The position numbers and the translations under genes are program-made. Below the pieces are notes generated by a model that had not been told where the DNA came from, did not search any database, and saw only the letters and a list, made by a program, of their open reading frames with translations. 64,000 bases of DNA from Deltaproteobacteria bacterium (GTDB lineage: Bacteria; Bacillota; Desulfotomaculia; Desulfotomaculales; JAGUVT01), in assembly GCA_020062745.1 (NCBI GenBank), contig JAGUVT010000014.1, positions 23,521 through 87,520 of the forward strand. The letters are read 5' to 3'. This document shows positions 1 to 64,000 of the stretch, one piece after another. How positions within the stretch are numbered: position 1 is the stretch's first letter; each line of letters starts with the position of its first letter.

Positions 1-1245
1 CAGTTTCCTGGCCTCGGGCAGACCGGGCTCAAGCAGGTCGGCTGGACGTGCCATAATAATCTCCTCGTCACCAATGATTATTCTTCGTGTTTCTTCATTT
101 ACCGGTGCAGGTGGCTGGCCATAGTAGCCCCGCATGTATTGTTTAACCTCATTGGTAACCATTTTATAGCGGCCAATTAGCACGTTCAGAACAGCCTGCG
201 TGCCGATAATCTGGCTGGACGGAGTGACCAGCGGCGGGTAGCCGAATTCTTCCCGCACCCGCGGCAACTCCGCCAGGACTTCCGGTAGCCGGTGCAAGGC
301 ATTTTGCTGGCACAGTTGAGCGATAAAGTTTGACATCATCCCGCCAGGGATTTGATAAGTCATTACATTGGTATCAATATTCTTGGAAGCAACATCAAAC
401 TCGGAATAGTTTTTACGAATTTCACAAAAATATTCTGCGATTTCCGTCAGCAGGTTGAGGTCAAAACCGGGATCTGCCGGGGTATCTTTTAATGCGGCGC
501 ACATTGTTTCAACTGCCGGCTGGGAAGTTTGCATGGCCATCGAAGAAATGGCGCAGTCGATGATGTCCGCCCCGGCTTCAATTGCTCCCAGGTAGGCCAT
601 GGTGGCCATTCCGCTGGTAAAATGACAGTGCACCTGAACCGGTATTCGCAAAGATTCCTTCCAGGCTTTGATGATTTCATGCGCTGGTTTTGGGGCAAGG
701 ATGCCGGCCATGTCTTTTAAGCAAATAGAGTCTGCCCCCATCCCTTCCAGTATTTTAGCGATTTTTACATAGTATTCGATATTGTGCACCGGGCTGATGG
801 TATAAACCACCGTGGCCTGCGCATGTCCCTTTTCTTTTTTTGTTACCTCTATTGCCTTTCCCATATTGCGAACGTCATTTAAAGCGTCAAAAATGCGTAA
901 AACATCTATACCGTTAGCGATAGTTTTTTTGATAAACTCGGTTAACACATCATCAGGATAATGTTTATACCCTACCACGTTCTGCCCTCTTAAAAGCATT
1001 TGCAGTGGGGTACTGGTCTGCCGGCGGATTAATTGCAGGCGTTCCCATGGGTCTTCTCCTAAAAAGCGCATGCAGGAATCAAAGGTAGCGCCGCCCCATA
1101 CTTCAAGCGAGTGGTAGCCCGCCTGATCAATTTTTTCTAAAATGGGCAGGATATGTTCGATTTTCATTCTGGTGGCCAGTAAGGATTGGTGCCCGTCTCT
1201 CAATGTGGTATCGGTAATTTTTATTTTTCTGCAACCGCTTAACAT
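1..1245 (-). CDS. Transcarboxylase 5S subunit / oxaloacetate-decarboxylase-alpha-type carboxyltransferase (pyruvate carboxyltransferase TIM barrel); 3' end cut by the window edge
   Basis: Absent from the ORF track because it runs off the window. My own minus-strand translation from ATG 1245 gives MLSGCRKIKITDTTLRDGHQSLLATRMKIEHILPILEKIDQAGYHSLEVWGGATF... and stays open to base 1 (415 codons). SD GGAGTGGAG lies 6 nt upstream. TLRDGHQS and EVWGGATF are hallmark motifs of the HMGL-like carboxyltransferase domain. Confidence 0.85.
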   Translation of the reverse strand, partial: MLSGCRKIKITDTTLRDGHQSLLATRMKIEHILPILEKIDQAGYHSLEVWGGATFDSCMRFLGEDPWERLQLIRRQTSTPLQMLLRGQNVVGYKHYPDDVLTEFIKKTIANGIDVLRIFDALNDVRNMGKAIEVTKKEKGHAQATVVYTISPVHNIEYYVKIAKILEGMGADSICLKDMAGILAPKPAHEIIKAWKESLRIPVQVHCHFTSGMATMAYLGAIEAGADIIDCAISSMAMQTSQPAVETMCAALKDTPADPGFDLNLLTEIAEYFCEIRKNYSEFDVASKNIDTNVMTYQIPGGMMSNFIAQLCQQNALHRLPEVLAELPRVREEFGYPPLVTPSSQIIGTQAVLNVLIGRYKMVTNEVKQYMRGYYGQPPAPVNEETRRIIIGDEEIIMARPADLLEPGLPEARKL

Positions 1246-1265
1246 AACTTGCTCCACTCCATTAT

Positions 1266-2201
<936 letters not shown>

Positions 2202-2275
2202 CTATAATTATTATACAGTATATAGTATACAGAATAAAGGAAAAAATAACCACTTAAATTATTATAGTTTTTAAA

Positions 2276-2707
2276 CTAACTTATAATTACCATAACATCC
2301 CCGGCATTAACGCTTTTGCCTTGTTCTACCTTTACTTCTTTAACGGTACCGGCTTTGTTGGCGGTAATCTCATTTTCCATCTTCATGGCTTCCAGCACAA
2401 GTAAAACTTCCCCTACCTTCACCTGTTCGCCTTCTTTAACTCGAACTGAAAGAACTGTGCCAGGCATGGGAGCTGTTACTGTACCGGCTGTAGCGGCTGC
2501 TCTAGGAGTGGGTGGAGGCATAACAGGAGATCTGGGAGCAATCGGCACAGTAGGAGCAGCAGGAACCGGTTTGACGGTTTTGGGAACAGGTGCCGACGCA
2601 GTTGCCGGCGCCGACGCTGCAGGAGATTGCGGACGGTATCCCGCCTCCACTTCCTCCACTTCGACTACATATACTTCGTTATTAACTTTAACTTTAAATG
2701 TTTTCAT
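2276..2707 (-). CDS. Biotin carboxyl carrier protein (transcarboxylase 1.3S-type subunit)
   Basis: 143 aa with C-terminal biotinyl domain and EAMKMENE biotin-lysine motif. A long Ala/Pro-rich linker is present. SD GGAGGGAAG lies 5 nt before the ATG. Confidence 0.9.
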
Positions 2708-2748
2708 CTAAACTTCCCTCCAATATAGTGGTTAGTGCTTTTTAATTT

Positions 2749-2952
2749 TTAAAGCAAGTCACGGTTAAAATCTCTTACCGACATCGATTCCAGCAATCCG
2801 GCTATCTTCCAGAGGCTGATCTGACCACTTTTTTGAATAGTGTGAACGCGGTACTCTTTCTCTTCAGCCGTGCCGTAAGCTTCAATGGCGGCCGTGATTG
2901 CTGCCAGAACGGCCGGTCTGAGCCGTTGTTGCTTTGTTAAAACATTCGGCAT
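2749..2952 (-). CDS. Small (67 aa) protein of the transcarboxylase operon, unknown function; OadG/MmdD-like C-terminal motif without a membrane anchor
   Basis: ORF with SD GGAG 6 nt upstream, packed tightly between the 12S and biotin-carrier genes. The segment RPAVLAAITAAIEAY resembles, from memory, the conserved soluble segment of decarboxylase gamma/delta subunits. Confidence 0.5.
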   Translation of the reverse strand: MPNVLTKQQRLRPAVLAAITAAIEAYGTAEEKEYRVHTIQKSGQISLWKIAGLLESMSVRDFNRDLL

Positions 2953-2965
2953 GGGGTTCTCCTTT

Positions 2966-4501
2966 CTAGCAGGGCATGTTCCCGTGTTTCTTTCTCGGCC
3001 TGCCTTCCCGTTTGGTAGCCAGTTCTTTAAAGGCGCTGATTACTTTAGCCCTGGTTTCCCGCGGGTCGATTACATCCAATACGTATCCCCTGGCACTGGC
3101 AATATACGGGTTGGCAAATTTATCACGGTATTCCTCGGTCAACCTGGCCCGGGTTTCCGGCGGGTTTTCAGACTCGTTGATTTCTTTGCGGCAAATGATA
3201 TTAACCGCCCCTTCCGGGCCCATTACTGCAATTTCAGCAGTGGGCCAGGCATAAACAGCGTCAGCCCGCAAGGAACTGCTGCACATGGCCACATAGGCGC
3301 CACCATAAGCTTTGCGGAGAATAATGGTTACTTTGGGAACAGTTGCTTCAGAATAAGCATAAAGAATTTTGGCTCCGTGCCTGATAATGCCGCCGTATTC
3401 CTGGCCGGTTCCCGGCAGGTAGCCCGGAACATCCATAAAAGTCAGCAAAGGGATATTAAAGCAATCGCAAAAACGGACAAACCGGCTTATTTTATCGGAA
3501 GCGTTAATGTCCAGGCAGCCTGCCAGATAATTAGGCTGATTGGCAATTATACCGACGGCCTGTCCTTCCAGCCGGGCAAAACCAACTACTGCATTTAAGG
3601 CGTAGTTGGCGTGGACTTCAAACAGTTCGCCGGTATCAACCACATAACGGATAATATTTCGCACGTCATAAGACTTATTCGGATCATCAGGGATTACTTT
3701 AATCAGTTCTTCGGCGTCGCCGGGTGGCGACTTGACTTCGCTTAAAGGCGGCTCTGAAAGGTTGTTTGAAGGTAAATAACTCAGCAGTTGGCGGATCATG
3801 GAAATACAATCCTCTTCGCTGTCGGCCATAAAGTGGGCCACTCCGCTGACCTGGTTGTGTGTGGCGGCGCCGCCCAGCGCTTCCATGGAAACGTCCTCGC
3901 CGGTAGTGGCTTTGATTACCTGGGGGCCGGTGATAAACATCTGGCTTTTTTCGGCCACCATGAAAATGTAGTCGGTTAATGCCGGCGAATAAACTGCGCC
4001 TCCGGCACATGGCCCCATAATTACCGAAATCTGAGGGATCACTCCGGAAGCAATGGTATTGCGATAGAATATCTCGCCGTAACCGTTAAGAGCATCCACT
4101 CCTTCCTGGATTCGGGCGCCGCCTGAGTCGTTAAGGCCGATTACCGGCGCCCCCACCTTCATGGCCGCATCAAGTGTCTTACAAATCTTGGCCGCATGGA
4201 TTCTGCCCAGAGAGCCGCCGGTTACCGTAAAGTCCTGGGCAAAAATATAAACCCTGCGGCCGTCGATCATCCCGTGGCCGGTAACCACTCCTTCACCGGG
4301 ATTCTTTAAATCAGCAACGTTTTCCTCACCGGCGAATACGTCCATTTCTACGAAAGTGCCGGCGTCAAACAAAGCGTTGATTCTCTCCCGGGCAGTCTTT
4401 TTGCCCGCCTCATGCTGTTTTTGAATGCGTTCCGGCCCGCCGCCTGCTTCAATTTGTTTCCGTAATTTTTTCAGTTGTTCTAATTTTTCCTGCATACTCA
4501 T
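2966..4501 (-). CDS. Methylmalonyl-CoA carboxyltransferase 12S subunit (propionyl-CoA carboxylase beta family)
   Basis: The track ORF is 2966..4540. I trimmed the start to ATG 4501 (MSMQEKLEQL...) because GGAGGT lies 7 nt upstream and this removes the overlap with the epimerase gene. Carboxyltransferase family sequence runs throughout (GGSLG, DSGGARIQEG, two crotonase-like halves). Confidence 0.93.
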   Translation of the reverse strand: MSMQEKLEQLKKLRKQIEAGGGPERIQKQHEAGKKTARERINALFDAGTFVEMDVFAGEENVADLKNPGEGVVTGHGMIDGRRVYIFAQDFTVTGGSLGRIHAAKICKTLDAAMKVGAPVIGLNDSGGARIQEGVDALNGYGEIFYRNTIASGVIPQISVIMGPCAGGAVYSPALTDYIFMVAEKSQMFITGPQVIKATTGEDVSMEALGGAATHNQVSGVAHFMADSEEDCISMIRQLLSYLPSNNLSEPPLSEVKSPPGDAEELIKVIPDDPNKSYDVRNIIRYVVDTGELFEVHANYALNAVVGFARLEGQAVGIIANQPNYLAGCLDINASDKISRFVRFCDCFNIPLLTFMDVPGYLPGTGQEYGGIIRHGAKILYAYSEATVPKVTIILRKAYGGAYVAMCSSSLRADAVYAWPTAEIAVMGPEGAVNIICRKEINESENPPETRARLTEEYRDKFANPYIASARGYVLDVIDPRETRAKVISAFKELATKREGRPRKKHGNMPC

Positions 4502-4520
4502 ATATGAAACCTCCAGTCTG

Positions 4521-4925
4521 CTAACGCTCGCATAGTTCAATCAGGGTGCCTAAAGTGGACTGTGGATGCAAAAAGGCGATCCGGGCGCCGCCGGCACCGC
4601 GGCGCGGTTTTTCATCAATCAGGCGGACACCTTTGGCTTTCAGTTCGGCTAACCTTGCTTCGAGGTTTTCCACCCGGAAAGCGACGTGCTGGATTCCCTC
4701 GCCGTTTTTTTCGATGTATCTGGCCACCGGCCCGTCAGGGGAGGTGGATTCTAAAAGCTCCACCTCGCTGTCTCCGGTGGGGAGAAAAGCAACTTTTACT
4801 TTTTGTTCTTCGACAATTTCCGTATCGGTTACCTTTAACCCCAGGAGTCCTTCGTAAAGTTCTATGGCTTTATTTAAGTCCTTGACGGCAACTCCGATAT
4901 GGTCGATCTTTTTAATCACTGACAT
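4521..4925 (-). CDS. mce: Methylmalonyl-CoA epimerase (VOC/glyoxalase fold)
   Basis: 134 aa with IDHIGVAV...GIQHVAF...FLHP metal-ligand pattern typical of the epimerase. The true start may be GTG 4919, which has GGGAGGG 6 nt upstream. Confidence 0.88.
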
Positions 4926-4958
4926 CCCTCCCTTATTTATTAAAATATATCCATTTTT

Positions 4959-6656
4959 TTAAAATATAACCTGCTGCTCGTATTCGCCAAAGACTTCTCT
5001 TAACACGCCGCATATTTCTCCCAGCGTGGCATAATTTCTCACCGCTTCAATAAAGATGGGCATTAAATTATCCTTGCCTGCCGCTGCTTTGCGCAACCCG
5101 GACAGAATTGATTCCACCCTGGCATTGTCTCTTCCGGCCCGTAACTTTTTCAATTTTTCCGCCTGGCGCTCGCCGACGGTCAGGTCTACTTTCAACAGGT
5201 CTTTCGGTTTCTCCGGCGGCATTACGAATTTATTGACACCGATGACCACCTTCTGGCCCGACTCAATATCTTGCTGATATTTATAAGCGCTGTTGTGGAT
5301 TTCCCGCTGCATAAAGTCCAGAGCTTTTGTCGAACCGCCCAATTCGTCGATTTTGCTGATATACTGTTGTGCTTTTTCCTCCAACTGGCCGGTCAGGTTT
5401 TCCATAAAGTAAGAACCGCCCAGTGGATCCACAGTATCGGCGACACCAATTTCATAGCCGACCACCTGTTGGGTACGCAGGGCGATTAATACCGATTCTT
5501 CAGTCGGCAGGGCCAGGGCTTCGTCCCGGGAGTTGGTGTGCAGGGATTGGGTTCCTCCCAGAACGGCGCTCAAAGCCTGGAACGCCACCCGCATGATATT
5601 TACATCGGGCTGCTGGGCGGTTAGAGTACAGCCGGCAGTTTGGGTATGGAACCGTAACATGCACGGGCGGGGATTTTTGGCCCCGAACCGTTCTTTCATG
5701 ATTTTCGCCCATAAGCGGCGGGCAGCCCGGAACTTGGCTATTTCTTCAAAGAAGTTGAGGTGGGCGTTGAAGAAGAAAGACAACCTGCCGGCAAAATCAT
5801 CTATGTTCAATCCGGCTTTAACGGCCGCATCTACGTAGGCGATACCGTTTGCCAGGGTGAACGCGACTTCCTGAGCGGCAGTGGATCCGGCTTCTCTGAT
5901 ATGATAACCGCTGATGCTGATCGTATTCCAGGCCGGTATTTCTTTGGCGCAATAAGCAAAGATATCGGTGATCAGGCGCATGGAGGGCTCCGGTGGCAGA
6001 ATATAAGTGCCTCTGGCGATATACTCCTTCAAGATGTCATTTTGGATAGTGCCATTTAGTTTTGACGGCTCTACTCCCTGTTTCTCAGCAACTGCAATAT
6101 ACATGGCCAGTAAAATGGCGGCCGGTGCGTTAATGGTCATGGAGGTGCTTACTTTATCAAGAGGTATTTGGTCAAATAGGGTTTCCATATCCATGATGGA
6201 GTCGATGGCTACCCCTACTTTGCCGACTTCCCCGCTGGCCAGCGGATGATCGGAATCATATCCGATCTGGGTGGGCAAATCGAAAGCTACCGAGAGGCCG
6301 GTTTGACCCTGCTCCAACAGATAACGGAAGCGGCGGTTGGTTTCTTCCGCTGTGCCGAATCCGGCGTACTGGCGCATGGTCCACAACCGCCCGCGGTACA
6401 TGTTCGGCTGTACTCCGCGGGTAAAAGGATACTCGCCGGGCAATCCCAGATCCTGCATATAATCAAAATCAGCGTCCGGCGTATAGAGACACTCAATTGG
6501 CACCCCTGAGTCGGTGCTGAAGTCCGCCTGCCGTTCGGGACGTTTTTTTAAGGTTGTTTCCAGTCTGGTTTGCCAGGCCTCTTTGAGAGCAGCAATTTCT
6601 TTTAGTTTTTCTTGATTAAACAAAACCTTCCTCCTTTCTTTTCTCCCCTTCGTCAA
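4959..6656 (-). CDS. mcmA: Methylmalonyl-CoA mutase, catalytic (N-terminal, substrate-binding) subunit; no fused B12-binding domain
   Basis: The canonical MCM signature is intact: RQYAGF (Tyr89), [14 protein letters not shown] (Gln197/Arg207) and SGYH (Tyr243/His244), in P. shermanii numbering. The protein ends at ~565 aa, before where the cobalamin domain would start. The start is more likely TTG 6623 (AGGAGG 6 nt upstream) than TTG 6656. Confidence 0.92.
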
Positions 6657-7523
6657 TCAAGCCAAAAGTTTTCTAATCATCTCCGGTACTTCGGACGGCA
6701 TTTCGGCTACCAGGGCGCCGGCTTCGGCAAGGGCTTTTACTTTCCCCTCGTAAGTTCCTTTACCTCTTCTGATAATTGCTCCGGCGTGACCCATCCGTTT
6801 TTCCGGGGGGGCGCTCTTGCCGGCAATATAAGCTACCACCGGCTTGGTCATCTCTTTAATATAAACCGAGGCTTCTTCCTCGGCGTTGCCGCCGATTTCG
6901 CCAATCAACACAACAGCTTTTGTTTCCGGATCGGCTTCAAAAAGTTTTAGCACGTCAATAAAAGTAAGACCCACAATGCGGTCTCCGCCCATACCGACAG
7001 CAGTGGATTGACCGAACCCGGCTGCAATCAAGTTTCCTGCGATCTCGTAAGTTAAAGTTCCGCTGCGGGATACCATTCCCACCGGACCGGGCATGAAAAA
7101 CTGGTTGGGCGGTATGCCTATTTTGCATTTACCGGAAGAAACAATACCAAACGTGTTGGGCCCGATGAGGACGGCCTTCTTCCGCTGGGCATAGGCTATA
7201 AACTCCATTTCGTCCTGTACCGGAATATGTTCAGTGATCACTACCACAGTGCCGATTCCCGCCTCCAGGGCTTCCAGGACGGCATCTTTGGCGAAGGCGG
7301 CAGGGATAAAGATTACCGACGCATCGACCTGATGTTCTTGTAAAACCGCCCGTACCGTGTCGTAAACCGGTATGTCTTCAAATTTGCTGCCGCCTTTCCC
7401 CGGCGCCACGCCGGCTACAACCTTCGTGCCATAAGCCAACATTTGCCTGGTGTGAAAAGAACCTTGCTTACCAGTAATACCCTGGACCATAACACGGGTA
7501 TTTTGATCAACAATAATGGCCAC
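6657..7523 (-). CDS. sucD: Succinyl-CoA synthetase alpha subunit
   Basis: 288 aa with [12 protein letters not shown] and the phosphohistidine loop MGHAGAI. GTG start. Confidence 0.93.
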
Positions 7524-7543
7524 TAATAAGACAACCCCTTTAA

Positions 7544-8674
7544 CTAAAGACTTCCTGCCGGTACCAGTGCAGCCAGTTCTACCGCCTTGGCTGCCGCCTC
7601 GTCCATATTCGTGTAAGCTTCAATCCCCTGTTCCCGCAAAATACGCCTTCCTTCCTCCTGGTTGGTACCCACCAGCCTGATTACCACCGGTACAGGGATG
7701 CCGTGCTCTTTTTTTACCTTTGCGAAGGCGCCGGCAACATCATCGCACCGGGTAATACCGCCGAATATGTTAATAAAAATTACTTTCGGATCTTTCGCCA
7801 GCAAAATTTCTAAAGCTTTGGCAGTAGCCTCCATATCGGTTCCGCCGCCTACATCCATAAAATCGGCCGGCGCGCCGCCGTAACGCTGGATTATATCCAG
7901 GGTGCTCATGGTAATGCCAGCGCCGTTTGCCATTACGGCAATGTCCCCCTCCAGTTCAACATATGAAATGCCGAGGTCCTGGGCCAGTTTTTCTGCTTCG
8001 GTTTGTTCTTCTATATATGGAATGTCTTTCTGCCTGAACAGGGCTTCAGAGTCAATGATTACCTTGGCGTCAGCCGCAATAATTTTTTCTCCGCAGAATA
8101 CCAACGGGTTAATCTCAACCAGTATAGCATCTTTCTCCTGAAATATTTTATATGCCGCCAGAATAATATTAAGCAGCTCTTTTCCCTGCCTGCTGCCTAC
8201 ATCCAGACCCAGCCGGCGAACAATGTTGCGGGCAATAAAAGGGTGTATCCCGAGTTCCACATCGAGGTGTACTTTGACAATTTTATTTTCAGGCACTTCT
8301 TCAATATCCATGCCCCCCTGGCTGGAAGCAATGATTACCGGTTTCTTAGCTCCTCCGTCAATCGTGACGGACAGGTAAAACTCCCGGTCGATATGCAACT
8401 TTTCTTCGATCAGCAGCTTTTCTACCGTATGCCCCTCGATTTTCATGCCTAACAATTCCCGGGCAGCTTTTTTAGCCTCTGCCGACGTGTCGGCAAATTT
8501 AATGCCGCCGCCTTTTCCCCGTTTACCTGAAAGAACCTGTGCTTTGATTGCTACCGAACCGATTTCCGTAGCAACCCAGGCTGCTTCATAAGCAGTGGTA
8601 ACCACTCTTCCTTTTGGCACCCGCAGGCCAAAGCGGCTGAAAAGTTCCTTTCCCATGTATTCAAATATTCTCAC
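7544..8674 (-). CDS. sucC: Succinyl-CoA synthetase beta subunit (ATP-grasp)
   Basis: 376 aa with N-terminus [12 protein letters not shown] and an ATP-grasp plus ligase-CoA domain order. GTG start, adjacent to sucD. Confidence 0.93.
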
Positions 8675-8711
8675 TGCCTAATTCTTCCCCTCCGGTTATT
8701 TATTAATACAA

Positions 8712-9830
8712 TTAACGAGGTTCAAGTTCTACCTCCTTATAGGTAGTCAGAGGCAATTTTTCCTCCCGGTCTTTACCCGGGATGTAATCGAACAGGTCCT
8801 GAACCTTTTTACCAACAGCCCTGAATATAATGGAAATGGGCAGTTCGCTGGGACAGGCGCTTTCACACTGGCCGCACCCAATGCAACTCATACCCATGTG
8901 ATTAAGTCTGGTCAGATGGAACAGCACTGTATCGGTGGGCATTTCAATTATGCCCTTGCGGGAAGCCCATTTAATATATTTTTCCGGTTCATGATCGAAA
9001 ACAGGACCTTCAAAAACACATTGCCGGCAAAAACACAACGGGCAGGCCCGGCGGCAGTTCTGACAGCGGAGACAGGTGGCCAGTTCGGCCGTCAATGCCT
9101 CTATGTTATCGAACTTCCGGTCGAACTCATGAAAAACCCTTTCTTTTTCTGCCGCCCGATTTTCCTTCAAACGGGCAATCAGAGTCAGCCTTTCAGCCGG
9201 CATTTCTATTTCCTCCAAAGCTAAATTTTCTTTGAGCATGGAAGCAATTTCATCCGGCATGGAAATGACGAATTGCTCATTCAACCCTACCCACCCGATT
9301 GTCAGATCAACATTTTCCGGCACAATCTGGTCGCAAGTCCGGCAGCAATGCCGGATTGTAACGTTGCCCGTCCCAATGTTTTCCCCTTTTGCGGCCTGGT
9401 TTATCCAAACGTCCTGGGTAAGCAGGTTTTTACCTGCCATCCGGGAGTAATCTGTGGGATTAAAAGTACCCAAACAATCTACCCCGATTAATAATAAGTG
9501 ATCGAGGGAAGCCTGATTTAATTTGACCAGTTCTACCAGCGCCCGTGCTTCACAGGGACGCAGCACGACCCCGATTTTCTCTTCTGGATCGGTGAAAGTG
9601 AGATCGGAAACATGCCTGGCTGCATTAGCCAGGCTGACGGGAGCCAGCGGAGCAACTGCCGCAATCCGGTCGGCTTCTTTCACCAGGGTGGAAACCACGC
9701 TGTTTTTAGAAGTTACTTCCTGGGGAACCAGTAATGAGTCAACTGCTTTTTCAGTTAATAAGGCACGAAAGAAGGATAACAAAGCAGTGCCAGGATTTTG
9801 CCCGGTAAATTTTAACGACATGTTTTTCAT
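8712..9830 (-). CDS. FrhB/FdhB-family-like iron-sulfur (flavo)protein with two C-terminal [4Fe-4S] ferredoxin motifs
   Basis: The track ORF is 8712..9860. I prefer ATG 9830 (MKNMSLKF...), which has GAGGT 7 nt upstream. Motifs CLRCQNCRRACP and CIGCGQCESACP are present. The N-terminal two thirds resemble the F420-hydrogenase/formate-dehydrogenase beta-subunit fold. That family assignment was made by eye only. Confidence 0.65.
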   Translation of the reverse strand: MKNMSLKFTGQNPGTALLSFFRALLTEKAVDSLLVPQEVTSKNSVVSTLVKEADRIAAVAPLAPVSLANAARHVSDLTFTDPEEKIGVVLRPCEARALVELVKLNQASLDHLLLIGVDCLGTFNPTDYSRMAGKNLLTQDVWINQAAKGENIGTGNVTIRHCCRTCDQIVPENVDLTIGWVGLNEQFVISMPDEIASMLKENLALEEIEMPAERLTLIARLKENRAAEKERVFHEFDRKFDNIEALTAELATCLRCQNCRRACPLCFCRQCVFEGPVFDHEPEKYIKWASRKGIIEMPTDTVLFHLTRLNHMGMSCIGCGQCESACPSELPISIIFRAVGKKVQDLFDYIPGKDREEKLPLTTYKEVELEPR

Positions 9831-9847
9831 TAAATATACCTCGCTGC

Positions 9848-10339
9848 TTAAATTTCCCACTGCATTTTAAGTGGATTGGGCCCCAATTTTTTCAAGGCAT
9901 CTACCATCTGCTGCACTGTTTCCCCGAACAGCTTTCCTTCTGAAGCACTGATAAATCTAAACCAGACCCGCTCCTCCGGAATGCCGAATTGTTTTAAAAT
10001 GGTTTTGACCACGGCAATTTTACGCCTGGCCTTGAGATTACCACTAACATAGTGGCACTCGCCAGCGTGTCACCCTCCTACCAATACCCCATCGACTCCT
10101 TCCAAAATTGGCTTTAAAATATAGAGAGGGTCTACCGAACCGGTACACATAACCCGGATAATCCTGATATTGGGGGGATACTGAATGCGGGAAGTGCCTG
10201 CCAGATCGGCTCCGGTATAGGTACACCAGTTACAGAAAAGGGCTATGATTTTCGGTTCAAACTCTTGCTCTGTTTGTGATTCGAAAACTGCTTCTGCCGG
10301 TTGCAAAGGCACAATACCTCCTTTAGCCAAGAGCAGCAT
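9848..10339 (-). CDS. mvhD: MvhD/FlxD-like electron-transfer protein, predicted selenoprotein (UGA-Sec at 10070-10072); 163 aa when read through
   Basis: The track stops the ORF at TGA 10070-10072 (89 aa). The same frame continues for 73 more codons to TAA 9848-9850: ...GVLVGG-U-HAGECHYVSGNLKARRKIAVVKTILKQFGIPEERVWFRFISASEGKLF.... This matches the MvhD core (FCNWCTYTGADLAG...RVMCTG...GGCHxGDCHY...SASEG). The start may be GTG 10312 (AAGGAGG upstream). Confidence 0.75.
10023..10067 (-). promoter_or_regulatory. SECIS-like stem-loop directly downstream of the in-frame UGA
   Basis: Thirteen nt after the UGA is the hairpin UGCCACUA-UGU-UAGUGGUA (10039-10057, GU in the apical loop). It is stacked on a lower helix CGCUGGC / GCCAG(G)CG (10061-10067 pairing with 10023-10030). 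Confidence 0.55.
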
Positions 10340-13181
10340 CTGCCATGGCTATAATTTGTTGTTTGGCAAAACCTTTTTGCTGTGATGCCCCGCTGGGACA
10401 GGATGCCACACAGGCGCCGCAGCCCTGGCAAAGCACCTCGTGCACACGGGCGATCATCCCGTTTTCCCTGTCCAGATAGCGGGCGTCATAAGCACAAACC
10501 GCAACGCAGAGACCGCATCCCTTGCAGCAATCCTCGTCCACTGTAGCCACAATGCCGAGGCTTTCCAGACGGTCTTTGGATAAAAGGGTTACCGCCCGCA
10601 CTGCGGCTGCATTAGCCTGGGCTATCGACTCGCCGAGCAGTTTCGGCGAATGGCCCAGACCGCACAGGTAAATGCCGTCGGCAGCAAAGTCTACCGGGCG
10701 GAGTTTCATGTGCGCTTCAGCAAAAAACCTGTCTGCCGTCAGCGCCACCTTGAATAACCAGCTTAACTTTTCGTTATCACTACGTGGTGCCACACCAGTG
10801 CTCAAAACCAGCAAATCGGCGTCTAAGGATACTTGTTCCCCCAAAACCGGGTCATTTACCTGCAGAGTAAGATGCGAGCCGGAAGCAGTAACTGACGGTT
10901 TATTTTCAAGGTCGTAACGGATGAAAATCACCCCTTTCGACCTGGCCTTTTTATAGTATTTTTCCATGAAGCCGTACATCCGGACATCGCGGTAAAGAAT
11001 GAAAACGTTGGCCGCCGGATTTATTTCTTTGATTTTAAGGGCGTTTTTTATGGCATGGGAACAACAAATCCGGCTGCAGTAAGGACGCCCTTCCTGTCTT
11101 GAACCGACGCACTGGATCATGACTATGTTTTTAACCCCCGGCAGTTCGTTTCCCACTATTTTATGTTCCAGTTCGGTTTGGGTCAATACAGACGGGTGTT
11201 CTCCGTACATGTACTCCTCCGGCCTCGCTTCCCGGGCGCCGATAGCCATGATTACGACTCCATGGGTCAGCTCTCTGATTTCTCTGCCCAGCTTTACTTT
11301 TGTGCGGTAATTGCCAACATAACCCGATACTTCCTTGATTTCGGCTCCTGTGAGCACCGTTATCCGGGGATTTTCCTGTAATTGGTTAACCAGTCGACCT
11401 AATAAAACCTGCGGATTGTTACCCTGGATCGTGTAAAAAAGGTTCCGGGCATTTCCTCCCAGTTCCTTTTCTTTTTCTACCAAGTAGACGTCAAATCCCT
11501 GACCGGCCAGAGACAAAGCTGCAGTTATCCCCGCCATTCCCCCGCCGGCCACCAGGGCCCGCCTGTTGACCTCAATAAAAGAGGTGGCAACCGGTTCCAA
11601 CAAGCAGGCCTTGGCTACTGACATGGAAACCAGTTCTTTGGCTTTCTCGGTAGCTGCCGCCGGCTGGTCGCGGTGAACCCATGCGGAATGTTCACGGATG
11701 TTGGCCTGTTCAAACAAATGGGGATTAAGGCCAGCCTCCCGCATGCTGCTCATAAACAGGGGAGCATGAGTGCGGGGAGTACAAGAGGCTACCACCAGAC
11801 GGTTTAAACCATATTCGATAATCCGCTCTTTTATCTTCTGAATGTTATCCTGCGAGCAGGTGAATAGAAATTCTTCAGCGTATTTGACGTTTCGCAGGCC
11901 GCCGGCATATTTGACTACTTCCGGCACGTTGATTATGCCGCCGATATTTATGCCGCAATTACACACGAATACTCCTACCGACGGCTCTTCGTCGCTGACA
12001 TCTCTTTCCGGCGGATATTCTTTAGCAGCGGTTAAAGAACCGCGGGCAGTACTCAAAAGACAGGAGGCATGAGCTGCCGCAGCACTGGATTCCACTACCG
12101 TTTCCGGAATGTCTTTTGGTCCGCAAAAAGCGCCGCTGACAAATACGCCCTCTTTTGATGTGCAGCCCGGTTTAAATTCATCAGGCTGGCAGAAGCCGTA
12201 TTCATTTAGTTTGATTCCCGTTCTTCCAGCTAGTTCCCCCGCGGAAGCAGACGGACGCAGGCCAACTGACAGAACAACCAGGTCAAAATCTTCCTCGGCA
12301 AATTTTCCGTTAGCTTTACGGTACTTGATCCGGAGGGTCTTTTCTTGTTGTAATTCCCTCACCGTCGAGACGATACATTTTTCATAGCGCACCCCATGTT
12401 CCAGCCTGGCCCTGTCGTAGTACTTCTCAAAATCCTTGCCGAAAGCCCGCACATCTATGTAAAATATGGCAGTCTCCAGGCCGGGTACGTGTTCCTGGGC
12501 GATAATGGCCTGCTTGGTCGCATACATACAGCAAACCGCCGAGCAGTATTCACTTCCCTTATCGGTACTGTCGCGGGAACCGATACACTGGATGAAGGCG
12601 ATCTTTTTGGGTTCTGTTTTATCCGAGGGACGTACCAGGTGTCCCTGGAAAGGACCGGAAGCGCTCAACATGCGCTCGAACTGGATGCTGGTCAGCACAT
12701 TGGGGTAAATTCCCCACCCGAACTCTTGCCTTAGTCTGGCGTCAAAGGGTTCGAACCCGGGGCTTAAGATGACTGCGCCGGCTGCCAGTTCTATCTCTTC
12801 ATCGCTCATCGAATGGTCAATTGCTGCAGGCAGGCAGACCTTTGTGCATTCCAGGCATTCTGAACATACACCGCAGTTCAGGCACCGTTCGGCTTCTTTT
12901 TTGGCCTGCTGCAGGGTATAGCCGGCGCTGACCTCGCTGAAATTTTTAGCTCTCTCCACCGGTTCGGCGCAAGAAACAGGCTCGGGCTCAAACCGCGGGA
13001 TCTCATCCCCGGCGAAGCGAAGCGGGGCTACCTTTTCCTCTGATACCTTAAAGGTGTTCTTTAACTCCAGTCCCTGTAAATACTGGTGAATGGACTCAGC
13101 CGCCAGTTTGCCGGCTGCCACCGCTTCAATTACCGTCTTCGGTCCGGTCACGGCGTCGCCGCCGGCAAAAACGCCGGGCAA
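10323..13181 (-). CDS. HdrL-like giant flavo-Fe-S protein, C-terminal ORF (end of GltD-like module, remainder of first HdrA unit, second HdrA unit, C-terminal 2x[4Fe-4S] ferredoxin)
   Basis: 952-aa ORF that begins inside the GltD FAD motif (L)PGVFAGGDAVTGPKTVIEAVAAGKLAA. HdrA motifs QCIGSRD...CSAVCCMYA and QCVGSRQ...CSRICCSHA are present, as is a second dinucleotide fold VAGGGMAGITAAL. The terminal motifs are CKGCGLCVAVC and CQGCGACVASCP. The frame is open upstream of the annotated TTG. Confidence 0.85.
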   Translation of the reverse strand: MPGVFAGGDAVTGPKTVIEAVAAGKLAAESIHQYLQGLELKNTFKVSEEKVAPLRFAGDEIPRFEPEPVSCAEPVERAKNFSEVSAGYTLQQAKKEAERCLNCGVCSECLECTKVCLPAAIDHSMSDEEIELAAGAVILSPGFEPFDARLRQEFGWGIYPNVLTSIQFERMLSASGPFQGHLVRPSDKTEPKKIAFIQCIGSRDSTDKGSEYCSAVCCMYATKQAIIAQEHVPGLETAIFYIDVRAFGKDFEKYYDRARLEHGVRYEKCIVSTVRELQQEKTLRIKYRKANGKFAEEDFDLVVLSVGLRPSASAGELAGRTGIKLNEYGFCQPDEFKPGCTSKEGVFVSGAFCGPKDIPETVVESSAAAAHASCLLSTARGSLTAAKEYPPERDVSDEEPSVGVFVCNCGINIGGIINVPEVVKYAGGLRNVKYAEEFLFTCSQDNIQKIKERIIEYGLNRLVVASCTPRTHAPLFMSSMREAGLNPHLFEQANIREHSAWVHRDQPAAATEKAKELVSMSVAKACLLEPVATSFIEVNRRALVAGGGMAGITAALSLAGQGFDVYLVEKEKELGGNARNLFYTIQGNNPQVLLGRLVNQLQENPRITVLTGAEIKEVSGYVGNYRTKVKLGREIRELTHGVVIMAIGAREARPEEYMYGEHPSVLTQTELEHKIVGNELPGVKNIVMIQCVGSRQEGRPYCSRICCSHAIKNALKIKEINPAANVFILYRDVRMYGFMEKYYKKARSKGVIFIRYDLENKPSVTASGSHLTLQVNDPVLGEQVSLDADLLVLSTGVAPRSDNEKLSWLFKVALTADRFFAEAHMKLRPVDFAADGIYLCGLGHSPKLLGESIAQANAAAVRAVTLLSKDRLESLGIVATVDEDCCKGCGLCVAVCAYDARYLDRENGMIARVHEVLCQGCGACVASCPSGASQQKGFAKQQIIAMADAALG

Positions 13182-13234
13182 ATCAGTAGCTAAAGTTTCC
13201 TGAACAGCTGTAATATTGCCGCTCCGGCTTATAT

Positions 13235-14743
13235 TTACCGGGAGATCAAGAGGCAGGTCTGGTTTTGACCCACGGCCAGGAGCACTGTATCCGCTTCCAG
13301 GAAAAACTCGCTTCCTTTTACCGGTATGGGAGCGAGCCGGCCGCTGGCGTCGGGCTCACTCAGTTCATTCCGGAGGCATTCCATGCGCGTCAGCCTGCCG
13401 TTTTCGCCGTGGAAAGCCTTGGGAGCCGTCAACATCAGGAATGCGATGCCTTCTTCTTTGGCTTCTCTAATTTCTTCCGGAAGGGCCGTGATTTCCGCCT
13501 CGGTTCGCCGGTATACGATGGTAACGTTTTCTGCGCCCAGGCGCAATGCCGTACGGGCACAATCCATGGCTGTGTTTCCACCGCCGATTACAGCTACCTG
13601 CCGGCCGACTTCTACTTTTTCACCCAGGGCTACGCTACGCAAGAAATCTAGGCCGTGCATCACTCCGTTAAGTTCTTCTCCTGGCACACCCAACCGGGTG
13701 CCCTTGTGGGCGCCGATAGCCAGAAAAACCGCCTGGTAAGCTTCATCCTGTAGACTTTGCAGGGTGAAGTCCTTACCCAGCCCGGTGTTATAACGAATCT
13801 CAAGCCCCATTTTAATCAGCAGTTCGACTTCCAACTGCACCCACTTTTTGGGCAACCGGTACTCGGGGATACCCACGCGCATCATCCCGCCAGCCACCGG
13901 TAAGGCTTCAAATACTGTTACCGTATAGCCTTTCTTAAGCAACTGGTAAGCTGCTGACAAACCAGCCGGGCCGGCGCCGACAACAGCCACCTTTTTGTTT
14001 TTCGCTTCTTCGCTTGCCGGCAGAGGCAGTTCACCCAAGTTATTATAGGCAAAGTCTGCCGCCACCCGTTTAAGATGCATAATATTAACCGGCTTATCAA
14101 TACTGCTCCGGTGGCACCCGGTCTGGCAGGGGTGCGTACAGATCCGTCCACAGGCTGCCGGGAAAGGATTGTCCCGGTAAACCATCTGCCACGCTTCCAT
14201 AAGTTTACCTGTTTTGATCAACTGGATGTATCCCTGTGCGTTTACACCTGCCGGGCAGGCTGCCCGGCAGGGCGGTATGCCTGTTTTTTCAATGGCGAAG
14301 GCGTTGGGGGTAGCCTGCGGGTAGAACTTGTAAATAGCCTTTCGCTGTGCCAGTCCGGCGTCAAAGTCGCTGGTAACTTCCACCGGACAGGCCCGGGCGC
14401 AGTCGCCGCATCCGGTACATTTTTCCAAGTCCACATACCGGGCCTTTTTCTTCAATTTAACCCGGAAGTTGCCCGGCTCACCGCTTAAGCTCCGGACTTC
14501 GGCGCCAGTCAGGACCTGGATATTGAGGTGCCGCCCGGTATCAACCAGCCGTGGGGACATGGTGCACATGGCGCAATCGTTGGTCGGAAAGGTTTTGTCC
14601 AGCCGGGCCATGGTGCCGCCGATAGCCGTCTGGTTTTCTACCAGGTAGACTTTAAAACCGGCTTCGGCCAGGTCCAGGGCCGACTGCATGCCGCTAATAC
14701 CGCCTCCGACAACCATTACGGCGCCGATTTTTTCATTATTCAT
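13235..14743 (-). CDS. HdrL-like giant flavo-Fe-S protein, N-terminal ORF (HdrA N-terminus plus inserted GltD/NfnB-like NAD(P)H module), ends prematurely
   Basis: 502 aa with VVGGGISGMQSALDLA...LDKTFPTNDCAMC (HdrA N-terminus), then VAVVGAGPAGLSAAY...VIGGGNTAMDCART (glutamate-synthase-small-subunit-like module). SD AAGGAAGG precedes the start. It stops 9 codons after the conserved ADTVLLAVGQ. The rest of the domain continues in the -1 frame. Confidence 0.85.
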   Translation of the reverse strand: MNNEKIGAVMVVGGGISGMQSALDLAEAGFKVYLVENQTAIGGTMARLDKTFPTNDCAMCTMSPRLVDTGRHLNIQVLTGAEVRSLSGEPGNFRVKLKKKARYVDLEKCTGCGDCARACPVEVTSDFDAGLAQRKAIYKFYPQATPNAFAIEKTGIPPCRAACPAGVNAQGYIQLIKTGKLMEAWQMVYRDNPFPAACGRICTHPCQTGCHRSSIDKPVNIMHLKRVAADFAYNNLGELPLPASEEAKNKKVAVVGAGPAGLSAAYQLLKKGYTVTVFEALPVAGGMMRVGIPEYRLPKKWVQLEVELLIKMGLEIRYNTGLGKDFTLQSLQDEAYQAVFLAIGAHKGTRLGVPGEELNGVMHGLDFLRSVALGEKVEVGRQVAVIGGGNTAMDCARTALRLGAENVTIVYRRTEAEITALPEEIREAKEEGIAFLMLTAPKAFHGENGRLTRMECLRNELSEPDASGRLAPIPVKGSEFFLEADTVLLAVGQNQTCLLISR

Positions 14744-14847
14744 AAGCGAAACCTTCCTTAGGTGAATTTAGATGAACTTTGCAAAACTACTCAACAACCG
14801 ACTACCTTTGATTAGGAAAAATTTCCTCTTTTCTATTTTATTAAAAA

Positions 14848-14870
14848 CTGACTGCTGACTGCTGACTGCT
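14848..14870. repeat. 7-bp tandem repeat (CTGACTG x3.3) in the 140-bp hdrB-hdrL intergenic gap
   Basis: Direct reading gives ctgactg ctgactg ctgactg ct at 14848-14870. Confidence 0.85.
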
Positions 14871-14883
14871 TAATAGCCGGACA

Positions 14884-15741
14884 TTAGCCCGCTAAAGACA
14901 GTGAACGCAACAGCGGAAACGGATCCACCAGATGTTTCGGCCACCAGTTCCGTTCTTCCGGCATGCCGAAAGCCAGACCGATTAGTTCGGTAAAGAAAAA
15001 TGCTGGGATGCCGCTAAATGGTTTCTTTCTTCTCATTTCCAGGTTGGACTGGCAGAGCGGACAGGCAGTAACAATGGCCATGGCTCCGGCTTCGGCGGCC
15101 ATATCTAAAAGAAGCCCGACCATTTCCTGGACGGCGTCGCTTTTAACCAGGCTTAAACTGGCTCCGCAACAATCGGTCTTATACGACCACATTAAAGGTT
15201 CTGCTCCCAGGCTGGAAACTATTTTATCCAAAATAACCGGATTTTCTGTTTGGTCAAAGCCGGTTATTTCCGGCGGACGAACCAGCAGGCAACCGTAATA
15301 ACAAACCACCTTCAAACCGGTAAGCGGCTTTTTTACCAGACTTGCCATGGTGTCCGCGCCGACCTGGTAATAAATAGTTTCCAGCAATGACTGAACGTTA
15401 ACTGTGCCGTTAAATTTAAAGCCCACCACTTCTTCCACTTTTTTACGTTCCACTTCATTTTCTTGCAGGACATAAGCAGCAGTTTTTAAACGGTTGTAGC
15501 AGGCCGAGCAGGGGGCAACCAGACATTGCGCCGCTTCTTCCTGGGCCAGGGCCAGGTTACGGGCCGGTAAGGCCAGGGCCAGCAAATGATTGATGCTATG
15601 GGCGGAAGTAGCGCCGCAGCAATTCCAGTCCTGCAGTTCTGCCATTTCCAGACCCAGGTGACGGCATACCGTCCTGGCCGAAAGGTCATATTCTTTAGCC
15701 GTGGCTTCCAGCGAACACCCTGGATAATAAGCTATTTTCAA
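14884..15741 (-). CDS. hdrB: Heterodisulfide reductase subunit B-like protein (two CCG domains)
   Basis: 285 aa with two CCG repeats: YYPGCS...NCCGATS...APCSACY and YYGCLL...DCCGASL...TACPLCQ. TTG start with AAAGGTGG upstream. Confidence 0.9.
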   Translation of the reverse strand: MKIAYYPGCSLEATAKEYDLSARTVCRHLGLEMAELQDWNCCGATSAHSINHLLALALPARNLALAQEEAAQCLVAPCSACYNRLKTAAYVLQENEVERKKVEEVVGFKFNGTVNVQSLLETIYYQVGADTMASLVKKPLTGLKVVCYYGCLLVRPPEITGFDQTENPVILDKIVSSLGAEPLMWSYKTDCCGASLSLVKSDAVQEMVGLLLDMAAEAGAMAIVTACPLCQSNLEMRRKKPFSGIPAFFFTELIGLAFGMPEERNWWPKHLVDPFPLLRSLSLAG

Positions 15742-15765
15742 TTAATTATACCACCTTTTAGAGCT

Positions 15766-16326
15766 TTATTGTTTGGCGGCTTCTTTGAAAATTTGCCGGA
15801 CTTCTTTTAGCCGTTTAATTCTCTTGGGCAAAAAAGCAAACTTCCCTTTTTTAAACATCTTCAGTCCGATATCCAGGTCGGCAAACAGTGTCCTGCTTCT
15901 CAGCTTGTACTGCGCCATCATTGACAGTTCATGCACTCGCCCGTCGCGGCGCACTGAATTTAAAAAAGCGTTATGAAACAGGGGGATATTTTTCTCTCCG
16001 GATAGTGCCCGCTCTTTAACGGCCATCTCGCGCAGGGCATCCGTTACAGCAGCAATTTTGATGCCGTTCGGGCAGCGGGCGCCGCACGTTTCGCAGCCGG
16101 AACAAAGCCAGATAAAAGAACTGTTAAGGATGCGCTCTTTGAGGCCGTACTGAATCATTCGTACTACCTGGTTGGGGTGATAATCGGCATGCTCTGCTAC
16201 CGGACAGCCGGAAGAACACTTTTGGCACTGGTAACACAACTCAATGGCTTGACCGGACCGTTTTTTAATTTCCTGTATAAAGGATAGATCCAGCATAACG
16301 GGTCCTTTCGAAGTCATGATCTGCAC
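15766..16326 (-). CDS. hdrC: Heterodisulfide reductase subunit C-like protein (2x[4Fe-4S])
   Basis: Motifs CYQCQKCSSGCP and CSGCETCGARCP are present. The true start may be ATG 16296 (AAAGGA 6 nt upstream). Confidence 0.88.
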   Translation of the reverse strand: MQIMTSKGPVMLDLSFIQEIKKRSGQAIELCYQCQKCSSGCPVAEHADYHPNQVVRMIQYGLKERILNSSFIWLCSGCETCGARCPNGIKIAAVTDALREMAVKERALSGEKNIPLFHNAFLNSVRRDGRVHELSMMAQYKLRSRTLFADLDIGLKMFKKGKFAFLPKRIKRLKEVRQIFKEAAKQ

Positions 16327-16343
16327 TATTAATCACTCTCTTT

Positions 16344-16979
16344 TTAATAATCATTTTCATGAGGGATATCATTATTGGGGAAATTGCCACCGAAAGCATC
16401 ATTGGCCACCCTCAAGGGCATGTTCTCAATTACCATTTCGTAAATGGCTTCTGTTCCCAGTTCAGGGTAGGCGATCACCCGGGCATCTTTTATACACTTG
16501 GAAATCAGCGCGGCTGCTCCGGAAAAAGTAACAAAATAAACAGCTTTATATTTTTTCATGGCTTCAATTACTTTTTGTGACCGGTACCCCTTGCCGATGG
16601 TCCCCTTTAAACCTAAAGCAAGAAGCCTGGGAGTGTAAACATCCATTCGTTCACTGGTGGTCGGTCCGGCCGAACCGATTACATGGCCGGGCCTGGCCGG
16701 AGTCGGTCCGGCATAAAAAATAACCTGGCCTTTGAGATCAATTGGCAACTCTTTACCTTGATCCAAAAGTTCGCTTAGCTTTTTATGAGCAGCATCACGG
16801 GCTGTATAAAGTCTGCCGCTCAAGGCAACCCGGTGGCCAGCTCTTAAGATTTCTACGACTTCATCAGTTAAAGGGGTTGAAAGTTTAATCTGATCCACCT
16901 TAGAACCATCTCCTCCATCTCCCTTTTTATCTCTTTCTTTTAATGTTTGGGGCAAGCTTTTTATTTGTATACTCTTCAT
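16344..16979 (-). CDS. fumB: Class I fumarate hydratase, beta (C-terminal domain) subunit
   Basis: Core sequence IKLSTPLTDEVVEILRAGHRVALSGRLYTARDAAHKKL...GPTTSERMD. ATG 16979 overlaps the alpha-subunit stop (ATGA). An alternative start is GTG 16898 (VDQIKLSTPL), preceded by GGAGATGGAGGAG. Confidence 0.88.
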   Translation of the reverse strand: MKSIQIKSLPQTLKERDKKGDGGDGSKVDQIKLSTPLTDEVVEILRAGHRVALSGRLYTARDAAHKKLSELLDQGKELPIDLKGQVIFYAGPTPARPGHVIGSAGPTTSERMDVYTPRLLALGLKGTIGKGYRSQKVIEAMKKYKAVYFVTFSGAAALISKCIKDARVIAYPELGTEAIYEMVIENMPLRVANDAFGGNFPNNDIPHENDY

Positions 16980-17821
16980 AAAATAGCACTCTTGTAGCGG
17001 CTGGCATGGCAGTTTATATTTACCGCTACCGGCAGGCTGGCTATATGGGTGGCGAAGACCTCCACATGAACGGCCAGAGCGGTAGTCTTACCGCCGATTC
17101 CCAGGGGACCTATATCCAAAGCATTAATTTCCTCCAGCAACTCCTCTTCCAGACAAGCTATATCGGCCATCCTGCTTTTCTTTCCCACGGGCCTGAGCAA
17201 GGCTTCTTTTGCAATCAGCGCGGCTTTTTCAAAATTTCCACCGATACCTACCCCCAGCACTACCGGCGGGCAAGCATTAGGACCAGCTTCTTTTACCACG
17301 TTAATGACGAACTTCTTAACTCCTTCCACACCTTCCGACGGTTTCAACATTTTAATGGCGCTGGTATTTTCACTACCGCACCCCTTGGCCAGAACAGTTA
17401 GCTTTAAATTTTCACCCGGTACTATATTGGTATGAATTATTGCTGGAGTATTATCTCCGGTATTCTTCCGTTCCAACGGATGTCTTACTATTGACTTGCG
17501 CAGGTAGCCTTCGCGGTACCCTTTCCTTACCCCCTCGTTAATCGCCTTATAAAAATCTCCACCAGTGACATGAACGTCCTGTCCAAGTTCTATAAAAACA
17601 ACAGCAAAACCCGTATCCTGGCAGATTGGGATACCTTCCGTACGGGCGATTTCGGCATTTTTAATCAGATTTTGGATAATCCTTTTCCCTGGAATGGACA
17701 CTTCTTGTTCATATGCTTTTTGAAAACTATCCAGGACATCTTTTCCAAGATTAAAGTTGGCTTCTTGGCATAGTCGCGCTACAGCTTCAATGATTAAATT
17801 GGTGTCGATAGATTTTATGAT
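16976..17821 (-). CDS. fumA: Class I fumarate hydratase, alpha (N-terminal domain) subunit; probable non-canonical start codon
   Basis: The track ORF starts at GTG 17701. The frame stays open for 40 more codons, IIKSIDTNLIIEAVARLCQEANFNLGKDVLDSFQKAYEQE, which looks like the conserved fumarase N-terminus. A strong SD AAGAGGAGGGGG sits just upstream of ATC 17821 / ATA 17818. The PICQDTG motif follows. Confidence 0.8.
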   Translation of the reverse strand: MIKSIDTNLIIEAVARLCQEANFNLGKDVLDSFQKAYEQEVSIPGKRIIQNLIKNAEIARTEGIPICQDTGFAVVFIELGQDVHVTGGDFYKAINEGVRKGYREGYLRKSIVRHPLERKNTGDNTPAIIHTNIVPGENLKLTVLAKGCGSENTSAIKMLKPSEGVEGVKKFVINVVKEAGPNACPPVVLGVGIGGNFEKAALIAKEALLRPVGKKSRMADIACLEEELLEEINALDIGPLGIGGKTTALAVHVEVFATHIASLPVAVNINCHASRYKSAIL

Positions 17822-17865
17822 GCCCCCTCCTCTTTACGAAGCGCCGACATCCCTTATTTAATAAT

Positions 17866-17893
17866 AATATAAAATTTTAATCTTGTTAAGCAA
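17866..17893 (-). promoter_or_regulatory. Candidate sigma-A-type promoter of the fumarase/methylmalonyl-CoA supra-operon
   Basis: On the minus strand: TTGCTT (17893-17888), a 16-nt spacer, then TATATT (17871-17866), about 40 nt upstream of the fumA SD. The -35 lies inside a tandem ATTTGCTTAA repeat. Confidence 0.4.
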
Positions 17894-17905
17894 ATTTAAG
17901 CAAAA
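17886..17905. repeat. Tandem 10-bp direct repeat (TTAAGCAAAT / TTAAGCAAAA) overlapping the candidate operon promoter
   Basis: Direct reading of 17886-17905. On the minus strand it reads tTTTGCTTAA-ATTTGCTTAA. Confidence 0.7.
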
Positions 17906-18058
17906 TGCATACCACTTTTTGGCCTGTCTAATTTAACCATACCCACGCATTAGTCATCATCAACCCAACAGTTAAAGAACCTCCGGTTTTTCATTTTATC
18001 TAAAAGCTAATTTTCGACGAAAACAAAAGAGAATCCTTCTAAAAGTTTAAATTTTTAA

Positions 18059-18099
18059 CGAACAAGTGTTTTAAAGATAGTCTTAGTTTATGTTATAAT
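18059..18099 (+). promoter_or_regulatory. lexA promoter with SOS (Cheo) box
   Basis: CGAACAAGTGTTTT (18059-18072) fits the Gram-positive consensus CGAACRNRYGTTYC at 13 of 14 positions. An extended -10 TGtTATAAT lies at 18091-18099, and the box abuts the -35 position. Confidence 0.65.
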
Positions 18100-18134
18100 T
18101 ATAAAAATGACTTACCATTTAAGGAGATGAAAAA

Positions 18135-18743
18135 ATGAAAACGGCTCTTACCCCCAAAGAGATAGCCATTCTGACCGTAATCAGAAAAAATATTATCCAG
18201 AAAGGATATCCTCCTTCGGTGCGAGAAATTGGTCAGGAAGTGGGCTTGAGTTCCAGCTCCACCGTGCATGGCTACTTAAAAAAATTAGAGCAAAAAGGCC
18301 TCGTGCGCCGGGATGCTACTAAGCCCAGAGCTATAGGACTTTTGACAAGCCATAGAAAAGAGGACAGACTTGTTGAAATTCCGGTATTAGGGCGGGTAGC
18401 TGCTGGCTTACCTCTTCTGGCTGTAGAAAATAGAGAGGATGTTTTTTCCTTGCCGGTACAATTTACTGGCAAAGGAGAATTTTTCATCTTGACTGTACAT
18501 GGGGAAAGTATGATCGATGCCGGTATTTTTGATGGCGATATGGTAGTGGTAAGGCGGCAGCCAACAGCAGAAAACGGCGAAATAGTTGTTGCCTTGTTAG
18601 AAGAGGAAGCTACTATTAAAAGGTTCTTTAAAGAAAAGGGATGGATAAAATTACAACCCGAGAATAGTCTGATGGAACCGATCATGGTGCGAGAAATAGA
18701 TATACTGGGTAAGGTAGTCGGTCTTTTAAGAAAAATAGCTTAA
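18135..18743 (+). CDS. lexA: LexA repressor
   Basis: 202 aa with an N-terminal wHTH (GYPPSVREIG), the AG cleavage site (VAAGLPL) and the S24 peptidase Ser/Lys pair (GESM...KRF). SD AAGGAG precedes the start. Confidence 0.95.
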   Translation: MKTALTPKEIAILTVIRKNIIQKGYPPSVREIGQEVGLSSSSTVHGYLKKLEQKGLVRRDATKPRAIGLLTSHRKEDRLVEIPVLGRVAAGLPLLAVENREDVFSLPVQFTGKGEFFILTVHGESMIDAGIFDGDMVVVRRQPTAENGEIVVALLEEEATIKRFFKEKGWIKLQPENSLMEPIMVREIDILGKVVGLLRKIA

Positions 18744-19634
18744 GTTGCCTTGACTTTTGATAAAATTGATAAATGCTTCGACGGCAAACTCGCCGATACC
18801 ATGCTTATTGCAAATCAGATAAAGGTAGCGGTTAAGGTCTATCCCGGTTAACGGTACTTCTTTTACCAACTCTAATTTCAATGCTTCTTTTACCGCATGC
18901 CGCGAAACTATGCTTACTCCTAAACCGGCTTGAACTGCCGTTATTACCGCCCTGGTGCTTCCTAATTCCATGACAATTGGCATTTCTTCCAGCACAATGT
19001 TTCTTTGGGCCAGTTTTTGTTTTAAAGTCCGGCGTGTTCCGGAGCCGGACTCACGTATAATCATCGATTCATTCTTTAACTCATGTATGTCAACCGCACA
19101 ATCACCAACCCAATGATGGTGAGGGTGGGCTATTAATATCAGGCAATCCAGTATCCACGGCAAACATTTTATGCCTTCCTTGTTGATAGCAGTACCAGTA
19201 ACACCGAGGTCAATCTCCCTTTCATGTACCCAGCGCCCCACCTGGATACTTCCGGCTATCTGTAGAGTAATTTTAATCCCAGGATATTTTTCCTTAAATC
19301 CTCCGATTAGCAGAGGTAATATGTATTCGCCAGGCGTATTACTGGCTCCTACTACCAGTTGACCGGTTTTTAGCCCTTTTAGTTCATCTATACCGGCCTT
19401 AATCTTGTGGTAGTTTTTTAACATTTGTTTGGCTTCAAGGTAAAGAAGCCGTCCTGCTTCAGTAAGGGTAACTTTTTTATCTCCCCGTTTTAACAAGGTA
19501 ACCTGGAGGTTTTCCTCCAGGGCTTTTATTTGAAAGCTTACTGCCGGCTGGCTCATGTATAATTGGTGGGCAGCTTTCGTAAAGCTTTGCAATTCAGCTA
19601 CCCATAGGAATACTTCCAGCTGTTTTAAATTCAT
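18726..19634 (-). CDS. LysR-family transcriptional regulator
   Basis: 302 aa with N-terminal HTH MNLKQLEVFLWVAELQSFTKAAHQLYMSQPAVSFQIKALE and a LysR substrate-binding domain. Confidence 0.9.
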   Translation of the reverse strand: MNLKQLEVFLWVAELQSFTKAAHQLYMSQPAVSFQIKALEENLQVTLLKRGDKKVTLTEAGRLLYLEAKQMLKNYHKIKAGIDELKGLKTGQLVVGASNTPGEYILPLLIGGFKEKYPGIKITLQIAGSIQVGRWVHEREIDLGVTGTAINKEGIKCLPWILDCLILIAHPHHHWVGDCAVDIHELKNESMIIRESGSGTRRTLKQKLAQRNIVLEEMPIVMELGSTRAVITAVQAGLGVSIVSRHAVKEALKLELVKEVPLTGIDLNRYLYLICNKHGIGEFAVEAFINFIKSQGNLSYFS

Positions 19635-19709
19635 TTTAAAAACACCAACCGGTTTAGTTTTATTTAAGAATTCGCTATGATGACCTGAAAAACCTCCTGA
19701 CCTTCGACA

Positions 19710-20945
19710 TTATTTTGCAGTTTTTAATACTTCCTTAGCTGCAGAAAGTATAGCCAGCTTCACATGTTCCCTGGACAGACCGCCTTGCAAGTAAATTACA
19801 TAGGGCGGCCGTAATGGCCCGTCAGCGCTCAATTCCAAGGATGCCCCCTGGACAAAATTACCAGATGACATAACCACAGGGTCTTCATAACCTGGTACTT
19901 TCCCTGGTTCCGGGATAAAAAAACTATTTACCGGTGAAGCCTTTTGTAAACCATAACAGAAAGCAATCATCATTCCTGGCGATTCCAGGCGAATTGCCTG
20001 CACCAGATCAGTACGCTCTGCGTCATAGGCAGGCAAAACCACAAAGCCTAACCGGGAAAAAAATCGGGCCGCAAAAACCGCACCTTTCAGGGCCTCAGAT
20101 ACAATATGCGGAGCCATAAAGAGACCCTGAAAAAATAGACGCTGGCAGTCTGGCGAAGGACCTAATTCTCCAGCAATACCAGGAGCCGACCAGCGGCTTG
20201 CAGCCATTTCTACAAAACGGTTTCGTCCGACCACATAACCACCGGTAGGTGCCAGCCCGCCGCCAGGGTTTTTTATTAAGGAACCGGCAACCAGATCTGC
20301 CCCGGCATCAGTCGGTTCTTCGGCTTCAACAAACTCTCCGTAACAATTGTCGACCATTATTACTACCGGAGGATGGATCTCTTTAATAAAACGAATTGCT
20401 TCCCTCATCTGGTTTATTGTCAGCGAGCGCCTCCAGCGGTAGCCGCAAGAACGTTGCAGAAAGACCATCCGGGTATCGTCATTTACGGCTGATTTGATAC
20501 CGTTCCAGTCAATACTGCCGTCCGGTAAAAGTTCTACCTGCCGGTAATGAATACCAAAGTCAAGCAATGAACCTGGCGTTTTACCCTTTAAGCCGATTGT
20601 TTCAGCTAGAGTGTCATAAGGTGTCCCCTGAACGGCCAGGATTTCGTTACCTGGTCTTAAGATTCCGTAAAGGCAAAGAGCTATGGCATGAGTTCCAGAA
20701 ATAATTTGCCCCCGTACCAGGGCGCTTTCCGTCCGGAAGACTCCGGCATAAACTTCTTCTAAAACCCTTCTTCCTTCATCTCCGTAGCCATATCCGGTAG
20801 AGCCCTTTAAATGAAAATCACTTACTTTTGCCTTGCGAAAGGATTCCAAAACCCGACCCTGGTTTTTTAATGCCGTTTCCTCAATTCTCCGGTAAACCGG
20901 CCGGACATCCTCTTCAACTTCTTCAGCCAAGGCATCTAGATTCAT
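19710..20945 (-). CDS. YnbB/aluminium-resistance-family PLP-dependent enzyme (Cys/Met-metabolism lyase-like)
   Basis: 411 aa with KGSTGYGYGDEGR near the N-terminus, characteristic of this family. The position near hfq/miaA matches many Firmicutes. Confidence 0.8.
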   Translation of the reverse strand: MNLDALAEEVEEDVRPVYRRIEETALKNQGRVLESFRKAKVSDFHLKGSTGYGYGDEGRRVLEEVYAGVFRTESALVRGQIISGTHAIALCLYGILRPGNEILAVQGTPYDTLAETIGLKGKTPGSLLDFGIHYRQVELLPDGSIDWNGIKSAVNDDTRMVFLQRSCGYRWRRSLTINQMREAIRFIKEIHPPVVIMVDNCYGEFVEAEEPTDAGADLVAGSLIKNPGGGLAPTGGYVVGRNRFVEMAASRWSAPGIAGELGPSPDCQRLFFQGLFMAPHIVSEALKGAVFAARFFSRLGFVVLPAYDAERTDLVQAIRLESPGMMIAFCYGLQKASPVNSFFIPEPGKVPGYEDPVVMSSGNFVQGASLELSADGPLRPPYVIYLQGGLSREHVKLAILSAAKEVLKTAK

Positions 20946-20963
20946 GATGCTCTCCGTAAAATT

Positions 20964-21872
20964 CTAGGTTATTTCCGTAATGTCTTCCCTGGTGATAAAC
21001 ATTAATTCCTTCCGGGTCAACTCTTTTTTTTGAAGCAGGCGGACAGCCTGGCGGCGTATTGCCCGTTCGATCAGGTTGCGCACCAGACGGGCGTTGCCGC
21101 TGTGTCTATGTCGCCGGTGTTTATTTTCAATAACCAGGCGCAGTTCTTCCTCTGCCTCATTTGAAAGTATATACTGCCTTTGTTTGAGCATTAAAGCAGC
21201 AATGGAAAACAACTCATGGGTGCTATAATCCGGAAAGCTTATATGAATTGGAAACCGGGAACGCAATCCCGGATTACTTTCAATAAACCAGTCCATTTCA
21301 TCTTCATAACCGGCCAGAATCAGGATGAAGTTTTCCCGGTAGTCTTCCATTCCTTTTACCAGGGTATCAATAGCTTCTTTGCCGAAGTCTTTCTCACCGC
21401 CCCGGGCTAAAGCGTAAGCTTCATCGGCAAAGAGAATGCCCCCGATGGCCCTTTTGATTTGTTCCCTGGTTTTTTGAGCCGTATGGCCGATAAATTCACC
21501 TACCAGGTCAGCTCTCTCTACTTCTACCAGATGGCCTTTTTGCAGCACTCCAATTTCTTTGAAAAGTCTGCCCAGGATCCTGGCGACGGTGGTTTTGCCG
21601 GTACCGGGGTTGCCCTTAAAGATCATGTGCAAAACCAGAGGTTCGGTGAGCAGCTTTTCCCTCTGGCGATACTTCTGAATTTCAATGAAGGCATAAATTT
21701 CTCTGATCAGCTTCTTAACATCAGCAAGACCGATTAAAGAGTAAAGCTCTTCCCATACTTCCTGGGCATTTTTCCAGTTAATGCAGTTATTGTTGATGGA
21801 AATGTTATTGTTTTTAAAATTACCGGGTTCTTTATCACCCTGCCATATTTTTATTTTTACCAGAACAGTCAC
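20964..21872 (-). CDS. spoVK: Stage V sporulation protein K-like AAA+ ATPase
   Basis: Walker A GNPGTGKTTVARILG, Walker B ILFADEAY and a CbbX/SpoVK-type AAA module. GTG start. Confidence 0.85.
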   Translation of the reverse strand: MTVLVKIKIWQGDKEPGNFKNNNISINNNCINWKNAQEVWEELYSLIGLADVKKLIREIYAFIEIQKYRQREKLLTEPLVLHMIFKGNPGTGKTTVARILGRLFKEIGVLQKGHLVEVERADLVGEFIGHTAQKTREQIKRAIGGILFADEAYALARGGEKDFGKEAIDTLVKGMEDYRENFILILAGYEDEMDWFIESNPGLRSRFPIHISFPDYSTHELFSIAALMLKQRQYILSNEAEEELRLVIENKHRRHRHSGNARLVRNLIERAIRRQAVRLLQKKELTRKELMFITREDITEIT

Positions 21873-21996
21873 CCCGCACCAGGCAGATCAATAACATTAT
21901 ACGCCTGCCCCGGGCGTTAGTGACCAAAAAAAACAGGTGTTTCGTAAAGGCAAAGCTCGTCTTTCACCAACAAGAAAGGCTGCTTTTTTCTTAAAA

Positions 21997-22236
21997 TCAA
22001 GCCTTTACTTCTGAGAAAGAAGTATTTACCGGCTTGAGCGGGCTGATTGTTGAAATAGCATGTTTATAAACCATTAATTGTTTGCCGTCGCTATCCAGAA
22101 TAACCGTAAAATTATCAAAGCCTCTGACCATTCCTTTAAGTTGAAAGCCATTAACCAAAAAAATGGTAACAGGAATATTCTCTTTCCTGACCTGGTTTAA
22201 AAAAGCATCTTGAAGGTTGATTTGTGTTTTCGTCAT
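21997..22236 (-). CDS. hfq: RNA chaperone Hfq
   Basis: 79 aa with Sm1/Sm2 motifs [40 protein letters not shown]...YKHAIST. Confidence 0.95.
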
Positions 22237-22284
22237 TGGAGTTTCCCTCCATATCTATTTTAATCTATTTTGGGTTATTACTTT

Positions 22285-23220
22285 CTATAAATTTTGGTTT
22301 ATTCCTTCTAAGCCGCCCATAATTTCTTTAACCGCAACAGCAATCCCTCCTTTCCCGGATACATCCAGCCATTTAAGGCGGCGGTCATTCCGAAACCAGG
22401 TCAACTGTCTCTTGGCAAAGCGTCTGGTATTTCTTTTTAGCAGGTAAACAGCCTGATCATAGTTTATTTCTCCAGTCAGGTAAGAAACGATCTCCTTGTA
22501 TCCTAAACCCTGCATAGACGTTAGTTCGCTTCCATAACTTTTGCCCAGCAGCCCGCGCACTTCTTCAACCAGTCCTTTAGCAATCATCTCATCTACACGT
22601 TGTTCTATCCGTTGATAAAGCAAGTTGCGCTCAAGAATCAGGCCAAACATGGCCAGCTTGTAAATAGGACTACTGCTTCTATTATAGAAACTCGATATCG
22701 GCTGGCCGGTATGATGAAATACTTCCAGCGCGCGAATTATTCTCCTGGTGTCGTTACAGTGCAATTTACCGGCTGCCTCTGGGTCAACTGCTGAAAGGCG
22801 CTGGTACAGGTGCGCCGGACCTTTGACAGCAGCCTCCTGCTGAAGCTTTTGCCGAAAACCAGGATCTCCTTTTATGCCGGTGAAATTATAATGTTCGGTT
22901 ACCGCCCTGATATAGAGCCCGGTACCTCCTATCAAAATCGGCAGGTTGCCTTTTTTATGAATCTCGGCAATTGCCCGGCGGGCCTGCTTTTGGAATAAAG
23001 CGACACTGTATTCCTGATCCGGATCCACAACATCTATCATATGGTGTGGCACGCCTTGACGCTCTTTAACTGTTGGTTTGGCCGTGCCGATATCCATATA
23101 ACGATAAACCTGCATAGAATCTGCCGAAACCACTTCACCGCCGGTTAACTTTGCTAACATAACGGCTGCTTCGCTTTTGCCAGTTGCAGTAGGGCCGGTG
23201 ATTACCACCAGGGGTATCAT
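22285..23220 (-). CDS. miaA: tRNA dimethylallyltransferase
   Basis: 311 aa with P-loop GPTATGKS and DSMQVYRYMDIGTAKP. Confidence 0.95.
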   Translation of the reverse strand: MIPLVVITGPTATGKSEAAVMLAKLTGGEVVSADSMQVYRYMDIGTAKPTVKERQGVPHHMIDVVDPDQEYSVALFQKQARRAIAEIHKKGNLPILIGGTGLYIRAVTEHYNFTGIKGDPGFRQKLQQEAAVKGPAHLYQRLSAVDPEAAGKLHCNDTRRIIRALEVFHHTGQPISSFYNRSSSPIYKLAMFGLILERNLLYQRIEQRVDEMIAKGLVEEVRGLLGKSYGSELTSMQGLGYKEIVSYLTGEINYDQAVYLLKRNTRRFAKRQLTWFRNDRRLKWLDVSGKGGIAVAVKEIMGGLEGINQNL

Positions 23221-23359
23221 ATCTTTATCTCACCCCGGAATTTAAAACTATCCTTAAAATTACTCTTTTATCTTTTCATTCACTGGTAGCGCCGGCAACA
23301 TGGACATCTATTTGTTAAACCGTTGGTTATTTTCCCCATATTGTATCTATTTATGCAGA

Positions 23360-25108
23360 TCACCCACGTTTAAACTTGGTCGATAAATCATGGAAAGTAA
23401 TATGAGTAATGGTTGGTCTACCATGCGGGCAAATATAAGGATTCTCTGTTTCAGCCAACTGCTCCAGAAGGGCCTTCATCTTCGGCATGCCAAGTTTTTC
23501 TCCTGCTTTAACGGCGTGCCGGCAGGCCATGGCAGCAGCCAGGCGTTGCGGAAATGCAGCCTGTTCTTGACCTTCAAGTGATTCTATAAGGTCAAGGAAT
23601 AACTGCCGTTCCTGTCCGGAAGGAAGGTAAGAAGGTATTCCCCGCAAAAGAAAGGTATTACCACCAAAATGTTCTAAAACAAATCCTGCCTCGGTTAGTT
23701 GAAAGATGTATTTATTTAGTAGTTGAACTTCCCGGTATCCCAGTTCCAGTGTTACGGGGTATAACAGAATCTGGCTTCCGCCATTGTCTTTTTTTGCTGA
23801 GGTGTTATACTGCTCAAATAACACCCGCTCGTGGGCTGCATGTTGATCTATAATATAAAGGCCTTCTTCTCCTTCGGCCAGGATATAGGTAGGGAATAAC
23901 TGGGCTAACGGCGTTAACTCCGGCAATTTCGGCTGATTCCGGTTGATTTCCGCTTCTATTCCAGCATCCGCTACTGAACAATTTTTGCTATCAACTTGAC
24001 CATAGACAAGCAGTTCCTCCTTTTCCAGTTGAGAAGAAGCAGCAGTCAGGTTCAAAGCTGGCTGACGAATATCTGCCTCTTCTTTTACCGGCCGGCCTGG
24101 CCGAATAACGGGAATAACACTGCGATTGTGCAAAACCTCATGCAGTACCCGGTTAATCAGTCCGGTAACCTTTTCTTCTTCCTGAAGCTTAACCTCCAGC
24201 TTGGCTGGATGGATGTTTACATCCAGAAAAAAAGGATCAATGGTTAATGCCAGAACTGTTACCGGCCATCGCCCGGCTGATAAAAAAGGCCGATAGATAT
24301 CTTCGATAGTCTTGCTTATAGCCGGGCAACGGACATAACGGCCGTTGATTATAATAGTCTGATATCTGCGGCTACTGCGGCTCAAGGATGGTTTGCTGAC
24401 ATAACCTTCCACTTTTAATGTTCCTTCACTGCCTTCAAACGGCAACATTTCCCGGACCATATCGGCTCCGAAAACGGTGACTGCAGCATCAATTAGTTCT
24501 CCTGAGCCAGGGGTATAAAAAGCCTTCCGGCCTTGCAAAGTAAGTTCAAAGCTGACTGCCGGACGGGTCAAAGCAAAACGGGCCACCAGGTCGCTGATCA
24601 GACCGCTTTCTGTAGCAGCAGACTTTAATTGTTTGCGTCTGGCAGGCGTGTTGTAAAATAGATCGTGCACAGTTACAGCAGTACCGGCCGGGCAGCCGGC
24701 AGGCCTTACTTCCTTTATTTCCCCTCCCTGCACTTCTACCTGGGTACCGCCTACAAATTCAGGCGGGCGGGTCTTCAAAGTTACCCTGGAAACTGCGGCA
24801 ATGCTGGGCAAAGCTTCACCCCGAAAGCCCATAGTAATGACTCTACCCAGATCAGTGGAACTTTTTATTTTACTGGTGGCGTGCCTTTGAAAAGCAAGGA
24901 CAGCATCTTTTTCATCCATTCCGGAGCCATTGTCGCAGACTTCAATGCCGGCCGTACCACCTTCCCATAAGTTCACAATAATCCTGTTGGCTCCGGCATC
25001 AAGTGAATTTTCAACAAGTTCCTTTACCACCGATACCGGCCGTTCCACCACCTCTCCGGCAGCAATTTGGCTTACTGTAAATTCGTCTAACAAAAAAATG
25101 TTGGCCAC
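23360..25108 (-). CDS. mutL: DNA mismatch repair protein MutL
   Basis: 582 aa with a GHKL ATPase N-terminus (IAAGEVVERPVSVVKELVENSLDAG) and a C-terminal dimerisation/endonuclease region (DQHAAHERVLFE). Confidence 0.95.
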   Translation of the reverse strand: MANIFLLDEFTVSQIAAGEVVERPVSVVKELVENSLDAGANRIIVNLWEGGTAGIEVCDNGSGMDEKDAVLAFQRHATSKIKSSTDLGRVITMGFRGEALPSIAAVSRVTLKTRPPEFVGGTQVEVQGGEIKEVRPAGCPAGTAVTVHDLFYNTPARRKQLKSAATESGLISDLVARFALTRPAVSFELTLQGRKAFYTPGSGELIDAAVTVFGADMVREMLPFEGSEGTLKVEGYVSKPSLSRSSRRYQTIIINGRYVRCPAISKTIEDIYRPFLSAGRWPVTVLALTIDPFFLDVNIHPAKLEVKLQEEEKVTGLINRVLHEVLHNRSVIPVIRPGRPVKEEADIRQPALNLTAASSQLEKEELLVYGQVDSKNCSVADAGIEAEINRNQPKLPELTPLAQLFPTYILAEGEEGLYIIDQHAAHERVLFEQYNTSAKKDNGGSQILLYPVTLELGYREVQLLNKYIFQLTEAGFVLEHFGGNTFLLRGIPSYLPSGQERQLFLDLIESLEGQEQAAFPQRLAAAMACRHAVKAGEKLGMPKMKALLEQLAETENPYICPHGRPTITHITFHDLSTKFKRG

Positions 25109-25110
25109 CC

Positions 25111-27696
25111 TTATACCTCTTTTCGGGCAAGTTGCTGCAGGCGATAAAGTTTGTTAAGGGCCTCAAGCGGCGTCATATTAAGCAGATCCAGATTAACTAA
25201 TTCACTAAAGACAGGATGTTTAAGGTTAACTTTTTCTAAAGATACGGTAGAAAACTCGCTGCCGGCAGCTATCTGTCCGGCGCAGTTTGGCCTGGTTTCC
25301 ATTTCTTTTAATATTTTACCGGCACGGTTTACAATCGCCGGGGGCAAGCCGGCCAGTTGGGCTACATGGATACCATAACTGCGGTCTGCCTTGCCGGGCA
25401 AAACCTTTCGTAGAAAGATAACGTCTTCTCCTTCTTCTTTAACCGCTATGGTAAGGTTTGTTACCCCCGGCAATTGTTCTAAATCAGTTAGCTCATGATA
25501 ATGAGTAGAAAAAAGAGTCTTGGCCCTGATCCGATCGTGAATATATTCAGCCAGGGCGCGGGCAATACTGATCCCATCATAAGTACTGGTTCCCCTGCCC
25601 ACCTCATCCAAAATGATCAGACTGTTTTTTGTGGCTTCCAGAATTATCGTGCGGCATTCATTCATCTCTACCATAAAGGTGCTCTGGCCGGCGCTAAGAT
25701 CATCAAAAGCACCGACCCTGGTAAAGATGCGGTCGACAGTACCTATTTCGGCAGCGCTGACAGGCACGAAACTGCCTACCTGGGCCATCAAAACAATCAG
25801 GGCTACCTGCCTCATATAAGTGCTTTTGCCTGCCATGTTAGGACCGGTAATTAAAGATAGAGAACACTCCGGATTGCCCAGCAAGGTATCGTTCGGCACA
25901 AACTGTCCCGGTTTTAAAACCTGTTCCAGTACCGGATGACGGCCGTCTGTGATTATAATCCGTTCTCCCCGATTGACTACCGGCCGCGTGTATCCTCCCT
26001 TAACTGCAGCCTCGGCCAGCGAAAGGAGGACATCGGCTTTGGCCACAGCGCCTGCGGATTGTTGAATACGGCTAATTTCCCCCGCTATCTGTTCTCTAAT
26101 TGTTACGAATATCTGATACTCAAACTGGACCAGACGATCCTCCGCACCTAAAATGGTATCCTCAAGTTGTTTTAATTCCGGCGTTATAAACCGTTCGGCG
26201 TTAGCCAGAGTCTGCCGCCGCTGATAATCATCAGGTACCAGTTCCAGGTTGGCCCTGGTTACTTCAAGATAGTAACCGAATACTCTGTTAAAACCTATTT
26301 TGAGCGATTTGATCCCCGTCCGGCTGCGTTCCCGTCCTTCCAGTTCGGCCAGCATGGTTTTTCCATTTTTACTGGTTAACCGGAGCCGGTCAACTTCCTC
26401 GTGGTAACCCGGTTTAATCAACCCTCCTTCCCTTACCGAAAAAGGAGGAGCCTCAACAATTGCTGCTTCTATAAGGGAACAAATGTCCTCTAACAAGTCA
26501 ATATCTCCACCCAGTTCCTTTATTAGAAGAGAACGTGACCGTGCCAGAAGGTGTTTTATCTCCGGCAAAACTGCCAGCGAGGTTTTCAGGGCAACCAAAT
26601 CGCGGGCGTTTGCGGAACCAAACGAAATGCGGCTTGCCAGGCGTTCCAAATCATATATTTGTTTGAGATGATTATGTAGCGAGCGCCTTAAAAAAATTTC
26701 CCTTGTAAACTCCTCTACTGCTTCCAAACGGGCCTCTATGGCTTCTATTTCTTGTAATGGTTGTTCAAGCCAGGATTTAATTAAACGTCCGCCCATTGCT
26801 GTAACAGTATGATCCAATACCCACAACAATGTTCCCCGCCGGGATCCGTCCCTGGCAGAAACGGTCAGTTCCAGGTTGCGCCTGGTGGCTACATCAAGTA
26901 ACATATACCGGTTGGTAGAGTACACACTGAGTTGACTCAGATGCCTTGGCTCTTGTTTTTGGGTATCCAGCAAAAAGGCCAACAAAGCACCGGAAGCACC
27001 CGCTGCCAGCGGTGAGCCTGATAAGTCCGGGACTTCCCGCAGGTTTTTAGCCAGTATTGCAGCAGCCTGGTCAAGTTGAAAAGCTTCTTCCCGGAAACTG
27101 CTCACCGCTGGTGAGGCAATATCTAATAGCATTTTAACAAATTTTTTATTATTTGTGAAAGACTCCGGTAAAATAACTTCAGATGGCTGAAGGCGGGCCA
27201 GTTCATTCAACAATGCGGATTTTGCCCCACTATTGTTAAACTGAGTAACCATAAAAAGCCCTGTGCTGATATCGGATACAGCCAGGCCATATCCTTCGTC
27301 ACCGGGAGCAATGGCCACCAGGTAGTTGTTTTTTTTATCTTTAAGTAAATTTTCTTCTATTACGGTACCGGCAGTAATCACCCTGATGACTTCGCGTCGA
27401 ACAATACCCCTGGCTGAGGCAGGATCTTCAACCTGCTCGCAGATAGCAACTTTGTACCCTTTCTCAATCAATCGGGCAATATAATTATCTGCAGCATGAA
27501 AGGGAATGCCGCACATTGGTACCCGTTTTTTCTTGCCGCCATCTCTGCCGGTGAGGGTGATCTCCAGTTCACGTGAAGCCAGGTGGGCATCTTCAAAAAA
27601 CATCTCGTAAAAATCTCCCAGGCGAAAAAAGAGGATGGCGTCCTGATACTGCTTCTTAATTTCCAGATATTGTTGAATCATAGGAGTAAAGCTCAC
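25111..27696 (-). CDS. mutS: DNA mismatch repair protein MutS
   Basis: The track ORF extends to 27846. I trimmed it to GTG 27696 (MSFTPMIQQYLEIKKQY...), which has AGGAGGG 5 nt upstream. Mismatch-binding motif GDFYEMF and Walker A GPNMAGKST are present. Confidence 0.95.
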   Translation of the reverse strand: MSFTPMIQQYLEIKKQYQDAILFFRLGDFYEMFFEDAHLASRELEITLTGRDGGKKKRVPMCGIPFHAADNYIARLIEKGYKVAICEQVEDPASARGIVRREVIRVITAGTVIEENLLKDKKNNYLVAIAPGDEGYGLAVSDISTGLFMVTQFNNSGAKSALLNELARLQPSEVILPESFTNNKKFVKMLLDIASPAVSSFREEAFQLDQAAAILAKNLREVPDLSGSPLAAGASGALLAFLLDTQKQEPRHLSQLSVYSTNRYMLLDVATRRNLELTVSARDGSRRGTLLWVLDHTVTAMGGRLIKSWLEQPLQEIEAIEARLEAVEEFTREIFLRRSLHNHLKQIYDLERLASRISFGSANARDLVALKTSLAVLPEIKHLLARSRSLLIKELGGDIDLLEDICSLIEAAIVEAPPFSVREGGLIKPGYHEEVDRLRLTSKNGKTMLAELEGRERSRTGIKSLKIGFNRVFGYYLEVTRANLELVPDDYQRRQTLANAERFITPELKQLEDTILGAEDRLVQFEYQIFVTIREQIAGEISRIQQSAGAVAKADVLLSLAEAAVKGGYTRPVVNRGERIIITDGRHPVLEQVLKPGQFVPNDTLLGNPECSLSLITGPNMAGKSTYMRQVALIVLMAQVGSFVPVSAAEIGTVDRIFTRVGAFDDLSAGQSTFMVEMNECRTIILEATKNSLIILDEVGRGTSTYDGISIARALAEYIHDRIRAKTLFSTHYHELTDLEQLPGVTNLTIAVKEEGEDVIFLRKVLPGKADRSYGIHVAQLAGLPPAIVNRAGKILKEMETRPNCAGQIAAGSEFSTVSLEKVNLKHPVFSELVNLDLLNMTPLEALNKLYRLQQLARKEV

Positions 27697-27784
27697 AGTA
27701 TCCCTCCTGGCAGTAATTATACCATAATGTAGGAAAAGCAAAAAGAAAAACCCTGGTTTGGACCAGGGCCTGTTGCTCCTTGCA

Positions 27785-28153
27785 TTAATGGCAGCAGCCA
27801 CAGTTTTCATCATCACTGCAGCATGATTTGAGACCGATTGCTTCACCGATTATTTTATTGACCCCTTCGAGTATTCTTTCGAAATCTTGCTGGGCCTTAA
27901 AATATGAATAAATATGAGGGTTGTCCAGCATTTTCTTTTCTATTTCCTCTGCTTCTTTTTTTTGACTTTCAGTTAACTGGTGGCCCTGTGACTGGATCAT
28001 CTGAAAGGCCCGCCTTTTTTCTTCAAACTCCTGTAGAATCATTTTCGCGGCTGGTTCCTGGAGCATTGCTGATTCAGCATCGCGCATCGCCAACAGTTCT
28101 TTTGAACTGGCAATCTCGTTACCAAGTTCCCTGGCCTTCTCCATTACAGACAT
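27785..28153 (-). CDS. YmcA/YlbF (RicA/RicF)-family protein with Cys-rich C-terminal tail
   Basis: 122-aa coiled-coil-like YmcA/YlbF-type sequence. The gene order miaB-ymcA-(cotE)-mutS-mutL is known from Bacillus subtilis. The tail reads KSCCSDDENCGCCH. Confidence 0.7.
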   Translation of the reverse strand: MSVMEKARELGNEIASSKELLAMRDAESAMLQEPAAKMILQEFEEKRRAFQMIQSQGHQLTESQKKEAEEIEKKMLDNPHIYSYFKAQQDFERILEGVNKIIGEAIGLKSCCSDDENCGCCH

Positions 28154-28235
28154 CTTTTAACCTCCTGTTCTGTGTAACGGTTATTTTTCCGTTTATTCCG
28201 GATTTAATTTGCTCGGATACCTTCTCCATTCTACA

Positions 28236-29555
28236 TCATTTACCGGAGCAAAGCAAGATTCCTTTGAGATGGGTTAACTGCCCGTTTGTAATCTTGATCA
28301 TTTGCATGCTTCCCATTATGTTTTTATCGCTAGGGAAAATTACCATTTTATTGCACCGGTTGCGTCCACATAAAAAGGCCGGGTCAGATTTGCTTTCTCC
28401 TTCAACCAGAACCTCATGCACCTGCCCTTCCACGGCCTTATTCTTTTCCAGGCTGATATCGTTTTGGATCGCAATCAAGGTTTCAATACGTTCCTTCTTT
28501 ACTGCTTCCGGCACCTGATCCGGCATGTCTGCGGCCGGGGTGCCTGTTCGCTTATTGTAGATAAAGGTATAGGCGCTATCAAAACGAACCTGTTGCACCA
28601 GGTCAAGGGTATCTTTAAAATCATCATCGGTCTCACCAGGAAAACCAACCATAATATCGGTGGTAATACACGCGCCGGGGATTGATTTCCTGATTTTTTC
28701 CGTCAAGCGCAGGTATTCTTCCCGGCTATAGCCCCGGTTCATCAAGTGTAAAACATGATTGCTGCCAGACTGGACAGGAAGATGAAAGTGTTCGCATACT
28801 TTTTGAGAAACGGCAATTACTTTGATAAGCCTGTTGCTGAAATCGCGAGGATGTGATGTAAGATAACGAATGCGCTCAATTCCTTCGATTTTGTTCAGTG
28901 CCGTCAATAAATCCGCAAAGTCAAAATCTAAACCTTTTCCGTAAGAATTAACATTTTGTCCAAGCAGGGTTACTTCTTTACAACCTTCCTGCCCGAGCCG
29001 TTTTACCTCGGCTATGATCTCTTCCGGCCGGCGGCTGCGTTCCCGCCCCCGCACGTACGGAACTATGCAGTAAGTACAGTAGTTGCTGCAGCCGTACATA
29101 ATGGTTACCCATACTTTAATTCCGTCTTTTCTTTTAATCGGCGACAACTCGTTAATTTCCTTTTCTTTCGCCCATACTTCTACAATGGGTTCCCCGGTAT
29201 CAAACAATTCCCTCAGCAAGACCGGCAGTCGTTGAAGGTTATGAGTACCGAGAATTATGTCCACATAAGGAAAGCGCCGCTTTATTTTTTCAGCCACGCC
29301 TTGTTGTTGAGTCATGCACCCGCAAACGCCAATAATCAATTGAGGATTTTCTGTTTTCAACCGGCGCAAACGGCCGAGTAGCCCGTACACCTTGTTTTCT
29401 GCCGTGTTACGGACACAGCAGGTGTTTATTATGATAATATCAGCATTATTTGGACTGACTGCCAACCAACAGCCCATTTCTTCTAAAAAACCGGCAATTA
29501 ATTCTGAATCATGCTCATTCATTTGACAACCAAATGTTTCCAACCAATATTGCAT
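28236..29555 (-). CDS. miaB: tRNA-2-methylthio-N6-dimethylallyladenosine synthase (radical SAM methylthiotransferase)
   Basis: I trimmed the start to ATG 29555 (MQYWLETFGCQMNEHDSE). The radical-SAM motif CSNYCTYCIVP and a TRAM domain are present. Confidence 0.93.
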   Translation of the reverse strand: MQYWLETFGCQMNEHDSELIAGFLEEMGCWLAVSPNNADIIIINTCCVRNTAENKVYGLLGRLRRLKTENPQLIIGVCGCMTQQQGVAEKIKRRFPYVDIILGTHNLQRLPVLLRELFDTGEPIVEVWAKEKEINELSPIKRKDGIKVWVTIMYGCSNYCTYCIVPYVRGRERSRRPEEIIAEVKRLGQEGCKEVTLLGQNVNSYGKGLDFDFADLLTALNKIEGIERIRYLTSHPRDFSNRLIKVIAVSQKVCEHFHLPVQSGSNHVLHLMNRGYSREEYLRLTEKIRKSIPGACITTDIMVGFPGETDDDFKDTLDLVQQVRFDSAYTFIYNKRTGTPAADMPDQVPEAVKKERIETLIAIQNDISLEKNKAVEGQVHEVLVEGESKSDPAFLCGRNRCNKMVIFPSDKNIMGSMQMIKITNGQLTHLKGILLCSGK

Positions 29556-29713
29556 TTTCTTCTCCCGAAAGATAATTTTACATTTCCTTAACATTAATTT
29601 AAAAAACTTTAAAGCTAATAAATATTTTAAATCGGTAAACAAATCGACAAAAATAGGATTATTAAATTATTTGTAGAATATACTTACAACCTGTCTAAAA
29701 TGAGGGAGCTTCT

Positions 29714-29911
29714 GTGCGCAGCAAGATAATGACGTGTTGCGAAATACTTAAGTCACTGGGTTATAAGCAACACCAAATTGATGAAATAATACGTTTCTGT
29801 GCCGGCACTACGAGGCTGGCTCATCTAAATGACAAAGATGCAGCTACCCCGTTAAAAAATCTCCAGAAGCACATCCAGTTGTCTAGAAAGTTTTTAGAAT
29901 TATGCAAATAA
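29714..29911 (+). CDS. Hypothetical small protein (65 aa)
   Basis: GTG start with SD GAGGGAG 5 nt upstream. I recognise no family. Confidence 0.4.
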   Translation: MRSKIMTCCEILKSLGYKQHQIDEIIRFCAGTTRLAHLNDKDAATPLKNLQKHIQLSRKFLELCK

Positions 29912-29917
29912 TAAATT

Positions 29918-30781
29918 TTATTTTTGGTTGCTTGCAACCAGGGCAAGTACCTGTCTGGCCCGGTTAACAACCGGGTACTCGATCATTTTGCCATCAATCT
30001 GAATAACGGCTATTCCAGAAGCTTCTGCTTCCTCAAAGGCACTGATAATTTTTCCGGCCCACTCGATTTCATCTGCGGAAGGCATGAAAACTTCATTAAC
30101 CGGGTTTACCTGGCCCGGGTGAATGACCAGCTTTCCCTGGAATCCGATCTGTCGGGCCAGCCGGGCATCAGCTACCAGTCCTTCAATATCCTTGAAATCG
30201 GGGTACACCGTATCAACAGGGCTTTCAATACCGGCGGCACGTGAAGAAATAACAAGTTGGGAACGGGCAAAAAATAAAGCTTCTTTAGAATAACTGGCGC
30301 AAATATCTAAAAGATAATCTATCCCGCCAAAAAAAAGCCTGTGTACCCGCGGACAAGCTGAGGCAATGACATAAGAGTCTAAAACAGCTCTGGCACTTTC
30401 AATGAAAGGGATCAGTTCCAATTGATCTTTCGGCAGTTCCCGTTCCTGTTCCAATTTTGTGATCAGCCAGTCTACCCAACGCACTTCTTCGGCTGACTCG
30501 GCCTTTGCCAGGACGATCCCGTCTATCTTGCTGCTGCCTACCACTGCCAGCAAGTCACCCAGAATAAAGTTGCTCCGGGCGCTGTTTACTCTGATAAAAA
30601 CCCTGCCCTTGTGCGGTAAGTTCAAAGCCTCCTGAATAGTTATTCTGGCCTTTCTTTTTTCACTGGTAGCAACGGCATCTTCCAGGTCCAGCACTACCCC
30701 GTCAGCTTCGAGCATCAGGGCTTTGCCGGCTTTGCGCAGATCATTGGCCGGAGCAAACAAAATGGTGCGGTATATTGACAT
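29918..30781 (-). CDS. HpcH/HpaI aldolase / citrate lyase beta (CitE)-like acyl-CoA lyase
   Basis: 287 aa with LFAPANDLRKAGKA...DGVVLDLEDAV...PFIESARAV...GKLVIHPGQV, the typical CitE / malyl-CoA-lyase-like pattern. Confidence 0.85.
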   Translation of the reverse strand: MSIYRTILFAPANDLRKAGKALMLEADGVVLDLEDAVATSEKRKARITIQEALNLPHKGRVFIRVNSARSNFILGDLLAVVGSSKIDGIVLAKAESAEEVRWVDWLITKLEQERELPKDQLELIPFIESARAVLDSYVIASACPRVHRLFFGGIDYLLDICASYSKEALFFARSQLVISSRAAGIESPVDTVYPDFKDIEGLVADARLARQIGFQGKLVIHPGQVNPVNEVFMPSADEIEWAGKIISAFEEAEASGIAVIQIDGKMIEYPVVNRARQVLALVASNQK

Positions 30782-30817
30782 TAAAAACTCTTTCCTTTCT
30801 ATTTCTATGAAAATGCT

Positions 30818-30846
30818 TTGACATTTCTTTTGTTTACCATTAATCT
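30818..30846 (+). promoter_or_regulatory. Candidate sigma-A promoter for the small ORF at 30878
   Basis: TTGACA (30818-30823), a 17-nt spacer, then TAATCT (30841-30846). The track's TTG start codon at 30818 is actually this -35 hexamer. Confidence 0.45.
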
Positions 30847-30877
30847 ACTAGTAGTAATAATGAATGAGGGTTGGATT

Positions 30878-31087
30878 ATGAACGAGTATAGGTTAACTAT
30901 TGTCAAAGAAACCCAACATCACGTTTTTTTTAATTTTTTCGTGAACGGCTGTTTAAGTAACCTCGATGGTTTCATATGCATGGGCAAGGAAAATTTTGAC
31001 CGTCTTTATAAAGATCTTTTTAAAGCTTCAAAAGGCAACTGCATCAAGGCTTTTTGCTGTAATCCGCCAACAGAATTTTATCGTTAG
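30878..31087 (+). CDS. Hypothetical Cys-rich small protein (69 aa)
   Basis: ATG 30878 has GAGGG 7 nt upstream and the promoter above. The sequence MNEYRLTIVKETQHHVFF...CIKAFCCNPPTEFYR has five Cys. I recognise no family. Confidence 0.45.
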   Translation: MNEYRLTIVKETQHHVFFNFFVNGCLSNLDGFICMGKENFDRLYKDLFKASKGNCIKAFCCNPPTEFYR

Positions 31088-31095
31088 GTTGCCAA

Positions 31096-31629
31096 CTACC
31101 AGGGATGTCCCCACTTTTCCCGAAAACATATTTCTTCTAACGACTTCCTGGGACGAGGTTTCGGGTCCTGATCAGGATACCCCAACGGGGTAAGCCCGAC
31201 TACCTTCCAGTTATCCGGAATGTCCATGGCGGTTTTTATTGTTTTCTCATCAAACTCGCCCATCCAGCAGGTTCCCAGCCCTTCCGCCCAGGCTGCCAGG
31301 ATCAGATGTTCCATGGCAATTCCTGCATCAACAAGGTAATAAGCCTTTTCATCTATAACCCCGGACGCTTGGGGATCAGCACAAAGGATAATCAGCACCG
31401 GCGCCGGCATGATGGCTTTTTTGCCTGGGTTACTGTCATTAAAAGCACCTAGAATTCCAGCCTTTCCTTCTTCACTACGGATTACGATAAATCGCCAGCA
31501 CTGCAAGTTTTTCCACGATGGAGCCTGGCGGGCAGCGTCCAGTACCCGGAGCAGTTGTTCTTCGCCGACCGGATCCAGCTTATAACGACGGATACTCCTC
31601 CGTTCCGCAATTGCTTTATACAGTTCCAA
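31096..31629 (-). CDS. Nitroreductase-family FMN oxidoreductase
   Basis: 177 aa with N-terminal RRSIRRY and C-terminal GLGTCWMG...PLGYP motifs. Confidence 0.88.
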   Translation of the reverse strand: MELYKAIAERRSIRRYKLDPVGEEQLLRVLDAARQAPSWKNLQCWRFIVIRSEEGKAGILGAFNDSNPGKKAIMPAPVLIILCADPQASGVIDEKAYYLVDAGIAMEHLILAAWAEGLGTCWMGEFDEKTIKTAMDIPDNWKVVGLTPLGYPDQDPKPRPRKSLEEICFREKWGHPW

Positions 31630-31659
31630 AACAACACACCCCCGAAAAAGTTCTTAAAA

Positions 31660-31893
31660 TTATTTTCCAGGCAAAAATTCAAAAACCTCTCTTAATTCCC
31701 GCCGGGGAGAAAGCGCTTTTGAACGCCGGCCTGGATATCCTACCGGGACCAACGCTACCGGTCTCCTGCCAGCGGGGATCCCCAAGGATGCTGTCACCTT
31801 AGCTTCATCAAACGCTCCTACCCAACAGGCGCCAAGTCCACAGGCTTCAGCCGCCAGGAGTAAATTTTGAGTAGCTGCCGCAGTGTCTTGCAA
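31660..31893 (-). pseudogene. Nitroreductase C-terminal fragment (N-terminal FMN-binding half missing)
   Basis: The 77-aa ORF aligns only with the last ~80 residues of the neighbouring paralogue (QNLLLAAEACGLGACWVGAF...VPVGYP). Only 58 nt separate it from the upstream crt stop, and an in-frame TGA lies 12 codons upstream of the annotated TTG start. Confidence 0.6.
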
Positions 31894-31951
31894 GCAATAA
31901 AGATACCGCCAACGGATGATCCTGCTTCATAAGTCGACCATCCTTTTTTTA

Positions 31952-32734
31952 TCAGTTGCCTTTGAATGCCGGCTTTCTTTTGTTTAAAAAAGCTTCGATT
32001 CCTTCTGCGTGGTCAGCAGTGGTAAAAGTAAGGGCAAACAGGTCGGCCTCATGAATAAAAGCTTTTTCCATGTCCATTTCCAGCCCTTCGTTAACGGCTT
32101 CTTTGGACAGGCGAACGGCTACCGGCCCTTTAGCGGCAATGCGGCCGGCCATCTTTTTGCAAAAGTCGATTAGCTCTCCTGACGGAACAACATGGTTCAC
32201 CAGTCCAATCCTCAAGGCAGCCTGCGCATCATATTGATCTGCCGTGAAAAGTATTTCTTTGGCTATCCCGGGATTGACCAGCCTGGTCAAACGCTGGGTA
32301 CCGCCAAAACCGGCCATCAGTCCGAGATTTACTTCCGGCTGGCCGAATTTTGCATTTTCCGACGCCACCCGGATATCGCAGGCCATAGCCAGCTCGCACC
32401 CGCCACCCAGGGCAAAACCGTTAACAGCGGCAATAACCGGCTTGGGCAGATTTTCAATACGACTGAACACCTGCTGCCCGTGGCGGGCAAAGTCCCTGGC
32501 CTGCAAAGGGTCGAGGGATTGCATAAACTTGATATCGGCGCCGGCTACAAAAGCTTTGTCACCAGCCCCAGTCAAGATAATCACCCGTATTGCCGGGTTG
32601 ACAGCCAGTTCGGTCATTGCTTCGTCCAGTTCGCCAAGTGTCTCCGTATCGAGGGCATTTAACAATTTCGGACGATTTATGATTACTAAAGCCAGATTAT
32701 CTTCTGTTTCTACCAGGATATTTTTCCACACCAT
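31952..32734 (-). CDS. crt: Enoyl-CoA hydratase (crotonase)
   Basis: I trimmed the start to ATG 32734 (GGGGGG 7 nt upstream). The crotonase fold is supported by FVAGADIK and GGGCELAMACD. Confidence 0.9.
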   Translation of the reverse strand: MVWKNILVETEDNLALVIINRPKLLNALDTETLGELDEAMTELAVNPAIRVIILTGAGDKAFVAGADIKFMQSLDPLQARDFARHGQQVFSRIENLPKPVIAAVNGFALGGGCELAMACDIRVASENAKFGQPEVNLGLMAGFGGTQRLTRLVNPGIAKEILFTADQYDAQAALRIGLVNHVVPSGELIDFCKKMAGRIAAKGPVAVRLSKEAVNEGLEMDMEKAFIHEADLFALTFTTADHAEGIEAFLNKRKPAFKGN

Positions 32735-32757
32735 TATTAATCCCCCCTTCGCCTGTT

Positions 32758-33606
32758 TCAATACTTGTAGAAACCCCGGCCGGTCTTGCGTCCGAGCCAG
32801 CCCGCAGCCACGTATTTGCGTAAAAGCGGACAGGGCCGGTACTTGGAATCACCCAGGCTTTGATGCAATACTTCCATGATGTAAAGGCAGGTATCCAGTC
32901 CGATGAGGTCGGCCAGGGCCAGGGGTCCCATCGGGTGGTTCATACCCAGCTTCATTACCTGGTCGACTGCTTCCGGAGTGGCGATTCCCTCGTAAACGCA
33001 ATATATCGCCTCGTTGAGCATCGGCACCAGGATCCGGTTGGAGACAAAGCCGGGGGAATCATTTACTTCAACCGGAACCTTGCCCATTCGTTCGCTGGCA
33101 GTTTTCACCAATTCGTAAGTTTCATCAGCAGTGGCCAGACCCCTGATCACTTCAACCAGTTTCATTACCGGCACCGGGTTCATAAAATGCATGCCGATGA
33201 CTTTATCCGGCCGTTTGGTCGCCGCGGCGATTTCAGTAATGGGTAAAGACGACGTATTTGTGGCCAGAATGGCTTCCGGTTTGCAAATATTATCCAGCTC
33301 ACGGAAGATCTTGCTTTTTATCTCCATATTTTCTACCGCCGCCTCAATAACCATATCGGCGCCCGCAGCATCAGAAAAAGCGGTGGAAGGAGTAATTTGC
33401 CTCATTACCGCTTCTTTCCGGGCTTCATCAATACGCTCTTTGGCCACATCACGGCTTAGATTTTTCTCAATAACATTTATTCCCTTGTTTACTAAAGCAT
33501 CGTTTAAGTCGTTAAGTAATACTGCATAACCGGCCTGGGCAGCCACCTGGGCGATACCGCCGCCCATCTGGCCCGCGCCGATAACCATAATTTTTTTAAT
33601 TTCCAT
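32758..33606 (-). CDS. hbd: 3-hydroxybutyryl-CoA dehydrogenase
   Basis: I trimmed the start to ATG 33606 (AAAGGAGG upstream). Motifs [12 protein letters not shown], the catalytic region [13 protein letters not shown] and the C-terminal GRKTGRGFY are present. Confidence 0.93.
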
Positions 33607-33634
33607 TAATAAGCCTCCTTTGCTCAATAACAAG

Positions 33635-34819
33635 TTACATAATATTTTCTACAATCATTGCCGCTCCCTGGCCGCCGCCGATGCACAGGGTGGCCAGACC
33701 GTAACGGCCGCCGCGCCGTTTCAGTTCATAAAGCAGGGTTACCAGGATGCGCGCGCCGCTGGCGCCAATAGGATGACCCAGGGCCACCGCCCCGCCGTTA
33801 ACATTAACTTTCTCCGCCGGCAGCGCCAGTTCCCGGCACACCGCTACGGCCTGGGCGGCAAAAGCTTCATTAGCCTCGATTAAATCAAGATCGGCGATAC
33901 TCAGACCGGCCTTGGCCAGCGCCTTGCGGCTGGCCGAAACCGGCCCCATACCCATATAAGCAGGATCGACTCCGGCAACGGCGAAAGCTTTTATGGCAAA
34001 AAGCGGTTTTAGGCCCAGTTCAGAGGCTTTTGCCGCGGACATTACCACTACTGCGGCCGCCCCGTCGTTAATACCGGAGGCATTGCCGGCCGTAACCGTT
34101 CCCTCTTTTTTAAAGGCCGGCTTCAGTTTCGCCAGTTCTTCCATGGTTGTACCGCGCCGGGGAAATTCATCTACGGCGAATTGCACCGGTTCCCCCTTTT
34201 TTTGTGGTATGGCGACCGGCACGATTTCCTCCTTGAATTTCCCGGTATCTATGGCGGCAATAGCCTTTTGCTGGCTTTCCGCGGAAAACCGGTCCTGATC
34301 TTCCCGGCTTACTCCGTACCTGGCTGCGACGTTTTCAGCCGTAACGCCCATATGGACATCACCAAAAGCACACCACAACCCGTCTCTGATCATGGAATCA
34401 ACCAGTTTACCGTCACCCATGCGGTAACCCCACCTGGCTTTTTCAATAAGATAAGGGGCCGCGCTCATGTTTTCCATGCCGCCGGCTACAATAACATCGG
34501 CCTCGCCGGCAGCGATCAACTGGGCTGCCAGACCGACAGTCTTTAAGCCGGAGCCGCACACTTTATTTATCGTAGCAGCAGGAACTTCGTAAGGGATACC
34601 GGCTTTTACCGCTGCCTGCCGGGCCGGGTTCTGACCAAGACCGGCCTGTAAGACATTGCCCATCAGCACTTCGTCCACCTGCCGGCCTTCCAGTCCGGAC
34701 CGGCGCAGCGCTTCGGCAATTACCAGGGCGCCTTGCTCGGTTGCCGAAACCTCGACCAACGTGCCGCCGTACTTGCCGACGGCCGTGCGCACCGCGCCGA
34801 CAATAACCGCTTTATGCAT
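33635..34819 (-). CDS. thl: Acetyl-CoA acetyltransferase (thiolase II)
   Basis: 394 aa with the active-site Cys in [10 protein letters not shown] and C-terminal [16 protein letters not shown] and CIGGGQG. Confidence 0.95.
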
Positions 34820-34860
34820 TATTTGCTTACTCCTCCCCCATTCGATTTGTGGTAAAAACG

Positions 34861-36831
34861 TTATGCCATTGTTCCGGCGATCATTTCGGCCAGATCCAGA
34901 ACCTTGACTTTTTCTTCCGCTTCCTTGTCTTTAAGGCCGTCTTCAAGCATGGTCAGGCAATACGGACAGTTGCAGCAAATGACTTGTGCATTTGTGGTCA
35001 GGGCCTGTTCGGTGCGCATGACATTGATCCGCTTGCCGTGACTTTCCTCAAGCCACATCCGGCCGCCGCCCGCCCCGCAGCAGAAACCGTTTGTCCGGGA
35101 ACGCGCCATCTCGGTGACGGTTACACCGGGAATGGCCTGTAAAATATGGCGCGGCTCATTATATACGCCGTTGTATCTGCCAAGGTAACAGGAATCATGA
35201 TAAGTGGCCTGCACCTTCTCACTGCCCGGTTTGAATTTCAACTTGCCCCGGGCAATAAGTTGGGCCAGAAACTGACTGTGGTGAATAACTTCATAATGAC
35301 CGCCGAACTGGCCGTACTCGTTTTTCAAGGTATTGAAGCAATGCGGGCAGTGGGTAATGATTTTTTTAACTCCATAGCCGTTTAAGGTTTCAATGTTCTC
35401 CTTGACCATGGTATCGTACAAGTACTCATTTCCCAAACGGCGGGCGGATTCGCCGCAGCATTTTTCTTCAGTGCCCAGAATGGCGAAGCTCGTCCCCGCA
35501 GCTTTCAGGACTTTTGCCAGGTCCCGGACCACCTTCTTGTTCCTATCGTCAAAAGACCCGGCGCAACCTACCCAAAACAGGTAGTCTACTGCGCCGGGGT
35601 CGTCACCCAAAATCCTGATCTCCAGGTCGGACGCCCAATCCGCCCTGGTATTCCAGCTAACCCCCCAGGGATTGAAGTTTCTTTCCATGTTGGTAAAAGC
35701 AAGCTGGGCTTCCCCCGGAAAGTCGGACTCATCCATCACCAGGTTGCGTCGCATGCCGATGATTTTCGGGATATGTTCATTAAAAGTAGGGCACTGTTCC
35801 ATACAGGCAAAACAGGTGGTGCAGGCCCAGATTGCTTCCGGGTCGAATACGTCTCCCACCATTTTTTTGTCGTCTTCCGCGTCTTTTTTCGCAGTCAGAT
35901 GCTCTCTCAGTTGCAGAATGATTCTTTTCGGTGAAAGCGGTTTTCCGCTGAGATGAGCCGGGCAACTGGCCTGGCAGCGGCCGCATTCGGCGCAGGCGAA
36001 AGTATCAAGTAAATCTTTCCAGGTGAATTCTTCGATTTTACCGATGCCGAAAGTTTCTATTTCCTCATCTTCAAAATTAATCGGCCTGGTCATACCGCCC
36101 CTTGGCTGCAAATTGCGCAAATAAGCGTTTATCGGGGCGGCTACCGGGTGCACCAGGTGCGAATAACGGAAAAAGATCATCAGTCCGATACCCAGGGCCG
36201 CGCTCACCCACCAGAAAGTAACATACAGGGCTGTCAAAGTACCGCTGACGGATCCGGCCATCCATCCGGCCACGGCGTTGGTAATAAAGGCCAGGCTGTA
36301 TTTACTTTCCGGCTGAAGCAAGGATAAAGCGGCGCCGGCGAAAAAGTAAGCGATCACCATCAGACTCATACCGGCGATTAATCCGACGATTATTGCCTCT
36401 TCGCGGCCGCTGCCGACATCGAGGCGTTCTACCCGCGCTATATAGCGCCGGTAGGCGGATACCAGGATGCCGACCAGCGCAAAAAACCCGAACACGTCGG
36501 CAAGCAGGTAGAAGAAAGGGCTTTTACCGAGCAGCGGCAGGTTAAAACCGGGTATTAGCCGGTTTAAAAAGAGCTGAAGCATACCCAGGGCAAAAACAGT
36601 CAGACCCCAGAAAATCATCAGGTGCATCAGGCCGGGGCCGAATTCCCTTACTATTCTGCGCTGCCCCAAAACATCGGTTACCAGCCCGGCAATTCGCCGG
36701 CCGGGATTGTCAAAGCGGTTTTCCGGTTTGCCTCTTTTAATAAGCTTGTATCTTTCTACCAAACCCTGGCTGAAAGAGTAAATTCCAAAAATTAAAAGTA
36801 CTACAAAAATTATAACCTCCGGGAAGCTCAA
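34861..36831 (-). CDS. Membrane-bound Fe-S oxidoreductase (N-terminal multi-TM domain plus HdrD-like 2x[4Fe-4S] and two CCG domains), EtfAB:quinone-oxidoreductase-like
   Basis: I trimmed the start to TTG 36831 (AAGGAGAG 6 nt upstream). About six hydrophobic helices are followed by [24 protein letters not shown] and the CCG motifs WVGCAG...KCCGES...HCPHC and YHDSCY...FCCGAGGG...NCPYC. The architecture matches the DUF224-type protein linked to butyryl-CoA oxidation in Syntrophomonas. Confidence 0.85.
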
Positions 36832-36975
36832 GACAATCTCTCCTTTTTTTAATATTGCAACAAAAATTGCCACGTGTTTCCCCGGTTTAACATCTAACCC
36901 CAAACTCATAAAGCCTGTAGAAGAAAGTATTCTCTCCTTGCAATAATCTTTTTTCAACAGGCTCCTCTTTTTGTT

Positions 36976-38115
36976 CTATTTCAAAAGGTAGTTGGCAATA
37001 ACAATACGCTGTACTTCACTGGTCCCCTCGTAGATTTCAGTTATCTTGGCGTCGCGCATCATCCTTTCTACCGGATATTCCCTGCTATAGCCATAACCGC
37101 CATGAATCTGCACGGCTTTGGTGGTAACCCACATGGCTGTCTCAGCAGCAAACAGCTTGGCCATGGCAGACTGCTTGCCGTAAGGTTGGCCGCTATCCTT
37201 CAAGCAAGCAGACTGGTAGACCAGCAGGCGGGCAGCTTCAATTCTGGTCGCCATGTCGGCCAGCATCCACTGAATTCCCTGGTTGGCGCTGATCGGCTTC
37301 CCGAACTGTTCCCGCTGTTTGCTGTAGGACAAGGCCTGATCCAAAGCTCCCTGGGCGAGGCCTACAGCCTGGGCCCCGATGCCAATCCGGCCGCCGTCAA
37401 GGGTGGCAAGGGCGATTTTGAAACCCTGGCCGTCTTCCCCGAGCATGTTTTCTTTCGGAACCCGGCAGTTTTCAAAAATCAATTCGTAGGTATAAGAAGC
37501 CCTGATTCCCATTTTATGCTCTTTTTTACCAAAGGTAAAACCGGGCGCGCTTTTTTCCACAATAAAAGCCGCCGTGCCGCGGTGTCCTTTGCTGCGATCG
37601 GTGCTGGCGATAATAATGTAAGTTTCTGCCTTGCCGGCGTTGGTAATAAAAAGCTTGGTTCCATTTAGAATATAGTCGTCACCATCGGCCCTGGCGGACA
37701 GCTTAACCGATCCGGCATCCGAGCCGGCGGACGGCTCGGTAAGACCCAGGGCGCCGATTTTTTTCCCTTCGGTCAGGGGAACCAGATAATTTTTTTTCTG
37801 TTCTTCAGTGCCGAAATGATAAATGGGCCAGGAACACAACGAAGTGTGTGCTGAAAGTAAGACGCTGGTGGAAGTACAAACACGTGACAATTCCTCAACA
37901 GCAATAGCGTAACAGAGGTTATCCATACCCGCGCCGCCGTACTCTTCCGGAAATGGAATGCCGGTCAGTCCGATTTCTGCCATTTGATCCCATAACGACC
38001 AGTCATAATCTTCCTTCTCGTCCATTTCGGCGGCTTTGGGGGCTACTACGGTTTCGGCAAAATCCCGCACCGTCTTGCGAATCATTTCCTGTTCTTCGGT
38101 TAACTGAAAGATCAT
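36976..38115 (-). CDS. Acyl-CoA dehydrogenase (short/butyryl-CoA type)
   Basis: 379-aa full ACAD fold ([10 protein letters not shown], catalytic-base region YEGTSEVQR). Confidence 0.93.
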
Positions 38116-38149
38116 CTGCCTCTCCCCTTAATTAATAATATTTTTTTGT

Positions 38150-39328
38150 TTAAATTACCCCGTCCCGGCGGAAAGATGCAATTTCTTCCGCCGAGTAATT
38201 AAACTGCTTTAAGACTTCTTCCGTATGTTCGCCCATGTCCGGCGGCGCTGAAACTATTTTGGCAGGGGTATCGGATAATTTTATGGGTACCCCGATTTGT
38301 TTTATCGTTCCCAGGCGGGGGTGCTCCATCTCGAAAATCATTTGCCGGTGACGAATCTGGGGGTCTGCGAATACCTCCGCCATATCACAGACCGGTGTGC
38401 AGCAGACATCTTTATCCGCCAGTTCGGCTACCCATTGATCGCGCTCCCTGGTAAGGAACTGTTCCTGTAAGAAACGGCTTAATTCCTCCTGCTTTTCATC
38501 AATATACTGCCACTGGATGTATTCTTCTTTCCCGAAGTATTTACATAAATTCTTCCAAAAATGTTCTTCTGCTGCAGCCAGAGCTACATAACGCCCGTCT
38601 TTTGTCTGATAAACATTGTAACAGGCGTATCGGCCGGTAAACGTCGTCCCGCCTCGCCTGGGTATTTTGCCAGAAGGAAAGTACTCGCCGGCCAATGTGG
38701 CAGCTATGGGAACAGTTCCATCCAGCATCGAGATATCAACAAACTGACCCTTGCCGGTGCGCTGCCGGGCCTGCAGAGCCAGTAAAATACCAATTACAGC
38801 CATCATGGCGCCTCCGGTAAAGTCGGCGATCTGGGTACCGGGAATAACCGGCTTTTCGTTTAGCAGGCCGGTCATCCCGAGAATGCCGGCATAGCCAATG
38901 TAATTGATATCGTGCCCGGGCGCCTGGACATATGGGCCATCCTGTCCGTAACCGGTAACAGAGCAATAAATTATGGCCGGGTTGATTTCTTTCAAAGTGC
39001 TGTAATCAACCCCGATCCTTTTTGGGACTCCAGGACGGTACCCTTCCATCACTACATCTGCTTCTTTAACCATACGGTAAAAGATTTCCTTGCCGGCAGG
39101 ATGCTTGAGATTCAATATAATACTTTTTTTATTCCGGTTGATAAGCAGGAAATTGCCGCCTGTATCACCAACCTTATCGGCTGACATCCAGCGCAAGTAA
39201 TCACCACGACCGGGTTCTTCTATTTTAATAACCTCAGCTCCAAAGTCAGCAAGCATCATAGAACAATAAGGCCCTGGAAGCAAGCGGGTCAGATCAAGCA
39301 CTTTTATTCCTTCCAACGGTGTAGTCAT
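38150..39328 (-). CDS. Family III CoA-transferase (CaiB/BaiF/Frc family)
   Basis: 392 aa with LEGIKVLDLTRLLPGPYCSMMLADFGAEVIKIE and the catalytic Asp region GHDINY. Confidence 0.9.
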   Translation of the reverse strand: MTTPLEGIKVLDLTRLLPGPYCSMMLADFGAEVIKIEEPGRGDYLRWMSADKVGDTGGNFLLINRNKKSIILNLKHPAGKEIFYRMVKEADVVMEGYRPGVPKRIGVDYSTLKEINPAIIYCSVTGYGQDGPYVQAPGHDINYIGYAGILGMTGLLNEKPVIPGTQIADFTGGAMMAVIGILLALQARQRTGKGQFVDISMLDGTVPIAATLAGEYFPSGKIPRRGGTTFTGRYACYNVYQTKDGRYVALAAAEEHFWKNLCKYFGKEEYIQWQYIDEKQEELSRFLQEQFLTRERDQWVAELADKDVCCTPVCDMAEVFADPQIRHRQMIFEMEHPRLGTIKQIGVPIKLSDTPAKIVSAPPDMGEHTEEVLKQFNYSAEEIASFRRDGVI

Positions 39329-39454
39329 AATAGTTCCCCCTTTTTTAATACAATTCTATACATGGACCTTTTGTCGGTAGCAAGAAGAATAGCTTAACAG
39401 ATAAGAATTCTCCAAAAATAGTTCAATTCCTCCCGCCGGGTAGGCACTTTTCAC

Positions 39455-39505
39455 TTAAAAAGCAGCATGTCTTACACGTTTCAAGAGTACGTGCCCATGC
39501 TGCTT
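39455..39505 (-). terminator. Rho-independent terminator after the mutase pair
   Basis: The minus-strand RNA forms the outer stem AAGCAGCAUG/CAUGCUGCUU (39460-39469 pairing with 39496-39505) and the inner stem CACGU/ACGUG, followed by UUUUUAA. Confidence 0.6.
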
Positions 39506-39538
39506 AATAGAAATCCTTTTTGGTTTAACCTAATTTAA

Positions 39539-39943
39539 TTAAGCAGACGCCTTTCGTTTTACGTTTTTACTGATGTAATCGACTATGTGTTCCATTTTTG
39601 AGCCGGGCAAAAATACCTCGTCTACTCCTGCTTCTTTCAGTTTCGGTATGTCATCAAGCGGAAATACCCCGCCCAATACTACGAGGATATCCTTTGCCCC
39701 GCTTTCCGAAAGCAACCGGGTTATTTTGGGGATCAGCTTCATATAGGTTGAAGACAAAAGGCTTAAACCAAGGACATCCACATCTTCCTGAATAGCCGTT
39801 TGAACAATTTGTTCCGGATCTTGCTGCCCAATGTATACAACTTCCATTCCGGCATCCCGTAGCGCCAGGCTTACGATTGTGGCGCCCCAATTGTGAGCGT
39901 CAAAACCAGGTTTTGCCATCAATACTTTGATTTTGCGTTCCAT
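39539..39943 (-). CDS. Cobalamin-binding small subunit of an acyl-CoA mutase (divergent)
   Basis: 134-aa flavodoxin-like B12 domain with the DxHxxG motif as FDAHNWG and GLSLLSS. SD GGGGGA is present. Confidence 0.85.
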   Translation of the reverse strand: MERKIKVLMAKPGFDAHNWGATIVSLALRDAGMEVVYIGQQDPEQIVQTAIQEDVDVLGLSLLSSTYMKLIPKITRLLSESGAKDILVVLGGVFPLDDIPKLKEAGVDEVFLPGSKMEHIVDYISKNVKRKASA

Positions 39944-39963
39944 ACACCTGTTCCCCCTTATGC

Positions 39964-41595
39964 CTACAGCATTCTTTGCTCTGCAACTCCATATACTTTA
40001 CGCCAGACGTCGCATATCTCTCCTACACCGGCATATGCTTTGACGGATTCCATTACGGCCGGCATTACGTTCTGATCTGTTTCACTGACTCTGGCCAGTT
40101 CTGATAACGCCTTTTGTACCCGGTCGTTATCCCGCTCTCTTTTCAGTTTTTCAAATTTGGCCCTTTGAATCTCATAGGTCTTCGGATTAGTTTTATAAAC
40201 ATCGTATTCATAAGGCTCCTCAGCCATTTCGTAGCAGTTGACGCCGACGATATTCAACTCGCCGCCGGCCAACTTTTTGGTATGTTCCCTTTGGGCTTCT
40301 ATTCTTTCTTTGTACAGCCAGCCGGATTCCAGGGCGGCAAACCATCCTCCCTGTTCCTCAATCTTCTGCAAATATTCACGCGCTTTTTCTTCAATCTCAT
40401 TGGTCAGCCACTCGATATAATACGAACCGCCAAGCGGGTCTATAACGTTGGCAATGTTGGTTTCCAGTTGGGCAATTTGCTGCGTCCTGATGGCCATTAA
40501 AACACTTTTCTCTGTCGGGGTGCAAATTGCCTCATCAAACGAGTTGGCATGAATAGACTGGGCTCCCCCCAGAGCTGCCGCCAGCACCTGGTAGGCTATC
40601 CGGACAATGTTGTTCAGAGGCTGCTGGTAGGTATGGGTTGAACCGGCTGTTTGCACATGGAACCGCAACGTCAGTGAATTTGGATTGCGGGCGCCGTATC
40701 TTTCCTTCATCAACCGGTACCACAATCTTCTGGCGGCTCTATATTTGGCGATTTCTTCAAAAAAGTCGTTATGAGCCGATAAATGGAAAGTAAATTTGGG
40801 TACAAAGTCATCCACTGCCAGTCTTTTTCTCTTCAGTTCTTCTTCGATATAGTCTAAAGCTGCGGCAATCAGGCCGGCAATTTCCTGGTAGGCGTTGACC
40901 CCGGTTTCCCGGTAATTATACGAGGTAAAACTAACCGGATGCCATTTGGGTACATTTATGGCGCACCACTCTACCAGGTCAACGCCCAGTCTCAACAGGT
41001 GCCGGGGCGGGTATGAGTCACGAAACGGGCCACAGGCGGCAAAAGAGACGGGATCACCTTCTGTAGTCCCGTCAACGTCGCTTAGCTTTATTCCTCTTTT
41101 TTCAGCCAGGGCAAAATACATTGCGGTGTGGGGACAAGTGGTGGTCATCAAGGGGATAACAGCAGCGCTGATTTTGCCTATCGGCAGACCTTCAAAAATG
41201 GTTTCCATATCCTGCAGGTTGCTTAATGAAACTCCTCCAGCCGCTACTTCTGCCTCTGCCAGTGGATGATTGGGGTCGTGTCCCATAATACTCAGGTTGT
41301 CCATAGCAATGGCAAAGCCGGTAATACCGTTTTCATACTCGTATTTAAATCTTTCATTTGTTGCTTCCGGTGTATCCAGGCCGGAAAATTGGCGGATCGT
41401 CCACAGCTTTCCCCGGTACATGGAAGGATAGATTCCCCTGGTGTAAGGTTCTTCCCCCGGCATGCCCAGATCCCGATCATAATTCAAACCAGATATATCT
41501 CCCGGAGTATAGACTCTTTTTACCGGTATTCCCGAATTCGTGGCAAACACTTCTTTTCTTTCTCTGAATCTTTTTGTTTCTTTAGTTCCTCCCAT
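39964..41595 (-). CDS. Acyl-CoA mutase large (substrate-binding) subunit, divergent paralogue of unknown substrate
   Basis: 543 aa with mutase-family blocks (YTRGIYPSMYRGKLWTIRQ, FFEEIAKYRAARRLW, VIDPLGGSYYIEWLT). The signature positions are changed: RQFSGL (Tyr89 to Phe), GTTEGDP in place of GTIQNDI, and SYN in place of GYH (His244 to Asn). Confidence 0.85.
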   Translation of the reverse strand: MGGTKETKRFRERKEVFATNSGIPVKRVYTPGDISGLNYDRDLGMPGEEPYTRGIYPSMYRGKLWTIRQFSGLDTPEATNERFKYEYENGITGFAIAMDNLSIMGHDPNHPLAEAEVAAGGVSLSNLQDMETIFEGLPIGKISAAVIPLMTTTCPHTAMYFALAEKRGIKLSDVDGTTEGDPVSFAACGPFRDSYPPRHLLRLGVDLVEWCAINVPKWHPVSFTSYNYRETGVNAYQEIAGLIAAALDYIEEELKRKRLAVDDFVPKFTFHLSAHNDFFEEIAKYRAARRLWYRLMKERYGARNPNSLTLRFHVQTAGSTHTYQQPLNNIVRIAYQVLAAALGGAQSIHANSFDEAICTPTEKSVLMAIRTQQIAQLETNIANVIDPLGGSYYIEWLTNEIEEKAREYLQKIEEQGGWFAALESGWLYKERIEAQREHTKKLAGGELNIVGVNCYEMAEEPYEYDVYKTNPKTYEIQRAKFEKLKRERDNDRVQKALSELARVSETDQNVMPAVMESVKAYAGVGEICDVWRKVYGVAEQRML

Positions 41596-41818
41596 AGTTA
41601 TACCTCCTTAAAAAAGACCAATCTTGTGGTTAGTCCATGTTATGAAAAGCATTTTTAATTGATAAAAGTGCTTTTGAAATGTGGAAATCGGATAGGATTG
41701 AATTTTGAATTAAGTATACACGCTTACCTTATAAGCTAACATAATACAAATACTATGTCAATAAAAACAATTCTAAAAAAGAATCATTGCCCTCAGTGTA
41801 AAATAATTGCCTCGAAAT

Positions 41819-41847
41819 TTGCTTAAGGTTTAATATAGCCGTATAAT
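41819..41847 (+). promoter_or_regulatory. Candidate sigma-A promoter of copA
   Basis: TTGCTT (41819-41824), a 17-nt spacer, then TATAAT (41842-41847), 35 nt upstream of the copA ATG. Confidence 0.55.
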
Positions 41848-41882
41848 ATTTGTATGTTAATTTAATATGGAGAGAAAACTGA

Positions 41883-44432
41883 ATGTCTACCGATAAAGAT
41901 TTGAGTAAAATCAGTATCCCTGTAGAAGGTATGAGCTGTGCTGCCTGTGCAGGCCGGGTGGAACAGGCATTGAAAGACACTGCCGGCGTAGCCGGAGCAA
42001 CTGTCAACTTAGTGACAAGTAAGGCCAATATAAACTATAACCCGGCCAAGATTTCAGTAAAAGAATTGGTAGAAACCGTCAGCAACCTGGGCTACAATGT
42101 ACCGGCGGCAGAATCTAATCTGACTGTTCGGGGAATGAACTGCGCTGCCTGCGTAGCCCGAATCGAACGGGCTGTGAGTGATTTGCCCGGTATAGTTAGG
42201 GTAACTGTAAACCTGCCGGCTGAGTCAGCTAGAATAAATTATTACCCTGGCGCAGTTTCGGCAACCAAAATAAAAGAGGAAATTCGTAGTCTGGGATACG
42301 AGGTAACCGAAGAAATAGACGGGCGGGAGTCCGTGGATCGGGAACGGCAGGTTCGTCAGGAGGAAATTCGCCGCCAAGCCCGCAACATGCTTATTGCCTG
42401 GCCCCTGGCCCTGCTGGTGATGCTGGGGATGTTCCGGGATCTCTGGATATTCCCCCGGTTTATTCCTGAATTTATGAGCAACGTCCTTTTCCTATGGACC
42501 CTTACTACCCCGGTAGTCTTTATCCCCGGATGGCAGTTCTTTACACACAGTTTAAACGGTTTAAAAAAAGGCAGCACGGATATGAACCTTCTTTATGCTA
42601 CTGGTATTGGTGCAGCATATGCCATCGCCACCATCAATACCTTATGGCCGGGAGCCGGCTTTGGCGGCAGAGGAGCAACTTTTTTCGAGTCTGCAGCTCT
42701 ACTGACTGCCTTCATTGTCCTGGGCCGTTACCTGGAAGCTCTGACCCGGGGCCGTACTTCCGAAGCAATCAGAAAGCTAATTGGTTTGCAGGCTAAGACA
42801 GCCCGGGTAATCAGGGAGGGCCGGGAAATGGAGATTGCTGTCGAAGAGGTGCTTCCCGGTGACGAGGTCATTGTGCGGCCGGGAGAAAGTATCCCAGTGG
42901 ACGGCCTGATTCTGGAAGGCTATTCAGTTGTGGATGAATCCATGATTACCGGCGAGAGCATACCTGTAGAGAAAAGAACCGGCGACGAAGTAATCGGTGC
43001 AACCATTAACAAGACCGGTTCTTTCAGGTTTAGGGCCACCAGGGTGGGGCGGGACACCGCTCTCTCCCAGATTATCAGATTGGTGGAGGATGCCCAAACT
43101 ACCAAAGCCCCGGTACAAAAGCTGGCCGATTTAGTAGCCGGGCATTTCATTGCCGGAGTTCACGTAACAGCACTGGTGGTGTTTCTTTTTTGGTTCTTTT
43201 ATGGGTATCAGACCTTCTTCCATCCGAACAGTCATTTTATCCTCTCCCCTTATAGTTTGGCAAACGTAGGAGTCTTCGGTTTTGCCCTGCTCCTCAGCGT
43301 GACCACTCTGGTTATTTCCTGCCCCTGCGCCCTCGGCCTAGCTACTCCCAGCGCCATGATGGCTGGCACGGGAAAAGGTGCAGAAAACGGGATTCTTTTT
43401 AAAGGTGCCGATGCGGTAGAAGCCACTGCCGGACTGAAAGTAGTAATATTTGATAAGACCGGCACCATTACCAAAGGAGTACCGTCTCTAACTGATCTTC
43501 TGCCGGCAGCGGGCTTTAATCGAAAAGAATTGCTCCAGCTATCCGCAGCAGTTGAAAAGAATTCGGAACACCCGCTAGGAGAAGCTATAATCCAGGAAGC
43601 ATTGGCCGACGGGTTGGCTATAGGAGAAGCAGAAGAGTTCCAGGCCATTCCCGGGTATGGAATTGAAGCACGTTATCAGGGCCGGAAGGTACTGCTGGGT
43701 AACCGGCGCTTAATGAAACAAGAGAACATTTCTTTTGATGAAATGATGTCCCGGGTAGAATTTCTGGAGGAAGAGGGCAAGACAGCCATGTTTGTTGCTG
43801 TAGACAGCCGGGCCGCCGGAATCATTGCCGTGGCCGATACCCTTAAGGATTACGTACCCCAAGCCGTTGCCCGTCTCAAGCAGATGGGCATAAAAGTGAT
43901 TATGCTCACTGGGGACAACTATCGCACCGCCCGGGCCGTTGCCCGTCAGGCAGGCATCGACCGGGTGCTGGCAGAAGTACTGCCCCAGGATAAGGCTGAA
44001 GAAGTACGCCAACTGCAGGAAAAAGGTCTTCGGGTAGCCATGGTGGGCGACGGCATCAATGACGCTCCGGCACTGGCTACCGCCAACGTTGGTATAGCCA
44101 TTGGCGCCGGTACTGATGTAGCCAAGGAAACAGGTGATGTGATTCTGATCAAATCTGATTTAAGGGATGTTATATCGGCCATTGAGGTGGCCCATGCTAC
44201 CATGCGCAAAGTAAGGCAGAACTTGGTCTGGGCTTTTTTATATAATAGTTTTGGAATACCCATTGCCGCTGGTGTTCTTTATCCTTTAAACGGACTCATC
44301 GTAAGCCCCGAACTAGCTGCCTTTTTTATGGCCATGAGTTCTGTTTCGGTGACAATGAACACCCTGTTGTTGAAGCAGTTTGTTCCTTCTATGAAGAAAG
44401 AGAAAGACAAGCCAGCCTGTGCCCCCGGTTAG
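41883..44432 (+). CDS. copA: Copper-translocating P1B-type ATPase
   Basis: 849 aa with two N-terminal HMA domains ([24 protein letters not shown]), the CPC transmembrane motif (SCPCALG), DKTGT phosphorylation site and GDGINDAP hinge. Confidence 0.95.
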
Positions 44433-44502
44433 GTAACGCAGCGTCATTTTTGTTTGAAGACAAAAGGGTGCCAATTCAGAAATAAAAAAAAGGAGTATAA
44501 TC

Positions 44503-44709
44503 ATGCCCGATCCGGCCCGCTACAGCGCACTTATCTATACCAGCATTTCCCTCGCTATTGCCGTCATTTTCTTGCTGGCGACTTTTACCACCGGTTTTTT
44601 CTACCCACCGGTAGCACGCCTCGGTGGTGCCGTATGGGTATTTATCCTCAGCATGATTATCACCATGCCGCTGGTCATCCCTTATGTAAAAAAGAAAAGA
44701 AAAATCTAA
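44503..44709 (+). CDS. Small two-TM membrane protein downstream of copA (68 aa)
   Basis: Strong SD AAAGGAG 8 nt before the ATG. Two hydrophobic helices ([37 protein letters not shown]) are followed by a basic tail KKKRKI. Confidence 0.5.
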
Positions 44710-44710
44710 C

Positions 44711-44884
44711 TTTCATTAAAGCTACCAAAGGTGAGATGACCAGGGACAGGCCGGGTAAAATCAACGCCGGCAACTGGTAGCAGAGCGACTTGCCCTGGCC
44801 GGTAGGCATTACGGCCAGGACATCTCCCCCTGCCATTACTTGTTCGATTACTTCTTTCTGAGCAGTTAATAATTCTGACACCAT
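44711..44884 (-). pseudogene. RecQ-family helicase relic (motif 0/I region only)
   Basis: The track ORF 44675..44884 translates to ...[50 protein letters not shown], the RecQ Walker-A block. The similarity stops at 44711, right next to the stop of the small ORF at 44707-44709. The 5' end overlaps the rubrerythrin stop. No helicase remainder follows. Confidence 0.6.
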
Positions 44885-45438
44885 AGCTCATAATAACTTA
44901 TGGGGTGATCACAGGCGGGGCAGATTTCGGGCGGTTCCGTACCTTTGTGCAGGTAACCGCAATTCCGGCACTTCCAGGTAACCTTTTCGTCCCGCCGGAA
45001 AACCTTGCCCTGTTCAATGTTCGCCAAAAGCTTTAGGTAACGCTTTTCATGCCCGACTTCCGCTTCGGCAATCGACCTTAAAACTTTCGCAATTTCGGGA
45101 AATCCTTCTTCTTCAGCCACTTTGGCAAATCCCGGGTACATAATGGTATGTTCAAAGTTTTCTCCAGCCGCCGCGCCTTTCAGGTTTGCAACCGTATTGC
45201 CGATCACGCCGGCAGGAAAAGAAGCGGCAACTTCCGCCTCCCCGCCCTCCAAAAGCTTGAATAAACGCTTGGCATGCTCTTTTTCGTTATCCGCCGTTTC
45301 CAGGAAAAAAGCCGCTATCTGTTCGTAACCCTCCTTCTTCGCCTGGCTTGCGTAGAAGGTGTAGCGGTTCCTGGCCTGCGACTCTCCGGAAAAGGCAGTC
45401 ATCAAGTTGCGCTCAGTACGTGTTCCTTTCAAACTCAT
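44866..45438 (-). CDS. rbr: Rubrerythrin
   Basis: 190 aa with ferritin-like diiron motifs (EsqArnr[16 protein letters not shown]) and a C-terminal rubredoxin-type CRNCG...CPAC. Confidence 0.93.
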
Positions 45439-45561
45439 TTTTTATTCCTCCCATGATTTTTGAGTCCTGCGGCACGGCCGCCTTCAATACATCACCATTT
45501 ATAAATAGTATTTCCAGCCGGCCGACTACAAATATACGTAAGTGAAAAAAGAGCCTAAATT

Positions 45562-45590
45562 ATTATAAAACCTGTCCAAATTATGGTCAA
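45562..45590 (-). promoter_or_regulatory. Rubrerythrin promoter with overlapping PerR/Fur-like half box
   Basis: On the minus strand: TTGACC (45590-45585), a 17-nt spacer, then TATAAT (45567-45562). The -10 is embedded in TTATAATAATTTAGG, whose left half matches the PerR box TTATAATnATTATAA. Confidence 0.55.
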
Positions 45591-45626
45591 TATCCTTCCT
45601 CCAGCTTCCTTCTTAATACCTTCCTT

Positions 45627-45646
45627 AACCTTCAGCAACCTTCAGC
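45627..45646. repeat. 10-bp tandem duplication AACCTTCAGC x2
   Basis: Direct reading of 45627-45646, in the intergenic region upstream of the rbr promoter. Confidence 0.8.
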
Positions 45647-45775
45647 CTCTCCGGCAGCTTATAAACAGAAACACCTTTTTTCTTCATGAAGGAAACCAAT
45701 TGCGGCCCAAGCGAACTGGATGATTATTTTACTATACAGGCTTTGTTTTGGTATAATAAAGTTGCTCCTGGCACC

Positions 45776-45806
45776 AAAAATAAAACGACCTCCTAGCCAA
45801 GAGGTC
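45776..45806 (-). terminator. Rho-independent terminator downstream of tRNA-Leu
   Basis: The minus-strand RNA reads GACCUC-UUGGCUAG-GAGGUC (45806-45787) followed by GUUUUAUUUUUGG. Confidence 0.7.
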
Positions 45807-45816
45807 TTGATTTTCC

Positions 45817-45901
45817 TGGTGCGGGCGGCGAGAGTTGAACTCGCACGGGTATTCCCCACTGGATCCTAAGTCCAGCGCGTCTGCCTTTCCGCCACGCCCG
45901 C
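45817..45901 (-). tRNA. tRNA-Leu (anticodon UAG), type II with long variable arm, CCA encoded
   Basis: The minus strand reads GCGGGCG-UG-...CUGGA-CUUAGGA-UCCAG-UGGGGAAUACCCGUG-GCGAG-UUCAACU-CUCGC-CGCCCGC-ACCA. It has a 7-bp acceptor stem, a T-arm and UAG in the anticodon loop. Confidence 0.93.
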
Positions 45902-45925
45902 TTGTTACATCCTTAAACGCAAGTA

Positions 45926-45954
45926 ATTCTAGCACGATAGCGCTGGAATGTCAA
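45926..45954 (-). promoter_or_regulatory. Promoter of tRNA-Leu
   Basis: On the minus strand: TTGACA (45954-45949), a 17-nt spacer, then TAGAAT (45931-45926), 24 nt upstream of the mature 5' end. Confidence 0.65.
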
Positions 45955-45982
45955 TAAATTCTAGAAAGGCTGATGGAACAAT

Positions 45983-46918
45983 ATGAACAGGGAAGCCCTC
46001 CAAACGCCGATGGAACTGCTCCTAGTCGGCGGAACAGTACAAGCAGGTATTTTTGAAACTCTGCATCACAGCCCGATGACAGATGAAGAACTGGCCTCCA
46101 GGTTAAGCCTGAACCGGCGGGCCGTGTGGACTGTCATGGAAGCACTAGTAGCACTCGGCTACTTGATAAAAAAAGAAGAAAAGTATGCCTTATCTACAGA
46201 AGTAGAAGAAACTTTTTTCAAACGTGACAGCATGCTTTATAGCGGGTTTTCCTTTATGCATGGATATGAGTTAACTAAAAGGTGGCTTGAACTGCCGGCG
46301 GTGTTAAAAACCGGCTCTCCAGCCCGGAGAGAGCGGGGATCAATAGGTCAACGCTATTTTATCGAAGCCATGGCCAGTAACGCCCGCCTTTCAGCGCTGG
46401 AAATAGCTTCATTTTGCCTGGCCGGGTTACCTGTAGGCGCCAGGGTGCTGGATATCGGGGGCGGACCGCTTACCCATGCTAGAGCCTTCGCCGGCCGGGG
46501 AGCGCAGGTAACTGTACTTGATGCACCTGAAGTGGTAGAAATGATGCAGCCTACTATTAGAGAAGGTGAGTCCATCGCCATGATCGCTGGAGACTTTACG
46601 GTAGCGCTGCCGCCGGGGCCGTATCACCTGGCTTATCTGGGGAATATCTGCCACATCTACGGCGAAAAGGAAAACCGGGCGCTTTTCCAGCGGGTTGCCG
46701 CCGAACTGGTCCCCGGCGGGCGCATCGCCATAGTCGATTTTGTCAGAGGAGAGCACCCCTTTGCAGCCCTGTTTGCCGTTAACATGCTGATTAATACGGA
46801 AAGGGGCGGCACCTGGACCCTGGCGGAATATACGTGCTGGCTGACCGGCGCCGGTTTTTTAAAAATAGAACTGCATAATGTGACCGGCCGTCAGGTAATT
46901 ACCGCCTTGAAAGAATAA
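45983..46918 (+). CDS. SAM-dependent methyltransferase with N-terminal winged-helix dimerisation domain (O-methyltransferase family-2-like)
   Basis: 311 aa with SAM motif I VLDIGGGPLTHA and an acidic-loop VTVLDAPEV. The N-terminal ~90 aa look wHTH-like. Confidence 0.8.
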   Translation: MNREALQTPMELLLVGGTVQAGIFETLHHSPMTDEELASRLSLNRRAVWTVMEALVALGYLIKKEEKYALSTEVEETFFKRDSMLYSGFSFMHGYELTKRWLELPAVLKTGSPARRERGSIGQRYFIEAMASNARLSALEIASFCLAGLPVGARVLDIGGGPLTHARAFAGRGAQVTVLDAPEVVEMMQPTIREGESIAMIAGDFTVALPPGPYHLAYLGNICHIYGEKENRALFQRVAAELVPGGRIAIVDFVRGEHPFAALFAVNMLINTERGGTWTLAEYTCWLTGAGFLKIELHNVTGRQVITALKE

Positions 46919-46926
46919 GTCCCCTT

Positions 46927-47301
46927 TTATTGGGGAAGAAGATCGGTCCTTAGCTGGACAGCTTCCTTAAGATAGACATGCTTTAACTCGCGCTGCGATT
47001 TCCCGGTATTGACATGCACCATGATTCTGATACATTTACCCAATCTCCCCGGTACGTCGATTTCCGTGGCGCAAAGAAGGGGTACGTACTTCCATCCCAT
47101 TTCCCTCGCTGCCGAAGCCGGGAACTCGGCATCAAGGTCCCTGGTGACAGTAAAGATCGCACTGGCAATATCCTCCGGATCCAGATCGTTTTCTTTTATT
47201 ATCGCTTCCAGCAACTCTCTTGTGGCAGCAATAATTTCTCCGGCATCGTTTCTTTCCACGGTAATGGCGCCCCGGATGCCACGTACAAAATACCTTTTCA
47301 C
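46927..47301 (-). CDS. aroH: Chorismate mutase, AroH type
   Basis: 124 aa with VRGIRGAITV...FTVTRDL...CIRIMVHV, typical of the monofunctional AroH class. GTG start with AAGGAGG 9 nt upstream. Confidence 0.88.
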   Translation of the reverse strand: MKRYFVRGIRGAITVERNDAGEIIAATRELLEAIIKENDLDPEDIASAIFTVTRDLDAEFPASAAREMGWKYVPLLCATEIDVPGRLGKCIRIMVHVNTGKSQRELKHVYLKEAVQLRTDLLPQ

Positions 47302-47329
47302 CTGTCTTGTCCTCCTTGCCGGCAGCTTT

Positions 47330-47785
47330 TTAGCGCGTATTGTACTTGCGCTCCAGCCGCAGGCGAAAATTCTTTATTTCTTCATACATTCCAAAGATCA
47401 GTCTTTCTATATCGTGGCGGGTTAAATTTAGCTGGGAAGGCTCAAGAACCTCTATTTTTCTAAAATCATCCCTGGCCATAAAGCTTATCAGACTTTCCAG
47501 ATTATCGGCCGAAATGGTCAGCATCAACGGGGCGTAAGCTGCTTCCGCGCCGGAAGCATCGTCATAGATCGTGTAAACTTCGGCGCTCATATCAATCTCA
47601 TCAACATGGATTCCCTGAACCGGAACATTGCGCAGCAATGCCACCTGCTGTTCCCTTATCTCCTCTGCGGATTTTTCCGCCGGCCGGCCTTTAAATAAAA
47701 ACCGGCCCGGCCTGCCGACGCCTTTAAAATCCAGGCGAATCTTAACCCGCAGTTTTCTGCCCTCGTTTATGTCCATTCTATCCAA
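47330..47785 (-). CDS. Conserved hypothetical protein
   Basis: The track ORF extends to 47839. I prefer TTG 47785 (GGAGG 7 nt upstream) or ATG 47776. I recognise no family with confidence. Confidence 0.55.
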   Translation of the reverse strand: MDRMDINEGRKLRVKIRLDFKGVGRPGRFLFKGRPAEKSAEEIREQQVALLRNVPVQGIHVDEIDMSAEVYTIYDDASGAEAAYAPLMLTISADNLESLISFMARDDFRKIEVLEPSQLNLTRHDIERLIFGMYEEIKNFRLRLERKYNTR

Positions 47786-47848
47786 AAAGAATCCTCCTTT
47801 CTGTTTTATGCAAATCCCTCTTTTAAGATAATAAACCAAAATTCCATT

Positions 47849-48568
47849 TTATAAATTAACTAATTTTTTAATCTTTCCCACTTCATTAAAAGAAAGATAG
47901 CGGTACTGACCCGGTTTTAAACCACTTAAATCAAGCGGTCCAAAGCGGGTGCGCTTTAATTTCAACACCGGGTGGCCGATATTTTCACACATGCGTCTGA
48001 CCAGACGGTTGCGTCCTTCATAAATGGTGATCTCCAGCAAGGTGTTGCCTCCCTTTTCACCTTTTAAAAACACTTTTGCCGGAGCGGTCAGGCCGTCTTC
48101 CAGGATCAATCCTTCCTCCATCCGGGTGATTGCAGCAGGTTCGGGAACACCTTTCACGAAAGCTAAATACGTTTTCGGCACATGATACCGGGGATGAGTG
48201 AGGGCGTTGGCAAGCTCGCCATCGTTGGTTAACAAAAGCAAACCGCAAGTCATATAGTCGAGCCTCCCCACCGGGTAGACCCTCGTCTTTACGTCATGCA
48301 GCAAGTCAGTTACTTTTTTGCGTCCTTGCGGGTCGCGTAAAGTGGTGACAAAACCGGCCGGTTTGTATAAGAGTATATAACAAGCGGTAGGCTGTAAAGA
48401 AATCGCTTTTCCCGCCACTTCAATTTTCTGTTTGGCCGGATCAACCCGGCTGCCCAGGGCGGTCACCACTTCACCGTCAATCTTTACCAGCCCTCCGGTA
48501 ATCATTTTCTCGCACTGCCGGCGGGAAGCAATACCGGCCCGCGCCATTACCTTCTGCAATCGCTCCAT
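47849..48568 (-). CDS. rluB: Pseudouridine synthase, RluB/RsuA family
   Basis: 239 aa with an S4 domain (RLQKVMARAGIASRRQCEKMI) and the catalytic motif GRLDYMTCGLLLLTNDG. Confidence 0.9.
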   Translation of the reverse strand: MERLQKVMARAGIASRRQCEKMITGGLVKIDGEVVTALGSRVDPAKQKIEVAGKAISLQPTACYILLYKPAGFVTTLRDPQGRKKVTDLLHDVKTRVYPVGRLDYMTCGLLLLTNDGELANALTHPRYHVPKTYLAFVKGVPEPAAITRMEEGLILEDGLTAPAKVFLKGEKGGNTLLEITIYEGRNRLVRRMCENIGHPVLKLKRTRFGPLDLSGLKPGQYRYLSFNEVGKIKKLVNL

Positions 48569-48730
48569 TATTTCTTAAGACTCCTTCGGCTATAACCTCT
48601 TTGCGTAAAAGGTAAGGACAAAAAAGTATTTTCGGAGAAAGACACAAGCTTGACATCGGCTTTTTTATTCTTTCTGAGAAACAGCTTGAAAATCCTTCTT
48701 CAACATAAAAAATACGGCATAAATAATTAG

Positions 48731-48755
48731 GGCCGGGTTTATCCCAAACCCGGCC
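48731..48755 (-). terminator. Perfect 10-bp hairpin downstream of spmB (terminator-like)
   Basis: GGCCGGGTTT-atccc-AAACCCGGCC at 48731-48755. On the minus-strand RNA it is followed by CUAAUUAUUUAUG, a weak U tract. Confidence 0.5.
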
Positions 48756-48764
48756 TCGCAAATA

Positions 48765-49295
48765 TTAAAATATAACATTTACAATATAAACCGACGCTAC
48801 CAGCGTGGTCAAATCAGCCAGCAGGCCGGAAATGATCGAATAACGGTATTTCTTTACCCCCACCGAGCCGAAATACAGGGTCAATACATAAAACGTGGTA
48901 TCGCAGCTGCCCTGCATGGTGGATACCAGTTGACCGAGAAAACTGTCCGGCCCGTGGATTTTAATAATGTCGCTGGCAATGCCCAGGGCCGCCCCGCCGG
49001 AGAGGGGCCGCATGATAGCGTGAGGCAAGACTTCAGCCGGCAGTCCCACCTGATCCAGTACGGGTGACAGGGCTGCCACCAGCACTTCCATAGCGCCGGA
49101 AGCACGGAAAATGCTGATGGCCACCAGCATGGCCACCAGATAGGGAATAATTTTCACGGCCGTGCTGAAACCAGCCTCGGCCCCATCCACAAAGGTTTCG
49201 TAAACTTTAACCCCCCTCACAAAAGCAGCCAGCAACACTATCAGGAGCACTCCAGGAATGGCCCAGCGGGACAGTTCAGCAATTAACGCAAACAC
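48765..49295 (-). CDS. spmB: Spore maturation protein B
   Basis: 176-aa polytopic membrane protein of the nucleoside-recognition (Gate) family, paired with spmA. Confidence 0.88.
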   Translation of the reverse strand: MFALIAELSRWAIPGVLLIVLLAAFVRGVKVYETFVDGAEAGFSTAVKIIPYLVAMLVAISIFRASGAMEVLVAALSPVLDQVGLPAEVLPHAIMRPLSGGAALGIASDIIKIHGPDSFLGQLVSTMQGSCDTTFYVLTLYFGSVGVKKYRYSIISGLLADLTTLVASVYIVNVIF

Positions 49296-49298
49296 CGG

Positions 49299-49892
49299 CT
49301 ACCTCTCCCTGCCGCCAAATATTTTGCGCAACATCCGGTCGGCTATAATAGCCACCGCCATACTGAAAGCAGTGGCCATAATGGTGGGCCCTACAACGGC
49401 AGTCGGGTCGGCCGAGCCATAGAGGAGCCGGATGCCGATAATGGTGGTGGGAATCAAGGTAATACACGAGGTGTTCAGGGCTAAAAAGGTGCACATGGCA
49501 TCCGAGGCCGTATCGGAGCGCCGGCGGTTTAATTTCTGCAGTTCCTGCATGGCAATCAGGCCCATGGGCGTGGCGGCGTTGCCCAGACCGAGGATGTTGG
49601 CGCTTAAATTCATCATCATGGCCCCCATGGCCGGGTGTTCTTTAGGCACGCCGGGAAACAAAAACCGCATCACCGGCTGTACCAGCCAGGCCAGCGCCCG
49701 CACCAGGCCGGCGGCCTCGGCCAGTTTCATCACTCCCAGCCAGAAGGTAATAATGGCGATGAGACCGAGCGATATTTTTACGGCCGCATCGGCCCCGTCG
49801 AAGGCCGCCCTGGTAACTGCTTCAATATTACCGTTGACGGCAGCCACGATAATCCCGAAAATGATCATCGCCAGCCATACATAATTGACCAT
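49299..49892 (-). CDS. spmA: Spore maturation protein A
   Basis: 197 aa with MVNYVWLAMIIFGIIVAAVNG, a typical SpmA N-terminus. Confidence 0.88.
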   Translation of the reverse strand: MVNYVWLAMIIFGIIVAAVNGNIEAVTRAAFDGADAAVKISLGLIAIITFWLGVMKLAEAAGLVRALAWLVQPVMRFLFPGVPKEHPAMGAMMMNLSANILGLGNAATPMGLIAMQELQKLNRRRSDTASDAMCTFLALNTSCITLIPTTIIGIRLLYGSADPTAVVGPTIMATAFSMAVAIIADRMLRKIFGGRER

Positions 49893-49968
49893 TTACGGCC
49901 ACCCCGCTGTCCAGAGAGTTTGTCTACTGCTACTTTATGAGCAGGGTTGGCCGGTTAGAACTTTTTGC

Positions 49969-51249
49969 TCACTGCACCAGTTTTTGTTTGAAAAGCCCGG
50001 CCAGGCCCGTTTTTTCCACCCGGGCCCGGATAACGGCATTATCGGTTGTATACAGGCCCCTTTCCCGCATGCGTTGAAAATAACCGGCGCCTGAGAAAGT
50101 ATATTTCTTTTTCAGCCCGGAGGAAGTTTTCATCTCCCGGTGCATGAAAGAAATAATATCACCTGCGGCCAGACTGTCCGGCAAAACCAGCAATTCCTTG
50201 CCGGCCAGATACCGGACGGCGTTATGGCCGGCTAAAAAGCCGGTAACAATGGCTTCGGTATGTCCTACCAGCAGCCCGGCCTTTTCGCCGGCGCAAAAAA
50301 GGTTTTCCATGCCGCTCACTTTAAGTGCGTCATCGCACGGCGCAACGGCCATGAAACGAATGGAATTGCCGATTCCGCCGGAGTACGGGTCAGCATAACG
50401 GGCATCTTTGAATCCTTCCAGGGTGCGCAGCGCCTCCAGCGGGAAATAAGGGGTCATCAGCTTGGCGTGGCCGGTATCGAGGAGGACCAGGTTTTCGGCA
50501 AATTCGCCGCAGACATATTGCTGGCAGGCCTTTTTGGCCAGCATCTCCCGTTTGTATAATTGTGCCGGCAGGGGTATAACCAGCACTCCCTTTCGCTCCA
50601 GGTCCCGCACCAGTCCCAAATCAAGGGATTTCTTATCGAGCTTGCAGGATCCGCTCATGGCCTCGAAATGGGGAAAACCTTCGCCGGCCCTCAACTCGGC
50701 GATGCCGGCCCTGGTGCTCAAGCTGACCCGCGGGCCGAAGGTGGGACAGCGCAAAATGCACATGACACACCCGCGCCCGAACCTGGCGCAATTCTTTACC
50801 GGTCCGGCCGTGCCGGTACAGTCGATAAAGACATCCCCCCTGATATTTCTTCCATCGGCCGTGCTGACCGCGCCGATAATCCCGCCGCACTTTTCCACTC
50901 CGGTCACCCGCGTCGGCAAATGCAATTGAACGCCTGCTTCTCGTAAAGCGTTCCGTACCAGGGGCTCGATTCTGGTTACATCATATAAAGAAACGTGCCG
51001 GTGTCCGGGAAAATCCAGACACCGGTGCCGGGCAGCCCGTTCAATCAGATTAAAAAAACCGTCGGCACCCATAACCCGCAGTTCTGCAGCAGCAGTGAAA
51101 CGGCCGTTGTTGTTCATAATCCCGCCGACCAGGCCGGTTCCCAAAAGCATATCGGTTTTTTCTATTAATACAACTTGCGCGCCGGCCGAGGCCGCGGCAT
51201 AAGCCGCGGCGCAACCGGCCCACCCGCTGCCGGCAACTACGACAGACAT
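49969..51249 (-). CDS. FAD-dependent oxidoreductase, GidA/TrmFO-like fold, function unknown
   Basis: I trimmed the start to ATG 51249 (GGGGGA 7 nt upstream). The dinucleotide fold is VVVAGSGWAGCAAAYAAASAGAQVVLIEK. The C-terminal FAD motif is LFCAGEKAGLLVGHTEAIVTGFLAGHNA. An internal CVMCILRCP motif is present. Confidence 0.75.
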   Translation of the reverse strand: MSVVVAGSGWAGCAAAYAAASAGAQVVLIEKTDMLLGTGLVGGIMNNNGRFTAAAELRVMGADGFFNLIERAARHRCLDFPGHRHVSLYDVTRIEPLVRNALREAGVQLHLPTRVTGVEKCGGIIGAVSTADGRNIRGDVFIDCTGTAGPVKNCARFGRGCVMCILRCPTFGPRVSLSTRAGIAELRAGEGFPHFEAMSGSCKLDKKSLDLGLVRDLERKGVLVIPLPAQLYKREMLAKKACQQYVCGEFAENLVLLDTGHAKLMTPYFPLEALRTLEGFKDARYADPYSGGIGNSIRFMAVAPCDDALKVSGMENLFCAGEKAGLLVGHTEAIVTGFLAGHNAVRYLAGKELLVLPDSLAAGDIISFMHREMKTSSGLKKKYTFSGAGYFQRMRERGLYTTDNAVIRARVEKTGLAGLFKQKLVQ

Positions 51250-51346
51250 AAAAAGTTCCCCCTTTTTGCCAAAGTATTCACGGAGGAACCAAAAAGTTAT
51301 GTATTCAACAAAACAGTCTAAAACTATTTTCATAACATTAGTTTTT

Positions 51347-51520
51347 TTAAAAACCTATTCTAATGAAGAGAGCGTAATAGGCCAGCCCAAGAGCAATGCC
51401 GGCCAGCAAAAAGGTTCCGACGGCGCCGCGGCGGTGGCCTTTCCGCCAGGCCCACAGGCCGAAAGTAACGGTATAAAAAGCAACAGCAAGCGGTACCAGA
51501 AAAATTACGATCCGGATCAT
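51347..51520 (-). CDS. Unlisted 57-aa two-TM ORF coupled to the germinant receptor operon (possible GR D-type subunit)
   Basis: This ORF is below the track's size cut-off. My own translation is MIRIVIFLVPLAVAFYTVTFGLWAWRKGHRRGAVGTFLLAGIALGLAYYALFIRIGF. The ATG at 51520 is 1 nt after the gerAC-type stop (TGAGATG), with GGGAGG upstream. Confidence 0.45.
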   Translation of the reverse strand: MIRIVIFLVPLAVAFYTVTFGLWAWRKGHRRGAVGTFLLAGIALGLAYYALFIRIGF

Positions 51521-51521
51521 C

Positions 51522-52901
51522 TCACTTCCCGCCTCCCACCGGTGTCATTTTTACCAGCAACCCGGTGCGCCTGATCCTTGTATGCACCTGCAAATCCACC
51601 TCTGCTTCCGGATATAGCTCCGGCCAGTTCAAGTTTTCCCACTCCGCCCAGGTAGACACCAGGTGTTTGGCAAACTGGCCGAAACCAAAAATGTCGCTTT
51701 TAAACTCCCGCTGGCTTTTTTCGATCAGTTTCCCGGCATGTTCACCGACGTATTTGCTTATTTCACTTTCAATTTCTTTTTTCAGTTCAGGACGCTCATA
51801 ATTTGTGCCGCTTTGAATACTGAGAAACTCCGCCTCAAGCGCTACCGTTACAGTAACGCGGGGTCTTTCATCTGCCAGTTCCACTTTTACCTGCGGGCTG
51901 ACCGGCTGCCGCAGGTCCAGTACGATAATCCGGTCTTTTGCAGCAGGGTCCTGGATGGTCAGAAATCCCCGCCTGAATTCGCCGCGCAGCATCAGCATCA
52001 GCCTGGTCTCCTCTCCGTCGATTTCCCCCACCATCCGATCGCTCCGGAAAACAGCCGTGCCCATCAGTTCCGCCGGGTTTACGCCGCCGCGGGGAATCTC
52101 CCCGGCCAGGTAATGACCCTCGTGGGGCCGGTCTTCTGTAACTCCTCCATCGGGATTTTTATTTTCTGCTTCCGGCCCACCGGAAACAGCAGAAGATTTC
52201 CCCTCCTCTTTCCCCCTTTTTTCTTTTTCCTGCTTCACCTCATGGTTTATATCCACCAGGGTGGCAATCGGCTGGCTTGCCTTGCTCTTGGTATTTTCAT
52301 AAAAATGATGCAATTGAACGCGCGGGATGAATCCGGTAAAACCGACACTCCGGTACATCTGCTCAAAGAACTTGGACGGGATGCTTTCCAGTGACGGTAT
52401 GTTCTCCTGTAAAAATTCCCCGGCCTTACCGCGGCTGACAAACACAAAATTGGTCCGCCGCAATTCCCGGTAGCGTACCAGCGGCGCAAGATATTCCGCG
52501 ATTCCTTCGCGGGCCAGCTCCGACGAGTAAATAATGACCTTGTTATGCATCAGGGAAAGTTCCCGGCTGGCCGTGGAGTTTAAAAGATTTAAGCCGCCGA
52601 TTACCGAGGGCGCCTCAATAGAAGCAACAATAAACGGCTTTTCTCCCGAACCGCCGGAAGGCGCCCCGCCGCCTCCTCCTCCGGCGGCAGCTTGCGGGTT
52701 GGCAACCTGCAGGGTTATTTTTATTTTATCTTTTTCCCCTTCATCCAGGTCCAGGGCCAGGACGTAAGCCGTTTCATCGGTCTCCCGCTTTCCCCAGCAT
52801 CCCGTCAGGAACAGGCAAAACAGCAACGGTAAAAAAAATAAAATAACTTTTTTAGCCACCTTCCTTACCCCCTTTACCCCCCGCCCGGCGCAGAACGGCA
52901 A
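51522..52901 (-). CDS. Spore germination receptor C subunit (GerAC family lipoprotein)
   Basis: Lipobox LFLTGCWG is followed by Ger(x)C family sequence. The start may be GTG 52859 (VAKKVILFF) rather than ATG 52901. Confidence 0.88.
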   Translation of the reverse strand: MPFCAGRGVKGVRKVAKKVILFFLPLLFCLFLTGCWGKRETDETAYVLALDLDEGEKDKIKITLQVANPQAAAGGGGGGAPSGGSGEKPFIVASIEAPSVIGGLNLLNSTASRELSLMHNKVIIYSSELAREGIAEYLAPLVRYRELRRTNFVFVSRGKAGEFLQENIPSLESIPSKFFEQMYRSVGFTGFIPRVQLHHFYENTKSKASQPIATLVDINHEVKQEKEKRGKEEGKSSAVSGGPEAENKNPDGGVTEDRPHEGHYLAGEIPRGGVNPAELMGTAVFRSDRMVGEIDGEETRLMLMLRGEFRRGFLTIQDPAAKDRIIVLDLRQPVSPQVKVELADERPRVTVTVALEAEFLSIQSGTNYERPELKKEIESEISKYVGEHAGKLIEKSQREFKSDIFGFGQFAKHLVSTWAEWENLNWPELYPEAEVDLQVHTRIRRTGLLVKMTPVGGGK

Positions 52902-53958
52902 TTAACAACAACAATGCCGGTAAAGCAAAAGCCGGAATCCAGCCGAACATACGTAAAATCATGGTATCCAGGTATGTGGCCGTCGGCAAATCAGGCGGCA
53001 GCAGGCTTAAGGTAAATATCATCAAACCGACCGGCCATAAAAGCGGCCGGTAATCAGGCAGCCGTAGCGCATTGGCGATACTGAAAGTGGCGGCGTAAAA
53101 ACCGGCAGCTAGCATGATCATACCTGCCACCGACCAGAAAAGGACAAAAACTGCTTCTGTACGCTGAAAAAACCGGCCCAGGTAAACCAGGCGGCTCATA
53201 TTGTAAAACGGCAGGTTGAGTTCCCGGCCCGTTTCCGGAGAAAAAGCCAGTTCCATGCCGGCTACCAGCAGCAAGATGCTCAACCCGGCCAGCAGCACGC
53301 TGTAAAATCCGGCCCGCAAACAGCGGCCGGCTCCGCCTAAAACCGGCGCCAGGTAGGCCACCAGTAAGATCTCTCCAAACGCCGAACTCCTCAACAAACC
53401 CATTTTGGTTATCTGCTCCATCCCGGCGCCCCAGACCGGGAAAAAATTATGATAGTTCCAAAAAGAGTAAAGCAGGAAGACCGTGAGCGCTCCGGCTGTA
53501 GTCAGATACGGCGCGGCTAAAAGGGCGCTCCGGCCGATAACCTCGATGCCCAGGTAACAGGCCAGAAACATAGCCGCCATAAATACCAGTTCAATAGCGC
53601 TGATTGGAGTCAGCGGCAAGGCGGCGCTGATCATGGCTTCACCGAACTGCCGCAGGGTGAGGCTGGTTATAGTGATAAAGAACCCGAAAAACACGACACC
53701 GGCAGCCAGCCCGCCGACGGGACCGAGTATTCTCTCGGCCGCCTCGACAATGGTCGAGTCCGGAAAAAGGCGTATTAATGCGGCAATAACAAGAAACCCG
53801 GCCAGACCGCCGCATAAAGATATAATGACCATTATCCATCCCGCCGAAAGGCCCTCGTCGATATAAGCCACCGGAAAAGGCAAAAAAACCTTGGCCGCGA
53901 TGAAAATAAACAGCACCATGGAGGCTTCGGCCGTACTCAGCTTATTTTTGTTTATCAC
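52852..53958 (-). CDS. Spore germination receptor B subunit (GerAB family, APC-type permease fold)
   Basis: 368 aa with ~10 hydrophobic helices and the N-terminus KLSTAEASMVLFIFIAAKVFL, typical of GerAB/GerKB. Confidence 0.88.
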   Translation of the reverse strand: MINKNKLSTAEASMVLFIFIAAKVFLPFPVAYIDEGLSAGWIMVIISLCGGLAGFLVIAALIRLFPDSTIVEAAERILGPVGGLAAGVVFFGFFITITSLTLRQFGEAMISAALPLTPISAIELVFMAAMFLACYLGIEVIGRSALLAAPYLTTAGALTVFLLYSFWNYHNFFPVWGAGMEQITKMGLLRSSAFGEILLVAYLAPVLGGAGRCLRAGFYSVLLAGLSILLLVAGMELAFSPETGRELNLPFYNMSRLVYLGRFFQRTEAVFVLFWSVAGMIMLAAGFYAATFSIANALRLPDYRPLLWPVGLMIFTLSLLPPDLPTATYLDTMILRMFGWIPAFALPALLLLIAVLRRAGGKGGKEGG

Positions 53959-55681
53959 CCGGCCCCCCTTCCCGGGATTTTTCTTTTATTACCCAGTTCC
54001 GGCTGATTCCCGGCTGACTTTGTTTATTCAACGGCTTCAAAAAATCCGGGCGCAGTTCCTGCTCCCAGACCGGCTTGCGCAGGAGAACACTCCGGCCCGG
54101 CCCGGCTGAAGCCAGAAAGGAAACGCCAAAAGAGCGCATGCCGGTCAACATTAACAAAAAGAAGTAAAACCCGGCCGATATTCCGAGAAAGCCGAAAGCC
54201 GTGCCTAAGAAAATAAATACGAAACGCAACAGACGAACGGTAAAAGCCAGGGAGAAATTCGGTATGCTGAAATTGGCCAGGCCGGTCACCGCCACCACAA
54301 TTATTAAAATCGGACTGACGATGCCGGCCGAAACGGCTGCCTGGCCCAGGATCAAAGCGCCGATGATGCCGATGGTCACCCCGATTACACCCGGCACCCG
54401 TACACCGGCCTCCCTGATTAATTCAAAAGAAAATTCCATTAAGACAAGTTCCACTATGGTGGGAAAGGGTACCCTTTCACGGGCCCCGGCTACAGCCAGG
54501 ATCAGTTCCGTCGGCACCATCTCCTGGTGATGGTAAACCATAGCCAGGTAAAGTCCCGGCAAAAAAAGGGCGATAAAGAACGAAAACAGCCTGGTCAGCC
54601 GCAAAACGCTGCCGTACGGCCAGCGCAGGTAAATATCTTCCGGGCTGTGCAGCAGGGTGAAGAAAGTAGCCGGCACCACCAGCACGAACGGGTTGCCGTT
54701 GGCCAGAACAGCCACCCTTCCTTCCGCCAGCATGGATACCACCCGGTCCGGCCGTTCGGTGGCCAGTACCTGGGGCGCCGGCATAAAAGGGTGATCCTCA
54801 ATCAACTGTTCCAGCACCCCGCTGTCGACCAGGTGATCTATTTTCAGCCCGGTCACCCGCCGCCTCACTTCCGCCACCAGTTCCGGGTTGGCCACATCAC
54901 TCAAGTACATGATGGCCACATCAATTTTACTCCGCAGTCCCACCTTGGTCATCTCGGTAACCAAATCCTCAGTTTGCAACTGCTTGCGGATCAGGGCCGT
55001 ATTTACCCGCAAAGTTTCGACGAAAGCTTCGTGCGGCCCGCGCACCACCTGTTCCACGGTAGGCGCGCCGACGGTGCGGTGCTCCCAACCCTTGGTTTCC
55101 ACCACCAATGCCGCTTCGCACCCTTCCACAAAAACAGCCGTGCCGCCGTAATTTATCCTTTCTAAAATGGGTTGAAAATCGCTGTAAATATCCACCTGAT
55201 TGCCGGGCAGGATTCTTTCTTTAATTAAGTCCAGCAGGTTTTTGTCTTTCCGGTCCTCGCTCATATTGGCCCAGAGCATCAGGGGCTCTAAAACAGCGTT
55301 GTTAATAATATTCTTATCGGCCATACCCTCCATAAAAACGGCAAAAGCTTCTACCGGAGGTTTCAAGGCAATCACAAAATCGCGCAAGACAAAGTCCTTG
55401 CTTAAAGGTAAATGATACAGTTCCTTGATTTTCTCCCGGTTGACGGATAAATCCCGGCTGACCAGCCCCTTCCCCTGTTCTCCACGCCCTGCGCCGGTTC
55501 TCAAAGCAGAAACCGGTACCGGTCTCTTGAATATCTGCTTCCGGTCGCCGCCGTCCGGCTTTTCCGGTTCCGCCTGTTCTTTCGCCCCGTCTGCTTCCTT
55601 ATACTCCGAAAGGGTAAAAGGTTCCGGCCTTTTTCTTTCGTGGTAGGTGATCAGTTCTATCGCCCTTTTGAAAAAACTCAT
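53942..55681 (-). CDS. Spore germination receptor A subunit (GerAA family)
   Basis: I trimmed the start to ATG 55681 (GGGAGGAATCTCA then ATG). GerA family blocks are present (RTVGAPTVEQVVRGPHEAFVE, PFMPAPQVLATERPD) with C-terminal TM helices. Confidence 0.88.
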   Translation of the reverse strand: MSFFKRAIELITYHERKRPEPFTLSEYKEADGAKEQAEPEKPDGGDRKQIFKRPVPVSALRTGAGRGEQGKGLVSRDLSVNREKIKELYHLPLSKDFVLRDFVIALKPPVEAFAVFMEGMADKNIINNAVLEPLMLWANMSEDRKDKNLLDLIKERILPGNQVDIYSDFQPILERINYGGTAVFVEGCEAALVVETKGWEHRTVGAPTVEQVVRGPHEAFVETLRVNTALIRKQLQTEDLVTEMTKVGLRSKIDVAIMYLSDVANPELVAEVRRRVTGLKIDHLVDSGVLEQLIEDHPFMPAPQVLATERPDRVVSMLAEGRVAVLANGNPFVLVVPATFFTLLHSPEDIYLRWPYGSVLRLTRLFSFFIALFLPGLYLAMVYHHQEMVPTELILAVAGARERVPFPTIVELVLMEFSFELIREAGVRVPGVIGVTIGIIGALILGQAAVSAGIVSPILIIVVAVTGLANFSIPNFSLAFTVRLLRFVFIFLGTAFGFLGISAGFYFFLLMLTGMRSFGVSFLASAGPGRSVLLRKPVWEQELRPDFLKPLNKQSQPGISRNWVIKEKSREGGPGDKQK

Positions 55682-55777
55682 TGAGATTCCTCCCGTTTTA
55701 TTTTTTACCGGAAGGAGGAATTTATTTATGCTGATTAGAATTATCGAAAAATATAAACAGCAAAGGGGTTGATCCAT

Positions 55778-57436
55778 TTGGCTGAAACAAACGAGACAGT
55801 TTCTTCTTCCTACCACGAAAAGTTCAACCGGGGCAAAACCTGGTCCGGCCTGGAATTAAAGGAATTCTACAATCCTGCGGACACTGCCGGTATAGATTAC
55901 CACCGCTCTATCGGCGATCCCGGCCAGTATCCTTATACCCGCGGCATCCACCGCAATATGTACCGGGGCCGGCTCTGGACCAGGCGCGAGGTCTGCGGTC
56001 TCGGCTCGGCCCGGGAAACCAACGAAAGACTGAAGTTTTTGCTGCGGGAAGGCGCCGGCGGCCCCAACGTAATTGTAGACGTGCCGGGAGAGTTGGGTAT
56101 TGACGCCGACCACCCGCGGGCCGCCGGCGAAGTAGGGGTGACCGGGGTAAGCATCAACTCGTTAGCAGATATAACTGTTCTGACGGAAGGAATCCCTCTT
56201 GATAAAACCAGTTTTTCTTTGATTGTCGCCGCCCCCTCGGCGGAAGTAATGTTCAGCCAATACCTGGTCGAAGCACAACGCAGGGGCATTGATTTCCGTC
56301 TTTTAAGCGGTTCCATCCAGAACGACCCCATCCATCTCCGGTACTGCGGCTTCCCGCCGGCCGCCCCGCTCGACGTGGCCCGGAAAACGGCTGTGGATAT
56401 CATTGAATACTGCACCAGGTATGTACCCCGCTGGTACACCACTACCATTAACCTTTACGACCTGCGGGAAAACGGCATCAGCGCCGCGCAAGAGATTGCC
56501 TTCGGTTTCGGCATCGGCCTGATTTACATCGACGGCGCTATTGAAAGGGGACTGCAGATAGATGACTTTATACCGCGCCTTTCCTTTTATTGTTCCGCCC
56601 ATATTGATTTCTTTGAAGAAATAGCCAAACTCAGGGCGGCCCGCCGGCTCTGGGCTAAAATCATGCAGGAACGCTACGGGGCAAAAGATCCCCGCTCTCT
56701 GCAATTCCGGTTTGCCGTCCATACGGCCGGCTGTTCGCTGGTGCCGCAGCAGCCGCTGAACAACGCCATCCGGATCGCTTACGAAGCGCTGGCGGCTGTA
56801 TTAGGCGGAGTACAATCGCTGCACTGCTGCTCCTACGACGAACCCATCGCCCTGCCCACCGAGCAATCACACCTGCTGGCCATCCGCACCCAGCAGGTTC
56901 TGGCCTATGAAACCGGTGTCGCCGCCGTAAGCGACCCGCTCGGCGGGTCTTATTACATAGAAAACCTGACCGATAAAATTGAGGAAGAAACCCTCAAGAT
57001 ATTTAAAGAGATTGAGGACAGGGGCGGCATGCTGGAGGCAATTAATTCCGGCTGGATTGATCAGGAAATGGAAAAAGCTGCTTTGGAAGAGCAGCAGCGC
57101 ATCGAAAAACGGGATCGCCTGGTGGTCGGGGTCAATGTCTTCCGGATGCCGCCGGAAGACGCGACCCCCAGCGGCGTTCAGCGCATACCGGCGCAGGTAG
57201 AACAAAAGATCATTGAAGATGTCGAAAAGCTTAAAAAAGAGCGGCACCGTCCGGCCTGGCAGCAGGCCATCGACAACTTGAAACGGCACACCGAAAAGGG
57301 TGAAAAGGAAAACTTGATCCCGCCGGTCATTGAATGTATAAAAGCCGGTGCGACTGTGGGAGAAATAATGGGCGTAATCCGGCAGGCATACGGTCATCCG
57401 TACGACCCCCTGGAAGCAATCCAACCGCCCTATTAA
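55778..57436 (+). CDS. Acyl-CoA mutase large subunit, third and divergent paralogue of unknown substrate
   Basis: Mutase blocks are present ([49 protein letters not shown]). The signature positions differ: RREVCGL (Tyr89 to Val), a 4-residue deletion after IQND, and LYD in place of GYH (His244 to Asp). I prefer start TTG 55778 (AAGGGG 8 nt upstream). The track uses 55769. Confidence 0.85.
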   Translation: MAETNETVSSSYHEKFNRGKTWSGLELKEFYNPADTAGIDYHRSIGDPGQYPYTRGIHRNMYRGRLWTRREVCGLGSARETNERLKFLLREGAGGPNVIVDVPGELGIDADHPRAAGEVGVTGVSINSLADITVLTEGIPLDKTSFSLIVAAPSAEVMFSQYLVEAQRRGIDFRLLSGSIQNDPIHLRYCGFPPAAPLDVARKTAVDIIEYCTRYVPRWYTTTINLYDLRENGISAAQEIAFGFGIGLIYIDGAIERGLQIDDFIPRLSFYCSAHIDFFEEIAKLRAARRLWAKIMQERYGAKDPRSLQFRFAVHTAGCSLVPQQPLNNAIRIAYEALAAVLGGVQSLHCCSYDEPIALPTEQSHLLAIRTQQVLAYETGVAAVSDPLGGSYYIENLTDKIEEETLKIFKEIEDRGGMLEAINSGWIDQEMEKAALEEQQRIEKRDRLVVGVNVFRMPPEDATPSGVQRIPAQVEQKIIEDVEKLKKERHRPAWQQAIDNLKRHTEKGEKENLIPPVIECIKAGATVGEIMGVIRQAYGHPYDPLEAIQPPY

Positions 57437-57463
57437 ACTTATATGCGTCAAGGGAGGTTTGAA

Positions 57464-57874
57464 ATGGCTAAAAAGATCAGGGTTATTTTAAGTAAAATCG
57501 GTCTGGACGGTCACGACCGGGGGATTAAGATGCTGGCCCGTATGTTCCGGGAGGCCGGGATGGAAGTAGTCTATATGGGGCTGTACCAGACACCGGAAAA
57601 TGTGGTGCGGGCGGCAGTGCAGGAAGACGCCGACGTTATCGGACTGAGCATTCTCTCCGGCGAACACCTTACGCTGGTGCCAAAAGTAACCGCGCTTTTA
57701 AAAGAGCAAAAACTGGAAAATGAAATTTTACTGCTGGTCGGCGGGGTTATTCCGAGAGAAGATGTGCCGGCGGTTAAAAGCCACGGGGTGCACGAAGTGT
57801 TTACCGCCGGGTCGCTGGTGGAAGAGATTGTAGACTATATTCATCAATGGGTAAACAGGAGGGCAAAGACTTAA
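57464..57874 (+). CDS. Cobalamin-binding small subunit of acyl-CoA mutase (canonical type)
   Basis: I trimmed the start to ATG 57464 (GGGAGG 6 nt upstream). Motifs GLDGHDRG (DxHxxG) and GLSILSGEHLTLVP are present. Confidence 0.88.
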   Translation: MAKKIRVILSKIGLDGHDRGIKMLARMFREAGMEVVYMGLYQTPENVVRAAVQEDADVIGLSILSGEHLTLVPKVTALLKEQKLENEILLLVGGVIPREDVPAVKSHGVHEVFTAGSLVEEIVDYIHQWVNRRAKT

Positions 57875-57952
57875 AGCACTCTCAAAGGCAACGGGGCTGC
57901 CACGCCTTAAGGCTCGCAATGACACGAAATGGTGTTCTTAAGGGGAGCGGGT

Positions 57953-59374
57953 TTATAAAAACCTTTTGCTACCCTTTTCGCCGTTGTAGGTAAACAAAAC
58001 CGGTTTGTCATCAATTACCGTCTCGATATGTACCGCTCTTCCCCAGAGGGTGTAGACGTGAGGAAGAGTTTTTTCCACATAATGAACGTCCAGTTCCACT
58101 CCCTCATAATGGTGTTTTAAGTATAACTCGCCCCGCTTGTTAAAATCACCGTCTTCTACTATGATATAAGGATAGCCGCAGTTAACCAGGCTGTTTACCA
58201 GGCCGTTCCGTACTTTTTCCCAGTCTTTCTCGACTATCTTCCAGTCAAAGCCGACCTTCTGGTAAAGATAGAGATACAGTTCTTCAACCAATTCTTTTGT
58301 CAGGTAATTGCGTAAAAAAGAAATATCATTTTCCGTTGCCCGCACTTCAAAAATTTTCTCTCTTCCTTCCCGGCCCGGCCGGCCGTATTTCTCTTTTTCT
58401 TCCGGCGCCGGATCATCCCATCTTTTTTCTATGTCTTCAAAAATTTTCAAACCGAGATAATAAGGATTTAGATGAGTGCGGGAAGTCTGAATGACACCGG
58501 CATGCATTTTGGCAAATTCCACCGCTTCTTCGCTGGTAAGATCCATTTCCCGGATAATGCGCAGGTGCCAGTAAGCAGCCCAACCCTCATTAATAATTTT
58601 TGTTTCCATCTGCGGCCAAAAATAGAGCATCTCCTGCCTTACCGCCGACATGATGTCCCGCTGCCATTCCTCTAAATCCCTGGCGTGTTGCAAAATAAAC
58701 AACATCAAGTCCTTCTCCGGCTCGGCGGGGAACTTTTTCGGTTTTTCCAGTCCTTCTTCCGGGCAATGGCAAGGCTCGCCCAATACCCAGAGGTCATCGT
58801 AAGGCGTCTTTCGCTCCCGGTTGCGGCATAAACTATTTTGCTTTTCTTCCGGCGGCTCTTTTTCTTTTTTGATAAAGGTACGGGGTTCCACATGCTCTTG
58901 AATGGAAATTACCGCGTCAATAAAAGCTTCCACCCTTTCCCGGCCGAACTTAAACTCGTACTCTCTAAAGCGCTCTGCCGCGGCAGCCATCGACTCCACC
59001 ATGGCATGAGAGGTATTTTTGAAATAAATGTTATTTTTAAAAAAGTCGCTATGGGCCAGAACATGGGCGACAACCAGTTTATTCTGGATTAAGCTGTTGC
59101 CTTCCAGTAAAAACGCATAGCAAGGGTCGGAATTGATCACCATTTCGTAAATACGTCCCAGGTTGTAGTCATACTGGGTTTTCATTTTATGGTAGGCCTT
59201 GCCGAACGTCCAGTGCGAATACCTGGTAGGCATCCCATAAGCGCCGAAAGTATAAATTACGTCCGCCGGACATATTTCAAACAACATATTATAAAAGTCC
59301 AGATTAAACTCCCTGGCCTTAGCGACAATCATTTCTATCGATTCTTCCAGTAAGGATAATTCATTTTTCACCAT
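57953..59374 (-). CDS. spoVR: Stage V sporulation protein R
   Basis: SpoVR/YcgB family ([31 protein letters not shown]). I prefer start ATG 59374. The track uses GTG 59383. Confidence 0.9.
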
Positions 59375-59406
59375 AAACACCACCCCTGTTTAACACCAGA
59401 TGACAA

Positions 59407-59427
59407 AAAGAGGTTTTCAACCTCTTT
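59407..59427 (-). terminator. Hairpin between yhbH and spoVR (weak terminator/attenuator candidate)
   Basis: The minus-strand RNA reads AAAGAGGUU-GAA-AACCUCUUU followed by UUGUC. The 9-bp stem is perfect but the U tract is short. Confidence 0.35.
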
Positions 59428-59432
59428 AAATG

Positions 59433-60575
59433 CTATATCGGATCCCGGCTGAAAAATTTCTTTAAGGCCGGGTAGACACCGCTTTTGTCCCGGATCGAAA
59501 CACAGGTAAATTTCGGATCGATTATCCGCTTGAAGGCGGAACGAAGCGTGCTGGTATAATAGTACGGGCCTTCTATTTCGCCGTAGCCAACCATGTTGCA
59601 GAAGTTTAAAAGTTCACCGGCAAGTTTGACGCAGTGATCATTATCCGAAGCCAGGTTGTCTCCATCGGAGAAATGAAAGGCGTATATGTTGTAGTCCTGG
59701 GGACTGTAACGATTCTCAATTACTTCCAGCGCCAGTTTGTAAACAGAGGAGCAGCGGGTGCCGCCGCTGGCGCCCTTGGTAAAAAATTCTTCCTCCGTAG
59801 TTTCCTGGGCTTCAGTATGGTGAGCCAGAAAAACAATCTGCACATTGCTGTATTTGGTACGCAAAAACCGCACCATCCAGAAGAAGAAACTGCGGGCAAT
59901 GTACTTCTCAAACGGTCCCATTGAACCGGAGGTGTCCATCATGGCCAGGACGACGGCGCTGGACTCATATTTTACCGTTACTTCCCAGGTTTTAAAACGC
60001 AGGTCGTCCGGTGTAATTTCGTGCAAACCGGGCTTTCCTTTTAAGGCATTACGCTTGAGTACCTCCATAATGGTCCGCTTGCGATCAATATTGCTGGCAA
60101 TCCCTTTCTTGCGCACATCTTTAAACTCCACTGCATCCGAAGCCAGTTGCTGTTTCTTCTTCTGCTCCAGGTTGGGCAGTCCGAGATCTTCAAAAATCAG
60201 TTCGGCCAGTTCATCAATGGTAATTTCAGTTTCGTAGTAGTCTATTCCCGGCTCTTCCCCGGCACCCTTCCCCTTACCAGGGCCCTGTTGCGGCTCGGAG
60301 TGCAGGACGTCTCCAACCTTGCTCTCGCCGTCGCCCTGACCGGCGTGTTTCCGCTTCCGGTGGTCATACCGGAAATGATACTCATCCAGCGTGCGGATCG
60401 GCACCTTAATAATTTTCTGGCCGTCGTGCATAATAATGCTTTCCTCGCTGACAATATCAGCCAGGTTCTTTTTTATGGCTTCCCGCACCTTTTCCCGGTG
60501 CCGCTGCCGGTCAATTTCCCCTTTCCGGTGCAGGGACCAGTCTTCCTTTGAAACAACAAATTGTCTCCCTGACAC
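59433..60575 (-). CDS. yhbH: YhbH/YeaH family protein (DUF444, vWA-like), sporulation-associated
   Basis: The N-terminus SKEDWSLHRKGEIDRQRHREKVREAIKKNL is the family hallmark. I prefer start GTG 60575 (AAGAGG 8 nt upstream). The track uses 60584. Confidence 0.9.
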   Translation of the reverse strand: MSGRQFVVSKEDWSLHRKGEIDRQRHREKVREAIKKNLADIVSEESIIMHDGQKIIKVPIRTLDEYHFRYDHRKRKHAGQGDGESKVGDVLHSEPQQGPGKGKGAGEEPGIDYYETEITIDELAELIFEDLGLPNLEQKKKQQLASDAVEFKDVRKKGIASNIDRKRTIMEVLKRNALKGKPGLHEITPDDLRFKTWEVTVKYESSAVVLAMMDTSGSMGPFEKYIARSFFFWMVRFLRTKYSNVQIVFLAHHTEAQETTEEEFFTKGASGGTRCSSVYKLALEVIENRYSPQDYNIYAFHFSDGDNLASDNDHCVKLAGELLNFCNMVGYGEIEGPYYYTSTLRSAFKRIIDPKFTCVSIRDKSGVYPALKKFFSRDPI

Positions 60576-60589
60576 AAATAACACCTCTT

Positions 60590-62494
60590 TTAACGGTTGA
60601 GCAGGCTGCCTACGTACTTTAACAGTTCATTGGCGCAAATAGGACAGTAGCCGTGATCGGAAATCAGCCTGGCGCTGACTTCGTTGATTCGCTTCATTTG
60701 CTCGGCATCGGGGTTTTTGCTGGAGGTGGTAATCTTCACCACATCCTTCAAATCGGCGAATAATTTTTTCTCGATGGCTTCCCGCAACCGCTCATGGGAA
60801 TTATAATCGAACCGCTTGCCTTTACGGGCATAACTGGAAAGGCGGATTAGAATCTCTTCCCGGAAACTCTTCTTGGCACTTTCCGATACACCAATCTGCT
60901 CCTCAATGGAGCGCATCAATTTCTCATCTGGATCCATCTCTTCATCGGTAATGGGATCTTTTATTTTTACCCCGTTACAATAAGCCTCTACATTATCCAG
61001 GTAGTTGTCAAACAAGATCTTGGCCGACTCCTCGTAGGAGTAGACAAATGCCTTTTGCACTTCCTTCTTGGCCATTTCATCATATTCCTTGCGCGCCACG
61101 GAAATAAAGTTCAGCAGGCGGTCCCGCTCCTCCTTTGTAATGGAGGGATGCTGATCCAGGCCGTCTTTCAAGGCCCGCAGCACGTCCAGAGGGTTGATGC
61201 ATTCTGTAGAAGTACGGATTAAAGCCGAAGAAAGCCGGTTAATCACATAACGGGGGTCAACACCGCTCATTCCTTCATCGACGGCCTCCGCCTGCAGTTC
61301 GGCCAAGTCTTTCTGCTTGAATCCTTCGACATCTTCCCCATCATAAAGCTTCATTTTTTTAACCAGGTCCATGCCCTGCTTCTTTGATTCCTTAAGCCTG
61401 GTCAATACTGAAAATATGCTGGCTACCCGCAGGGAATGGGGCGCAATATGGATATTATGCAAGTCGCTCTGACGAATCAACTTTTCATAGATCTTTACTT
61501 CCTCACCGACCTTTAAATTATAAGGGATTTTCATTACAATAATGCGGGACTGCAGCGCCTCATTCTTTTTGTTGCTGATAAAAGCCTTATACTCGTTTTC
61601 ATTGGTATGGGCCACGATCATTTCATCGGCATAAATCAAGGCAAACCGTCCGGCCTTGAAGTTTCCTTCCTGTGAAAGGCTTAAGAGGTTCCATAAAAAC
61701 TTCTCGTCGCATTTAAGCATCTCCTGAAACTCCATCAAGCCGCGGTTGGCAATGTTTAGTTCCCCGTCAAACCGGTAAGCCCTGGGATCCGATTCCGACC
61801 CGTACTCGGCGATGGTGGAAAAATCCACGCTGCCGGTCAGGTCGGCGATATCCTGAGACTTGGGGTCAGAAGGAGTAAAGGTGCCGACGCCGACCCGGTC
61901 GTCCTCGGATAAAAATATACGCTCCACCGGAATATCTTCAATATTATTGTAGAAATCGTTTTCTACCATCAGCCGGCAGGAAGGGCACAGTTCCCCTTCG
62001 ATATAAACGCCGTACTCCCGGGAAAATTCCGCCCGTAACTCCCCGGGAATCAAATGCAATGGCTCTTCATGCATCGGACAGCCGGCAATAGCATAAATAG
62101 CCCCTTCTTCTGTCCGGGAAAACTGCTCCAGTCCTCTTTTGAGCATGGCCACCAGGGTAGACTTGCCGCCGCTGACCGGTCCCATCAGGAGCAATATTCG
62201 CTTGCGCACATCCATGCGCCGGGCTGCAGGATGAAAATATTCCTCAACCAGCCTTTCTAAAGTTTTATCCAGACCAAAAAGCTCGTTGGTAAAGAAATTA
62301 TAGCGTTTTTCTTCCTCCTTTATCTCTATTCCGGCACATTTAATCATATTATAGATACGGGCGTGGGCAAGCCGGCAAACCCAGGGTTTCTCCTTAACAA
62401 TTTCAAGATACTCTTGAAATGTGCCTTTCCATGCTAACTTTTTTCCTAAGGAGCGGTATTCTTCCAGACGCTTAAGAAAATCCATAACTCTCAC
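60590..62494 (-). CDS. prkA: PrkA serine protein kinase / AAA-type ATPase
   Basis: 634 aa with Walker A GPVSGGKST and PrkA family sequence throughout. The conserved order prkA-yhbH-spoVR is present. Confidence 0.95.
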   Translation of the reverse strand: MRVMDFLKRLEEYRSLGKKLAWKGTFQEYLEIVKEKPWVCRLAHARIYNMIKCAGIEIKEEEKRYNFFTNELFGLDKTLERLVEEYFHPAARRMDVRKRILLLMGPVSGGKSTLVAMLKRGLEQFSRTEEGAIYAIAGCPMHEEPLHLIPGELRAEFSREYGVYIEGELCPSCRLMVENDFYNNIEDIPVERIFLSEDDRVGVGTFTPSDPKSQDIADLTGSVDFSTIAEYGSESDPRAYRFDGELNIANRGLMEFQEMLKCDEKFLWNLLSLSQEGNFKAGRFALIYADEMIVAHTNENEYKAFISNKKNEALQSRIIVMKIPYNLKVGEEVKIYEKLIRQSDLHNIHIAPHSLRVASIFSVLTRLKESKKQGMDLVKKMKLYDGEDVEGFKQKDLAELQAEAVDEGMSGVDPRYVINRLSSALIRTSTECINPLDVLRALKDGLDQHPSITKEERDRLLNFISVARKEYDEMAKKEVQKAFVYSYEESAKILFDNYLDNVEAYCNGVKIKDPITDEEMDPDEKLMRSIEEQIGVSESAKKSFREEILIRLSSYARKGKRFDYNSHERLREAIEKKLFADLKDVVKITTSSKNPDAEQMKRINEVSARLISDHGYCPICANELLKYVGSLLNR

Positions 62495-62691
62495 TCCTTA
62501 ATCTTTCTATAAAATAGCAGGTTCTTTCGCTTGTTGTTAAAAGTTTCTCCTAAACATGATATGCAAAAATGGTAAAAAGAAGAATAATCGTATTGTGAAA
62601 GGTCGTTTAATTATCCATTAAAAAGAACAAATTCGCCCTTCGCACGAGTTAAAAGTTATCCACAAAGCGGCTTTAAAGCATGATTTCCCAA

Positions 62692-62722
62692 TAAAAAAAG
62701 ACCGCCGCAAAAAAAGCGGCAG
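62692..62722 (-). terminator. Rho-independent terminator downstream of gerM
   Basis: The minus-strand RNA reads CUGCCGC-UUUUUUU-GCGGCGG followed by UCUUUUUUUAUU. Confidence 0.65.
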
Positions 62723-62749
62723 CCATATCTAAAATAATTTGACGTTCTT

Positions 62750-63622
62750 TTACCAGCTTACAGGGACAACAACTTTATCCAGCTCGCTGCCGTCCTTGGG
62801 GCTTGCCCAGAATACCTCCAGGCTGCCTTTTCCTACCGGCGGCACAGCAAAAGGCATCTTCAGTTCAAAATCCCCTCTCCCCATACCTTCGGAAGCAGTG
62901 GTAAAACCAGTTGCCAGTATCTTTCCTCCTTCATCTTTAAGCCGTACATTCACCGTACCCTCAAAAACCATGGCTGAGCCTTTTATCTCAACCGGATCGT
63001 TTACTTTTTGACCCGGAACAGGTTTGGTCACCCAAATTTTCGGTTCGTAGACCCTGGATAGATCACGGGTAAAAGGTTGCCGGTAAAGACCGACGTGGCC
63101 CCACCAGTCCCTGGTTTCCGGATCCAGTCTCCCATCAACCAGAAAAGAAACTTTTTGCACAGCCGGGAACTCGCTTAAGGTATTGACAATGCTCTGAATG
63201 CCGAGAGTTTCTCCCATTGCCCCCACATTGGCCTGAAGCACCTCACGGGAAAAATCCACCACCGCCAGTCCGTTCCGGATGGAAACGCCCCTGACGGAGG
63301 TAGCTGGCGGTAAAACTTTGGAGGCTCCAGGTGTTTCTGGGTTGCCGTTAATCAACTCTTCCAGTGCCGCCCTGGCTACCTCCTTTGTAAAAGGGACCTC
63401 GTGCACTTCCCGTACCAGGTAAGAATCACCGGCAGTCATTTTGACGTAATATACGGCTACATTCAACTTCTGCTCAGAAGGGATAACCTGATTTTCAGGG
63501 CCGGGAACATTGTCAGGAGCATTCTTTTTGCCGGAAAGGCTGCACCCTGTAAAAAGGCCCAACGCCAGTACCATTATTAAAATAAACCCAATTTTTCTCC
63601 CGGTTCCGCTAATTATTTTCAT
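62750..63622 (-). CDS. gerM: GerM-like sporulation/germination lipoprotein (two GerMN domains)
   Basis: Lipobox LFTGCS is followed by two repeats of GerMN-type sequence (ALEELINGNPE...VSIRNGLAVVDFS). I prefer start ATG 63622. The track uses 63673. Confidence 0.8.
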   Translation of the reverse strand: MKIISGTGRKIGFILIMVLALGLFTGCSLSGKKNAPDNVPGPENQVIPSEQKLNVAVYYVKMTAGDSYLVREVHEVPFTKEVARAALEELINGNPETPGASKVLPPATSVRGVSIRNGLAVVDFSREVLQANVGAMGETLGIQSIVNTLSEFPAVQKVSFLVDGRLDPETRDWWGHVGLYRQPFTRDLSRVYEPKIWVTKPVPGQKVNDPVEIKGSAMVFEGTVNVRLKDEGGKILATGFTTASEGMGRGDFELKMPFAVPPVGKGSLEVFWASPKDGSELDKVVVPVSW

Positions 63623-63721
63623 TTTTTCTTTGCCCCCATACCCTATTTTGTCTTTACGGGTTTTTATTATCATAATTAATGTTCGCTAAAAAGTAAAATA
63701 AAACCTTTAATCTCCAGCGTT

Positions 63722-64000
63722 TTAAAGCAGTCTGTCCTGTAATACCTTACAGGCCCGTTTTTCAAAACGATCATCCAGCGGTATCAGGGGCAGATCCAGT
63801 CCCCGCCGTTTTAAAGCCAGAGCAATCAGGTGGTCGGTCAACCCGGCATTTTTCGGCAACAGAGGCCCGTGCAAATACGAGCAAAAAACATTCTTATAAC
63901 GGGCGCCTTCCCAGCCGTCACAGCCGTTGTTGCCGTTGCCGGCCAGCACTTTCCCCAGCGGTTCTGTTTCACCTAAAAAAGTCCGGCCGGAATGGTTTTC
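63722..64000 (-). CDS. gatD: GatD/CobQ-type glutamine amidotransferase (lipid II isoglutaminyl synthase subunit-like); 5' end outside the window
   Basis: The frame is open from base 64000: ENHSGRTFLGETEPLGKVLAGNGNNGCDGWEGARYKNVFCSYLHGPLLPKNAGLTDHLI..., which matches the C-terminal GATase block of GatD-like proteins. Confidence 0.75.
   Translation of the reverse strand, partial: ENHSGRTFLGETEPLGKVLAGNGNNGCDGWEGARYKNVFCSYLHGPLLPKNAGLTDHLIALALKRRGLDLPLIPLDDRFEKRACKVLQDRLL

What the first reader, a model, noticed from the sequence alone, without database searches (positions are those of the whole stretch)
8712..16326. Hdr/MvhD/FrhB-like redox module sits where succinate dehydrogenase is expected in the methylmalonyl-CoA operon
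Seventeen co-directional, tightly packed genes (17821 down to 1) cover fumarase, MDH, transcarboxylase 12S/1.3S/5S, epimerase, MCM and succinyl-CoA synthetase. That is every step between propionyl-CoA and oxaloacetate/pyruvate except succinate to fumarate. The gap between sucCD and fumarase is filled by HdrC, HdrB, the HdrL-like HdrA-GltD-HdrA fusion, a Sec-MvhD and an FrhB/FdhB-like Fe-S protein. The window contains no SdhA/FrdA-type flavoprotein or membrane anchor. Succinate oxidation (about +30 mV) is the energetic bottleneck of syntrophic propionate oxidation. HdrB-type CCG domains are also the thiol/quinone-facing modules of thiol:fumarate reductase (TfrB) and type-E succinate:quinone reductases. 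HdrA plus MvhD is the classic flavin-based electron-bifurcating core. An FdhB-like partner recalls the methanogen Fdh-Hdr supercomplex. My hypothesis is a dedicated confurcating/bifurcating electron hub for the pathway, linking NAD(P)H, ferredoxin and an unknown third couple such as formate, H2 or a thiol/disulfide. Its substrate is not deducible from sequence.
Basis: inference. Interest (0 to 1): 0.7.

Follow-up and report, generated by a model that had tools for sequence, protein, structure and literature searches.

The report
Hdr redox cassette inside propionate operon
A five-gene soluble heterodisulfide-reductase-type electron-transfer cassette sits in a propionate-pathway operon exactly where related bacteria carry the same cassette plus a membrane-free fumarate reductase, which makes a cytoplasmic route for the succinate/fumarate step directly testable.

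Summary
On the minus strand, hdrC, hdrB, hdrL (HdrA with a GltD-like insert), a selenocysteine mvhD and an FdhB-like Fe-S flavoprotein lie between fumarase and sucCD. They belong to a 16-gene methylmalonyl-CoA (mmc) operon. No SdhA/FrdA homologue occurs in the 64 kb window or in 79 kb of its 94 kb source contig.

The apparent hdrL split is a 1-nt difference between two records of the same contig. The gene is intact in the JGI record and in a sister population.

The cassette is a known but uncharacterised kind, the HdrABC/HdrL type (Syntrophobacter fumaroxidans Sfum_0819-0824; Desulfobacterium autotrophicum hdrL-mvhD-fdhB loci).

What is new is its context:
- The nearest relatives carry mvhD and fdhB-like at the same operon slot, followed directly by an anchorless TfrA-like frdB/frdA pair.
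- Across phyla, 47 of 112 informative loci link the cassette to that pair, often with sucCD, fumarase or malic enzyme.

So the unknown "third couple" is most probably fumarate/succinate. However, this genome lacks frdBA in cis. The partner flavoprotein always lacks the covalent-FAD histidine, which favours fumarate reduction. About 20 Desulfotomaculia genomes carry the same five genes alone, away from mmc genes.

The parts
17861..17889 (-). sigma-70-like promoter (TTAACA-17-TATTAT) upstream of fumA
   Evidence: Best-scoring minus-strand promoter match in 1-19800. The total number of matches is no higher than in shuffled sequence, so this is only suggestive.
16976..17821 (-). fumA (class I fumarase alpha). 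The conserved N-terminus requires a non-canonical ATC/ATA start at 17821/17818.
   Evidence: Pfam Fumerase, E=1.7e-107. In-frame extension with no ATG/GTG/TTG start. 73% identical to L170 FumA.
16344..16979 (-). fumB (fumarase beta)
   Evidence: Pfam Fumerase_C, E=5.5e-58.
15766..16326 (-). hdrC-like 2x[4Fe-4S] subunit (type 1)
   Evidence: Fer4_8/Fer4_17. Two CX2CX2CX3C motifs. 50-59% identical to Desulfotomaculia cassette HdrC but only 44% to L170 HdrC2.
14884..15741 (-). hdrB-like CCG subunit, the putative disulfide or high-potential site
   Evidence: Pfam CCG x2, E=6.4e-25. Both CX31-39CCX35-36CXXC motifs are intact at residues 9-81 and 147-230. NCBIfam scores are equal for HdrB and for the SdhE of methylmenaquinol:fumarate reductase, both below the curated cut-off.
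10323..14743 (-). hdrL: HdrA with a GltD-like NAD(P)H/FAD insert plus a second HdrA-like half. One base is missing in this record in the A-run at 13263-13266.
   Evidence: Pfam and NCBIfam domains. The repaired ORF of 1473 aa is collinear with D. nigrificans HdrL at 59.7% identity. The gene is intact in the JGI record of the same contig and in the sister contig L175.
9848..10339 (-). mvhD with selenocysteine (UGA at 10070-10072). The probable start is the GTG at 10312, which follows an AGGAGG.
   Evidence: FlpD, E=8e-25. At the same position homologues carry 88 Cys codons and 34 TGA. The RNA after the UGA folds stably, z=-2.98. 85.5% identical to L170 MvhD.
8712..9830 (-). FdhB-like Fe-S flavoprotein, the adaptor or input subunit that docks to MvhD
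   Evidence: The family profile matches FdhB chains of Fdh-Hdr and Elp-Hdr complexes (9t1s_M 4.6e-42, 8rvu_E, 7bkb_E) over nearly the full length. The AlphaFold2 model has TM 0.66-0.68 to 8rvu_E and 7bkb_E. mvhD lies immediately upstream in 144 of 144 loci. dN/dS against L087 is 0.16.
6657..8674 (-). sucC (7544-8674) and sucD (6657-7523), succinyl-CoA synthetase
   Evidence: Pfam ATP-grasp_2, Ligase_CoA and CoA_binding.
1..6656 (-). Rest of the mmc operon: mcm large subunit 4959-6656, epimerase 4521-4925, 12S 2966-4540, epsilon 2749-2952, 1.3S 2276-2707, mdh 1266-2189, 5S 1-1263 (runs off the window)
   Evidence: Pfam. 58-83% identical to the L170 orthologues, in the same order.

Best explanation
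The five genes encode a soluble HdrCB-HdrL-(Sec)MvhD-FdhB-like complex of the 'HdrABC/HdrL' kind. It is transcribed as part of the methylmalonyl-CoA operon.

Proposed mechanism (all of it inferred by homology):
- NAD(P)H enters or leaves at the GltD-like FAD domain of HdrL.
- The HdrA-type FAD of HdrL splits or merges electron pairs between a low-potential branch and a high-potential branch.
- The low-potential branch runs through the C-terminal 2x[4Fe-4S] domain to ferredoxin.
- The high-potential branch runs (a) through HdrC to the CCG clusters of HdrB, and/or (b) through the MvhD [2Fe-2S] cluster to the FdhB-like flavoprotein.
- The FdhB-like subunit docks a catalytic partner. In the lineage this operon belongs to, that partner is an anchorless TfrA-like fumarate reductase (FrdB'A'), so the high-potential couple is fumarate/succinate.

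This genome lacks frdB'A' at that slot. The cassette most likely works with a fumarate reductase or succinate dehydrogenase encoded elsewhere, coupling the fumarate/succinate step of the pathway to NAD(P)H and ferredoxin in the cytoplasm. The more probable direction is fumarate reduction (NAD(P)H + fumarate + oxidised ferredoxin).

Shown: gene identities, cofactor motifs, operon position, synteny statistics, and purifying selection. Inferred: complex formation, bifurcation, the partner, and the direction.
For: Identity:
- Pfam, NCBIfam and motif results.
- The FdhB-like protein is a full-length homologue of the FdhB chains seen in solved Fdh-Hdr and Elp-Hdr complexes.
- mvhD lies directly upstream of fdhB-like in 144 of 144 loci.

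Link to fumarate/succinate:
- L001, L088, L089 and L170 read fumAB-hdrCBA-mvhD-fdhB-like-frdB'-frdA'-sucCD(-mcm...). Their mmc genes are 66-83% identical to the window's, and MvhD is 85.5% identical.
- In the neighbour-joining tree, (window, L087) is sister to that FRD+ clade.
- 47 of 112 informative loci have frdB'A' within 6 kb downstream, and 31 have it directly adjacent. These loci come from Chloroflexota, Bacillota, Gemmatimonadota, Deltaproteobacteria and Halanaerobiaceae.
- The window-type set (hdrC1B1-hdrL) co-clusters with frdB'A' and sucCD in L022 and L030, where a malic enzyme gene lies upstream, and in L080 together with fumAB.
- FrdA' is a genuine SdhA/FrdA-family flavoprotein (7d6v_A, E=7e-68). 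Its closest NCBIfam model is TfrA.

The cassette is functional in this lineage:
- dN/dS is 0.11-0.16 for MvhD and FdhB-like, against 0.08-0.11 for SucCD.
- hdrL is intact in the JGI record and in L175.

Literature: P. thermopropionicum has a cytoplasmic FrdAB next to an FrhB-domain protein, soluble NADH:fumarate reductase activity, and an unidentified NADH-oxidising subunit (PMC10308238).
Against: - No FrdA/SdhA gene is present in the window or in 79 kb of its 94 kb contig.
- The same five-gene unit, without frdBA or mmc genes nearby, is the rule in Desulfotomaculia (L002-L020, L023, L024, L027). It therefore need not have a fumarate-reductase partner.
- The window's hdrCB and hdrL are of the Desulfotomaculia stand-alone type, not the type found in the FRD+ sister operons (37-44% identity).
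- In S. fumaroxidans the homologous complex is most abundant with sulfate, and DsrC was proposed as its acceptor (PMC5947623).
- No biochemical data exist for any member of this family.
Confidence: 0.42

Rival explanations
1. Stand-alone redox-balancing complex. The five proteins are self-sufficient. The FdhB-like flavoprotein itself oxidises or reduces a diffusible hydride carrier, as the FdhB homologue does in the Methanothermobacter Elp-Hdr complex. HdrL handles NAD(P)H, and HdrBC reduces a protein or small-molecule disulfide while ferredoxin is co-reduced or co-oxidised. The cassette is co-expressed with the mmc genes only to recycle the NADH (from malate dehydrogenase) and ferredoxin that the pathway produces. 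It has no direct role at the succinate step.
For: - About 20 Desulfotomaculia loci carry exactly hdrC-hdrB-(hdrL and/or a 1008-aa HdrA-like gene)-mvhD-fdhB-like, followed by unrelated genes.
- The window's hdrCB and hdrL are closest to this type (50-67% identity).
- The best structural match of the FdhB-like model is 8rvu_E, an FdhB-type chain in an Hdr complex described without formate dehydrogenase.
- The HdrB CCG motifs are intact.
- S. fumaroxidans Sfum_0819-0824 has the same composition and is detected in its proteome (PMC5947623).
Against: - It does not explain why the cassette sits precisely between fumarase and sucCD.
- It does not explain why the orthologous mvhD/fdhB-like pair in the sister clade is fused to frdB'A' at that very slot.
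- No dsrC or other candidate disulfide carrier is found in the window or inside the clusters.
- F420 is not expected in these Firmicutes (background knowledge).
Confidence: 0.33
2. One reading: an electron-confurcating succinate oxidation. Succinate plus reduced ferredoxin reduce NAD(P)+, removing the need for membrane-driven reverse electron transport during syntrophic propionate oxidation.
For: - Operon position and linkage to frdBA in relatives.
- My own estimate of the thermodynamics suggests it becomes feasible only at a very low fumarate/succinate ratio.
- The pathway produces one reduced ferredoxin per succinate.
Against: - All 51 cassette-linked FrdA' proteins carry Asn where the covalent-FAD His sits. 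Enzymes with non-covalent FAD are known as fumarate reductases and oxidise succinate poorly (background knowledge from E. coli FrdA His44 variants).
- P. thermopropionicum SDH2 is a soluble NADH:fumarate reductase, and H2 formation from propionate there is uncoupler-sensitive (PMC10308238).
- SDH2 transcripts are about ten-fold lower than SDH1 and do not respond in coculture (PMC6046458).
- A fully soluble pathway that keeps one ATP per propionate would exceed the free energy available in syntrophy (inference).
- The window has no frdBA.
Confidence: 0.12
3. A formate- or H2-linked Hdr complex of the Fdh-Hdr or Mvh-Hdr type, with the catalytic FdhA or hydrogenase subunit encoded elsewhere.
For: - The FdhB-like protein is homologous to FdhB.
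- hdrBCA-mvhD-fdhBA clusters exist in Chloroflexi, Desulfobacula and D. autotrophicum (PMC5736913, PMC2702500).
Against: - No molybdopterin FdhA and no hydrogenase large subunit is found in the window or in the contig parts inspected.
- None of the 171 loci analysed was seen with fdhA directly after this fdhB-like subfamily. The downstream partners found were frdB'A' or hdrCB. fdhA was not searched for explicitly.
Confidence: 0.07
4. A decaying, non-functional remnant of an FRD-containing cassette, suggested by the frameshifted hdrL and the lost frdBA and mmcF.
For: - The window sequence has a 1-nt deletion in hdrL.
- frdBA, mmcF and the sigma-54 activator are absent compared with L170.
Against: - The JGI record of the same contig encodes an intact 1473-aa HdrL, and so does the sister population.
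- dN/dS is 0.11-0.16.
- The Sec codon and all cluster motifs are retained.
- The same architecture appears in three assemblies.
Confidence: 0.03

Closest known systems
Syntrophobacter fumaroxidans 'HdrABC/HdrL' complex (Sfum_0819-0824; PMC5947623)
   Same: It has the same parts list: hdrCB(A), a GltD-containing HdrL, MvhD and an FdhB-like Fe-S protein, with no hydrogenase or FdhA. The host is a propionate oxidiser. The function is unknown.
   Different: It is not inside an mmc cluster, because Syntrophobacter mmc genes are scattered. It carries an additional hdrA. It is most abundant with sulfate, and DsrC was proposed as its acceptor.
Desulfobacterium autotrophicum hdrL-mvhD-fdhB loci (PMC2702500)
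   Same: This is where HdrL was defined, as an HdrA/glutamate-synthase fusion. Each hdrL there is followed by mvhD. Some loci have fdhB without fdhA. Both MvhD and HdrL can be selenoproteins.
   Different: The genomic contexts differ (dsr or fdhA genes). There is no link to C4-dicarboxylate genes.
Methanogen Fdh-MvhD-HdrABC(-Fmd) supercomplex (PDB 7BKB) and Elp-Hdr complex (PDB 8RVU)
   Same: FdhB-type subunit, MvhD and HdrA/B/C. These are the best sequence and fold matches of the FdhB-like protein. They provide the wiring model FdhB to MvhD to HdrA-FAD to ferredoxin plus HdrBC.
   Different: They are archaeal, use F420 or formate, and reduce CoM-S-S-CoB. They have no GltD insert and no FrdAB partner. 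Identity to the window protein is only 21-23%.
Thiol:fumarate reductase TfrAB of methanogens
   Same: The cassette-linked FrdA' scores best against the TfrA model. It is anchorless, has non-covalent-type FAD, and is combined with CCG (HdrB-like) domains. Desulfovirgula thermocuniculi has hdrC-hdrB-frdB'-frdA' (L171), which resembles a split Tfr.
   Different: The TfrA score is below the curated cut-off (344 versus 718 bits). The bacterial thiol is unknown. The window itself has no TfrA/FrdA gene.
Pelotomaculum thermopropionicum cytoplasmic SDH2/FRD (PTH_1490-1492; PMC10308238)
   Same: An anchorless FrdAB encoded next to an FrhB/FdhB-domain protein in a Pelotomaculaceae propionate oxidiser. 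Soluble NADH:fumarate reductase activity was measured, and the NADH-oxidising subunit is unidentified.
   Different: It lies outside the mmc cluster. Gene order and sizes differ (212, 560 and 404 aa). Orthology to the family studied here could not be tested because the sequences were not retrievable. No Hdr or MvhD is reported beside it.
Canonical mmc operon of Peptococcaceae propionate oxidisers (PMC8892533, PMC6046458)
   Same: The order is the same: fumarase, sucCD, mcm, epimerase, 12S, epsilon, 1.3S, mdh, 5S.
   Different: In the canonical operon fumarase is followed directly by sucCD, and sdh lies elsewhere. The canonical operon also has a sigma-54 regulator (mmcA), mmcF and POR (mmcM). 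All three are absent here.

Membership tests
HdrABC/MvhD-type flavin-based electron-bifurcating core | HdrB with two complete CCG motifs (non-cubane [4Fe-4S] sites) | tested here: met
   Motifs at residues 9-81 and 147-230. Pfam CCG x2.
HdrABC/MvhD-type flavin-based electron-bifurcating core | HdrC with two [4Fe-4S] motifs, and an HdrA-type FAD/Fe-S subunit with a C-terminal ferredoxin domain | tested here: met
   The HdrA2 model scores 743 bits, which is below the equivalog cut-off of 1100, so this is a family-level match only.
HdrABC/MvhD-type flavin-based electron-bifurcating core | MvhD [2Fe-2S] subunit adjacent to hdrA | tested here: met
   FlpD domain. Sec/Cys site.
HdrABC/MvhD-type flavin-based electron-bifurcating core | Demonstrated coupled reduction of ferredoxin and a high-potential acceptor | not testable with these tools
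   This needs biochemistry.
HdrL (HdrA/GltD fusion) | A GltD-like NAD(P)H/FAD domain inserted in an HdrA, in one polypeptide followed by mvhD | tested here: met
   The insert spans residues ~153-617 relative to the 1008-aa HdrA-like paralogues. A single 1473-aa product is called in the JGI record. The window copy has a 1-nt gap.
Fdh-Hdr supercomplex | FdhB-type subunit | tested here: met
   Profile E-values of 1e-38 to 1e-42 against FdhB chains. TM 0.66-0.68.
Fdh-Hdr supercomplex | Catalytic molybdopterin/tungstopterin FdhA encoded with it | tested here: not met
   No Molybdopterin domain in any large ORF of the window or in the flanking gene calls.
Succinate dehydrogenase / fumarate reductase (including TfrAB and type E) | SdhA/FrdA/TfrA flavoprotein | tested here: not met
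   tblastn best E=0.3. No Pfam hit to an SdhA/FrdA-type flavoprotein. Present in the sister operons.
Succinate dehydrogenase / fumarate reductase (including TfrAB and type E) | SdhB/FrdB Fe-S subunit with an N-terminal 2Fe-2S domain | tested here: not met
   FrdB' gives only weak ferredoxin-motif hits inside fdhB-like, hdrL and hdrC.
Succinate dehydrogenase / fumarate reductase (including TfrAB and type E) | CCG-domain subunit (SdhE or the TfrB C-terminus) | tested here: inconclusive
   HdrB scores 164 bits against both the SdhE (MFR anchor) and HdrB models, and both are below cut-off.
mmc (methylmalonyl-CoA) operon | Co-directional fumarase, SCS, MCM, epimerase, transcarboxylase 12S/1.3S/5S and MDH | tested here: met
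   The MCM small subunit, the sigma-54 regulator and POR are absent.
mmc (methylmalonyl-CoA) operon | Co-transcription and induction on propionate | not testable with these tools
   Only tight spacing and one promoter-like site are available.

The most novel reading that the evidence does not exclude
The Hdr-MvhD-FdhB-like cassette together with the anchorless TfrA-like FrdAB forms a new class of flavin-based electron-bifurcating enzyme. It would be an NAD(P)H-dependent, ferredoxin-reducing fumarate reductase. Run in reverse, it would be a ferredoxin-assisted succinate dehydrogenase. Either way, the fumarate/succinate step becomes cytoplasmic and independent of quinone and membrane potential. 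In this Peptococcaceae bacterium the mmc operon would recruit that machinery for propionate metabolism, with the catalytic pair supplied in trans.
Probability: 0.2. Interest if true: 0.85.

Novelty: new variant of a known kind. Interest (0 to 1): 0.6.

Why it matters
Succinate oxidation is held to be the energetic bottleneck of syntrophic propionate oxidation. It is thought to need a membrane-bound, menaquinone-linked Sdh driven by reverse electron transport (PMC10308238, PMC8892533).

Here the SDH slot of an mmc operon is filled by an Hdr/MvhD/FdhB-like cassette. Sister operons add a soluble fumarate reductase at the same place. Together these point to a cytoplasmic, ferredoxin- and NAD(P)H-linked way of handling the fumarate/succinate couple.

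The same cassette-FrdAB linkage recurs in Chloroflexota, Bacillota, Gemmatimonadota, Deltaproteobacteria and Halanaerobiaceae. A widespread, uncharacterised and possibly bifurcating fumarate reductase system may therefore have been overlooked. It would also supply the missing NADH-oxidising partner of the soluble FRD activity measured in P. thermopropionicum.

If the cassette is instead only a generic redox balancer, the finding is of modest interest.

Tried and rejected
Dead ends in the searches:
- The exact look-up of the HdrB ORF found nothing, probably because of a difference in start-codon call.
- The single-protein scan of metagenome contigs found no relatives. The alignment-based scan found none closer than 53%.
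- The genome-contig scan showed that the species is not among the GTDB representatives (best 53%).
- I searched the supplements of PMC11201294 for hdrA/mvhD locus tags in Ca. Syntrophopropionicum. The relevant sheet is not held.
- The Pelotomaculum schinkii energy-conservation paper (10.1111/1462-2920.14388) is not held.
- Phrase searches for a 'bifurcating fumarate reductase', 'Hdr-Frd' and similar terms returned no papers.

Ideas considered and rejected:
- hdrL as a pseudogene or a programmed frameshift. The site is not a slippery heptamer. The gene is intact in the other record of the same contig and in the sister contig.
- The cassette as a relic (dN/dS).
- A rule that one HdrCB paralogue type marks FRD linkage. 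Both types occur next to frdB'A'.
- An extra conserved small gene, such as a DsrC- or GcvH-like thiol carrier, inside FRD+ clusters. None was found.

Full report
**1. What is in the sequence.**
The minus strand of window 1-17821 carries one tightly packed, co-directional gene series. In order, the genes are:
- fumA (16976-17821). Its conserved N-terminus requires an ATC/ATA start.
- fumB (16344-16979)
- hdrC (15766-16326)
- hdrB (14884-15741)
- hdrL (10323-14743)
- mvhD (9848-10339)
- an FdhB-like gene (8712-9830)
- sucC and sucD
- the mcm large subunit
- epimerase
- transcarboxylase 12S
- a 67-aa epsilon ORF (2749-2952)
- 1.3S
- mdh
- 5S, which runs off the window

Intergenic gaps range from -20 to 258 nt. 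The best sigma-70-like promoter match on this strand lies just upstream of fumA. No terminator signal above background occurs inside the series.

HdrB keeps both CCG motifs. HdrC has two CX2CX2CX3C motifs. The FdhB-like protein has 16 cysteines, including two ferredoxin-type motifs.

mvhD has an in-frame TGA at 10070-10072. At that position 88 homologues carry a Cys codon and 34 carry TGA. The RNA after the UGA folds better than every shuffle (z = -2.98). The codon is therefore selenocysteine.

**2. The hdrL 'split' is a record artefact.**
In the window, hdrL reads as two ORFs. One base is missing in the A-run at 13263-13266. Adding one A yields a 1473-aa protein collinear with D. nigrificans HdrL at 59.7% identity.

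Exact-sequence look-ups place the window on a 94,233-bp JGI contig (3300037880, Ga0394678_47359). The same contig exists as a 94,232-bp NCBI record from a 'Peptococcaceae bacterium' MAG. The JGI copy is identical to the window over the 12,189 nt compared, and it calls hdrL as one 1473-aa product. A sister population at 92% nucleotide identity (L175) has an intact hdrL reading CAAAAGCC at the site.

HdrL equals the 1008-aa HdrA-like protein of related cassettes plus a GltD-like insert of about 465 aa.

**3. No succinate dehydrogenase in reach.**
Pfam scans of all large ORFs found no SdhA/FrdA flavoprotein, cytochrome b anchor, FdhA or hydrogenase. tblastn with a TfrA-like FrdA against the whole window gave nothing better than E = 0.3. 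Gene calls for contig positions 14786-94233 show none either. The leftmost 14.8 kb of the contig could not be read.

**4. What kind of module this is.**
The FdhB-like protein belongs to a family with 202 clusters (at 50% identity) matching at E <= 1e-30. No NCBIfam model covers it. Its family profile matches, over almost the full length, the FdhB chains of solved Fdh-Hdr and Elp-Hdr complexes: 9t1s_M at 4.6e-42, 8rvu_E at 1.2e-39 and 7bkb_E at 1.5e-38. An AlphaFold2 model (pLDDT 73, pTM 0.76) superposes best on 8rvu_E and 7bkb_E with TM 0.66-0.68.

Across 171 loci fetched from genomes and metagenomes, mvhD lies immediately upstream of the fdhB-like gene in 144 of the 144 loci with enough upstream sequence.

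The parts list (hdrCB, hdrL, mvhD, FdhB-like Fe-S protein) equals the 'HdrABC/HdrL' complex of S. fumaroxidans (Sfum_0819-0824). That complex is detected in the proteome and has no known function (PMC5947623). It also equals the hdrL-mvhD-fdhB loci of D. autotrophicum (PMC2702500). The module itself is therefore a known, uncharacterised kind.

**5. Context in relatives.**
- The window's architecture (mvhD, fdhB-like, sucC, sucD with no frd genes) recurs in contigs from two other samples: L087, L173, L174 and L175.
- The next relatives (L001, L088, L089 and the 51.8-kb contig L170) carry lexA, a sigma-54 activator, fumA, fumB, hdrC2, hdrB2, hdrA2, mvhD(Sec), fdhB-like, frdB', frdA', sucC, sucD, mcm, the B12-binding subunit, epimerase, 12S, epsilon, 1.3S and mdh.
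- Between the window and L170 the pathway genes are 59-83% identical, MvhD is 85.5% identical and FdhB-like is 63% identical. HdrC and HdrB are only 44% and 37% identical, so they belong to a different paralogue set.
- A neighbour-joining tree of 159 FdhB-like sequences puts (window, L087) as sister to this FRD+ mmc clade. The next sister group is made of stand-alone Desulfotomaculia cassettes.
- Of the 112 loci with at least 2.5 kb of downstream sequence, 47 have frdB'A' within 6 kb. In 31 it is directly adjacent, and in 15 it follows an hdrCB pair. These loci come from Chloroflexota, Bacillota, Gemmatimonadota, Deltaproteobacteria and Halanaerobiaceae.
- Ten of those loci also have sucCD, and ten have fumarase genes. 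L022 and L030 are preceded by a malic-enzyme gene.
- The window-type hdrC1B1-hdrL set occurs in cis with frdB'A' and sucCD in L022, L030, L045 and L080.
- About 20 Desulfotomaculia loci, including D. nigrificans, carry the five-gene unit with unrelated neighbours.

**6. The partner flavoprotein.**
FrdA' is a genuine SdhA/FrdA/NadB-family protein (7d6v_A, E = 7e-68). Its best NCBIfam model is TfrA of thiol:fumarate reductase, at 344 bits against a cut-off of 718. It is 64-78% identical across phyla.

All 51 cassette-linked copies carry Asn where SdhA/FrdA carry the histidine that binds FAD covalently. The substrate-site motifs are kept in at least 45 of the 51. From established work on E. coli FrdA His44 variants (my own knowledge), this favours fumarate reduction over succinate oxidation.

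Desulfovirgula thermocuniculi has hdrC-hdrB-frdB'-frdA' alone, which resembles a split Tfr.

**7. Is the cassette alive in this lineage?**
dN/dS between the window and L087 is 0.156 for FdhB-like and 0.108 for the MvhD C-terminal part. The corresponding values for SucC and SucD are 0.082 and 0.106. The genes are under purifying selection even though frdB'A' is absent in cis.

**8. Interpretation.**
The third couple can now be named as most probably fumarate/succinate, through an anchorless TfrA-like FrdAB.

For this genome the catalytic pair is not in cis, so the link is by orthology and position only.

The claim of a dedicated hub is weakened by the many stand-alone cassettes.

The confurcating succinate-oxidation version is weakened by three points:
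- the non-covalent-type FAD site of FrdA';
- the finding that the analogous cytoplasmic SDH2 of P. thermopropionicum acts as an NADH:fumarate reductase, while propionate-driven H2 formation there needs a membrane potential (PMC10308238);
- the low, unresponsive expression of SDH2 (PMC6046458).

The canonical mmc operon described for all Peptococcaceae propionate oxidisers has fumarase followed directly by sucCD, with sdh elsewhere (PMC8892533). I found no paper describing an Hdr cassette, with or without FrdAB, at this slot. That is absence in the searchable library only.

**9. Verdict.**
The feature is real and reproducible. It is a known type of module in a new and informative context, and the mechanistic hypothesis is open to direct test. 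Novelty: new variant of a known kind. Interest: 0.6.

Noticed in passing
window 13263-13266 (hdrL): The window has one base fewer than the JGI record of the same contig (94,232 versus 94,233 bp). This splits hdrL into two ORFs. The gene is intact in the JGI gene call and in the sister contig L175.
   Followed up: yes
window 4926-4958; 39539-39943 (-); 57443-57874 (+): The mmc operon lacks the MCM B12-binding small subunit (mmcF) that L170 has between mcm and the epimerase. Two B12-binding genes lie elsewhere in the window, each next to another MCM-like large subunit (39964-41595 and 55769-57436). Those large subunits are 43-45% identical to the operon's MCM.
   Followed up: partly
window 31952-41595 (-): A second catabolic cluster: enoyl-CoA hydratase, 3-hydroxyacyl-CoA dehydrogenase, thiolase, a 698-aa protein with two CCG domains plus an Fe-S dicluster (like the EtfD or Fe-S oxidoreductase of syntrophic beta-oxidisers), acyl-CoA dehydrogenase, a family III CoA-transferase, a B12-binding protein and an MCM-like mutase. 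It looks like a butyrate/isobutyrate-type pathway with its own CCG-type electron outlet.
   Followed up: no
window 17816-17836: fumA has no ATG, GTG or TTG at its conserved N-terminus. The reading frame opens after a TAA at 17834-17836, and AGAGGAGGGGG precedes ATC (17821) and ATA (17818). This suggests a non-canonical start codon.
   Followed up: partly
window 17702-18743: Unlike L170 and the canonical mmc cluster, there is no sigma-54 activator (mmcA) between the divergent lexA (18135-18743, +) and fumA. A LysR-type regulator follows at 18726-19634 (-). Regulation of this operon may therefore differ from that in P. thermopropionicum.
   Followed up: no
L172 10945-17420 (contig beyond window position 1): The operon ends with the 5S subunit (464 aa) and a Zn-dependent phospholipase C-like gene. 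There is no pyruvate:ferredoxin oxidoreductase (mmcM). A PFL-like glycyl-radical enzyme (828 aa) lies on the opposite strand.
   Followed up: no
L040, L051, L058, L060, L063-L065 (Dehalococcoidia); L033, L034, L036 (Anaerolineae/Caldilineae): These loci carry conserved superclusters of 10-12 genes: hdrC2B2, a GltD-containing HdrL-like gene, two or three hdrA paralogues, mvhD, fdhB-like, hdrC1B1, frdB' and frdA' (some also with fumB). This is a large, widespread, uncharacterised Hdr-fumarate reductase system.
   Followed up: partly
L171 8020-11599 (Desulfovirgula thermocuniculi): hdrC-hdrB-frdB'-frdA' occurs without hdrA, mvhD or fdhB. It looks like a four-subunit bacterial counterpart of archaeal thiol:fumarate reductase.
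   Followed up: partly
L001/L170 FrdA' residues 1-88: The cassette-linked FrdA' proteins have an N-terminal extension of about 88 residues that is absent from the SdhA/FrdA structures they align to. It could be a docking element.
   Followed up: no
one search hit list (HdrL homologues): Many database HdrL homologues are annotated as partial proteins of about 900-960 aa. This may reflect gene calls truncated at in-frame Sec codons. The window's HdrL has no in-frame TGA.
   Followed up: no

Follow-up and report, generated by a model that had tools for sequence, protein, structure and literature searches.

An in-frame TGA codon interrupts an mvhD-like gene on the minus strand of the 64-kb stretch of DNA analyzed here (referred to as the window). 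The locus raises the question of whether this codon terminates translation or encodes selenocysteine (Sec). Analysis of the reading frame revealed an open reading frame (ORF) that extends from ATG 10339 to TGA 10072-10070; the frame then stays open for 73 codons up to TAA 9850-9848. The layout given in the first-pass annotation, an 89-aa ORF ending at this TGA and followed by 73 further codons, was reproduced in both coordinates and sequence. The read-through product reads ...DGVLVGG-*-HAGECHYVSGNLKARRK..., and the predicted Sec-containing peptide across the UGA is GVLVGG-U-HPGDCHYGSGNYK. For comparison with the Pfam family PF02662 (FlpD, methyl-viologen-reducing hydrogenase delta subunit), Cys was placed at the position of the stop codon. 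The product matched positions 1 to 123 of the 123 positions of the family across the TGA (E 3e-49), with a score of 166.6 bits against a cut-off of 22.3. The MvhD chains of methanogen Hdr complexes in the Protein Data Bank aligned to residues 17 to 149 of the product (E 5e-50). The best full-length homologues, which are 140 to 154 aa long and 62 to 77% identical, cover both flanks of the stop codon and carry Cys at the UGA column.

The ATG at 10339 falls within the upstream hdrL gene. Direct reading of the sequence revealed an AAGGAGG ribosome-binding site (10323-10317, minus strand) that overlaps the hdrL stop codon. Because this site precedes an in-frame GTG at 10312 and an in-frame TTG at 10306, the start of mvhD is likely GTG 10312, with TTG 10306 as an alternative, and the predicted product comprises about 152 to 154 aa. 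The 163-aa read-through product proposed earlier was correct in its frame and probably incorrect in its start. The full coding sequence, read through the UGA, is placed at 9848 to 10312 on the minus strand. The conserved Cys codons of mvhD are located at 10234-10232 and 10225-10223 (C-x-x-C), at 10147-10145 (M-C-(S/T)-G), and at 10057-10055; the fifth conserved Cys position, in the motif G-C-H-x-G-(D/E)-C-H-Y, corresponds to the UGA at 10072-10070. In public gene calls, mvhD is split into products of 89 and 54 aa (JGI) or 78 and 54 aa (NCBI derived), as had been anticipated for automatic annotation. Both annotated fragments belong to a single gene, mvhD.

To describe the codon usage at the UGA column, 80 genome loci and 80 metagenome loci, all encoding relatives of the window protein, were scored; L148, a metagenome locus without the motif, was left unscored. 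Among these ~160 homologous loci, the codon was exclusively TGC, TGT, or TGA. At the protein level, Cys occupied the column in all 230 full-length homologues bearing the motif. The suggestion that the UGA falls exactly at a conserved Cys position was borne out by the alignment of the read-through product to MvhD/FlxD homologues, in which the column contains Cys or, in the Sec-type genes, TGA. This pattern across homologues is that of a classic Cys/Sec pair. Seven distinct sequences from Desulfotomaculia have TGA at exactly this codon, among them those from the genomes of three isolates (Desulfofundulus australicus DSM 11792, D. thermosubterraneus DSM 16057, and Desulforadius tongensis DSM 29799). 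Further carriers are a Desulfovirgula MAG, the Bacillota MAG MES5, and two metagenome contigs. The TGA-type mvhD of the window clade itself is present in four metagenome samples, namely, a JGI copy and three others. The JGI copy (3300037880, Ga0394678_47359) differs from the window over 6.3 kb by one base in an A-run and one mismatch, and its TGA is the same. In a second TGA lineage, the annotated N-terminal fragment ends exactly with ...VGG, and the DNA shows TGA in five assemblies; the fragments of this lineage and of the window fall into one 90%-identity cluster, and the two genes share 79% identity over a 126-codon core. Two orthologues with the syntenic gene order hdrL-mvhD-frhB-like...sucCD (L174 and L176) carry Cys.

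Within the 64-kb window, 57 pairs of ORFs are bridged by a TGA, and only in mvhD does the bridged frame correspond to a real coding frame; no other convincing selenoprotein gene was found among these pairs. TGA serves as an ordinary stop codon in 9 of the 48 window genes, in none of which is it followed by C, and a genome-wide reassignment of UGA is therefore ruled out.

The first-pass annotation had also described an 8-bp hairpin thirteen nucleotides downstream of the UGA. Its coordinates proved right (10057-10039, minus strand). The element has the composition UGCCACUA-UGU-UAGUGGUA, is separated from the UGA by a 12-nt spacer so that its first base is the 13th nucleotide past the UGA, and lies within the codons for C-H-Y-V-S-G-N. 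Comparison of the seven distinct TGA-type sequences revealed an 8-bp hairpin at the same place in all of them, with a UGU or UGG loop, and predicted folding energies of -8.9 to -12.2 kcal/mol. The corresponding values for six Cys-type comparators were -0.6 to -4.2 kcal/mol. The hairpin is absent from all six, among which are both syntenic orthologues as well as three genes with an identical CHYVSGN peptide. RNAalifold analysis of the seven Sec-type sequences returned the 8-bp hairpin alone as the consensus structure.

The synonymous positions of the hairpin are nearly frozen. In the seven Sec-type sequences, five of the six hairpin codons with an invariant amino acid use a single codon, compared to 3 of 67 such codons elsewhere in the gene (Fisher's exact test, p = 2e-5). 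The sixth hairpin codon varies only between GGU and GGC, by which the pair stays G-U or G-C, and one of the three invariant codons outside the hairpin is the CAC directly after the UGA. Pairs of Sec-type genes share 89 to 100% identity in the hairpin versus 69 to 73% overall nucleotide identity, and the hairpin identity between Sec-type and Cys-type genes is 68 to 74%, which corresponds to background. The Cys-type gene L011, which is 87% identical at the amino acid level to the Sec-type genes L012 and L013, carries a decayed hairpin with five substitutions in the 19 nucleotides; this looks like relaxed constraint after loss of the UGA. Seven of the eight stem pairs are constant among the seven Sec-type sequences and one alternates between G-C and G-U. 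Since there are no compensatory double substitutions, the case for the structure is one of conservation and of association with Sec versus Cys, not of covariation. The comparative sequence data thus show a hairpin that is strictly associated with the UGA and under selection, a pattern as expected of a bacterial SECIS element.

Bacterial SECIS elements such as those of Escherichia coli fdhF and Moorella thermoacetica fdhA, the latter bound by SelB, are hairpins within the coding sequence that begin ~11 to 13 nt past the UGA and carry G and U in or beside the apical loop. The candidate SECIS of mvhD (10039 to 10057) resembles these elements in its location in the reading frame, in the distance of its start from the UGA, and in the G and U at the loop. 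It differs from them in its very small loop (UGU or UGG, 3 nt, or 5 nt if the closing A-U pair opens), in having no evident bulged U, and in a sequence specific to the mvhD clade. The covariance search that had been recommended for this element was negative: no Rfam SECIS model gave a match, either at the gathering threshold over the entire window or at E <= 10 over positions 9800 to 10400, and the hits obtained were chance matches to lncRNA models. Bacterial SECIS elements are poorly captured by covariance models.

A second helix stacked beneath the hairpin had been proposed as well. In the minimum-energy fold of the window sequence, lower helices flanking the hairpin are present (10022 to 10068, minus strand): 10068-10061 pairs with 10030-10022, and GAG 10060-10058 pairs with CUC 10036-10034. 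The 66-nt fold has a dG of -24.9 and a z score of -2.3 relative to shuffled sequences. As a conserved part of the element, the lower helix was rejected; 67.9% of the orthologue cells were paired, which is not above the level of shuffles, and the helix is absent from the RNAalifold consensus. The second helix therefore exists in the window's own fold and is not conserved in the orthologues.

Three explanations without Sec were weighed against these data. A TGA created by a sequencing or assembly error, or by a recent nonsense mutation in a pseudogene, deserves consideration in that the window does contain one clear 1-nt homopolymer error, which frameshifts the neighboring hdrL gene. The TGA, however, is a substitution-type difference and not a homopolymer indel, it is identical in the independent JGI copy and the three other metagenome samples, and the frame downstream of it is intact and conserved. 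Because the TGA recurs in independent copies, in six further lineages, and in the three isolates among them, and because relatives show only Cys or TGA at this codon, both error and pseudogene are excluded, and we regard this explanation as effectively refuted. A truly split or truncated gene would yield an N-terminal fragment of ~80 aa, possibly accompanied by a separately started 54-aa fragment. This is how both the JGI and the NCBI-derived calls read the locus, and a GTG, the only alternative start, is present at 10012. No ribosome-binding site is evident ahead of that GTG, however, and a fragment without two of the conserved Cys residues would be unable to hold a cluster. Moreover, the 19 codons that separate the UGA from GTG 10012 and that include the invariant Cys of CHY are conserved at the amino acid level across seven lineages, while their synonymous positions vary; the codons for Ala, Arg, Arg, and Ala after the UGA, for example, are each represented by three to four different codons across the lineages. 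Since amino acids are kept while synonymous sites vary, the stretch after the UGA is translated, which makes a two-fragment or truncated product highly improbable.

Translation past the UGA could also occur without Sec. A near-cognate tRNA (Cys or Trp) might decode the UGA at low efficiency, with the hairpin slowing the ribosome or hindering the release factor; the full-length protein would then be made and would be free of selenium. UGA-C is a leaky termination context, and the CAC directly 3' of the UGA, hence this context, is invariant among the Sec-type genes. Sec-free read-through would also fit the lack of a match to an Rfam SECIS model and the absence of Sec machinery near the gene. A search by ARAGORN, by Pfam analysis of ~30 further ORFs, and by inspection of the genes called by JGI on the flanks of the contig detected neither selA, selB, selD, nor tRNA-Sec within the 64-kb window or contig positions 14786 to 94233 of the 94-kb contig, and ARAGORN reported a single type of tRNA, tRNA-Leu, in the window. 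This absence says little, because such genes usually lie elsewhere in the genome. Several points argue against Sec-free miscoding: the UGA stands precisely where homologues have a redox or ligand Cys, nothing else occurs at the column, the hairpin has a location and size that suit a SelB-dependent element, and related Clostridia have established selenoproteins of the same family (PMC1794560). Furthermore, an essential cluster ligand supplied by inefficient miscoding is unlikely to have lasted across several genera. We therefore consider read-through without Sec improbable, if slightly less so than a split gene.

The pairing with Cys, the occurrence of TGA in several genera, and the restriction of the hairpin to Sec-type genes are the sequence-based grounds on which the proposed reading of the UGA as a Sec codon is upheld. 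It is very likely that the UGA at 10072-10070, aligned with Cys67 of methanogen MvhD, encodes selenocysteine. During translation of mvhD, SelB carrying Sec-tRNA(Sec) would bind the 8-bp hairpin (10057-10039) and, competing with release factor 2, insert Sec at the UGA, and the weak UGA-C termination context may aid the insertion. The expected product is a [2Fe-2S] protein of ~153 aa with Sec in place of the Cys67-type residue. In this scheme, we infer SelB binding, the incorporation of selenium, the role of Sec as a ligand, and the physiological partners of MvhD. Use of selenium has been described in relatives of the host: Desulfotomaculum reducens has eight selenoproteins, and for its Sec-containing FrhD and HdrA a loss in sister organisms was noted (PMC1794560). 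In Desulfofundulus salinus, a formate dehydrogenase is annotated as containing Sec (PMC11206085).

The structural context of the Sec site can be deduced from methanogen MvhD, in which Cys residues 13, 16, 42, 67, and 72 are conserved and Cys16 is an additional, non-ligand residue located between the cluster and FAD (PMC13580544). In the motif GG-U-H-A-G-E-C-H-Y of the window protein, Sec occupies the Cys67 column and is followed by His, and Glu replaces Asp71. Because Cys16 is the extra, non-ligand Cys, elimination leaves Cys13, Cys42, Cys67, and Cys72, and the Sec/Cys67 column is very probably one of the four [2Fe-2S] ligands. The earlier description of this residue as a cluster ligand is reasonable on the same grounds (PMC13580544). 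His68 and Asp71 of methanogen MvhD contact an unidentified ligand held by a cysteine pair of HdrA (PMC13580544). By analogy with the methanogen complexes, in which the conserved His and Asp/Glu are oriented toward the flavin and the cysteine pair of HdrA, Sec in the window protein would adjoin these two residues.

Sec-containing members of this family are known, as the first-pass annotation had stated for methanogens and some anaerobic bacteria. FrhD/MvhD selenoproteins of Clostridia and Deltaproteobacteria have been on record since 2006, and the clostridial examples are from Desulfotomaculum reducens, Syntrophomonas wolfei, Carboxydothermus hydrogenoformans, and Moorella thermoacetica (PMC1794560). 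In Desulfobacterium autotrophicum, mvhD1, 2, 3, and 5 encode Sec-containing proteins and lie next to hdrA/hdrL (PMC2702500). Sec-containing FrhD/MvhD proteins are also listed in current reviews (PMC13188914). The clostridial and deltaproteobacterial proteins resemble the window protein in their membership in PF02662, in the position of their genes directly after an HdrA/HdrL-type gene, and in belonging to the same bacterial class. They likewise have an in-frame UGA at a conserved Cys. In contrast to the published examples consulted, among which neither the lineage of the window nor the methylmalonyl-CoA (mmc) operon context is represented, the records of the window lineage are still split.

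Two further systems are related to the window protein. Archaeal VhuD from Methanococcales and Methanopyrus is, like the window MvhD, a homologous [2Fe-2S] adaptor bound to HdrA, and it contains two Sec residues 50 codons apart (PMC4989117). As this spacing fits the Cys16 and Cys67 columns, the Sec site of the window protein is probably the second VhuD site. The window protein, however, has one Sec and keeps Cys at the CxxU site of VhuD (CNWC, TGT 10225-10223). The NCBIfam VhuD model NF045873 matched the window product with E 1.7e-41 and 141.4 bits, under the curated cut-off of 215, and assignment of the gene to the archaeal two-Sec VhuD class was rejected on the basis of this score and of the Cys codon at the CxxU site. 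In archaea, the SECIS is found in the 3' untranslated region and is shaped differently, whereas the element of the window gene is a hairpin of bacterial style within the coding sequence. When a methanococcal MvhD served as the seed of a large protein search, only Cys isoforms and no U-containing entries were returned. The second system is BamF of the class II benzoyl-CoA reductase of Geobacter metallireducens, which is likewise an MvhD-homologous [2Fe-2S] adaptor of an HdrA-type bifurcating module (bioRxiv 10.64898/2026.04.10.717634). BamF is a bacterial selenoprotein, and its Sec19 represents a non-ligand Cys near the cluster, i.e., a Cys16-type site (bioRxiv 10.64898/2026.04.10.717634). The two proteins thus differ in the site of Sec, which is of the Cys67 type in the window protein, and BamF is >100 aa longer and has extra domains.

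Analysis of the genomic neighborhood revealed that mvhD is positioned directly downstream of an HdrA-type gene, the hdrL stop codon overlapping the mvhD ribosome-binding site. This hdrL-type gene (10323 to 14743, minus strand), recognized by Pfam and by the JGI copy, encodes a fusion of GltD/NfnB-like and HdrA-like domains; it is 1,473 aa long in the JGI copy and is broken in the window, where one nucleotide is deleted from an A-run at about 13266. Upstream of hdrL on the minus strand (14884 to 16326) are an HdrB-like gene with CCG domains (14884-15741) and an HdrC-like gene (15766-16326). Directly downstream of mvhD, a gene on the minus strand (8712 to 9830) encodes a 372-aa FrhB/FdhB-like Fe-S/flavin subunit, which was identified by Pfam and is syntenic in L174 and L176; this subunit is the probable electron-input partner of MvhD. 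The complete order on the minus strand is fumarase (two subunits), HdrC-like, HdrB-like, HdrL, MvhD(Sec), FrhB/FdhB-like subunit, SucC and SucD, methylmalonyl-CoA mutase, methylmalonyl-CoA epimerase, carboxyltransferase, two small ORFs without Pfam match (67 and 143 aa), malate dehydrogenase, and the 5S transcarboxylase subunit. Judged by its predicted gene content, the cluster around mvhD is that of the methylmalonyl-CoA pathway of propionate oxidation. On the basis of homology and gene order, MvhD may act as the electron-transfer adaptor of an Hdr-like flavin-based bifurcating or confurcating complex composed of HdrL, the HdrB-like and HdrC-like proteins, and the FrhB-like subunit. The MutS protein shows 92% identity to that of a Peptococcaceae MAG, ~64% to those of Pelotomaculum MAGs, and 61% to that of Desulfofundulus kuznetsovii, and spore-germination genes are present on the same contig as mvhD. 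Because of these MutS identities and spore-germination genes, the host is regarded as an uncultured spore-forming member of the Desulfotomaculia, and probably a syntrophic propionate oxidizer.

Taken as a whole, the sequence comparisons indicate that mvhD of the window is almost certainly a genuine mis-annotated selenoprotein gene of an already known family. This will be no surprise to specialists, because neither the family nor the Cys/Sec exchange nor the recoding mechanism is new; the main novelty lies in the likely ligation of the [2Fe-2S] cluster by selenium, in a complex encoded within an operon for propionate oxidation. Since the gene is annotated as fragments in every public copy examined, metabolic reconstructions of these syntrophic and sulfate-reducing Firmicutes miss an intact subunit of the Hdr complex as well as a selenium requirement. 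The Sec site adjoins a His/Asp(Glu) pair implicated in the step by which the bifurcating flavin receives electrons from the cluster of MvhD (PMC13580544), and, because syntenic Cys orthologues exist, it offers a natural selenium/sulfur pair that would be a useful probe. A broader proposal can be put forward only tentatively: a Desulfotomaculia clade comprising Desulfofundulus, Desulforadius, Desulfovirgula, and a Pelotomaculum-like lineage might use selenium, so far unannotated, as a direct ligand of the MvhD [2Fe-2S] cluster, here in an HdrL/HdrBC/FrhB-like complex encoded in a methylmalonyl-CoA operon. If this is true, selenium would be required for those electron-transfer steps of syntrophic propionate oxidation that are thermodynamically most difficult.

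The codon directly 3' of the in-frame UGA of mvhD, the proposed selenocysteine codon, was compared between homologues with TGA (Sec-type) and those with TGC or TGT (Cys-type) at that position. CAC was invariant in all Sec-type genes (positions 10067 to 10069 of the window; loci L005, L010, and L012 to L015), which places the UGA in a UGA-C context. The Cys-type genes have either CAC or CAT at this codon. Of the nine genuine TGA stops of the window, none stands in such a UGA-C context. Desulfotomaculum sp. GB_MAG20 (L011) has a Cys-type mvhD that shares 87% amino acid identity with its Sec-type counterparts in Desulforadius (L012) and the MAG MES5 (L013). The L011 gene carries TGT at position 3220, where its relatives have TGA, and five substitutions across the 19 nt matching the candidate SECIS hairpin. 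This looks like a recent switch from Sec to Cys, with loss of the SECIS element, or from Cys to Sec, with its gain.

The ATG at the start of 10313-10339, used for mvhD in the mechanical ORF list and in the 89-aa JGI call, lacks a ribosome-binding site and overlaps hdrL at the 3' end of that gene. An AAGGAGG motif is located upstream of both GTG 10312 and TTG 10306, and one of these is more likely to be the mvhD start than the upstream ATG. The upstream hdrL gene (10323-14743, minus strand), encoding a GltD/NfnB-HdrA fusion, appears as two ORFs of 502 and 952 aa because 1 nt is missing from an A-run at 13261-13270 (minus strand; CAAAAC in the window versus CAAAAAC in the independent JGI copy of the contig, 3300037880, Ga0394678_47359). 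In the JGI copy, which also differs from the window by a single mismatch at position 13005, hdrL is unbroken (1473 aa). The frameshift is a homopolymer error of this assembly version, not biology.

The hdrCB-hdrL-mvhD-frhB-like block is enclosed in a methylmalonyl-CoA (propionate oxidation) operon (1266-17701, minus strand), where the block lies between the fumarase and succinyl-CoA synthetase genes. A second acyl-CoA cluster (31952-41595, minus strand) includes another methylmalonyl-CoA-mutase-like pair (543 aa and a 134-aa B12-binding subunit) and genes for a family III CoA-transferase, acyl-CoA dehydrogenase, a 698-aa Fe-S/CCG oxidoreductase, thiolase, 3-hydroxyacyl-CoA dehydrogenase, and enoyl-CoA hydratase. 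On the plus strand, 55769-57874 encodes a third mutase pair.

The HdrB-like protein of the window showed weak matches to TfrB and SdhE. In two syntenic Cys-type loci (L174 and L176), the frhB-like gene and sucC are separated by two extra genes, one for an Fe-S protein and one for a 535-aa flavoprotein (FAD_binding_2) of the fumarate-reductase/succinate-dehydrogenase type; both are absent at this place in the window operon. The arrangement of these genes hints at a soluble succinate/fumarate module linked to Hdr, comparable to the thiol:fumarate reductase of methanogens.

Follow-up and report, generated by a model that had tools for sequence, protein, structure and literature searches.

HdrL proteins, i.e., 'large' fusions of the HdrA and glutamate synthase types, were defined in Desulfobacterium autotrophicum HRM2 as HdrL1-3 (PMC2702500). 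An HdrABC/HdrL cluster, Sfum_0819-0824, is found in Syntrophobacter fumaroxidans (PMC5947623). HdrL joins HdrA-type FAD and iron-sulfur domains to an NAD(P)H-binding GltD/NfnB-like module, and its clusters have mvhD directly downstream together with hdrB, hdrC and an FdhB/FrhB-like iron-sulfur protein. NAD(P)H-linked electron bifurcation or confurcation has been put forward as a proposed role only (PMC2702500, PMC5947623); in the literature we searched, no biochemical characterisation of any HdrL was found.

We analysed a window of 64,000 nucleotides (49% GC), the whole stretch of DNA considered here, which carries an hdrL gene on the minus strand. Unlike known HdrL genes, it is broken in this record by a 1-nt deletion. 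When one A is added to the run caaaac (T4 at 13263-13266 on the plus strand), a single open reading frame of 1473 amino acids without internal stops results. Pfam finds FAD_oxidored, Pyr_redox_2, Fer4 and Fer4_20 in this repaired protein. Its match to HdrA of the methanogen HdrABC-MvhAGD (PDB 5ODC, chain A; E = 6e-193) comprises four collinear stretches that together span the HdrA fold two times: residues 9-153 pair with HdrA residues 146-290, and further stretches lie at 627-844, 919-1091 and 1291-1465. In contrast to 5ODC HdrA, the first copy lacks the N-terminal domain, and an NfnB-like module of about 470 residues is inserted between HdrA residues 290 and 293.

Residues 156-560 align end to end with NfnB, the large subunit of NADH-dependent ferredoxin:NADP+ oxidoreductase (PDB 4YLF chain B, 5JCA chain L), and with GltD, the glutamate synthase small subunit; both dinucleotide-binding motifs and the GGD motif lie inside the alignment. 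NfnB residues 46-461 (4ylf_B) pair with query residues 158-558 in one stretch (E = 6e-105) that spans the break, and this match, together with Fer4_20 and a complete Pyr_redox_2, marks a fused NAD(P)H-binding module. NfnB and GltD are free-standing subunits, whereas here the module is internal to a larger protein. In the predicted HdrL, the FAD domain of an HdrA-type flavoprotein thus carries the NfnB/GltD-like NAD(P)H module as an insertion, and a second copy of HdrA and then a ferredoxin domain come after it.

The neighbouring genes agree with those of known HdrL clusters (Table 1). Of 78 related loci, 65 have mvhD next after hdrL, and the FrhB/FdhB-like gene is a conserved neighbour in 27 loci. 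Unlike known clusters, the module has no separate hdrA gene and is embedded in an operon of the methylmalonyl-CoA pathway, with fumarase on one side and succinyl-CoA synthetase on the other, a placement not seen in 78 other loci. The mmc cluster of P. thermopropionicum contains no hdr genes and no such module (PMC6046458).

Table 1. Features of the hdr module and of the frame break, with positions in the window.
Feature	Position	Strand	Description
hdrC-like 4Fe-4S dicluster gene	15766..16326	-	Pfam Fer4_8 and Fer4_17; conserved neighbour
hdrB-like gene	14884..15741	-	Two CCG domains (Pfam, 2 stretches); immediately upstream of hdrL in the same operon; conserved there in closest relatives
hdrL 5' fragment	13235..14743	-	Codons 1-493, 9 out-of-frame codons (NQTCLLISR) and TAA stop; first part of HdrA FAD domain, 4Fe-4S motif, about three quarters of NfnB/GltD-like module; from ORF list, translation and Pfam
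A4 run (T4 on plus strand)	13263..13266	-	One A fewer than sibling contigs
hdrL 3' part	10323..13262	-	Shifted frame, codons 495-1473 and stop; listed ORF begins only at TTG 13181; end of NfnB-like module (GGD motif), remainder of first HdrA core, second HdrA copy, C-terminal 2x[4Fe-4S] domain
Private substitution	13005	-	Within hdrL, 257 nt 3' of the deletion; L001/L002/L085 have GAA (E580), the window GAT (D); 3 nt from GATC
mvhD/FlpD gene	9848..10339	-	Start overlaps hdrL stop by 17 nt; in-frame TGA 10070-10072 at Cys position
FrhB/FdhB-like iron-sulfur flavoprotein gene	8712..9830	-	Last gene of the hdr module; Pfam FrhB_FdhB_C, JGI gene call

The in-frame TGA of mvhD probably encodes selenocysteine, as in several MvhD proteins of Db. 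autotrophicum (PMC2702500). At the alignment column of this TGA, 30 relatives have a stop and 35 a cysteine. A hairpin following the UGA has z = -2.48, with 3 of 200 shuffled sequences folding as well. Neither sel genes nor a tRNA-Sec were found within the 64-kb window.

The break lies roughly three quarters along the NfnB/GltD-like module. The minus-strand frame reads ...EADTVLLAVGQ and then runs through nine further codons to a stop at 13237-13235, so that the predicted C-terminus of the truncated product is ...LLAVGQNQTCLLISR. The next listed reading frame (952 amino acids) begins with LPGVFAGGDAVTGP. The shifted frame is, however, already open from 13358 and reads ...KPDLPLDLPVNISRSGNITAVQETLATDLPGVFAGGDA; with the added A, the junction peptide across the run in the full-length protein is LLAVGQKPDLPLDLPVNISR. 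As it stands, the window holds no single polypeptide of about 1470 residues but pieces of 502 and 952. Pyr_redox_2 is cut off in the 502-residue piece (profile positions 1-240 of 291) and complete after insertion of the A (1-291 of 291, residues 250-545). An earlier note, made from the window's letters and reading frames, had described a stop nine codons past the conserved ADTVLLAVGQ, a downstream frame starting inside the same GltD/NfnB-like domain, the expected continuation in the -1 frame, a cut through the FAD/NAD(P) fold and fusion to about 1473 residues by one extra A. All of this was borne out, and an intact protein of the same length is present on sibling contigs. In the protein comparison, the frame break is no chance pattern, since the repaired protein matches a 1473-residue protein called on independent public contigs at every residue but one (D580 in place of E).

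The intact frame was found on two JGI metagenome contigs from different samples (L001 and L002). Both have an A5 run and read CAAAAACC at the site, i.e., GGT CAA AAA CCA GAC for G Q K P D, where the window reads CAAAACC. JGI contig Ga0394678_47359 (L001, L081, L082, L083) differs from window positions 323-64000 at only three of 63,678 nt, i.e., by a 1-nt gap at the A run and by single nucleotide polymorphisms at 13005 and 52750, both nonsynonymous transversions. L002, from the second, independent sample 3300007354, is identical to L001 over 6,156 nt and likewise has A5 and GAA. A sister lineage with 92% nucleotide identity (L085) has CAAAAGCC in frame, GAA at codon 580 and a reading frame of 1473 amino acids. 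At 52750, three other members of the GerAC cluster, from other contigs, have A37, whereas the window has D. The window allele is private and derived at each of the three sites. An exact look-up of the 502-residue piece in the contig index gave no match. Pattern scans of genome and metagenome contigs that allowed A4 or A5 gave no match; as they also missed the known A5 contigs, they are uninformative on allele frequencies and speak against neither allele. The best match in a search of genome contigs for related loci had 67% identity.

The earlier note had asked whether orthologues have one reading frame or two. All 120 closest homologues are single continuous proteins (median 1478 aa) with an invariant Q493, and the arrangement that the note had set against its fusion reading, orthologues split at the same place with start signals for each half, did not occur among them. 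The gene's real divergence amounts to 226 synonymous and 91 nonsynonymous codon differences (dN/dS 0.11). dN/dS is about 0.1 on either side of the break and 0.10 downstream of it, which indicates purifying selection on hdrL. Among the three changes private to the window there is no synonymous one. Together with the fact that both substitutions are transversions, this makes the window changes look unfiltered by selection when set against the dN/dS of the gene. These comparisons characterise the deletion as private to the window, with an intact allele in near-identical DNA and with the gene conserved as one reading frame under purifying selection.

As causes, the earlier note had offered sequencing error, real inactivating mutation and recoding without choosing among them. 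Recoding drops out, and of the two that remain we favour error. The organism would encode one 1473-residue HdrL within an hdrC-hdrB-hdrL-mvhD-frhB-like module, and the split would stem from the loss of one A from an A5 run, private to this sequence record. We consider it probable, if by no means certain, that this 1-nt deletion is a consensus, assembly or polishing error rather than biology. The NCBI contig that holds the window's two protein pieces is 94,232 bp long, and the JGI contig with the intact protein 94,233 bp. As the lengths differ by exactly this one base, they suggest one contig in two processing states, and the window record would then be the same contig as the longer one with A5.

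Homopolymer undercalls and substitutions beside GATC or CCWGG are a known residual error pattern of long-read consensus sequences. The single indel here amounts to a homopolymer undercall, and each of the two substitutions has a GATC or CCWGG motif no more than 3 nt away, a proximity shared by only 8.5% of window positions, although this motif adjacency was noticed post hoc. Two of the three differences are 257 nt apart (chance probability 0.024), as expected from a local consensus problem. Moreover, a real deletion would place about 2.9 kb of untranslated mRNA ahead of the coupled mvhD and the downstream scs and mcm, and such polar effects would make a viable A4 allele less likely. Import of the 13005 polymorphism from a diverged co-occurring strain (L085/P0122) was rejected, as that strain has GAA, i.e., E. 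A systematic Illumina error at 52750 ('GGT read as GGG') was also rejected: under it the window allele would be correct, yet the JGI allele recurs in the three cluster members that come from other contigs. The case is like any ordinary homopolymer frameshift of a draft genome or MAG, be it a consensus error or a young pseudogene: a short A/T run differs in length by a single base in one record, the intact allele is present in near-identical assemblies, and nothing sets it apart. The deletion most likely arose in data processing rather than in the cell.

Some points run counter to an error. Short-read consensus errors at homopolymers of 4-5 nt are rare. If the record came from a separate sample, the same assembly software and shared genomic repeats could give equal contig ends, and A4 would then be the true majority allele in that sample. 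A very recent subclone would also show the same private, derived and selection-unfiltered pattern.

The deletion may instead be a genuine, very recent null, produced when replication slippage shortened A5 to A4 in a single strain or subpopulation of a deep-subsurface Peptococcaceae-like bacterium, so that hdrL would be a young pseudogene in an allele that the assembly happened to capture; we take this possibility seriously without expecting it to hold. Spontaneous frameshifts commonly arise when a short homopolymer loses one base. The frameshift is also present in a public NCBI-derived record beyond the window, the private nonsynonymous change linked to the deletion fits a real variant haplotype, and three differences per 64 kb are compatible with microdiversity within a population, another sample (L084) showing 4 SNPs in 3.6 kb. 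Evidence against such a null comes from the intact allele, carried by the sister lineage and by two near-identical assemblies of separate samples, and from the strong purifying selection on hdrL. There is no sign of decay 3' of the break, where the sole change relative to the sibling contigs is one SNP. For natural mutation it would also be unusual that one of three private differences is an indel and that both substitutions are transversions beside GATC/CCWGG. Finally, polarity on downstream catabolic genes should be costly. That the A4 allele is real and segregates with the intact allele in a natural deep-subsurface population we regard as somewhat doubtful.

Programmed recoding, in which ribosomes shifting by -1 or RNA polymerase slipping at the A run would restore the full-length protein from A4, is very improbable. 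The required shift is -1 and located at the A run, and nothing else speaks for it. Shift direction and an A-rich site are also all that the locus shares with programmed -1 frameshifting in E. coli dnaX, which uses an A AAA AAG heptamer and a stem-loop. Here, the zero-frame sequence GGU CAA AAC CAG contains no X XXY YYZ slippery heptamer. The 113 nt downstream provide no stimulatory structure: they fold at -33.6 kcal/mol where shuffled sequences average -31.9 (z = -0.44), and 62 of 200 shuffles do equally well. An out-of-frame arrangement is not conserved either. Efficient slippage of RNA polymerase needs roughly 9 or more A/T, and the run is only 4 A long. The in-frame A5 in DNA that is 99.99% identical, the in-frame sister lineage and the single-frame homologues effectively refute recoding. 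A genuine two-gene arrangement, with halves made separately and assembling into a functional split HdrL, has a next to negligible chance and is refuted by the orthologue comparison. Nothing but the presence of two reading frames supports it, the break falls inside one continuous NfnB-type fold, and no homologue is split. There is also no credible restart signal: TTG 13181, with which the downstream frame has its earliest possible start, lies inside the fold at the cost of 27 conserved-register residues, and AGGAAA, the sole purine-rich stretch before it, ends 14 nt upstream.

The split of hdrL is hence not a special coding mechanism; it is either a routine slip in the consensus or a private mutation of very recent origin. 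It carries little biological weight in itself and should not be taken for recoding, for a two-subunit HdrL or for loss of the pathway in the organism. The gene should be annotated as one 1473-residue HdrL, or be flagged as frameshifted pending reads, and when metabolism is reconstructed from this MAG, the Hdr module should not be counted as missing. As a practical lesson, comparison with a sibling assembly that has one base more answers the question. If the A4 allele were real, a null and probably polar mutation of the hdrL module in the methylmalonyl-CoA (propionate) operon would be tolerated, and the Hdr module would be dispensable or being lost in that strain. The more interesting biology lies in the context, i.e., in an hdrCB-hdrL-mvhD-frhB-like module, with a probable selenocysteine in MvhD, placed in a propionate operon exactly at the succinate/fumarate step.

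The hdrL gene of the window is interrupted in the middle of a domain. In the window translation, the minus-strand ORF 14743..13235 runs through ...EADTVLLAVGQ into nine codons that are out of frame (NQTCLLISR) and then meets a stop. The ORF after it, 13181..10323 (minus strand), has a TTG start and begins with LPGVFAGGDAVTGP; its frame is open already from 13358 (minus strand) and reads KPDLPLDLPVNISRSGNITAVQETLATDLPGVFAGGDA. When the run C-AAAA-C (T4 on the plus strand) was lengthened by one A, a single 1473-aa ORF resulted, and the Pfam Pyr_redox_2 match, truncated before this repair (profile 1–240/291), became complete (1–291/291). The description of the split in the earlier note was accurate in every detail.

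Two JGI metagenome contigs, Ga0394678_47359 (94,233 bp, sample 3300037880) and Ga0104761_1004029 (6,156 bp, sample 3300007354), already encode the predicted repaired protein, which is recorded as P0001 (1473 aa). Both contigs carry CAAAAACC at the site of the window's CAAAACC. The first differs from window 24743..323 by one gap and one mismatch, the second shows the identical two differences, and the two samples are mutually identical over 6.1 kb. With three further pieces of Ga0394678_47359 included, the comparison covered 63,678 nt, in which only three positions differ (Table). An NCBI contig 94,232 bp long is the recorded source of both HdrL pieces; the JGI contig is exactly one base longer. 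Most simply read, the NCBI and JGI records show one contig at two stages of processing, or a single clonal population whose assemblies end at identical repeat boundaries. A near-identical strain (four SNPs in 3.6 kb) is present in a further sample, 3300007351, together with a sister lineage that is about 92% identical and keeps the operon layout. The prefix Ga0104751 recurs in the title of a 'SURF_10' MAG record, a pointer to the deep-subsurface site of the Sanford Underground Research Facility. The 120 best HdrL homologues (53–100% identity) are all single proteins of 1357–1653 aa (median 1478), continuous through the junction (Q493 in 120/120, P495 in 80/120, D496 in 100/120). Judged from these sequences, the split is not conserved.

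Aligned to the HdrA structure 5odc_A, the repaired protein matched in four collinear stretches (E = 6e-193), and residues 156–560 aligned in one piece to NfnB (4ylf_B residues 46–461, E = 6e-105) as well as to GltD and dihydropyrimidine dehydrogenase domain II. By these alignments the protein consists, in this order, of an HdrA core, a second HdrA copy and a C-terminal 2x[4Fe-4S] domain; the first core is interrupted at HdrA position about 291 by an inserted NAD(P)H module of the NfnB/GltD type. Residue 493/494, where the frameshift falls, is within the NfnB module and therefore also within the interrupted HdrA fold. The window protein shares the architecture for which HdrL was defined in Desulfobacterium autotrophicum (PMC2702500). 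By architecture and neighbourhood it is a clear HdrL member; the earlier note had called it HdrL-like. The module order hdrC, hdrB, hdrL, mvhD, frhB/fdhB-like is kept in the closest relatives and is the gene set of the S. fumaroxidans HdrABC/HdrL cluster Sfum_0819-0824, whose separate hdrA is, however, absent from the window module. The S. fumaroxidans cluster is abundantly represented at the proteome level, and electron confurcation has been proposed for it (PMC5947623). From homology and literature we propose that the window module may encode an NAD(P)H-, ferredoxin- and disulfide-linked flavin-based bifurcating complex.

Around the hdr module extends a methylmalonyl-CoA (propionate) pathway operon (window about 6657-17701, minus strand; 1970-9467 in the sister-lineage contig): fumarase alpha and beta, hdrC, hdrB, hdrL, mvhD and the frhB-like gene are followed by succinyl-CoA synthetase (scs), methylmalonyl-CoA mutase (mcm), epimerase, carboxyltransferase, malate dehydrogenase and a 5S transcarboxylase-like gene. 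The module thus lies exactly between fumarase and succinyl-CoA synthetase, the enzymes flanking the succinate/fumarate redox step. This is in contrast to the P. thermopropionicum mmc cluster, which is without hdr genes and has its succinate dehydrogenase encoded elsewhere (PMC6046458). Fumarase or scs was found within 3 kb of hdrL in none of 78 other hdrL loci; the sister lineage is the only other holder of the arrangement found. Three methylmalonyl-CoA-mutase-family gene sets occur within the 64 kb, one adjoining a cluster of CoA-transferase, acyl-CoA dehydrogenase, thiolase, hydroxyacyl-CoA dehydrogenase and enoyl-CoA hydratase, in a neighbourhood that includes a 698-aa Fer4 + CCG oxidoreductase. 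Directly downstream of a rubrerythrin gene, a 69-codon ORF encodes no more than the N-terminus of a RecQ/DEAD-type helicase and has the look of a remnant of a truncated gene; the JGI contig carries it, too.

Coordinates of features in the window and alignment of HdrL to HdrA
Feature	Position	Strand	Remark
hdrC	15766..16326	-	first in hdr module order
hdrB	14884..15741	-	between hdrC and hdrL
mvhD	10339..9848	-	directly after hdrL
frhB/fdhB-like gene	9830..8712	-	after mvhD
Difference 1	13263-13266		A run, deletion in window
Difference 2	13005		HdrL E580 (GAA) to D (GAT) in window
Difference 3	52750		GerAC-like A37 (GCC) to D (GAC) in window
HdrL stretch 1	residues 9-153		HdrA residues 146-290 (5odc_A)
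HdrL stretch 2	residues 627-844		HdrA residues 293-510 (5odc_A)
HdrL stretch 3	residues 919-1091		HdrA residues 2-174 (5odc_A)
HdrL stretch 4	residues 1291-1465		HdrA residues 468-643 (5odc_A)
Mutase set 1	4959-6656	-	
Mutase set 2	39964-41595	-	B12-binding 39539-39943
Mutase set 3	55769-57436	+	B12-binding 57443-57874
Fer4 + CCG oxidoreductase	34861-36957		698 aa
Helicase ORF	44675-44884	-	69 codons

The mvhD gene contains an in-frame TGA at 10070-10072 (VGG*HAGECHY), at the first Cys of a G-C-H-x-G-(D/E)-C-H-Y motif. Among related loci this column holds a stop in 30 and Cys in 35, and a hairpin lies 3' of the UGA (z = -2.48); from both we conclude that mvhD very probably encodes a selenoprotein with UGA as selenocysteine. 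Gene callers break it into ORFs of 89 and 54 aa.

The sister lineage (sample 3300007351, 92.3% nucleotide identity in hdrL, fumarase-hdrC-hdrB-hdrL-mvhD context) has an intact hdrL of 1473 aa, with CAAAAGCC (Q-K-P) at the break site and GAA at codon 580, and A37 is present in three other GerAC cluster members. Since these carry the other allele, all three window alleles are private and derived; none is synonymous. Between Ga0394678_47359 and the sister lineage, hdrL shows 226 synonymous and 91 nonsynonymous codon differences (dN/dS 0.11 overall, 0.10 downstream of the break), a divergence pattern indicating that the A5-restored frame is maintained by selection. The window's private changes, by comparison, seem unfiltered.

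We consider a consensus, assembly or polishing error the probable cause of the split, favoured over a null allele because the NCBI record is shorter than the JGI contig by exactly the missing base, and because two independent samples agree mutually and disagree with the window. Moreover, the deletion among the three private changes is a homopolymer undercall, and both substitutions (13005 and 52750) are transversions no more than 3 nt from GATC or CCWGG, a distance shared by only 8.5% of window positions. Two of the differences are 257 nt apart (chance probability 0.024), a spacing expected for a local consensus problem. Residual errors in long-read consensus sequences are known to show this combination of homopolymers and methylation motifs; spotted post hoc here, the pattern is a lead and no proof. 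A very recent real null allele is possible, if less probable: private, derived and unfiltered changes are also what a young subclone would show, which counts against an error. However, hdrL and mvhD overlap by 17 nt (10323-10339), suggesting translational coupling, and a real premature stop would probably exert polar effects on mvhD and the downstream scs and mcm, which should be costly. Of the causes raised in the earlier note, these two remain, whereas recoding is rejected. Near-identical DNA carries the gene in frame, zero-frame GGU CAA AAC is no slippery heptamer, and shuffled sequences fold about as well as the 113 nt downstream of the site (z = -0.44). For transcriptional slippage, four A's are too few. 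A genuine two-gene arrangement, which the earlier note had tied to orthologues split alike, is rejected because no split orthologue was found, the cut lies within one continuous fold, and the earliest downstream-frame start is TTG 13181, preceded by a badly placed purine stretch.

Private to a single record, the split amounts to an ordinary homopolymer frameshift and most likely does not exist as a biological feature. If the A4 allele were real, it would be an unremarkable young pseudogene allele.

Follow-up and report, generated by a model that had tools for sequence, protein, structure and literature searches.

A clade of B12-dependent acyl-CoA mutases with a predicted rebuilt active site and its possible role in alkylsuccinate rearrangement

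Introduction

To our knowledge every characterised AdoCbl-dependent acyl-CoA mutase retains His244, the family being a small one, and every characterised mutase of free carboxylates (MCM, ECM) also retains Tyr89 and Arg207; the presence of all three residues in ECM was reportedly described by Erb et al. in 2008. In HCM, Ile90 and Asp117 are the residues of specificity and stereospecificity, and the specificity residues are said to be given by Yaneva 2012 and Weichler 2015. The substrate-specificity residues were assigned here from such established knowledge and from PDB alignments. Only few residues determine the choice of the substrate in acyl-CoA mutases (PMC2847961).

Among the solved structures the best match of the mutase pair analysed here, both in sequence (422 bits for 4r3u_A, the large subunit, and 117 bits for the small one) and in fold, is HcmAB of Aquincola tertiaricarbonis (PDB 4R3U). 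This enzyme is likewise split, its large subunit having about 560 aa and its small B12 subunit about 135 aa, and it also has neither Tyr89 nor Arg207. However, HCM is only 40% identical to our large subunit, in which Ile90 is replaced by Phe, Asp117 by Ala, His244 by Asn, and the Gln at position 207 by a rebuilt loop; the His287 described below is an additional difference. MCM (P. shermanii MutB, human MMUT) shares the superfamily, the fold and the DxHxxG motif with the pair, Tyr243 and most of the CoA- and cofactor-proximal motifs are kept in both, and the same 1,2-shift would be catalysed by both if the substrate of our enzyme were alkylsuccinyl-CoA. In case of IcmAB and IcmF the Phe at the position of Tyr89 and the loss of Arg207 are common features, but these enzymes have Gln at 207 and keep His244.

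Since 2002 the anaerobic alkane pathway has had a gap at the step in which the carbon skeleton of alkylsuccinates is rearranged, and genome papers fill it by naming any "methylmalonyl-CoA mutase". Wilkes (2002) reportedly drew up the pathway of anaerobic alkane degradation with a postulated (1-methylalkyl)succinyl-CoA mutase and an epimerase; we know of no identification of this mutase and of no reference sequence for it. A mutase and an alpha-methylacyl-CoA-racemase-like epimerase are expected at this step, and its enzymes have not been conclusively described (PMC6163223, PMC6776118). A precedent is offered by the iaa pathway, in which a family III protein, a B12 mutase and an acyl-CoA dehydrogenase (ACAD) act on arylsuccinyl-CoA (PMC8360864). 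Its mutase, IaaGH of Aromatoleum aromaticum, is a predicted phenylsuccinyl-CoA/benzylmalonyl-CoA mutase of anaerobic indoleacetate degradation.

Results

The pair is located in a 64-kb stretch of DNA, the whole of which is called the window. Both ORFs are on the minus strand and intact, the large (substrate-binding) subunit of 543 aa at 39964..41595 and the B12-binding small subunit of 134 aa at 39539..39943. PF01642 matched the former in its full length (568 bits) and PF02310 the latter (77.5 bits). Only generic domain models of NCBIfam were passed by the pair, TIGR00641 by the large subunit (529 bits, cut-off 304) and TIGR00640 by the small one (136.5 bits, cut-off 57); the large subunit reached neither the MCM equivalog NF006944 (412 bits, cut-off 876) nor the IcmF equivalog NF045497 (209 bits, cut-off 1500). 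With its TIM-barrel substrate domain and its DxHxxG-containing B12 subunit the pair belongs to the AdoCbl-dependent acyl-CoA mutase superfamily.

In order to establish the active-site residues, HMMER and MAFFT alignments to the solved MCM and HCM structures were read residue by residue. Position 89 is occupied by Phe instead of Tyr (WTIRQFSGL). The GTIQND motif is changed to GTTEGD, i.e. Gln197 is replaced by Glu and Asn198 by Gly, and the ILKEFMVRNTY segment of MCM is exchanged for PVSFAACGPFRDSY, with an indel and without Arg at 207, so that in the 197-207 segment a Cys/Gly/Pro loop stands in place of the Gln or Arg at 207. GYH is replaced by SYN, which turns His244 into Asn, and the position of the HCM-specific Asp117 holds Ala. 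The motifs FTSYNYRET and FTFHLS carry the Asn244 and His287 signature, and the residue set is F89, E197, no R207, N244 and H287. Two further changes, Ser164Ala and Thr166Ile, add to the hydrophobicity of the site, and 70 of the 107 family-invariant columns are kept. The substitutions at 89, 197 and 244 and the loss of the Arg207 context, all claimed in the first-pass annotation, were thereby confirmed.

This pattern fits none of the characterised ones (MCM, ICM, HCM). The protein is not an MCM, since it lacks the carboxylate ligands Tyr89 and Arg207 as well as the catalytic His244, and its equivalog score is below the cut-off; Gln197 is changed too, and the identity is 33% to MutB and 44% to the canonical MCM copy of the window. 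Phe at 89 (RQFSGL) agrees with ICM and IcmF, Gln at 207 and His244 are missing. Phe, Ala and Asn are aligned to Ile90, Asp117 and His244 of 4r3u_A, which distinguishes it from HCM. From ECM it is set apart by the residues known for that enzyme, as Tyr89, Arg207 and His244 are all changed.

The AF2 model of the large subunit (pLDDT 87.4) could be superposed on HCM with a TM of 0.93 and an rmsd of 1.8 Å; the TM was 0.90-0.93 to catalytic subunits as compared with 0.70 to MutA, the inactive beta subunit of MCM, and 0.84 to IcmF. In the small subunit, DAHNWG is found instead of the usual DGHDRG, so it was rightly called atypical, yet the DxHxxG cobalamin motif is still satisfied, as can be seen when it is aligned with 2yxb and 4r3u_C; its best PDB matches are 2yxb and the small subunit of HCM. 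The two genes are adjacent in 31 of the 34 loci of the clade described below. The dN/dS ratio was 0.045 for the large subunit, indicating strong purifying selection, and 0.054 for the small subunit in relatives. Because the DxHxxG motif, the 70 columns, the similarity of the fold to catalytic subunits and the low dN/dS are all retained, the pair looks, from its sequence, like an intact and catalytically competent AdoCbl-dependent acyl-CoA mutase.

Directly after the stop codon of the small subunit, at about 39460..39505 on the minus strand, an intrinsic-terminator-like hairpin is followed by a U5 tract; its stability (dG -21.3 kcal/mol, z -3.8) was equalled by none of 200 shuffles, in agreement with the terminator that had been noticed there earlier. 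A promoter-like site (TTAACA, 17 nt spacer, TATATT; 41832..41860, minus strand) lies about 240 nt upstream of the large-subunit start, its 10 of 12 matches coming from a consensus scan only, in a region that contains no more such sites than expected from shuffling. Neither a cobalamin riboswitch nor any other Rfam element was found near the pair, and no MeaB-type P-loop protein is encoded in the window.

The pair had been taken for an orphan, which is wrong. Three mutase large subunits are encoded in the window, the other two being a canonical MCM (4959-6656) and that of a third, differently non-canonical pair (55769-57874), and about 150 protein clusters, all from uncultured anaerobes, make up a clade sharing Asn244. 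In a search of 1.84 billion representatives this clade was separated by a gap of about 200 bits from the next protein. In the NJ tree the core clade received 100% bootstrap, as did the group of the window protein with P0002 and P0003, and the clade stood outside the MCM group, the ICM-signature group and HCM; proteins with the exact ICM signature (F-Q-Q-H) formed a separate group, and HCM grouped with the non-canonical radiation at 73%. The tree and the alignments thus bear out the claim that the pattern is unlike those of MCM, ICM and HCM. The window protein belongs to the Asn244/His287 clade by monophyly, the SYNYRE motif, N244 and H287, and within it to the F-E-x-N subclade. Among the clade members Asn244 was present in 114 of 120, Phe89 in 96 of 120, His287 in 30 of 41 and Tyr243 in all 120, and the motifs near the active site are highly conserved. 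The non-canonical signature is therefore real but not peculiar to this gene, being conserved across the whole clade, and this conservation, like the dN/dS value, shows no sign of decay.

The best 120 clusters listed in each of two homologue searches contained no cultured alkane degrader and no Aromatoleum protein, and the search seeded with a mas-operon member gave the same uncultured set among its best 120 clusters. No clade member was found on PLSDB plasmids, where every match was below 45% identity. Two alkane-oxidising archaea, Ca. Syntrophoarchaeum and Ca. Methanolliviera, also have members of the clade. As judged from these comparisons, it is a previously undescribed and uncharacterised branch of the acyl-CoA mutase family with what appears to be a rebuilt active site.

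The gene downstream of the pair (38150..39328, minus strand) codes for a family III (CaiB/BaiF) protein of 392 aa (PF02515, 408 bits). It had been annotated as a CoA-transferase, which is correct as to the domain family; the catalytic pair, however, is of the racemase type and the core is nearer to racemases. His126 (GHDINY) and Asp156 (ADFTGG) of MCR from M. tuberculosis (PDB 1X74) align exactly with it, and the core segment scored 102 bits with the MCR racemase, 78 with SUGCT and 74 with Frc. Over the full length SUGCT was ahead (252 bits as against 212 for MCR), the racemase alignment stopping at residue 334 of 392. Orthologues with 47-69% identity, all sharing the His/Asp pair, adjoin clade mutases in the loci L002, L089 and L101, and other family III neighbours have GYD in place of GHD. 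In the comparison of 34 clade loci with 79 control loci, family III genes within 10 kb were the only statistically enriched neighbours (7 of 34 as against 1 of 79, p = 0.0009). The controls, which also served as outgroups, had been collected by a profile search of genome contigs with the full-length clade alignment; due to motifs common to split-type mutases this search gave almost only canonical His244 enzymes, with at most 48% identity. On the basis of its residues, the protein is probably an acyl-CoA C2-epimerase partnering the mutase, with CoA-transferase activity as a less probable function. A racemase-type His/Asp pair would imply a substrate with a C2 stereocentre.

The remainder of the downstream set agreed by domain with its earlier description. 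The short-chain (Bcd/AcrC-type) ACAD (36976..38115, minus strand; NCBIfam AcrC 559 bits) has the canonical YEG catalytic motif (IYEGTSE). Replacement of YEG by GGG is the criterion of an IaaF-type ACAD (PMC8360864), and an IaaF-like decarboxylating function was rejected for this protein. It is followed on the same strand by a membrane-anchored Fe-S/CCG oxidoreductase (34861..36957) with two CCG domains and a 4Fe-4S dicluster domain, which is likely the electron outlet for the ACAD and has a homologue near the clade mutase of L102, then by a thiolase (33635-34819), a 3-hydroxyacyl-CoA dehydrogenase (Hbd, 32758-33633) and a crotonase (31952-32761). The last three were not enriched near the clade relative to the controls, and neither were ACADs. 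A linkage of the mutase to the thiolase, Hbd and crotonase would be suggested by position only. That the product feeds this adjacent beta-oxidation set, as proposed earlier, is plausible, but the terminator separates the genes and the lack of ACAD enrichment speaks against it.

A full methylmalonyl-CoA pathway, which could regenerate fumarate, is encoded in the window, and a carboxyltransferase with a biotin carrier is found 35 kb away. A CitE/HpcH-like lyase (29918-30781) raised the question of an ethylmalonyl-CoA pathway, which was dropped, since ECM keeps the Tyr/Arg/His residues and Ccr and mesaconyl-CoA hydratase are absent. No glycyl-radical enzyme and no mas or ass genes were found in the 64 kb.

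Among the relatives the closest homologue (L001, 77% identical) is from another Peptococcaceae MAG; its clade mutase and a MasD-type C-terminus (218 bits as against 150 for BSS) are 2.4 kb apart, and an ICM-signature protein (L001_550) is encoded in the same locus. In L101 the clade mutase belongs to an operon that also encodes a MasD-type enzyme (707 bits to 9o8u). These glycyl-radical fragments were not typed by NCBIfam and were typed by comparison with the new MasD structure. Linkage to the catalytic subunit of an alkylsuccinate synthase was thus seen in 2 of the 34 clade loci and in none of the 79 controls (p = 0.04-0.09). Accessory glycyl-radical genes only were found in two further loci, L002 and L133: L002/L003 (75%) come after BssC_TutF, two glycyl-radical activases and MoxR/VWA genes, and L133 has similar accessory genes. 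In L002 the mutase pair stands between two family III genes, a transferase-type one before it and a racemase-type one after it, and next in the row is a DctP TRAP binding protein. The locus of the L134 clade pair also contains a DctPQM TRAP system and a family III gene of the transferase type, and a DctP-type protein is also near the pair in L089. The contexts of L002 and L134 fit dicarboxylate uptake and CoA activation. In L101 and L134 a separate paralogue of 581-582 aa with Tyr/Gln/Arg/His stands beside the clade member. Other contexts are common as well (Liv-type ABC transporters, SDRs, acetone-carboxylase-like genes, B12 uptake genes), and L135 is flanked by acetone-carboxylase/hydantoinase-like genes. 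L049 and L056, which lie on short contigs, are possible IaaG-like relatives.

Discussion

The best reading of these data, which we put forward tentatively, is a mutase for 2-alkylsuccinyl-CoA working with an epimerase and feeding beta-oxidation. The mutase and the racemase-like family III protein would act jointly on a C2-branched acyl-CoA: the epimerase would provide the correct C2 epimer and the mutase would carry out the radical 1,2-shift usual in the family, in which the CoA-thioester group migrates to the adjacent carbon. The likeliest substrate would be 2-alkylsuccinyl-CoA, the CoA ester of a hydrocarbon-fumarate adduct, giving alkylmalonyl-CoA, and once CO2 is lost the product could be taken up by the beta-oxidation set of the downstream genes. 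The substrate, the order of the steps and any role of His287 are inferred in this scheme, and the earlier remark that the substrate could equally be new stands. Since relatives occur in 1-methylalkylsuccinate synthase clusters, hydrocarbon-fumarate adducts are suggested rather than free branched fatty acids. The mutase/epimerase pairing predicted by the Wilkes pathway corresponds to the clade mutase and the racemase-type family III protein in or beside MasD-type operons (L101, L001); the window itself has no mas or ass genes and the pocket lacks the usual carboxylate ligands. Compared by gene content, the locus also follows the logic of the iaa genes, in which the family III protein IaaL, the B12 mutase IaaGH and the ACAD IaaF act on a 2-substituted succinyl-CoA (PMC8360864), although the ACAD here has YEG where IaaF has GGG. 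That the clade is the postulated (1-methylalkyl)succinyl-CoA mutase itself, with a dedicated racemase-like epimerase and a relocated active-site His (244 lost, 287 gained), is a doubtful but possible extension.

Several observations stand against an alkylsuccinyl-CoA role: no glycyl-radical enzyme is in the window, the ACAD is of the YEG type, a terminator intervenes, the contexts of the clade vary, the mas link is seen in few loci and no cultured alkane degrader is among the matches listed. In addition, the absence of Tyr89 and Arg207 makes the pocket look more like that of enzymes of uncharged acyl groups, and the 581-582-aa paralogue of L101 and L134 could be the true alkylsuccinyl-CoA mutase. 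The main rival explanation, somewhat less probable than the reading above, is that uncharged C2-methyl-branched acyl-CoAs are interconverted with straight-chain acyl-CoAs having a main chain longer by one carbon, e.g. 2-methylbutyryl-CoA with valeryl-CoA, in a generalised ICM reaction. The racemase-like neighbour would then epimerise 2-methylacyl-CoA, which is an established job, and the linear product would pass to Bcd, crotonase, Hbd and thiolase. Phe89 and the lost Arg207 recall the uncharged-substrate enzymes ICM (Phe/Gln) and HCM (Ile/Gln), the Ser164Ala and Thr166Ile changes increase hydrophobicity, the catalytic core of the neighbour is nearest to 2-methylacyl-CoA racemases, and the ACAD has a straight-chain motif. 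In the mas loci L101 and L134 the Tyr/Arg/His paralogue would be available for the carboxylated intermediate, and the mas linkage would be explained by methyl-branched acyl-CoAs arising downstream of alkane-fumarate addition. However, 2-methylacyl-CoAs do not require a mutase for beta-oxidation, their linearisation would lose the propionyl-CoA thought to regenerate fumarate, the dicarboxylate-CoA-transferase-like family III proteins (L002, L134) and DctP (L002, L089, L134) suggest a dicarboxylate, and ICM and HCM have not lost His244, so the chemistry would differ from these models anyway.

A hydroxyacyl-CoA mutase resembling HCM or RCM, a type that occurs in anaerobic acetone degradation, would convert 2-hydroxyisobutyryl-CoA and 3-hydroxybutyryl-CoA into each other, with Hbd oxidation and thiolase cleavage to follow. 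HCM is the closest solved structure by sequence and fold, it groups with the non-canonical radiation at 73%, Hbd and thiolase are encoded downstream and L135 is beside acetone-carboxylase/hydantoinase-like genes. This is improbable nevertheless: the determinants are missing (Ile90 is Phe, Asp117 is Ala), the His244 kept in HCM is lost, a C2 epimerase would have no obvious role, and HCM is nearest partly as the sole split-type large subunit in the PDB. The isobutyrate/butyrate isomerisation considered in the first-pass annotation, i.e. an isobutyryl-CoA/butyryl-CoA mutase feeding butyrate oxidation, agrees with the ICM-like Phe at the Tyr89 position and with the adjoining butyryl-CoA-type beta-oxidation cluster. 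It is quite improbable, as ICM has Phe/Gln/His and our protein has Asn at 244 and no Gln at 207, the IcmF equivalog score is far from its cut-off, the ICM signature forms a group of its own, and relatives occur in mas clusters. The true ICM-signature protein in the locus of the closest homologue indicates that the two are not redundant, and, as isobutyryl-CoA and butyryl-CoA are both without a stereocentre at C2, there would be nothing for the racemase-like partner to do. Finally, the replacement of His244, Tyr89 and Arg207, and the second large subunit next to the clade member in L101 and L134, could point to a non-catalytic paralogue of structural or regulatory function, similar to the MCM beta subunit, with its catalytic His lost. 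We regard this as very improbable, since the protein has its own B12 subunit in 31 of 34 loci and stands alone with it in the window, the cofactor motif is intact, the motifs near the active site, including the invariant Tyr243, are conserved under strong selection, and in fold the protein resembles catalytic subunits far more than MutA.

Returning to the alkylsuccinyl-CoA reading, no alkylsuccinate synthase is encoded within the 64 kb, yet genes of the mutase, the epimerase, beta-oxidation and fumarate regeneration are present, therefore the organism might live on alkylsuccinates released by other hydrocarbon degraders. If this reading is true, the occurrence of the clade in Ca. Syntrophoarchaeum and in Ca. 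Methanolliviera would hint that a downstream step is shared.

His244, Tyr89 and Arg207 are lost jointly, and a His is gained on a neighbouring strand, in a conserved and strongly selected clade. Such a replacement implies either that the substrates are of a new class or that the assistance to the radical rearrangement is varied. The clade enzyme may be the never-identified rearranger of alkane-fumarate adducts, and the clade and the co-located 581-aa paralogue provide two concrete candidates for alkylsuccinate rearrangement. If confirmed, this would provide a marker gene better suited to tracing anaerobic hydrocarbon turnover, and a new B12 enzyme with which branched or rearranged acids could be made.

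The mutase pair and its active site

The large- and small-subunit ORFs are both present and intact. The former (39964-41595, minus strand) encodes 543 aa with a full-length MM_CoA_mutase domain (PF01642, 568 bits), and the latter (39539-39943, minus strand) a B12-binding domain protein of 134 aa. Among the NCBIfam models, only generic domain models passed their cut-offs with these proteins; the large subunit scored 412 vs 876 for the methylmalonyl-CoA mutase (MCM) equivalog and 209 vs 1500 for that of IcmF. The active-site changes read in the first-pass annotation were all seen in alignments to solved structures (P. shermanii MCM numbering): Tyr89 is Phe, GTIQND at residue 197 reads GTTEGD, a different segment stands in place of ILKEFMVRNTY, with an indel and lacking Arg207, and GYH has become SYN, therefore His244 is Asn. 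The small-subunit motif (DAHNWG) is atypical, as remarked earlier, and still fits the DxHxxG pattern. The terminator ascribed to the pair proved real (dG -21.3 kcal/mol, z -3.8, U5 tail after the hairpin), and no riboswitch was found near the pair.

The AF2 model of the large subunit was confident (pLDDT 87.4), the rebuilt loop being its sole weak internal stretch. In superpositions it was far closer to the catalytic subunits (TM 0.93 for hydroxyisobutyryl-CoA mutase, HCM, and 0.90-0.91 for MCM alpha) than to the inactive MCM beta subunit (0.70). The possibility of gene decay, raised earlier, is answered by dN/dS values from two closely related loci (L002/L089): the large subunit gave 0.045, the small subunit 0.054 and the neighbouring family III (CaiB/BaiF, PF02515) gene 0.106. 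For the window against its relatives, dN was 0.15-0.17, with dS saturated.

The pair had been called an orphan, which cannot be maintained since large subunits of three mutases are encoded in the window. One of the other two is a canonical MCM (4959-6656; RQYAGF, Arg207, GYH) within a complete methylmalonyl-CoA (mmc-type) operon (1266-17701, minus strand), which also comprises Mdh, BCCP, carboxyltransferase, epimerase, SucD/SucC, Hdr-like flavo/Fe-S proteins and a two-subunit fumarase. No B12-binding subunit adjoins this MCM and the space would be insufficient, therefore its cofactor subunit must be encoded elsewhere. The third pair (55769-57874, plus strand; large subunit 555 aa, B12 subunit 143 aa) lies between spore-germination (gerA-type) and spoVR/prkA genes. 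Its large subunit, with Val, Asp and Tyr in place of Tyr89, His244 and Phe287, is 76% identical to a paralogue co-occurring with the clade described below in locus L134, and represents a second uncharacterised type of mutase in this genome. Despite the three mutases, the P-loop of a MeaB/ArgK-type G-protein chaperone (GxPGxGKS[TS]) is absent across the whole 64 kb. A tRNA-Leu gene (anticodon TAG; 45817-45901, minus strand) was also seen, with a rubrerythrin-like ORF on one side and an O-methyltransferase-like gene on the other.

A distinct clade of acyl-CoA mutases

The best 120 homologues listed (50-100% identity to the window large subunit) all originate from metagenomes or MAGs, their hosts including Peptococcaceae, Dehalococcoidia, Thermodesulfobacteriota, Chloroflexota, Spirochaetota, Ca. 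Methanolliviera and Ca. Syntrophoarchaeum. No cultured host was among the matches listed, and a second search from a distant member gave the same set. In these 120, Tyr243 is invariant, Asn244 occurs in 114 and Phe89 in 96, and Arg207 in none. Among 1.84 billion representatives the clade is taken in by a single 50% cluster, at 702 bits, and the protein after it scores 506 bits.

In a bootstrapped NJ tree of 92 sequences, the phylogeny proposed as a check, the window protein fell outside both the canonical MCM (Y-Q-R-H) and the ICM-signature (isobutyryl-CoA mutase; F-Q-Q-H) groups. Bootstrap values were 100% for the clade core, 83% for the F-E-x-N subclade holding the window protein and 100% for its grouping with two relatives (P0002, P0003). 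An assumption-free comparison against 44 canonical sequences revealed 16 canonically invariant positions that are systematically replaced in the clade, including, in literature numbering, Ser164Ala, Thr166Ile, Gly242Ser, His244Asn and Phe287His (His in 30 of 41 clade sequences), while 70 of 107 invariant columns are retained. A control mutase with Asn at the His244 position (ctl_L049) branches just outside the core. Its relative in L056 (131-4760), of RQLAG type without the canonical GYH motif, is encoded after a PaaK-like CoA ligase gene and ahead of genes for a B12 subunit and a MeaB-like G-protein, in what may be a piece of an iaa-like (auxin) pathway.

Gene neighbourhoods

When 34 non-redundant clade loci were compared with 79 canonical-mutase loci, a family III gene was found within 10 kb in 7 vs 1 (p = 0.0009) and a glycyl-radical catalytic subunit in 2 vs 0 (p = 0.04-0.09); acyl-CoA dehydrogenases (ACADs), thiolases, Hbd and crotonases showed no enrichment. 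A B12 subunit adjoins the mutase in 31 of the 34.

The full-length family III protein of the window (38150-39328, minus strand) matches the CoA-transferase SUGCT best, and its catalytic core the M. tuberculosis alpha-methylacyl-CoA racemase, with His126 and Asp156 aligning exactly. Both residues are common to the orthologues in L002, L089 and L101 (47-69% identity). This conserved racemase-like partner argues for a substrate with a C2 stereocentre. A second, transferase-like type (GYD) occurs in L002, L116, L128 and L134. Since L002 has both types, the order there is transferase-type gene, mutase pair, racemase-type gene, DctP TRAP binding protein.

In the window, the ACAD gene is followed by a 698-aa membrane-anchored Fe-S/CCG oxidoreductase (34861-36957, minus strand), a homologue of which lies near the clade mutase of L102. 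The beta-oxidation cluster has, at its far end, a nitroreductase gene (31096-31629) and after it an HpcH/CitE-like C-C lyase of malyl-CoA or citramalyl-CoA lyase type (29918-30781, minus strand), and EtfAB genes are found nowhere in the cluster.

Some relatives are linked to fumarate addition. The L101 operon that holds the clade mutase also encodes a MasD-type enzyme, which scores 707 bits with the MasD structure 9o8u and 493 with benzylsuccinate synthase (BSS). Its other genes are for a small subunit, a family III protein of racemase type, an SDR, a radical-SAM protein and an ACAD of VEG type. The closest homologue among the matches (L001, 77%, another Peptococcaceae MAG) is separated by 2.4 kb from the C-terminus of a MasD-type enzyme (218 bits vs 150 for BSS). 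BssC_TutF, two glycyl-radical activases and MoxR/VWA genes lie upstream of the L002 and L003 mutases (75%), and L133 has similar accessory genes. The bss/mas-like set of L002 (1038-8697) contains the two activases, a BssC_TutF-like 53-aa ORF, an 88-aa ORF, a MoxR AAA ATPase, a VWA protein and a radical-SAM-PDZ protein; between its small-subunit genes, the expected site, no catalytic glycyl-radical subunit was found. Apart from these loci, in L007 (Ca. Methanolliviera, GCA_902158745.1; 122-8526) three mutase pairs stand abreast, adjoined by two HGD-D (2-hydroxyacyl-CoA dehydratase-like) genes and a BcrAD/BadFG-type activator, and a similar HGD-D/DUF2229/BcrAD set follows the L001 pair.

Substrate of the pair

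Because of the gene context in relatives, 2-alkylsuccinyl-CoA is tentatively favoured as the substrate, at somewhat short of an even chance. The iaa pathway provides a precedent, in which an arylsuccinyl-CoA is handled by a family III protein together with a B12 mutase and an ACAD (PMC8360864). Several observations stand against 2-alkylsuccinyl-CoA. The 64-kb window contains no glycyl-radical enzyme, and its ACAD has the ordinary YEG motif where the decarboxylating IaaF has GGG. The contexts of other clade loci are varied, with Liv-type ABC transporters, SDRs, acetone-carboxylase-like or B12-uptake genes. The L006 pair (Thermodesulfobacteriota MAG, 8298-21611) lies in a cobalamin-uptake and cobalt-chelatase neighbourhood of FmdE-domain genes, CooT, a TonB-dependent receptor, a BtuF/FecCD-type ABC importer and CobN, and hydantoinase A/B and acetone-carboxylase gamma-type genes on both sides of the L135 pair (4527-18985) suggest another substrate for that member. 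The clade pocket also lacks the usual carboxylate ligands, and a divergent paralogue of 581-582 aa that keeps Tyr89, Gln197, Arg207 and His244 lies directly beside the clade member in L101 (7639-9387) and L134 (6526-8271), once inside the MasD operon. Both copies fall together at 100% bootstrap, and identity to P. shermanii MCM is only 35%; this paralogue is a second candidate alkylsuccinyl-CoA mutase and could handle the carboxylated intermediate.

The active-site chemistry would better suit an uncharged 2-methylacyl-CoA, the main rival, which we regard as somewhat less likely than 2-alkylsuccinyl-CoA. Of the characterised mutases, HCM stands nearest to the wider non-canonical radiation (73% bootstrap in the NJ tree), and the position of its Asp117 is Ala in the window large subunit in the alignments to solved structures; HCM-type, ICM-type and non-catalytic readings are less likely.

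Published studies report that the enzymes of the alkylsuccinate rearrangement have not been conclusively described (PMC6163223, PMC6776118), and genome studies assign this step of the alkane pathway to a generic "methylmalonyl-CoA mutase" with an alpha-methylacyl-CoA racemase. The pair is predicted to encode an active mutase whose specificity class is new and uncharacterised.
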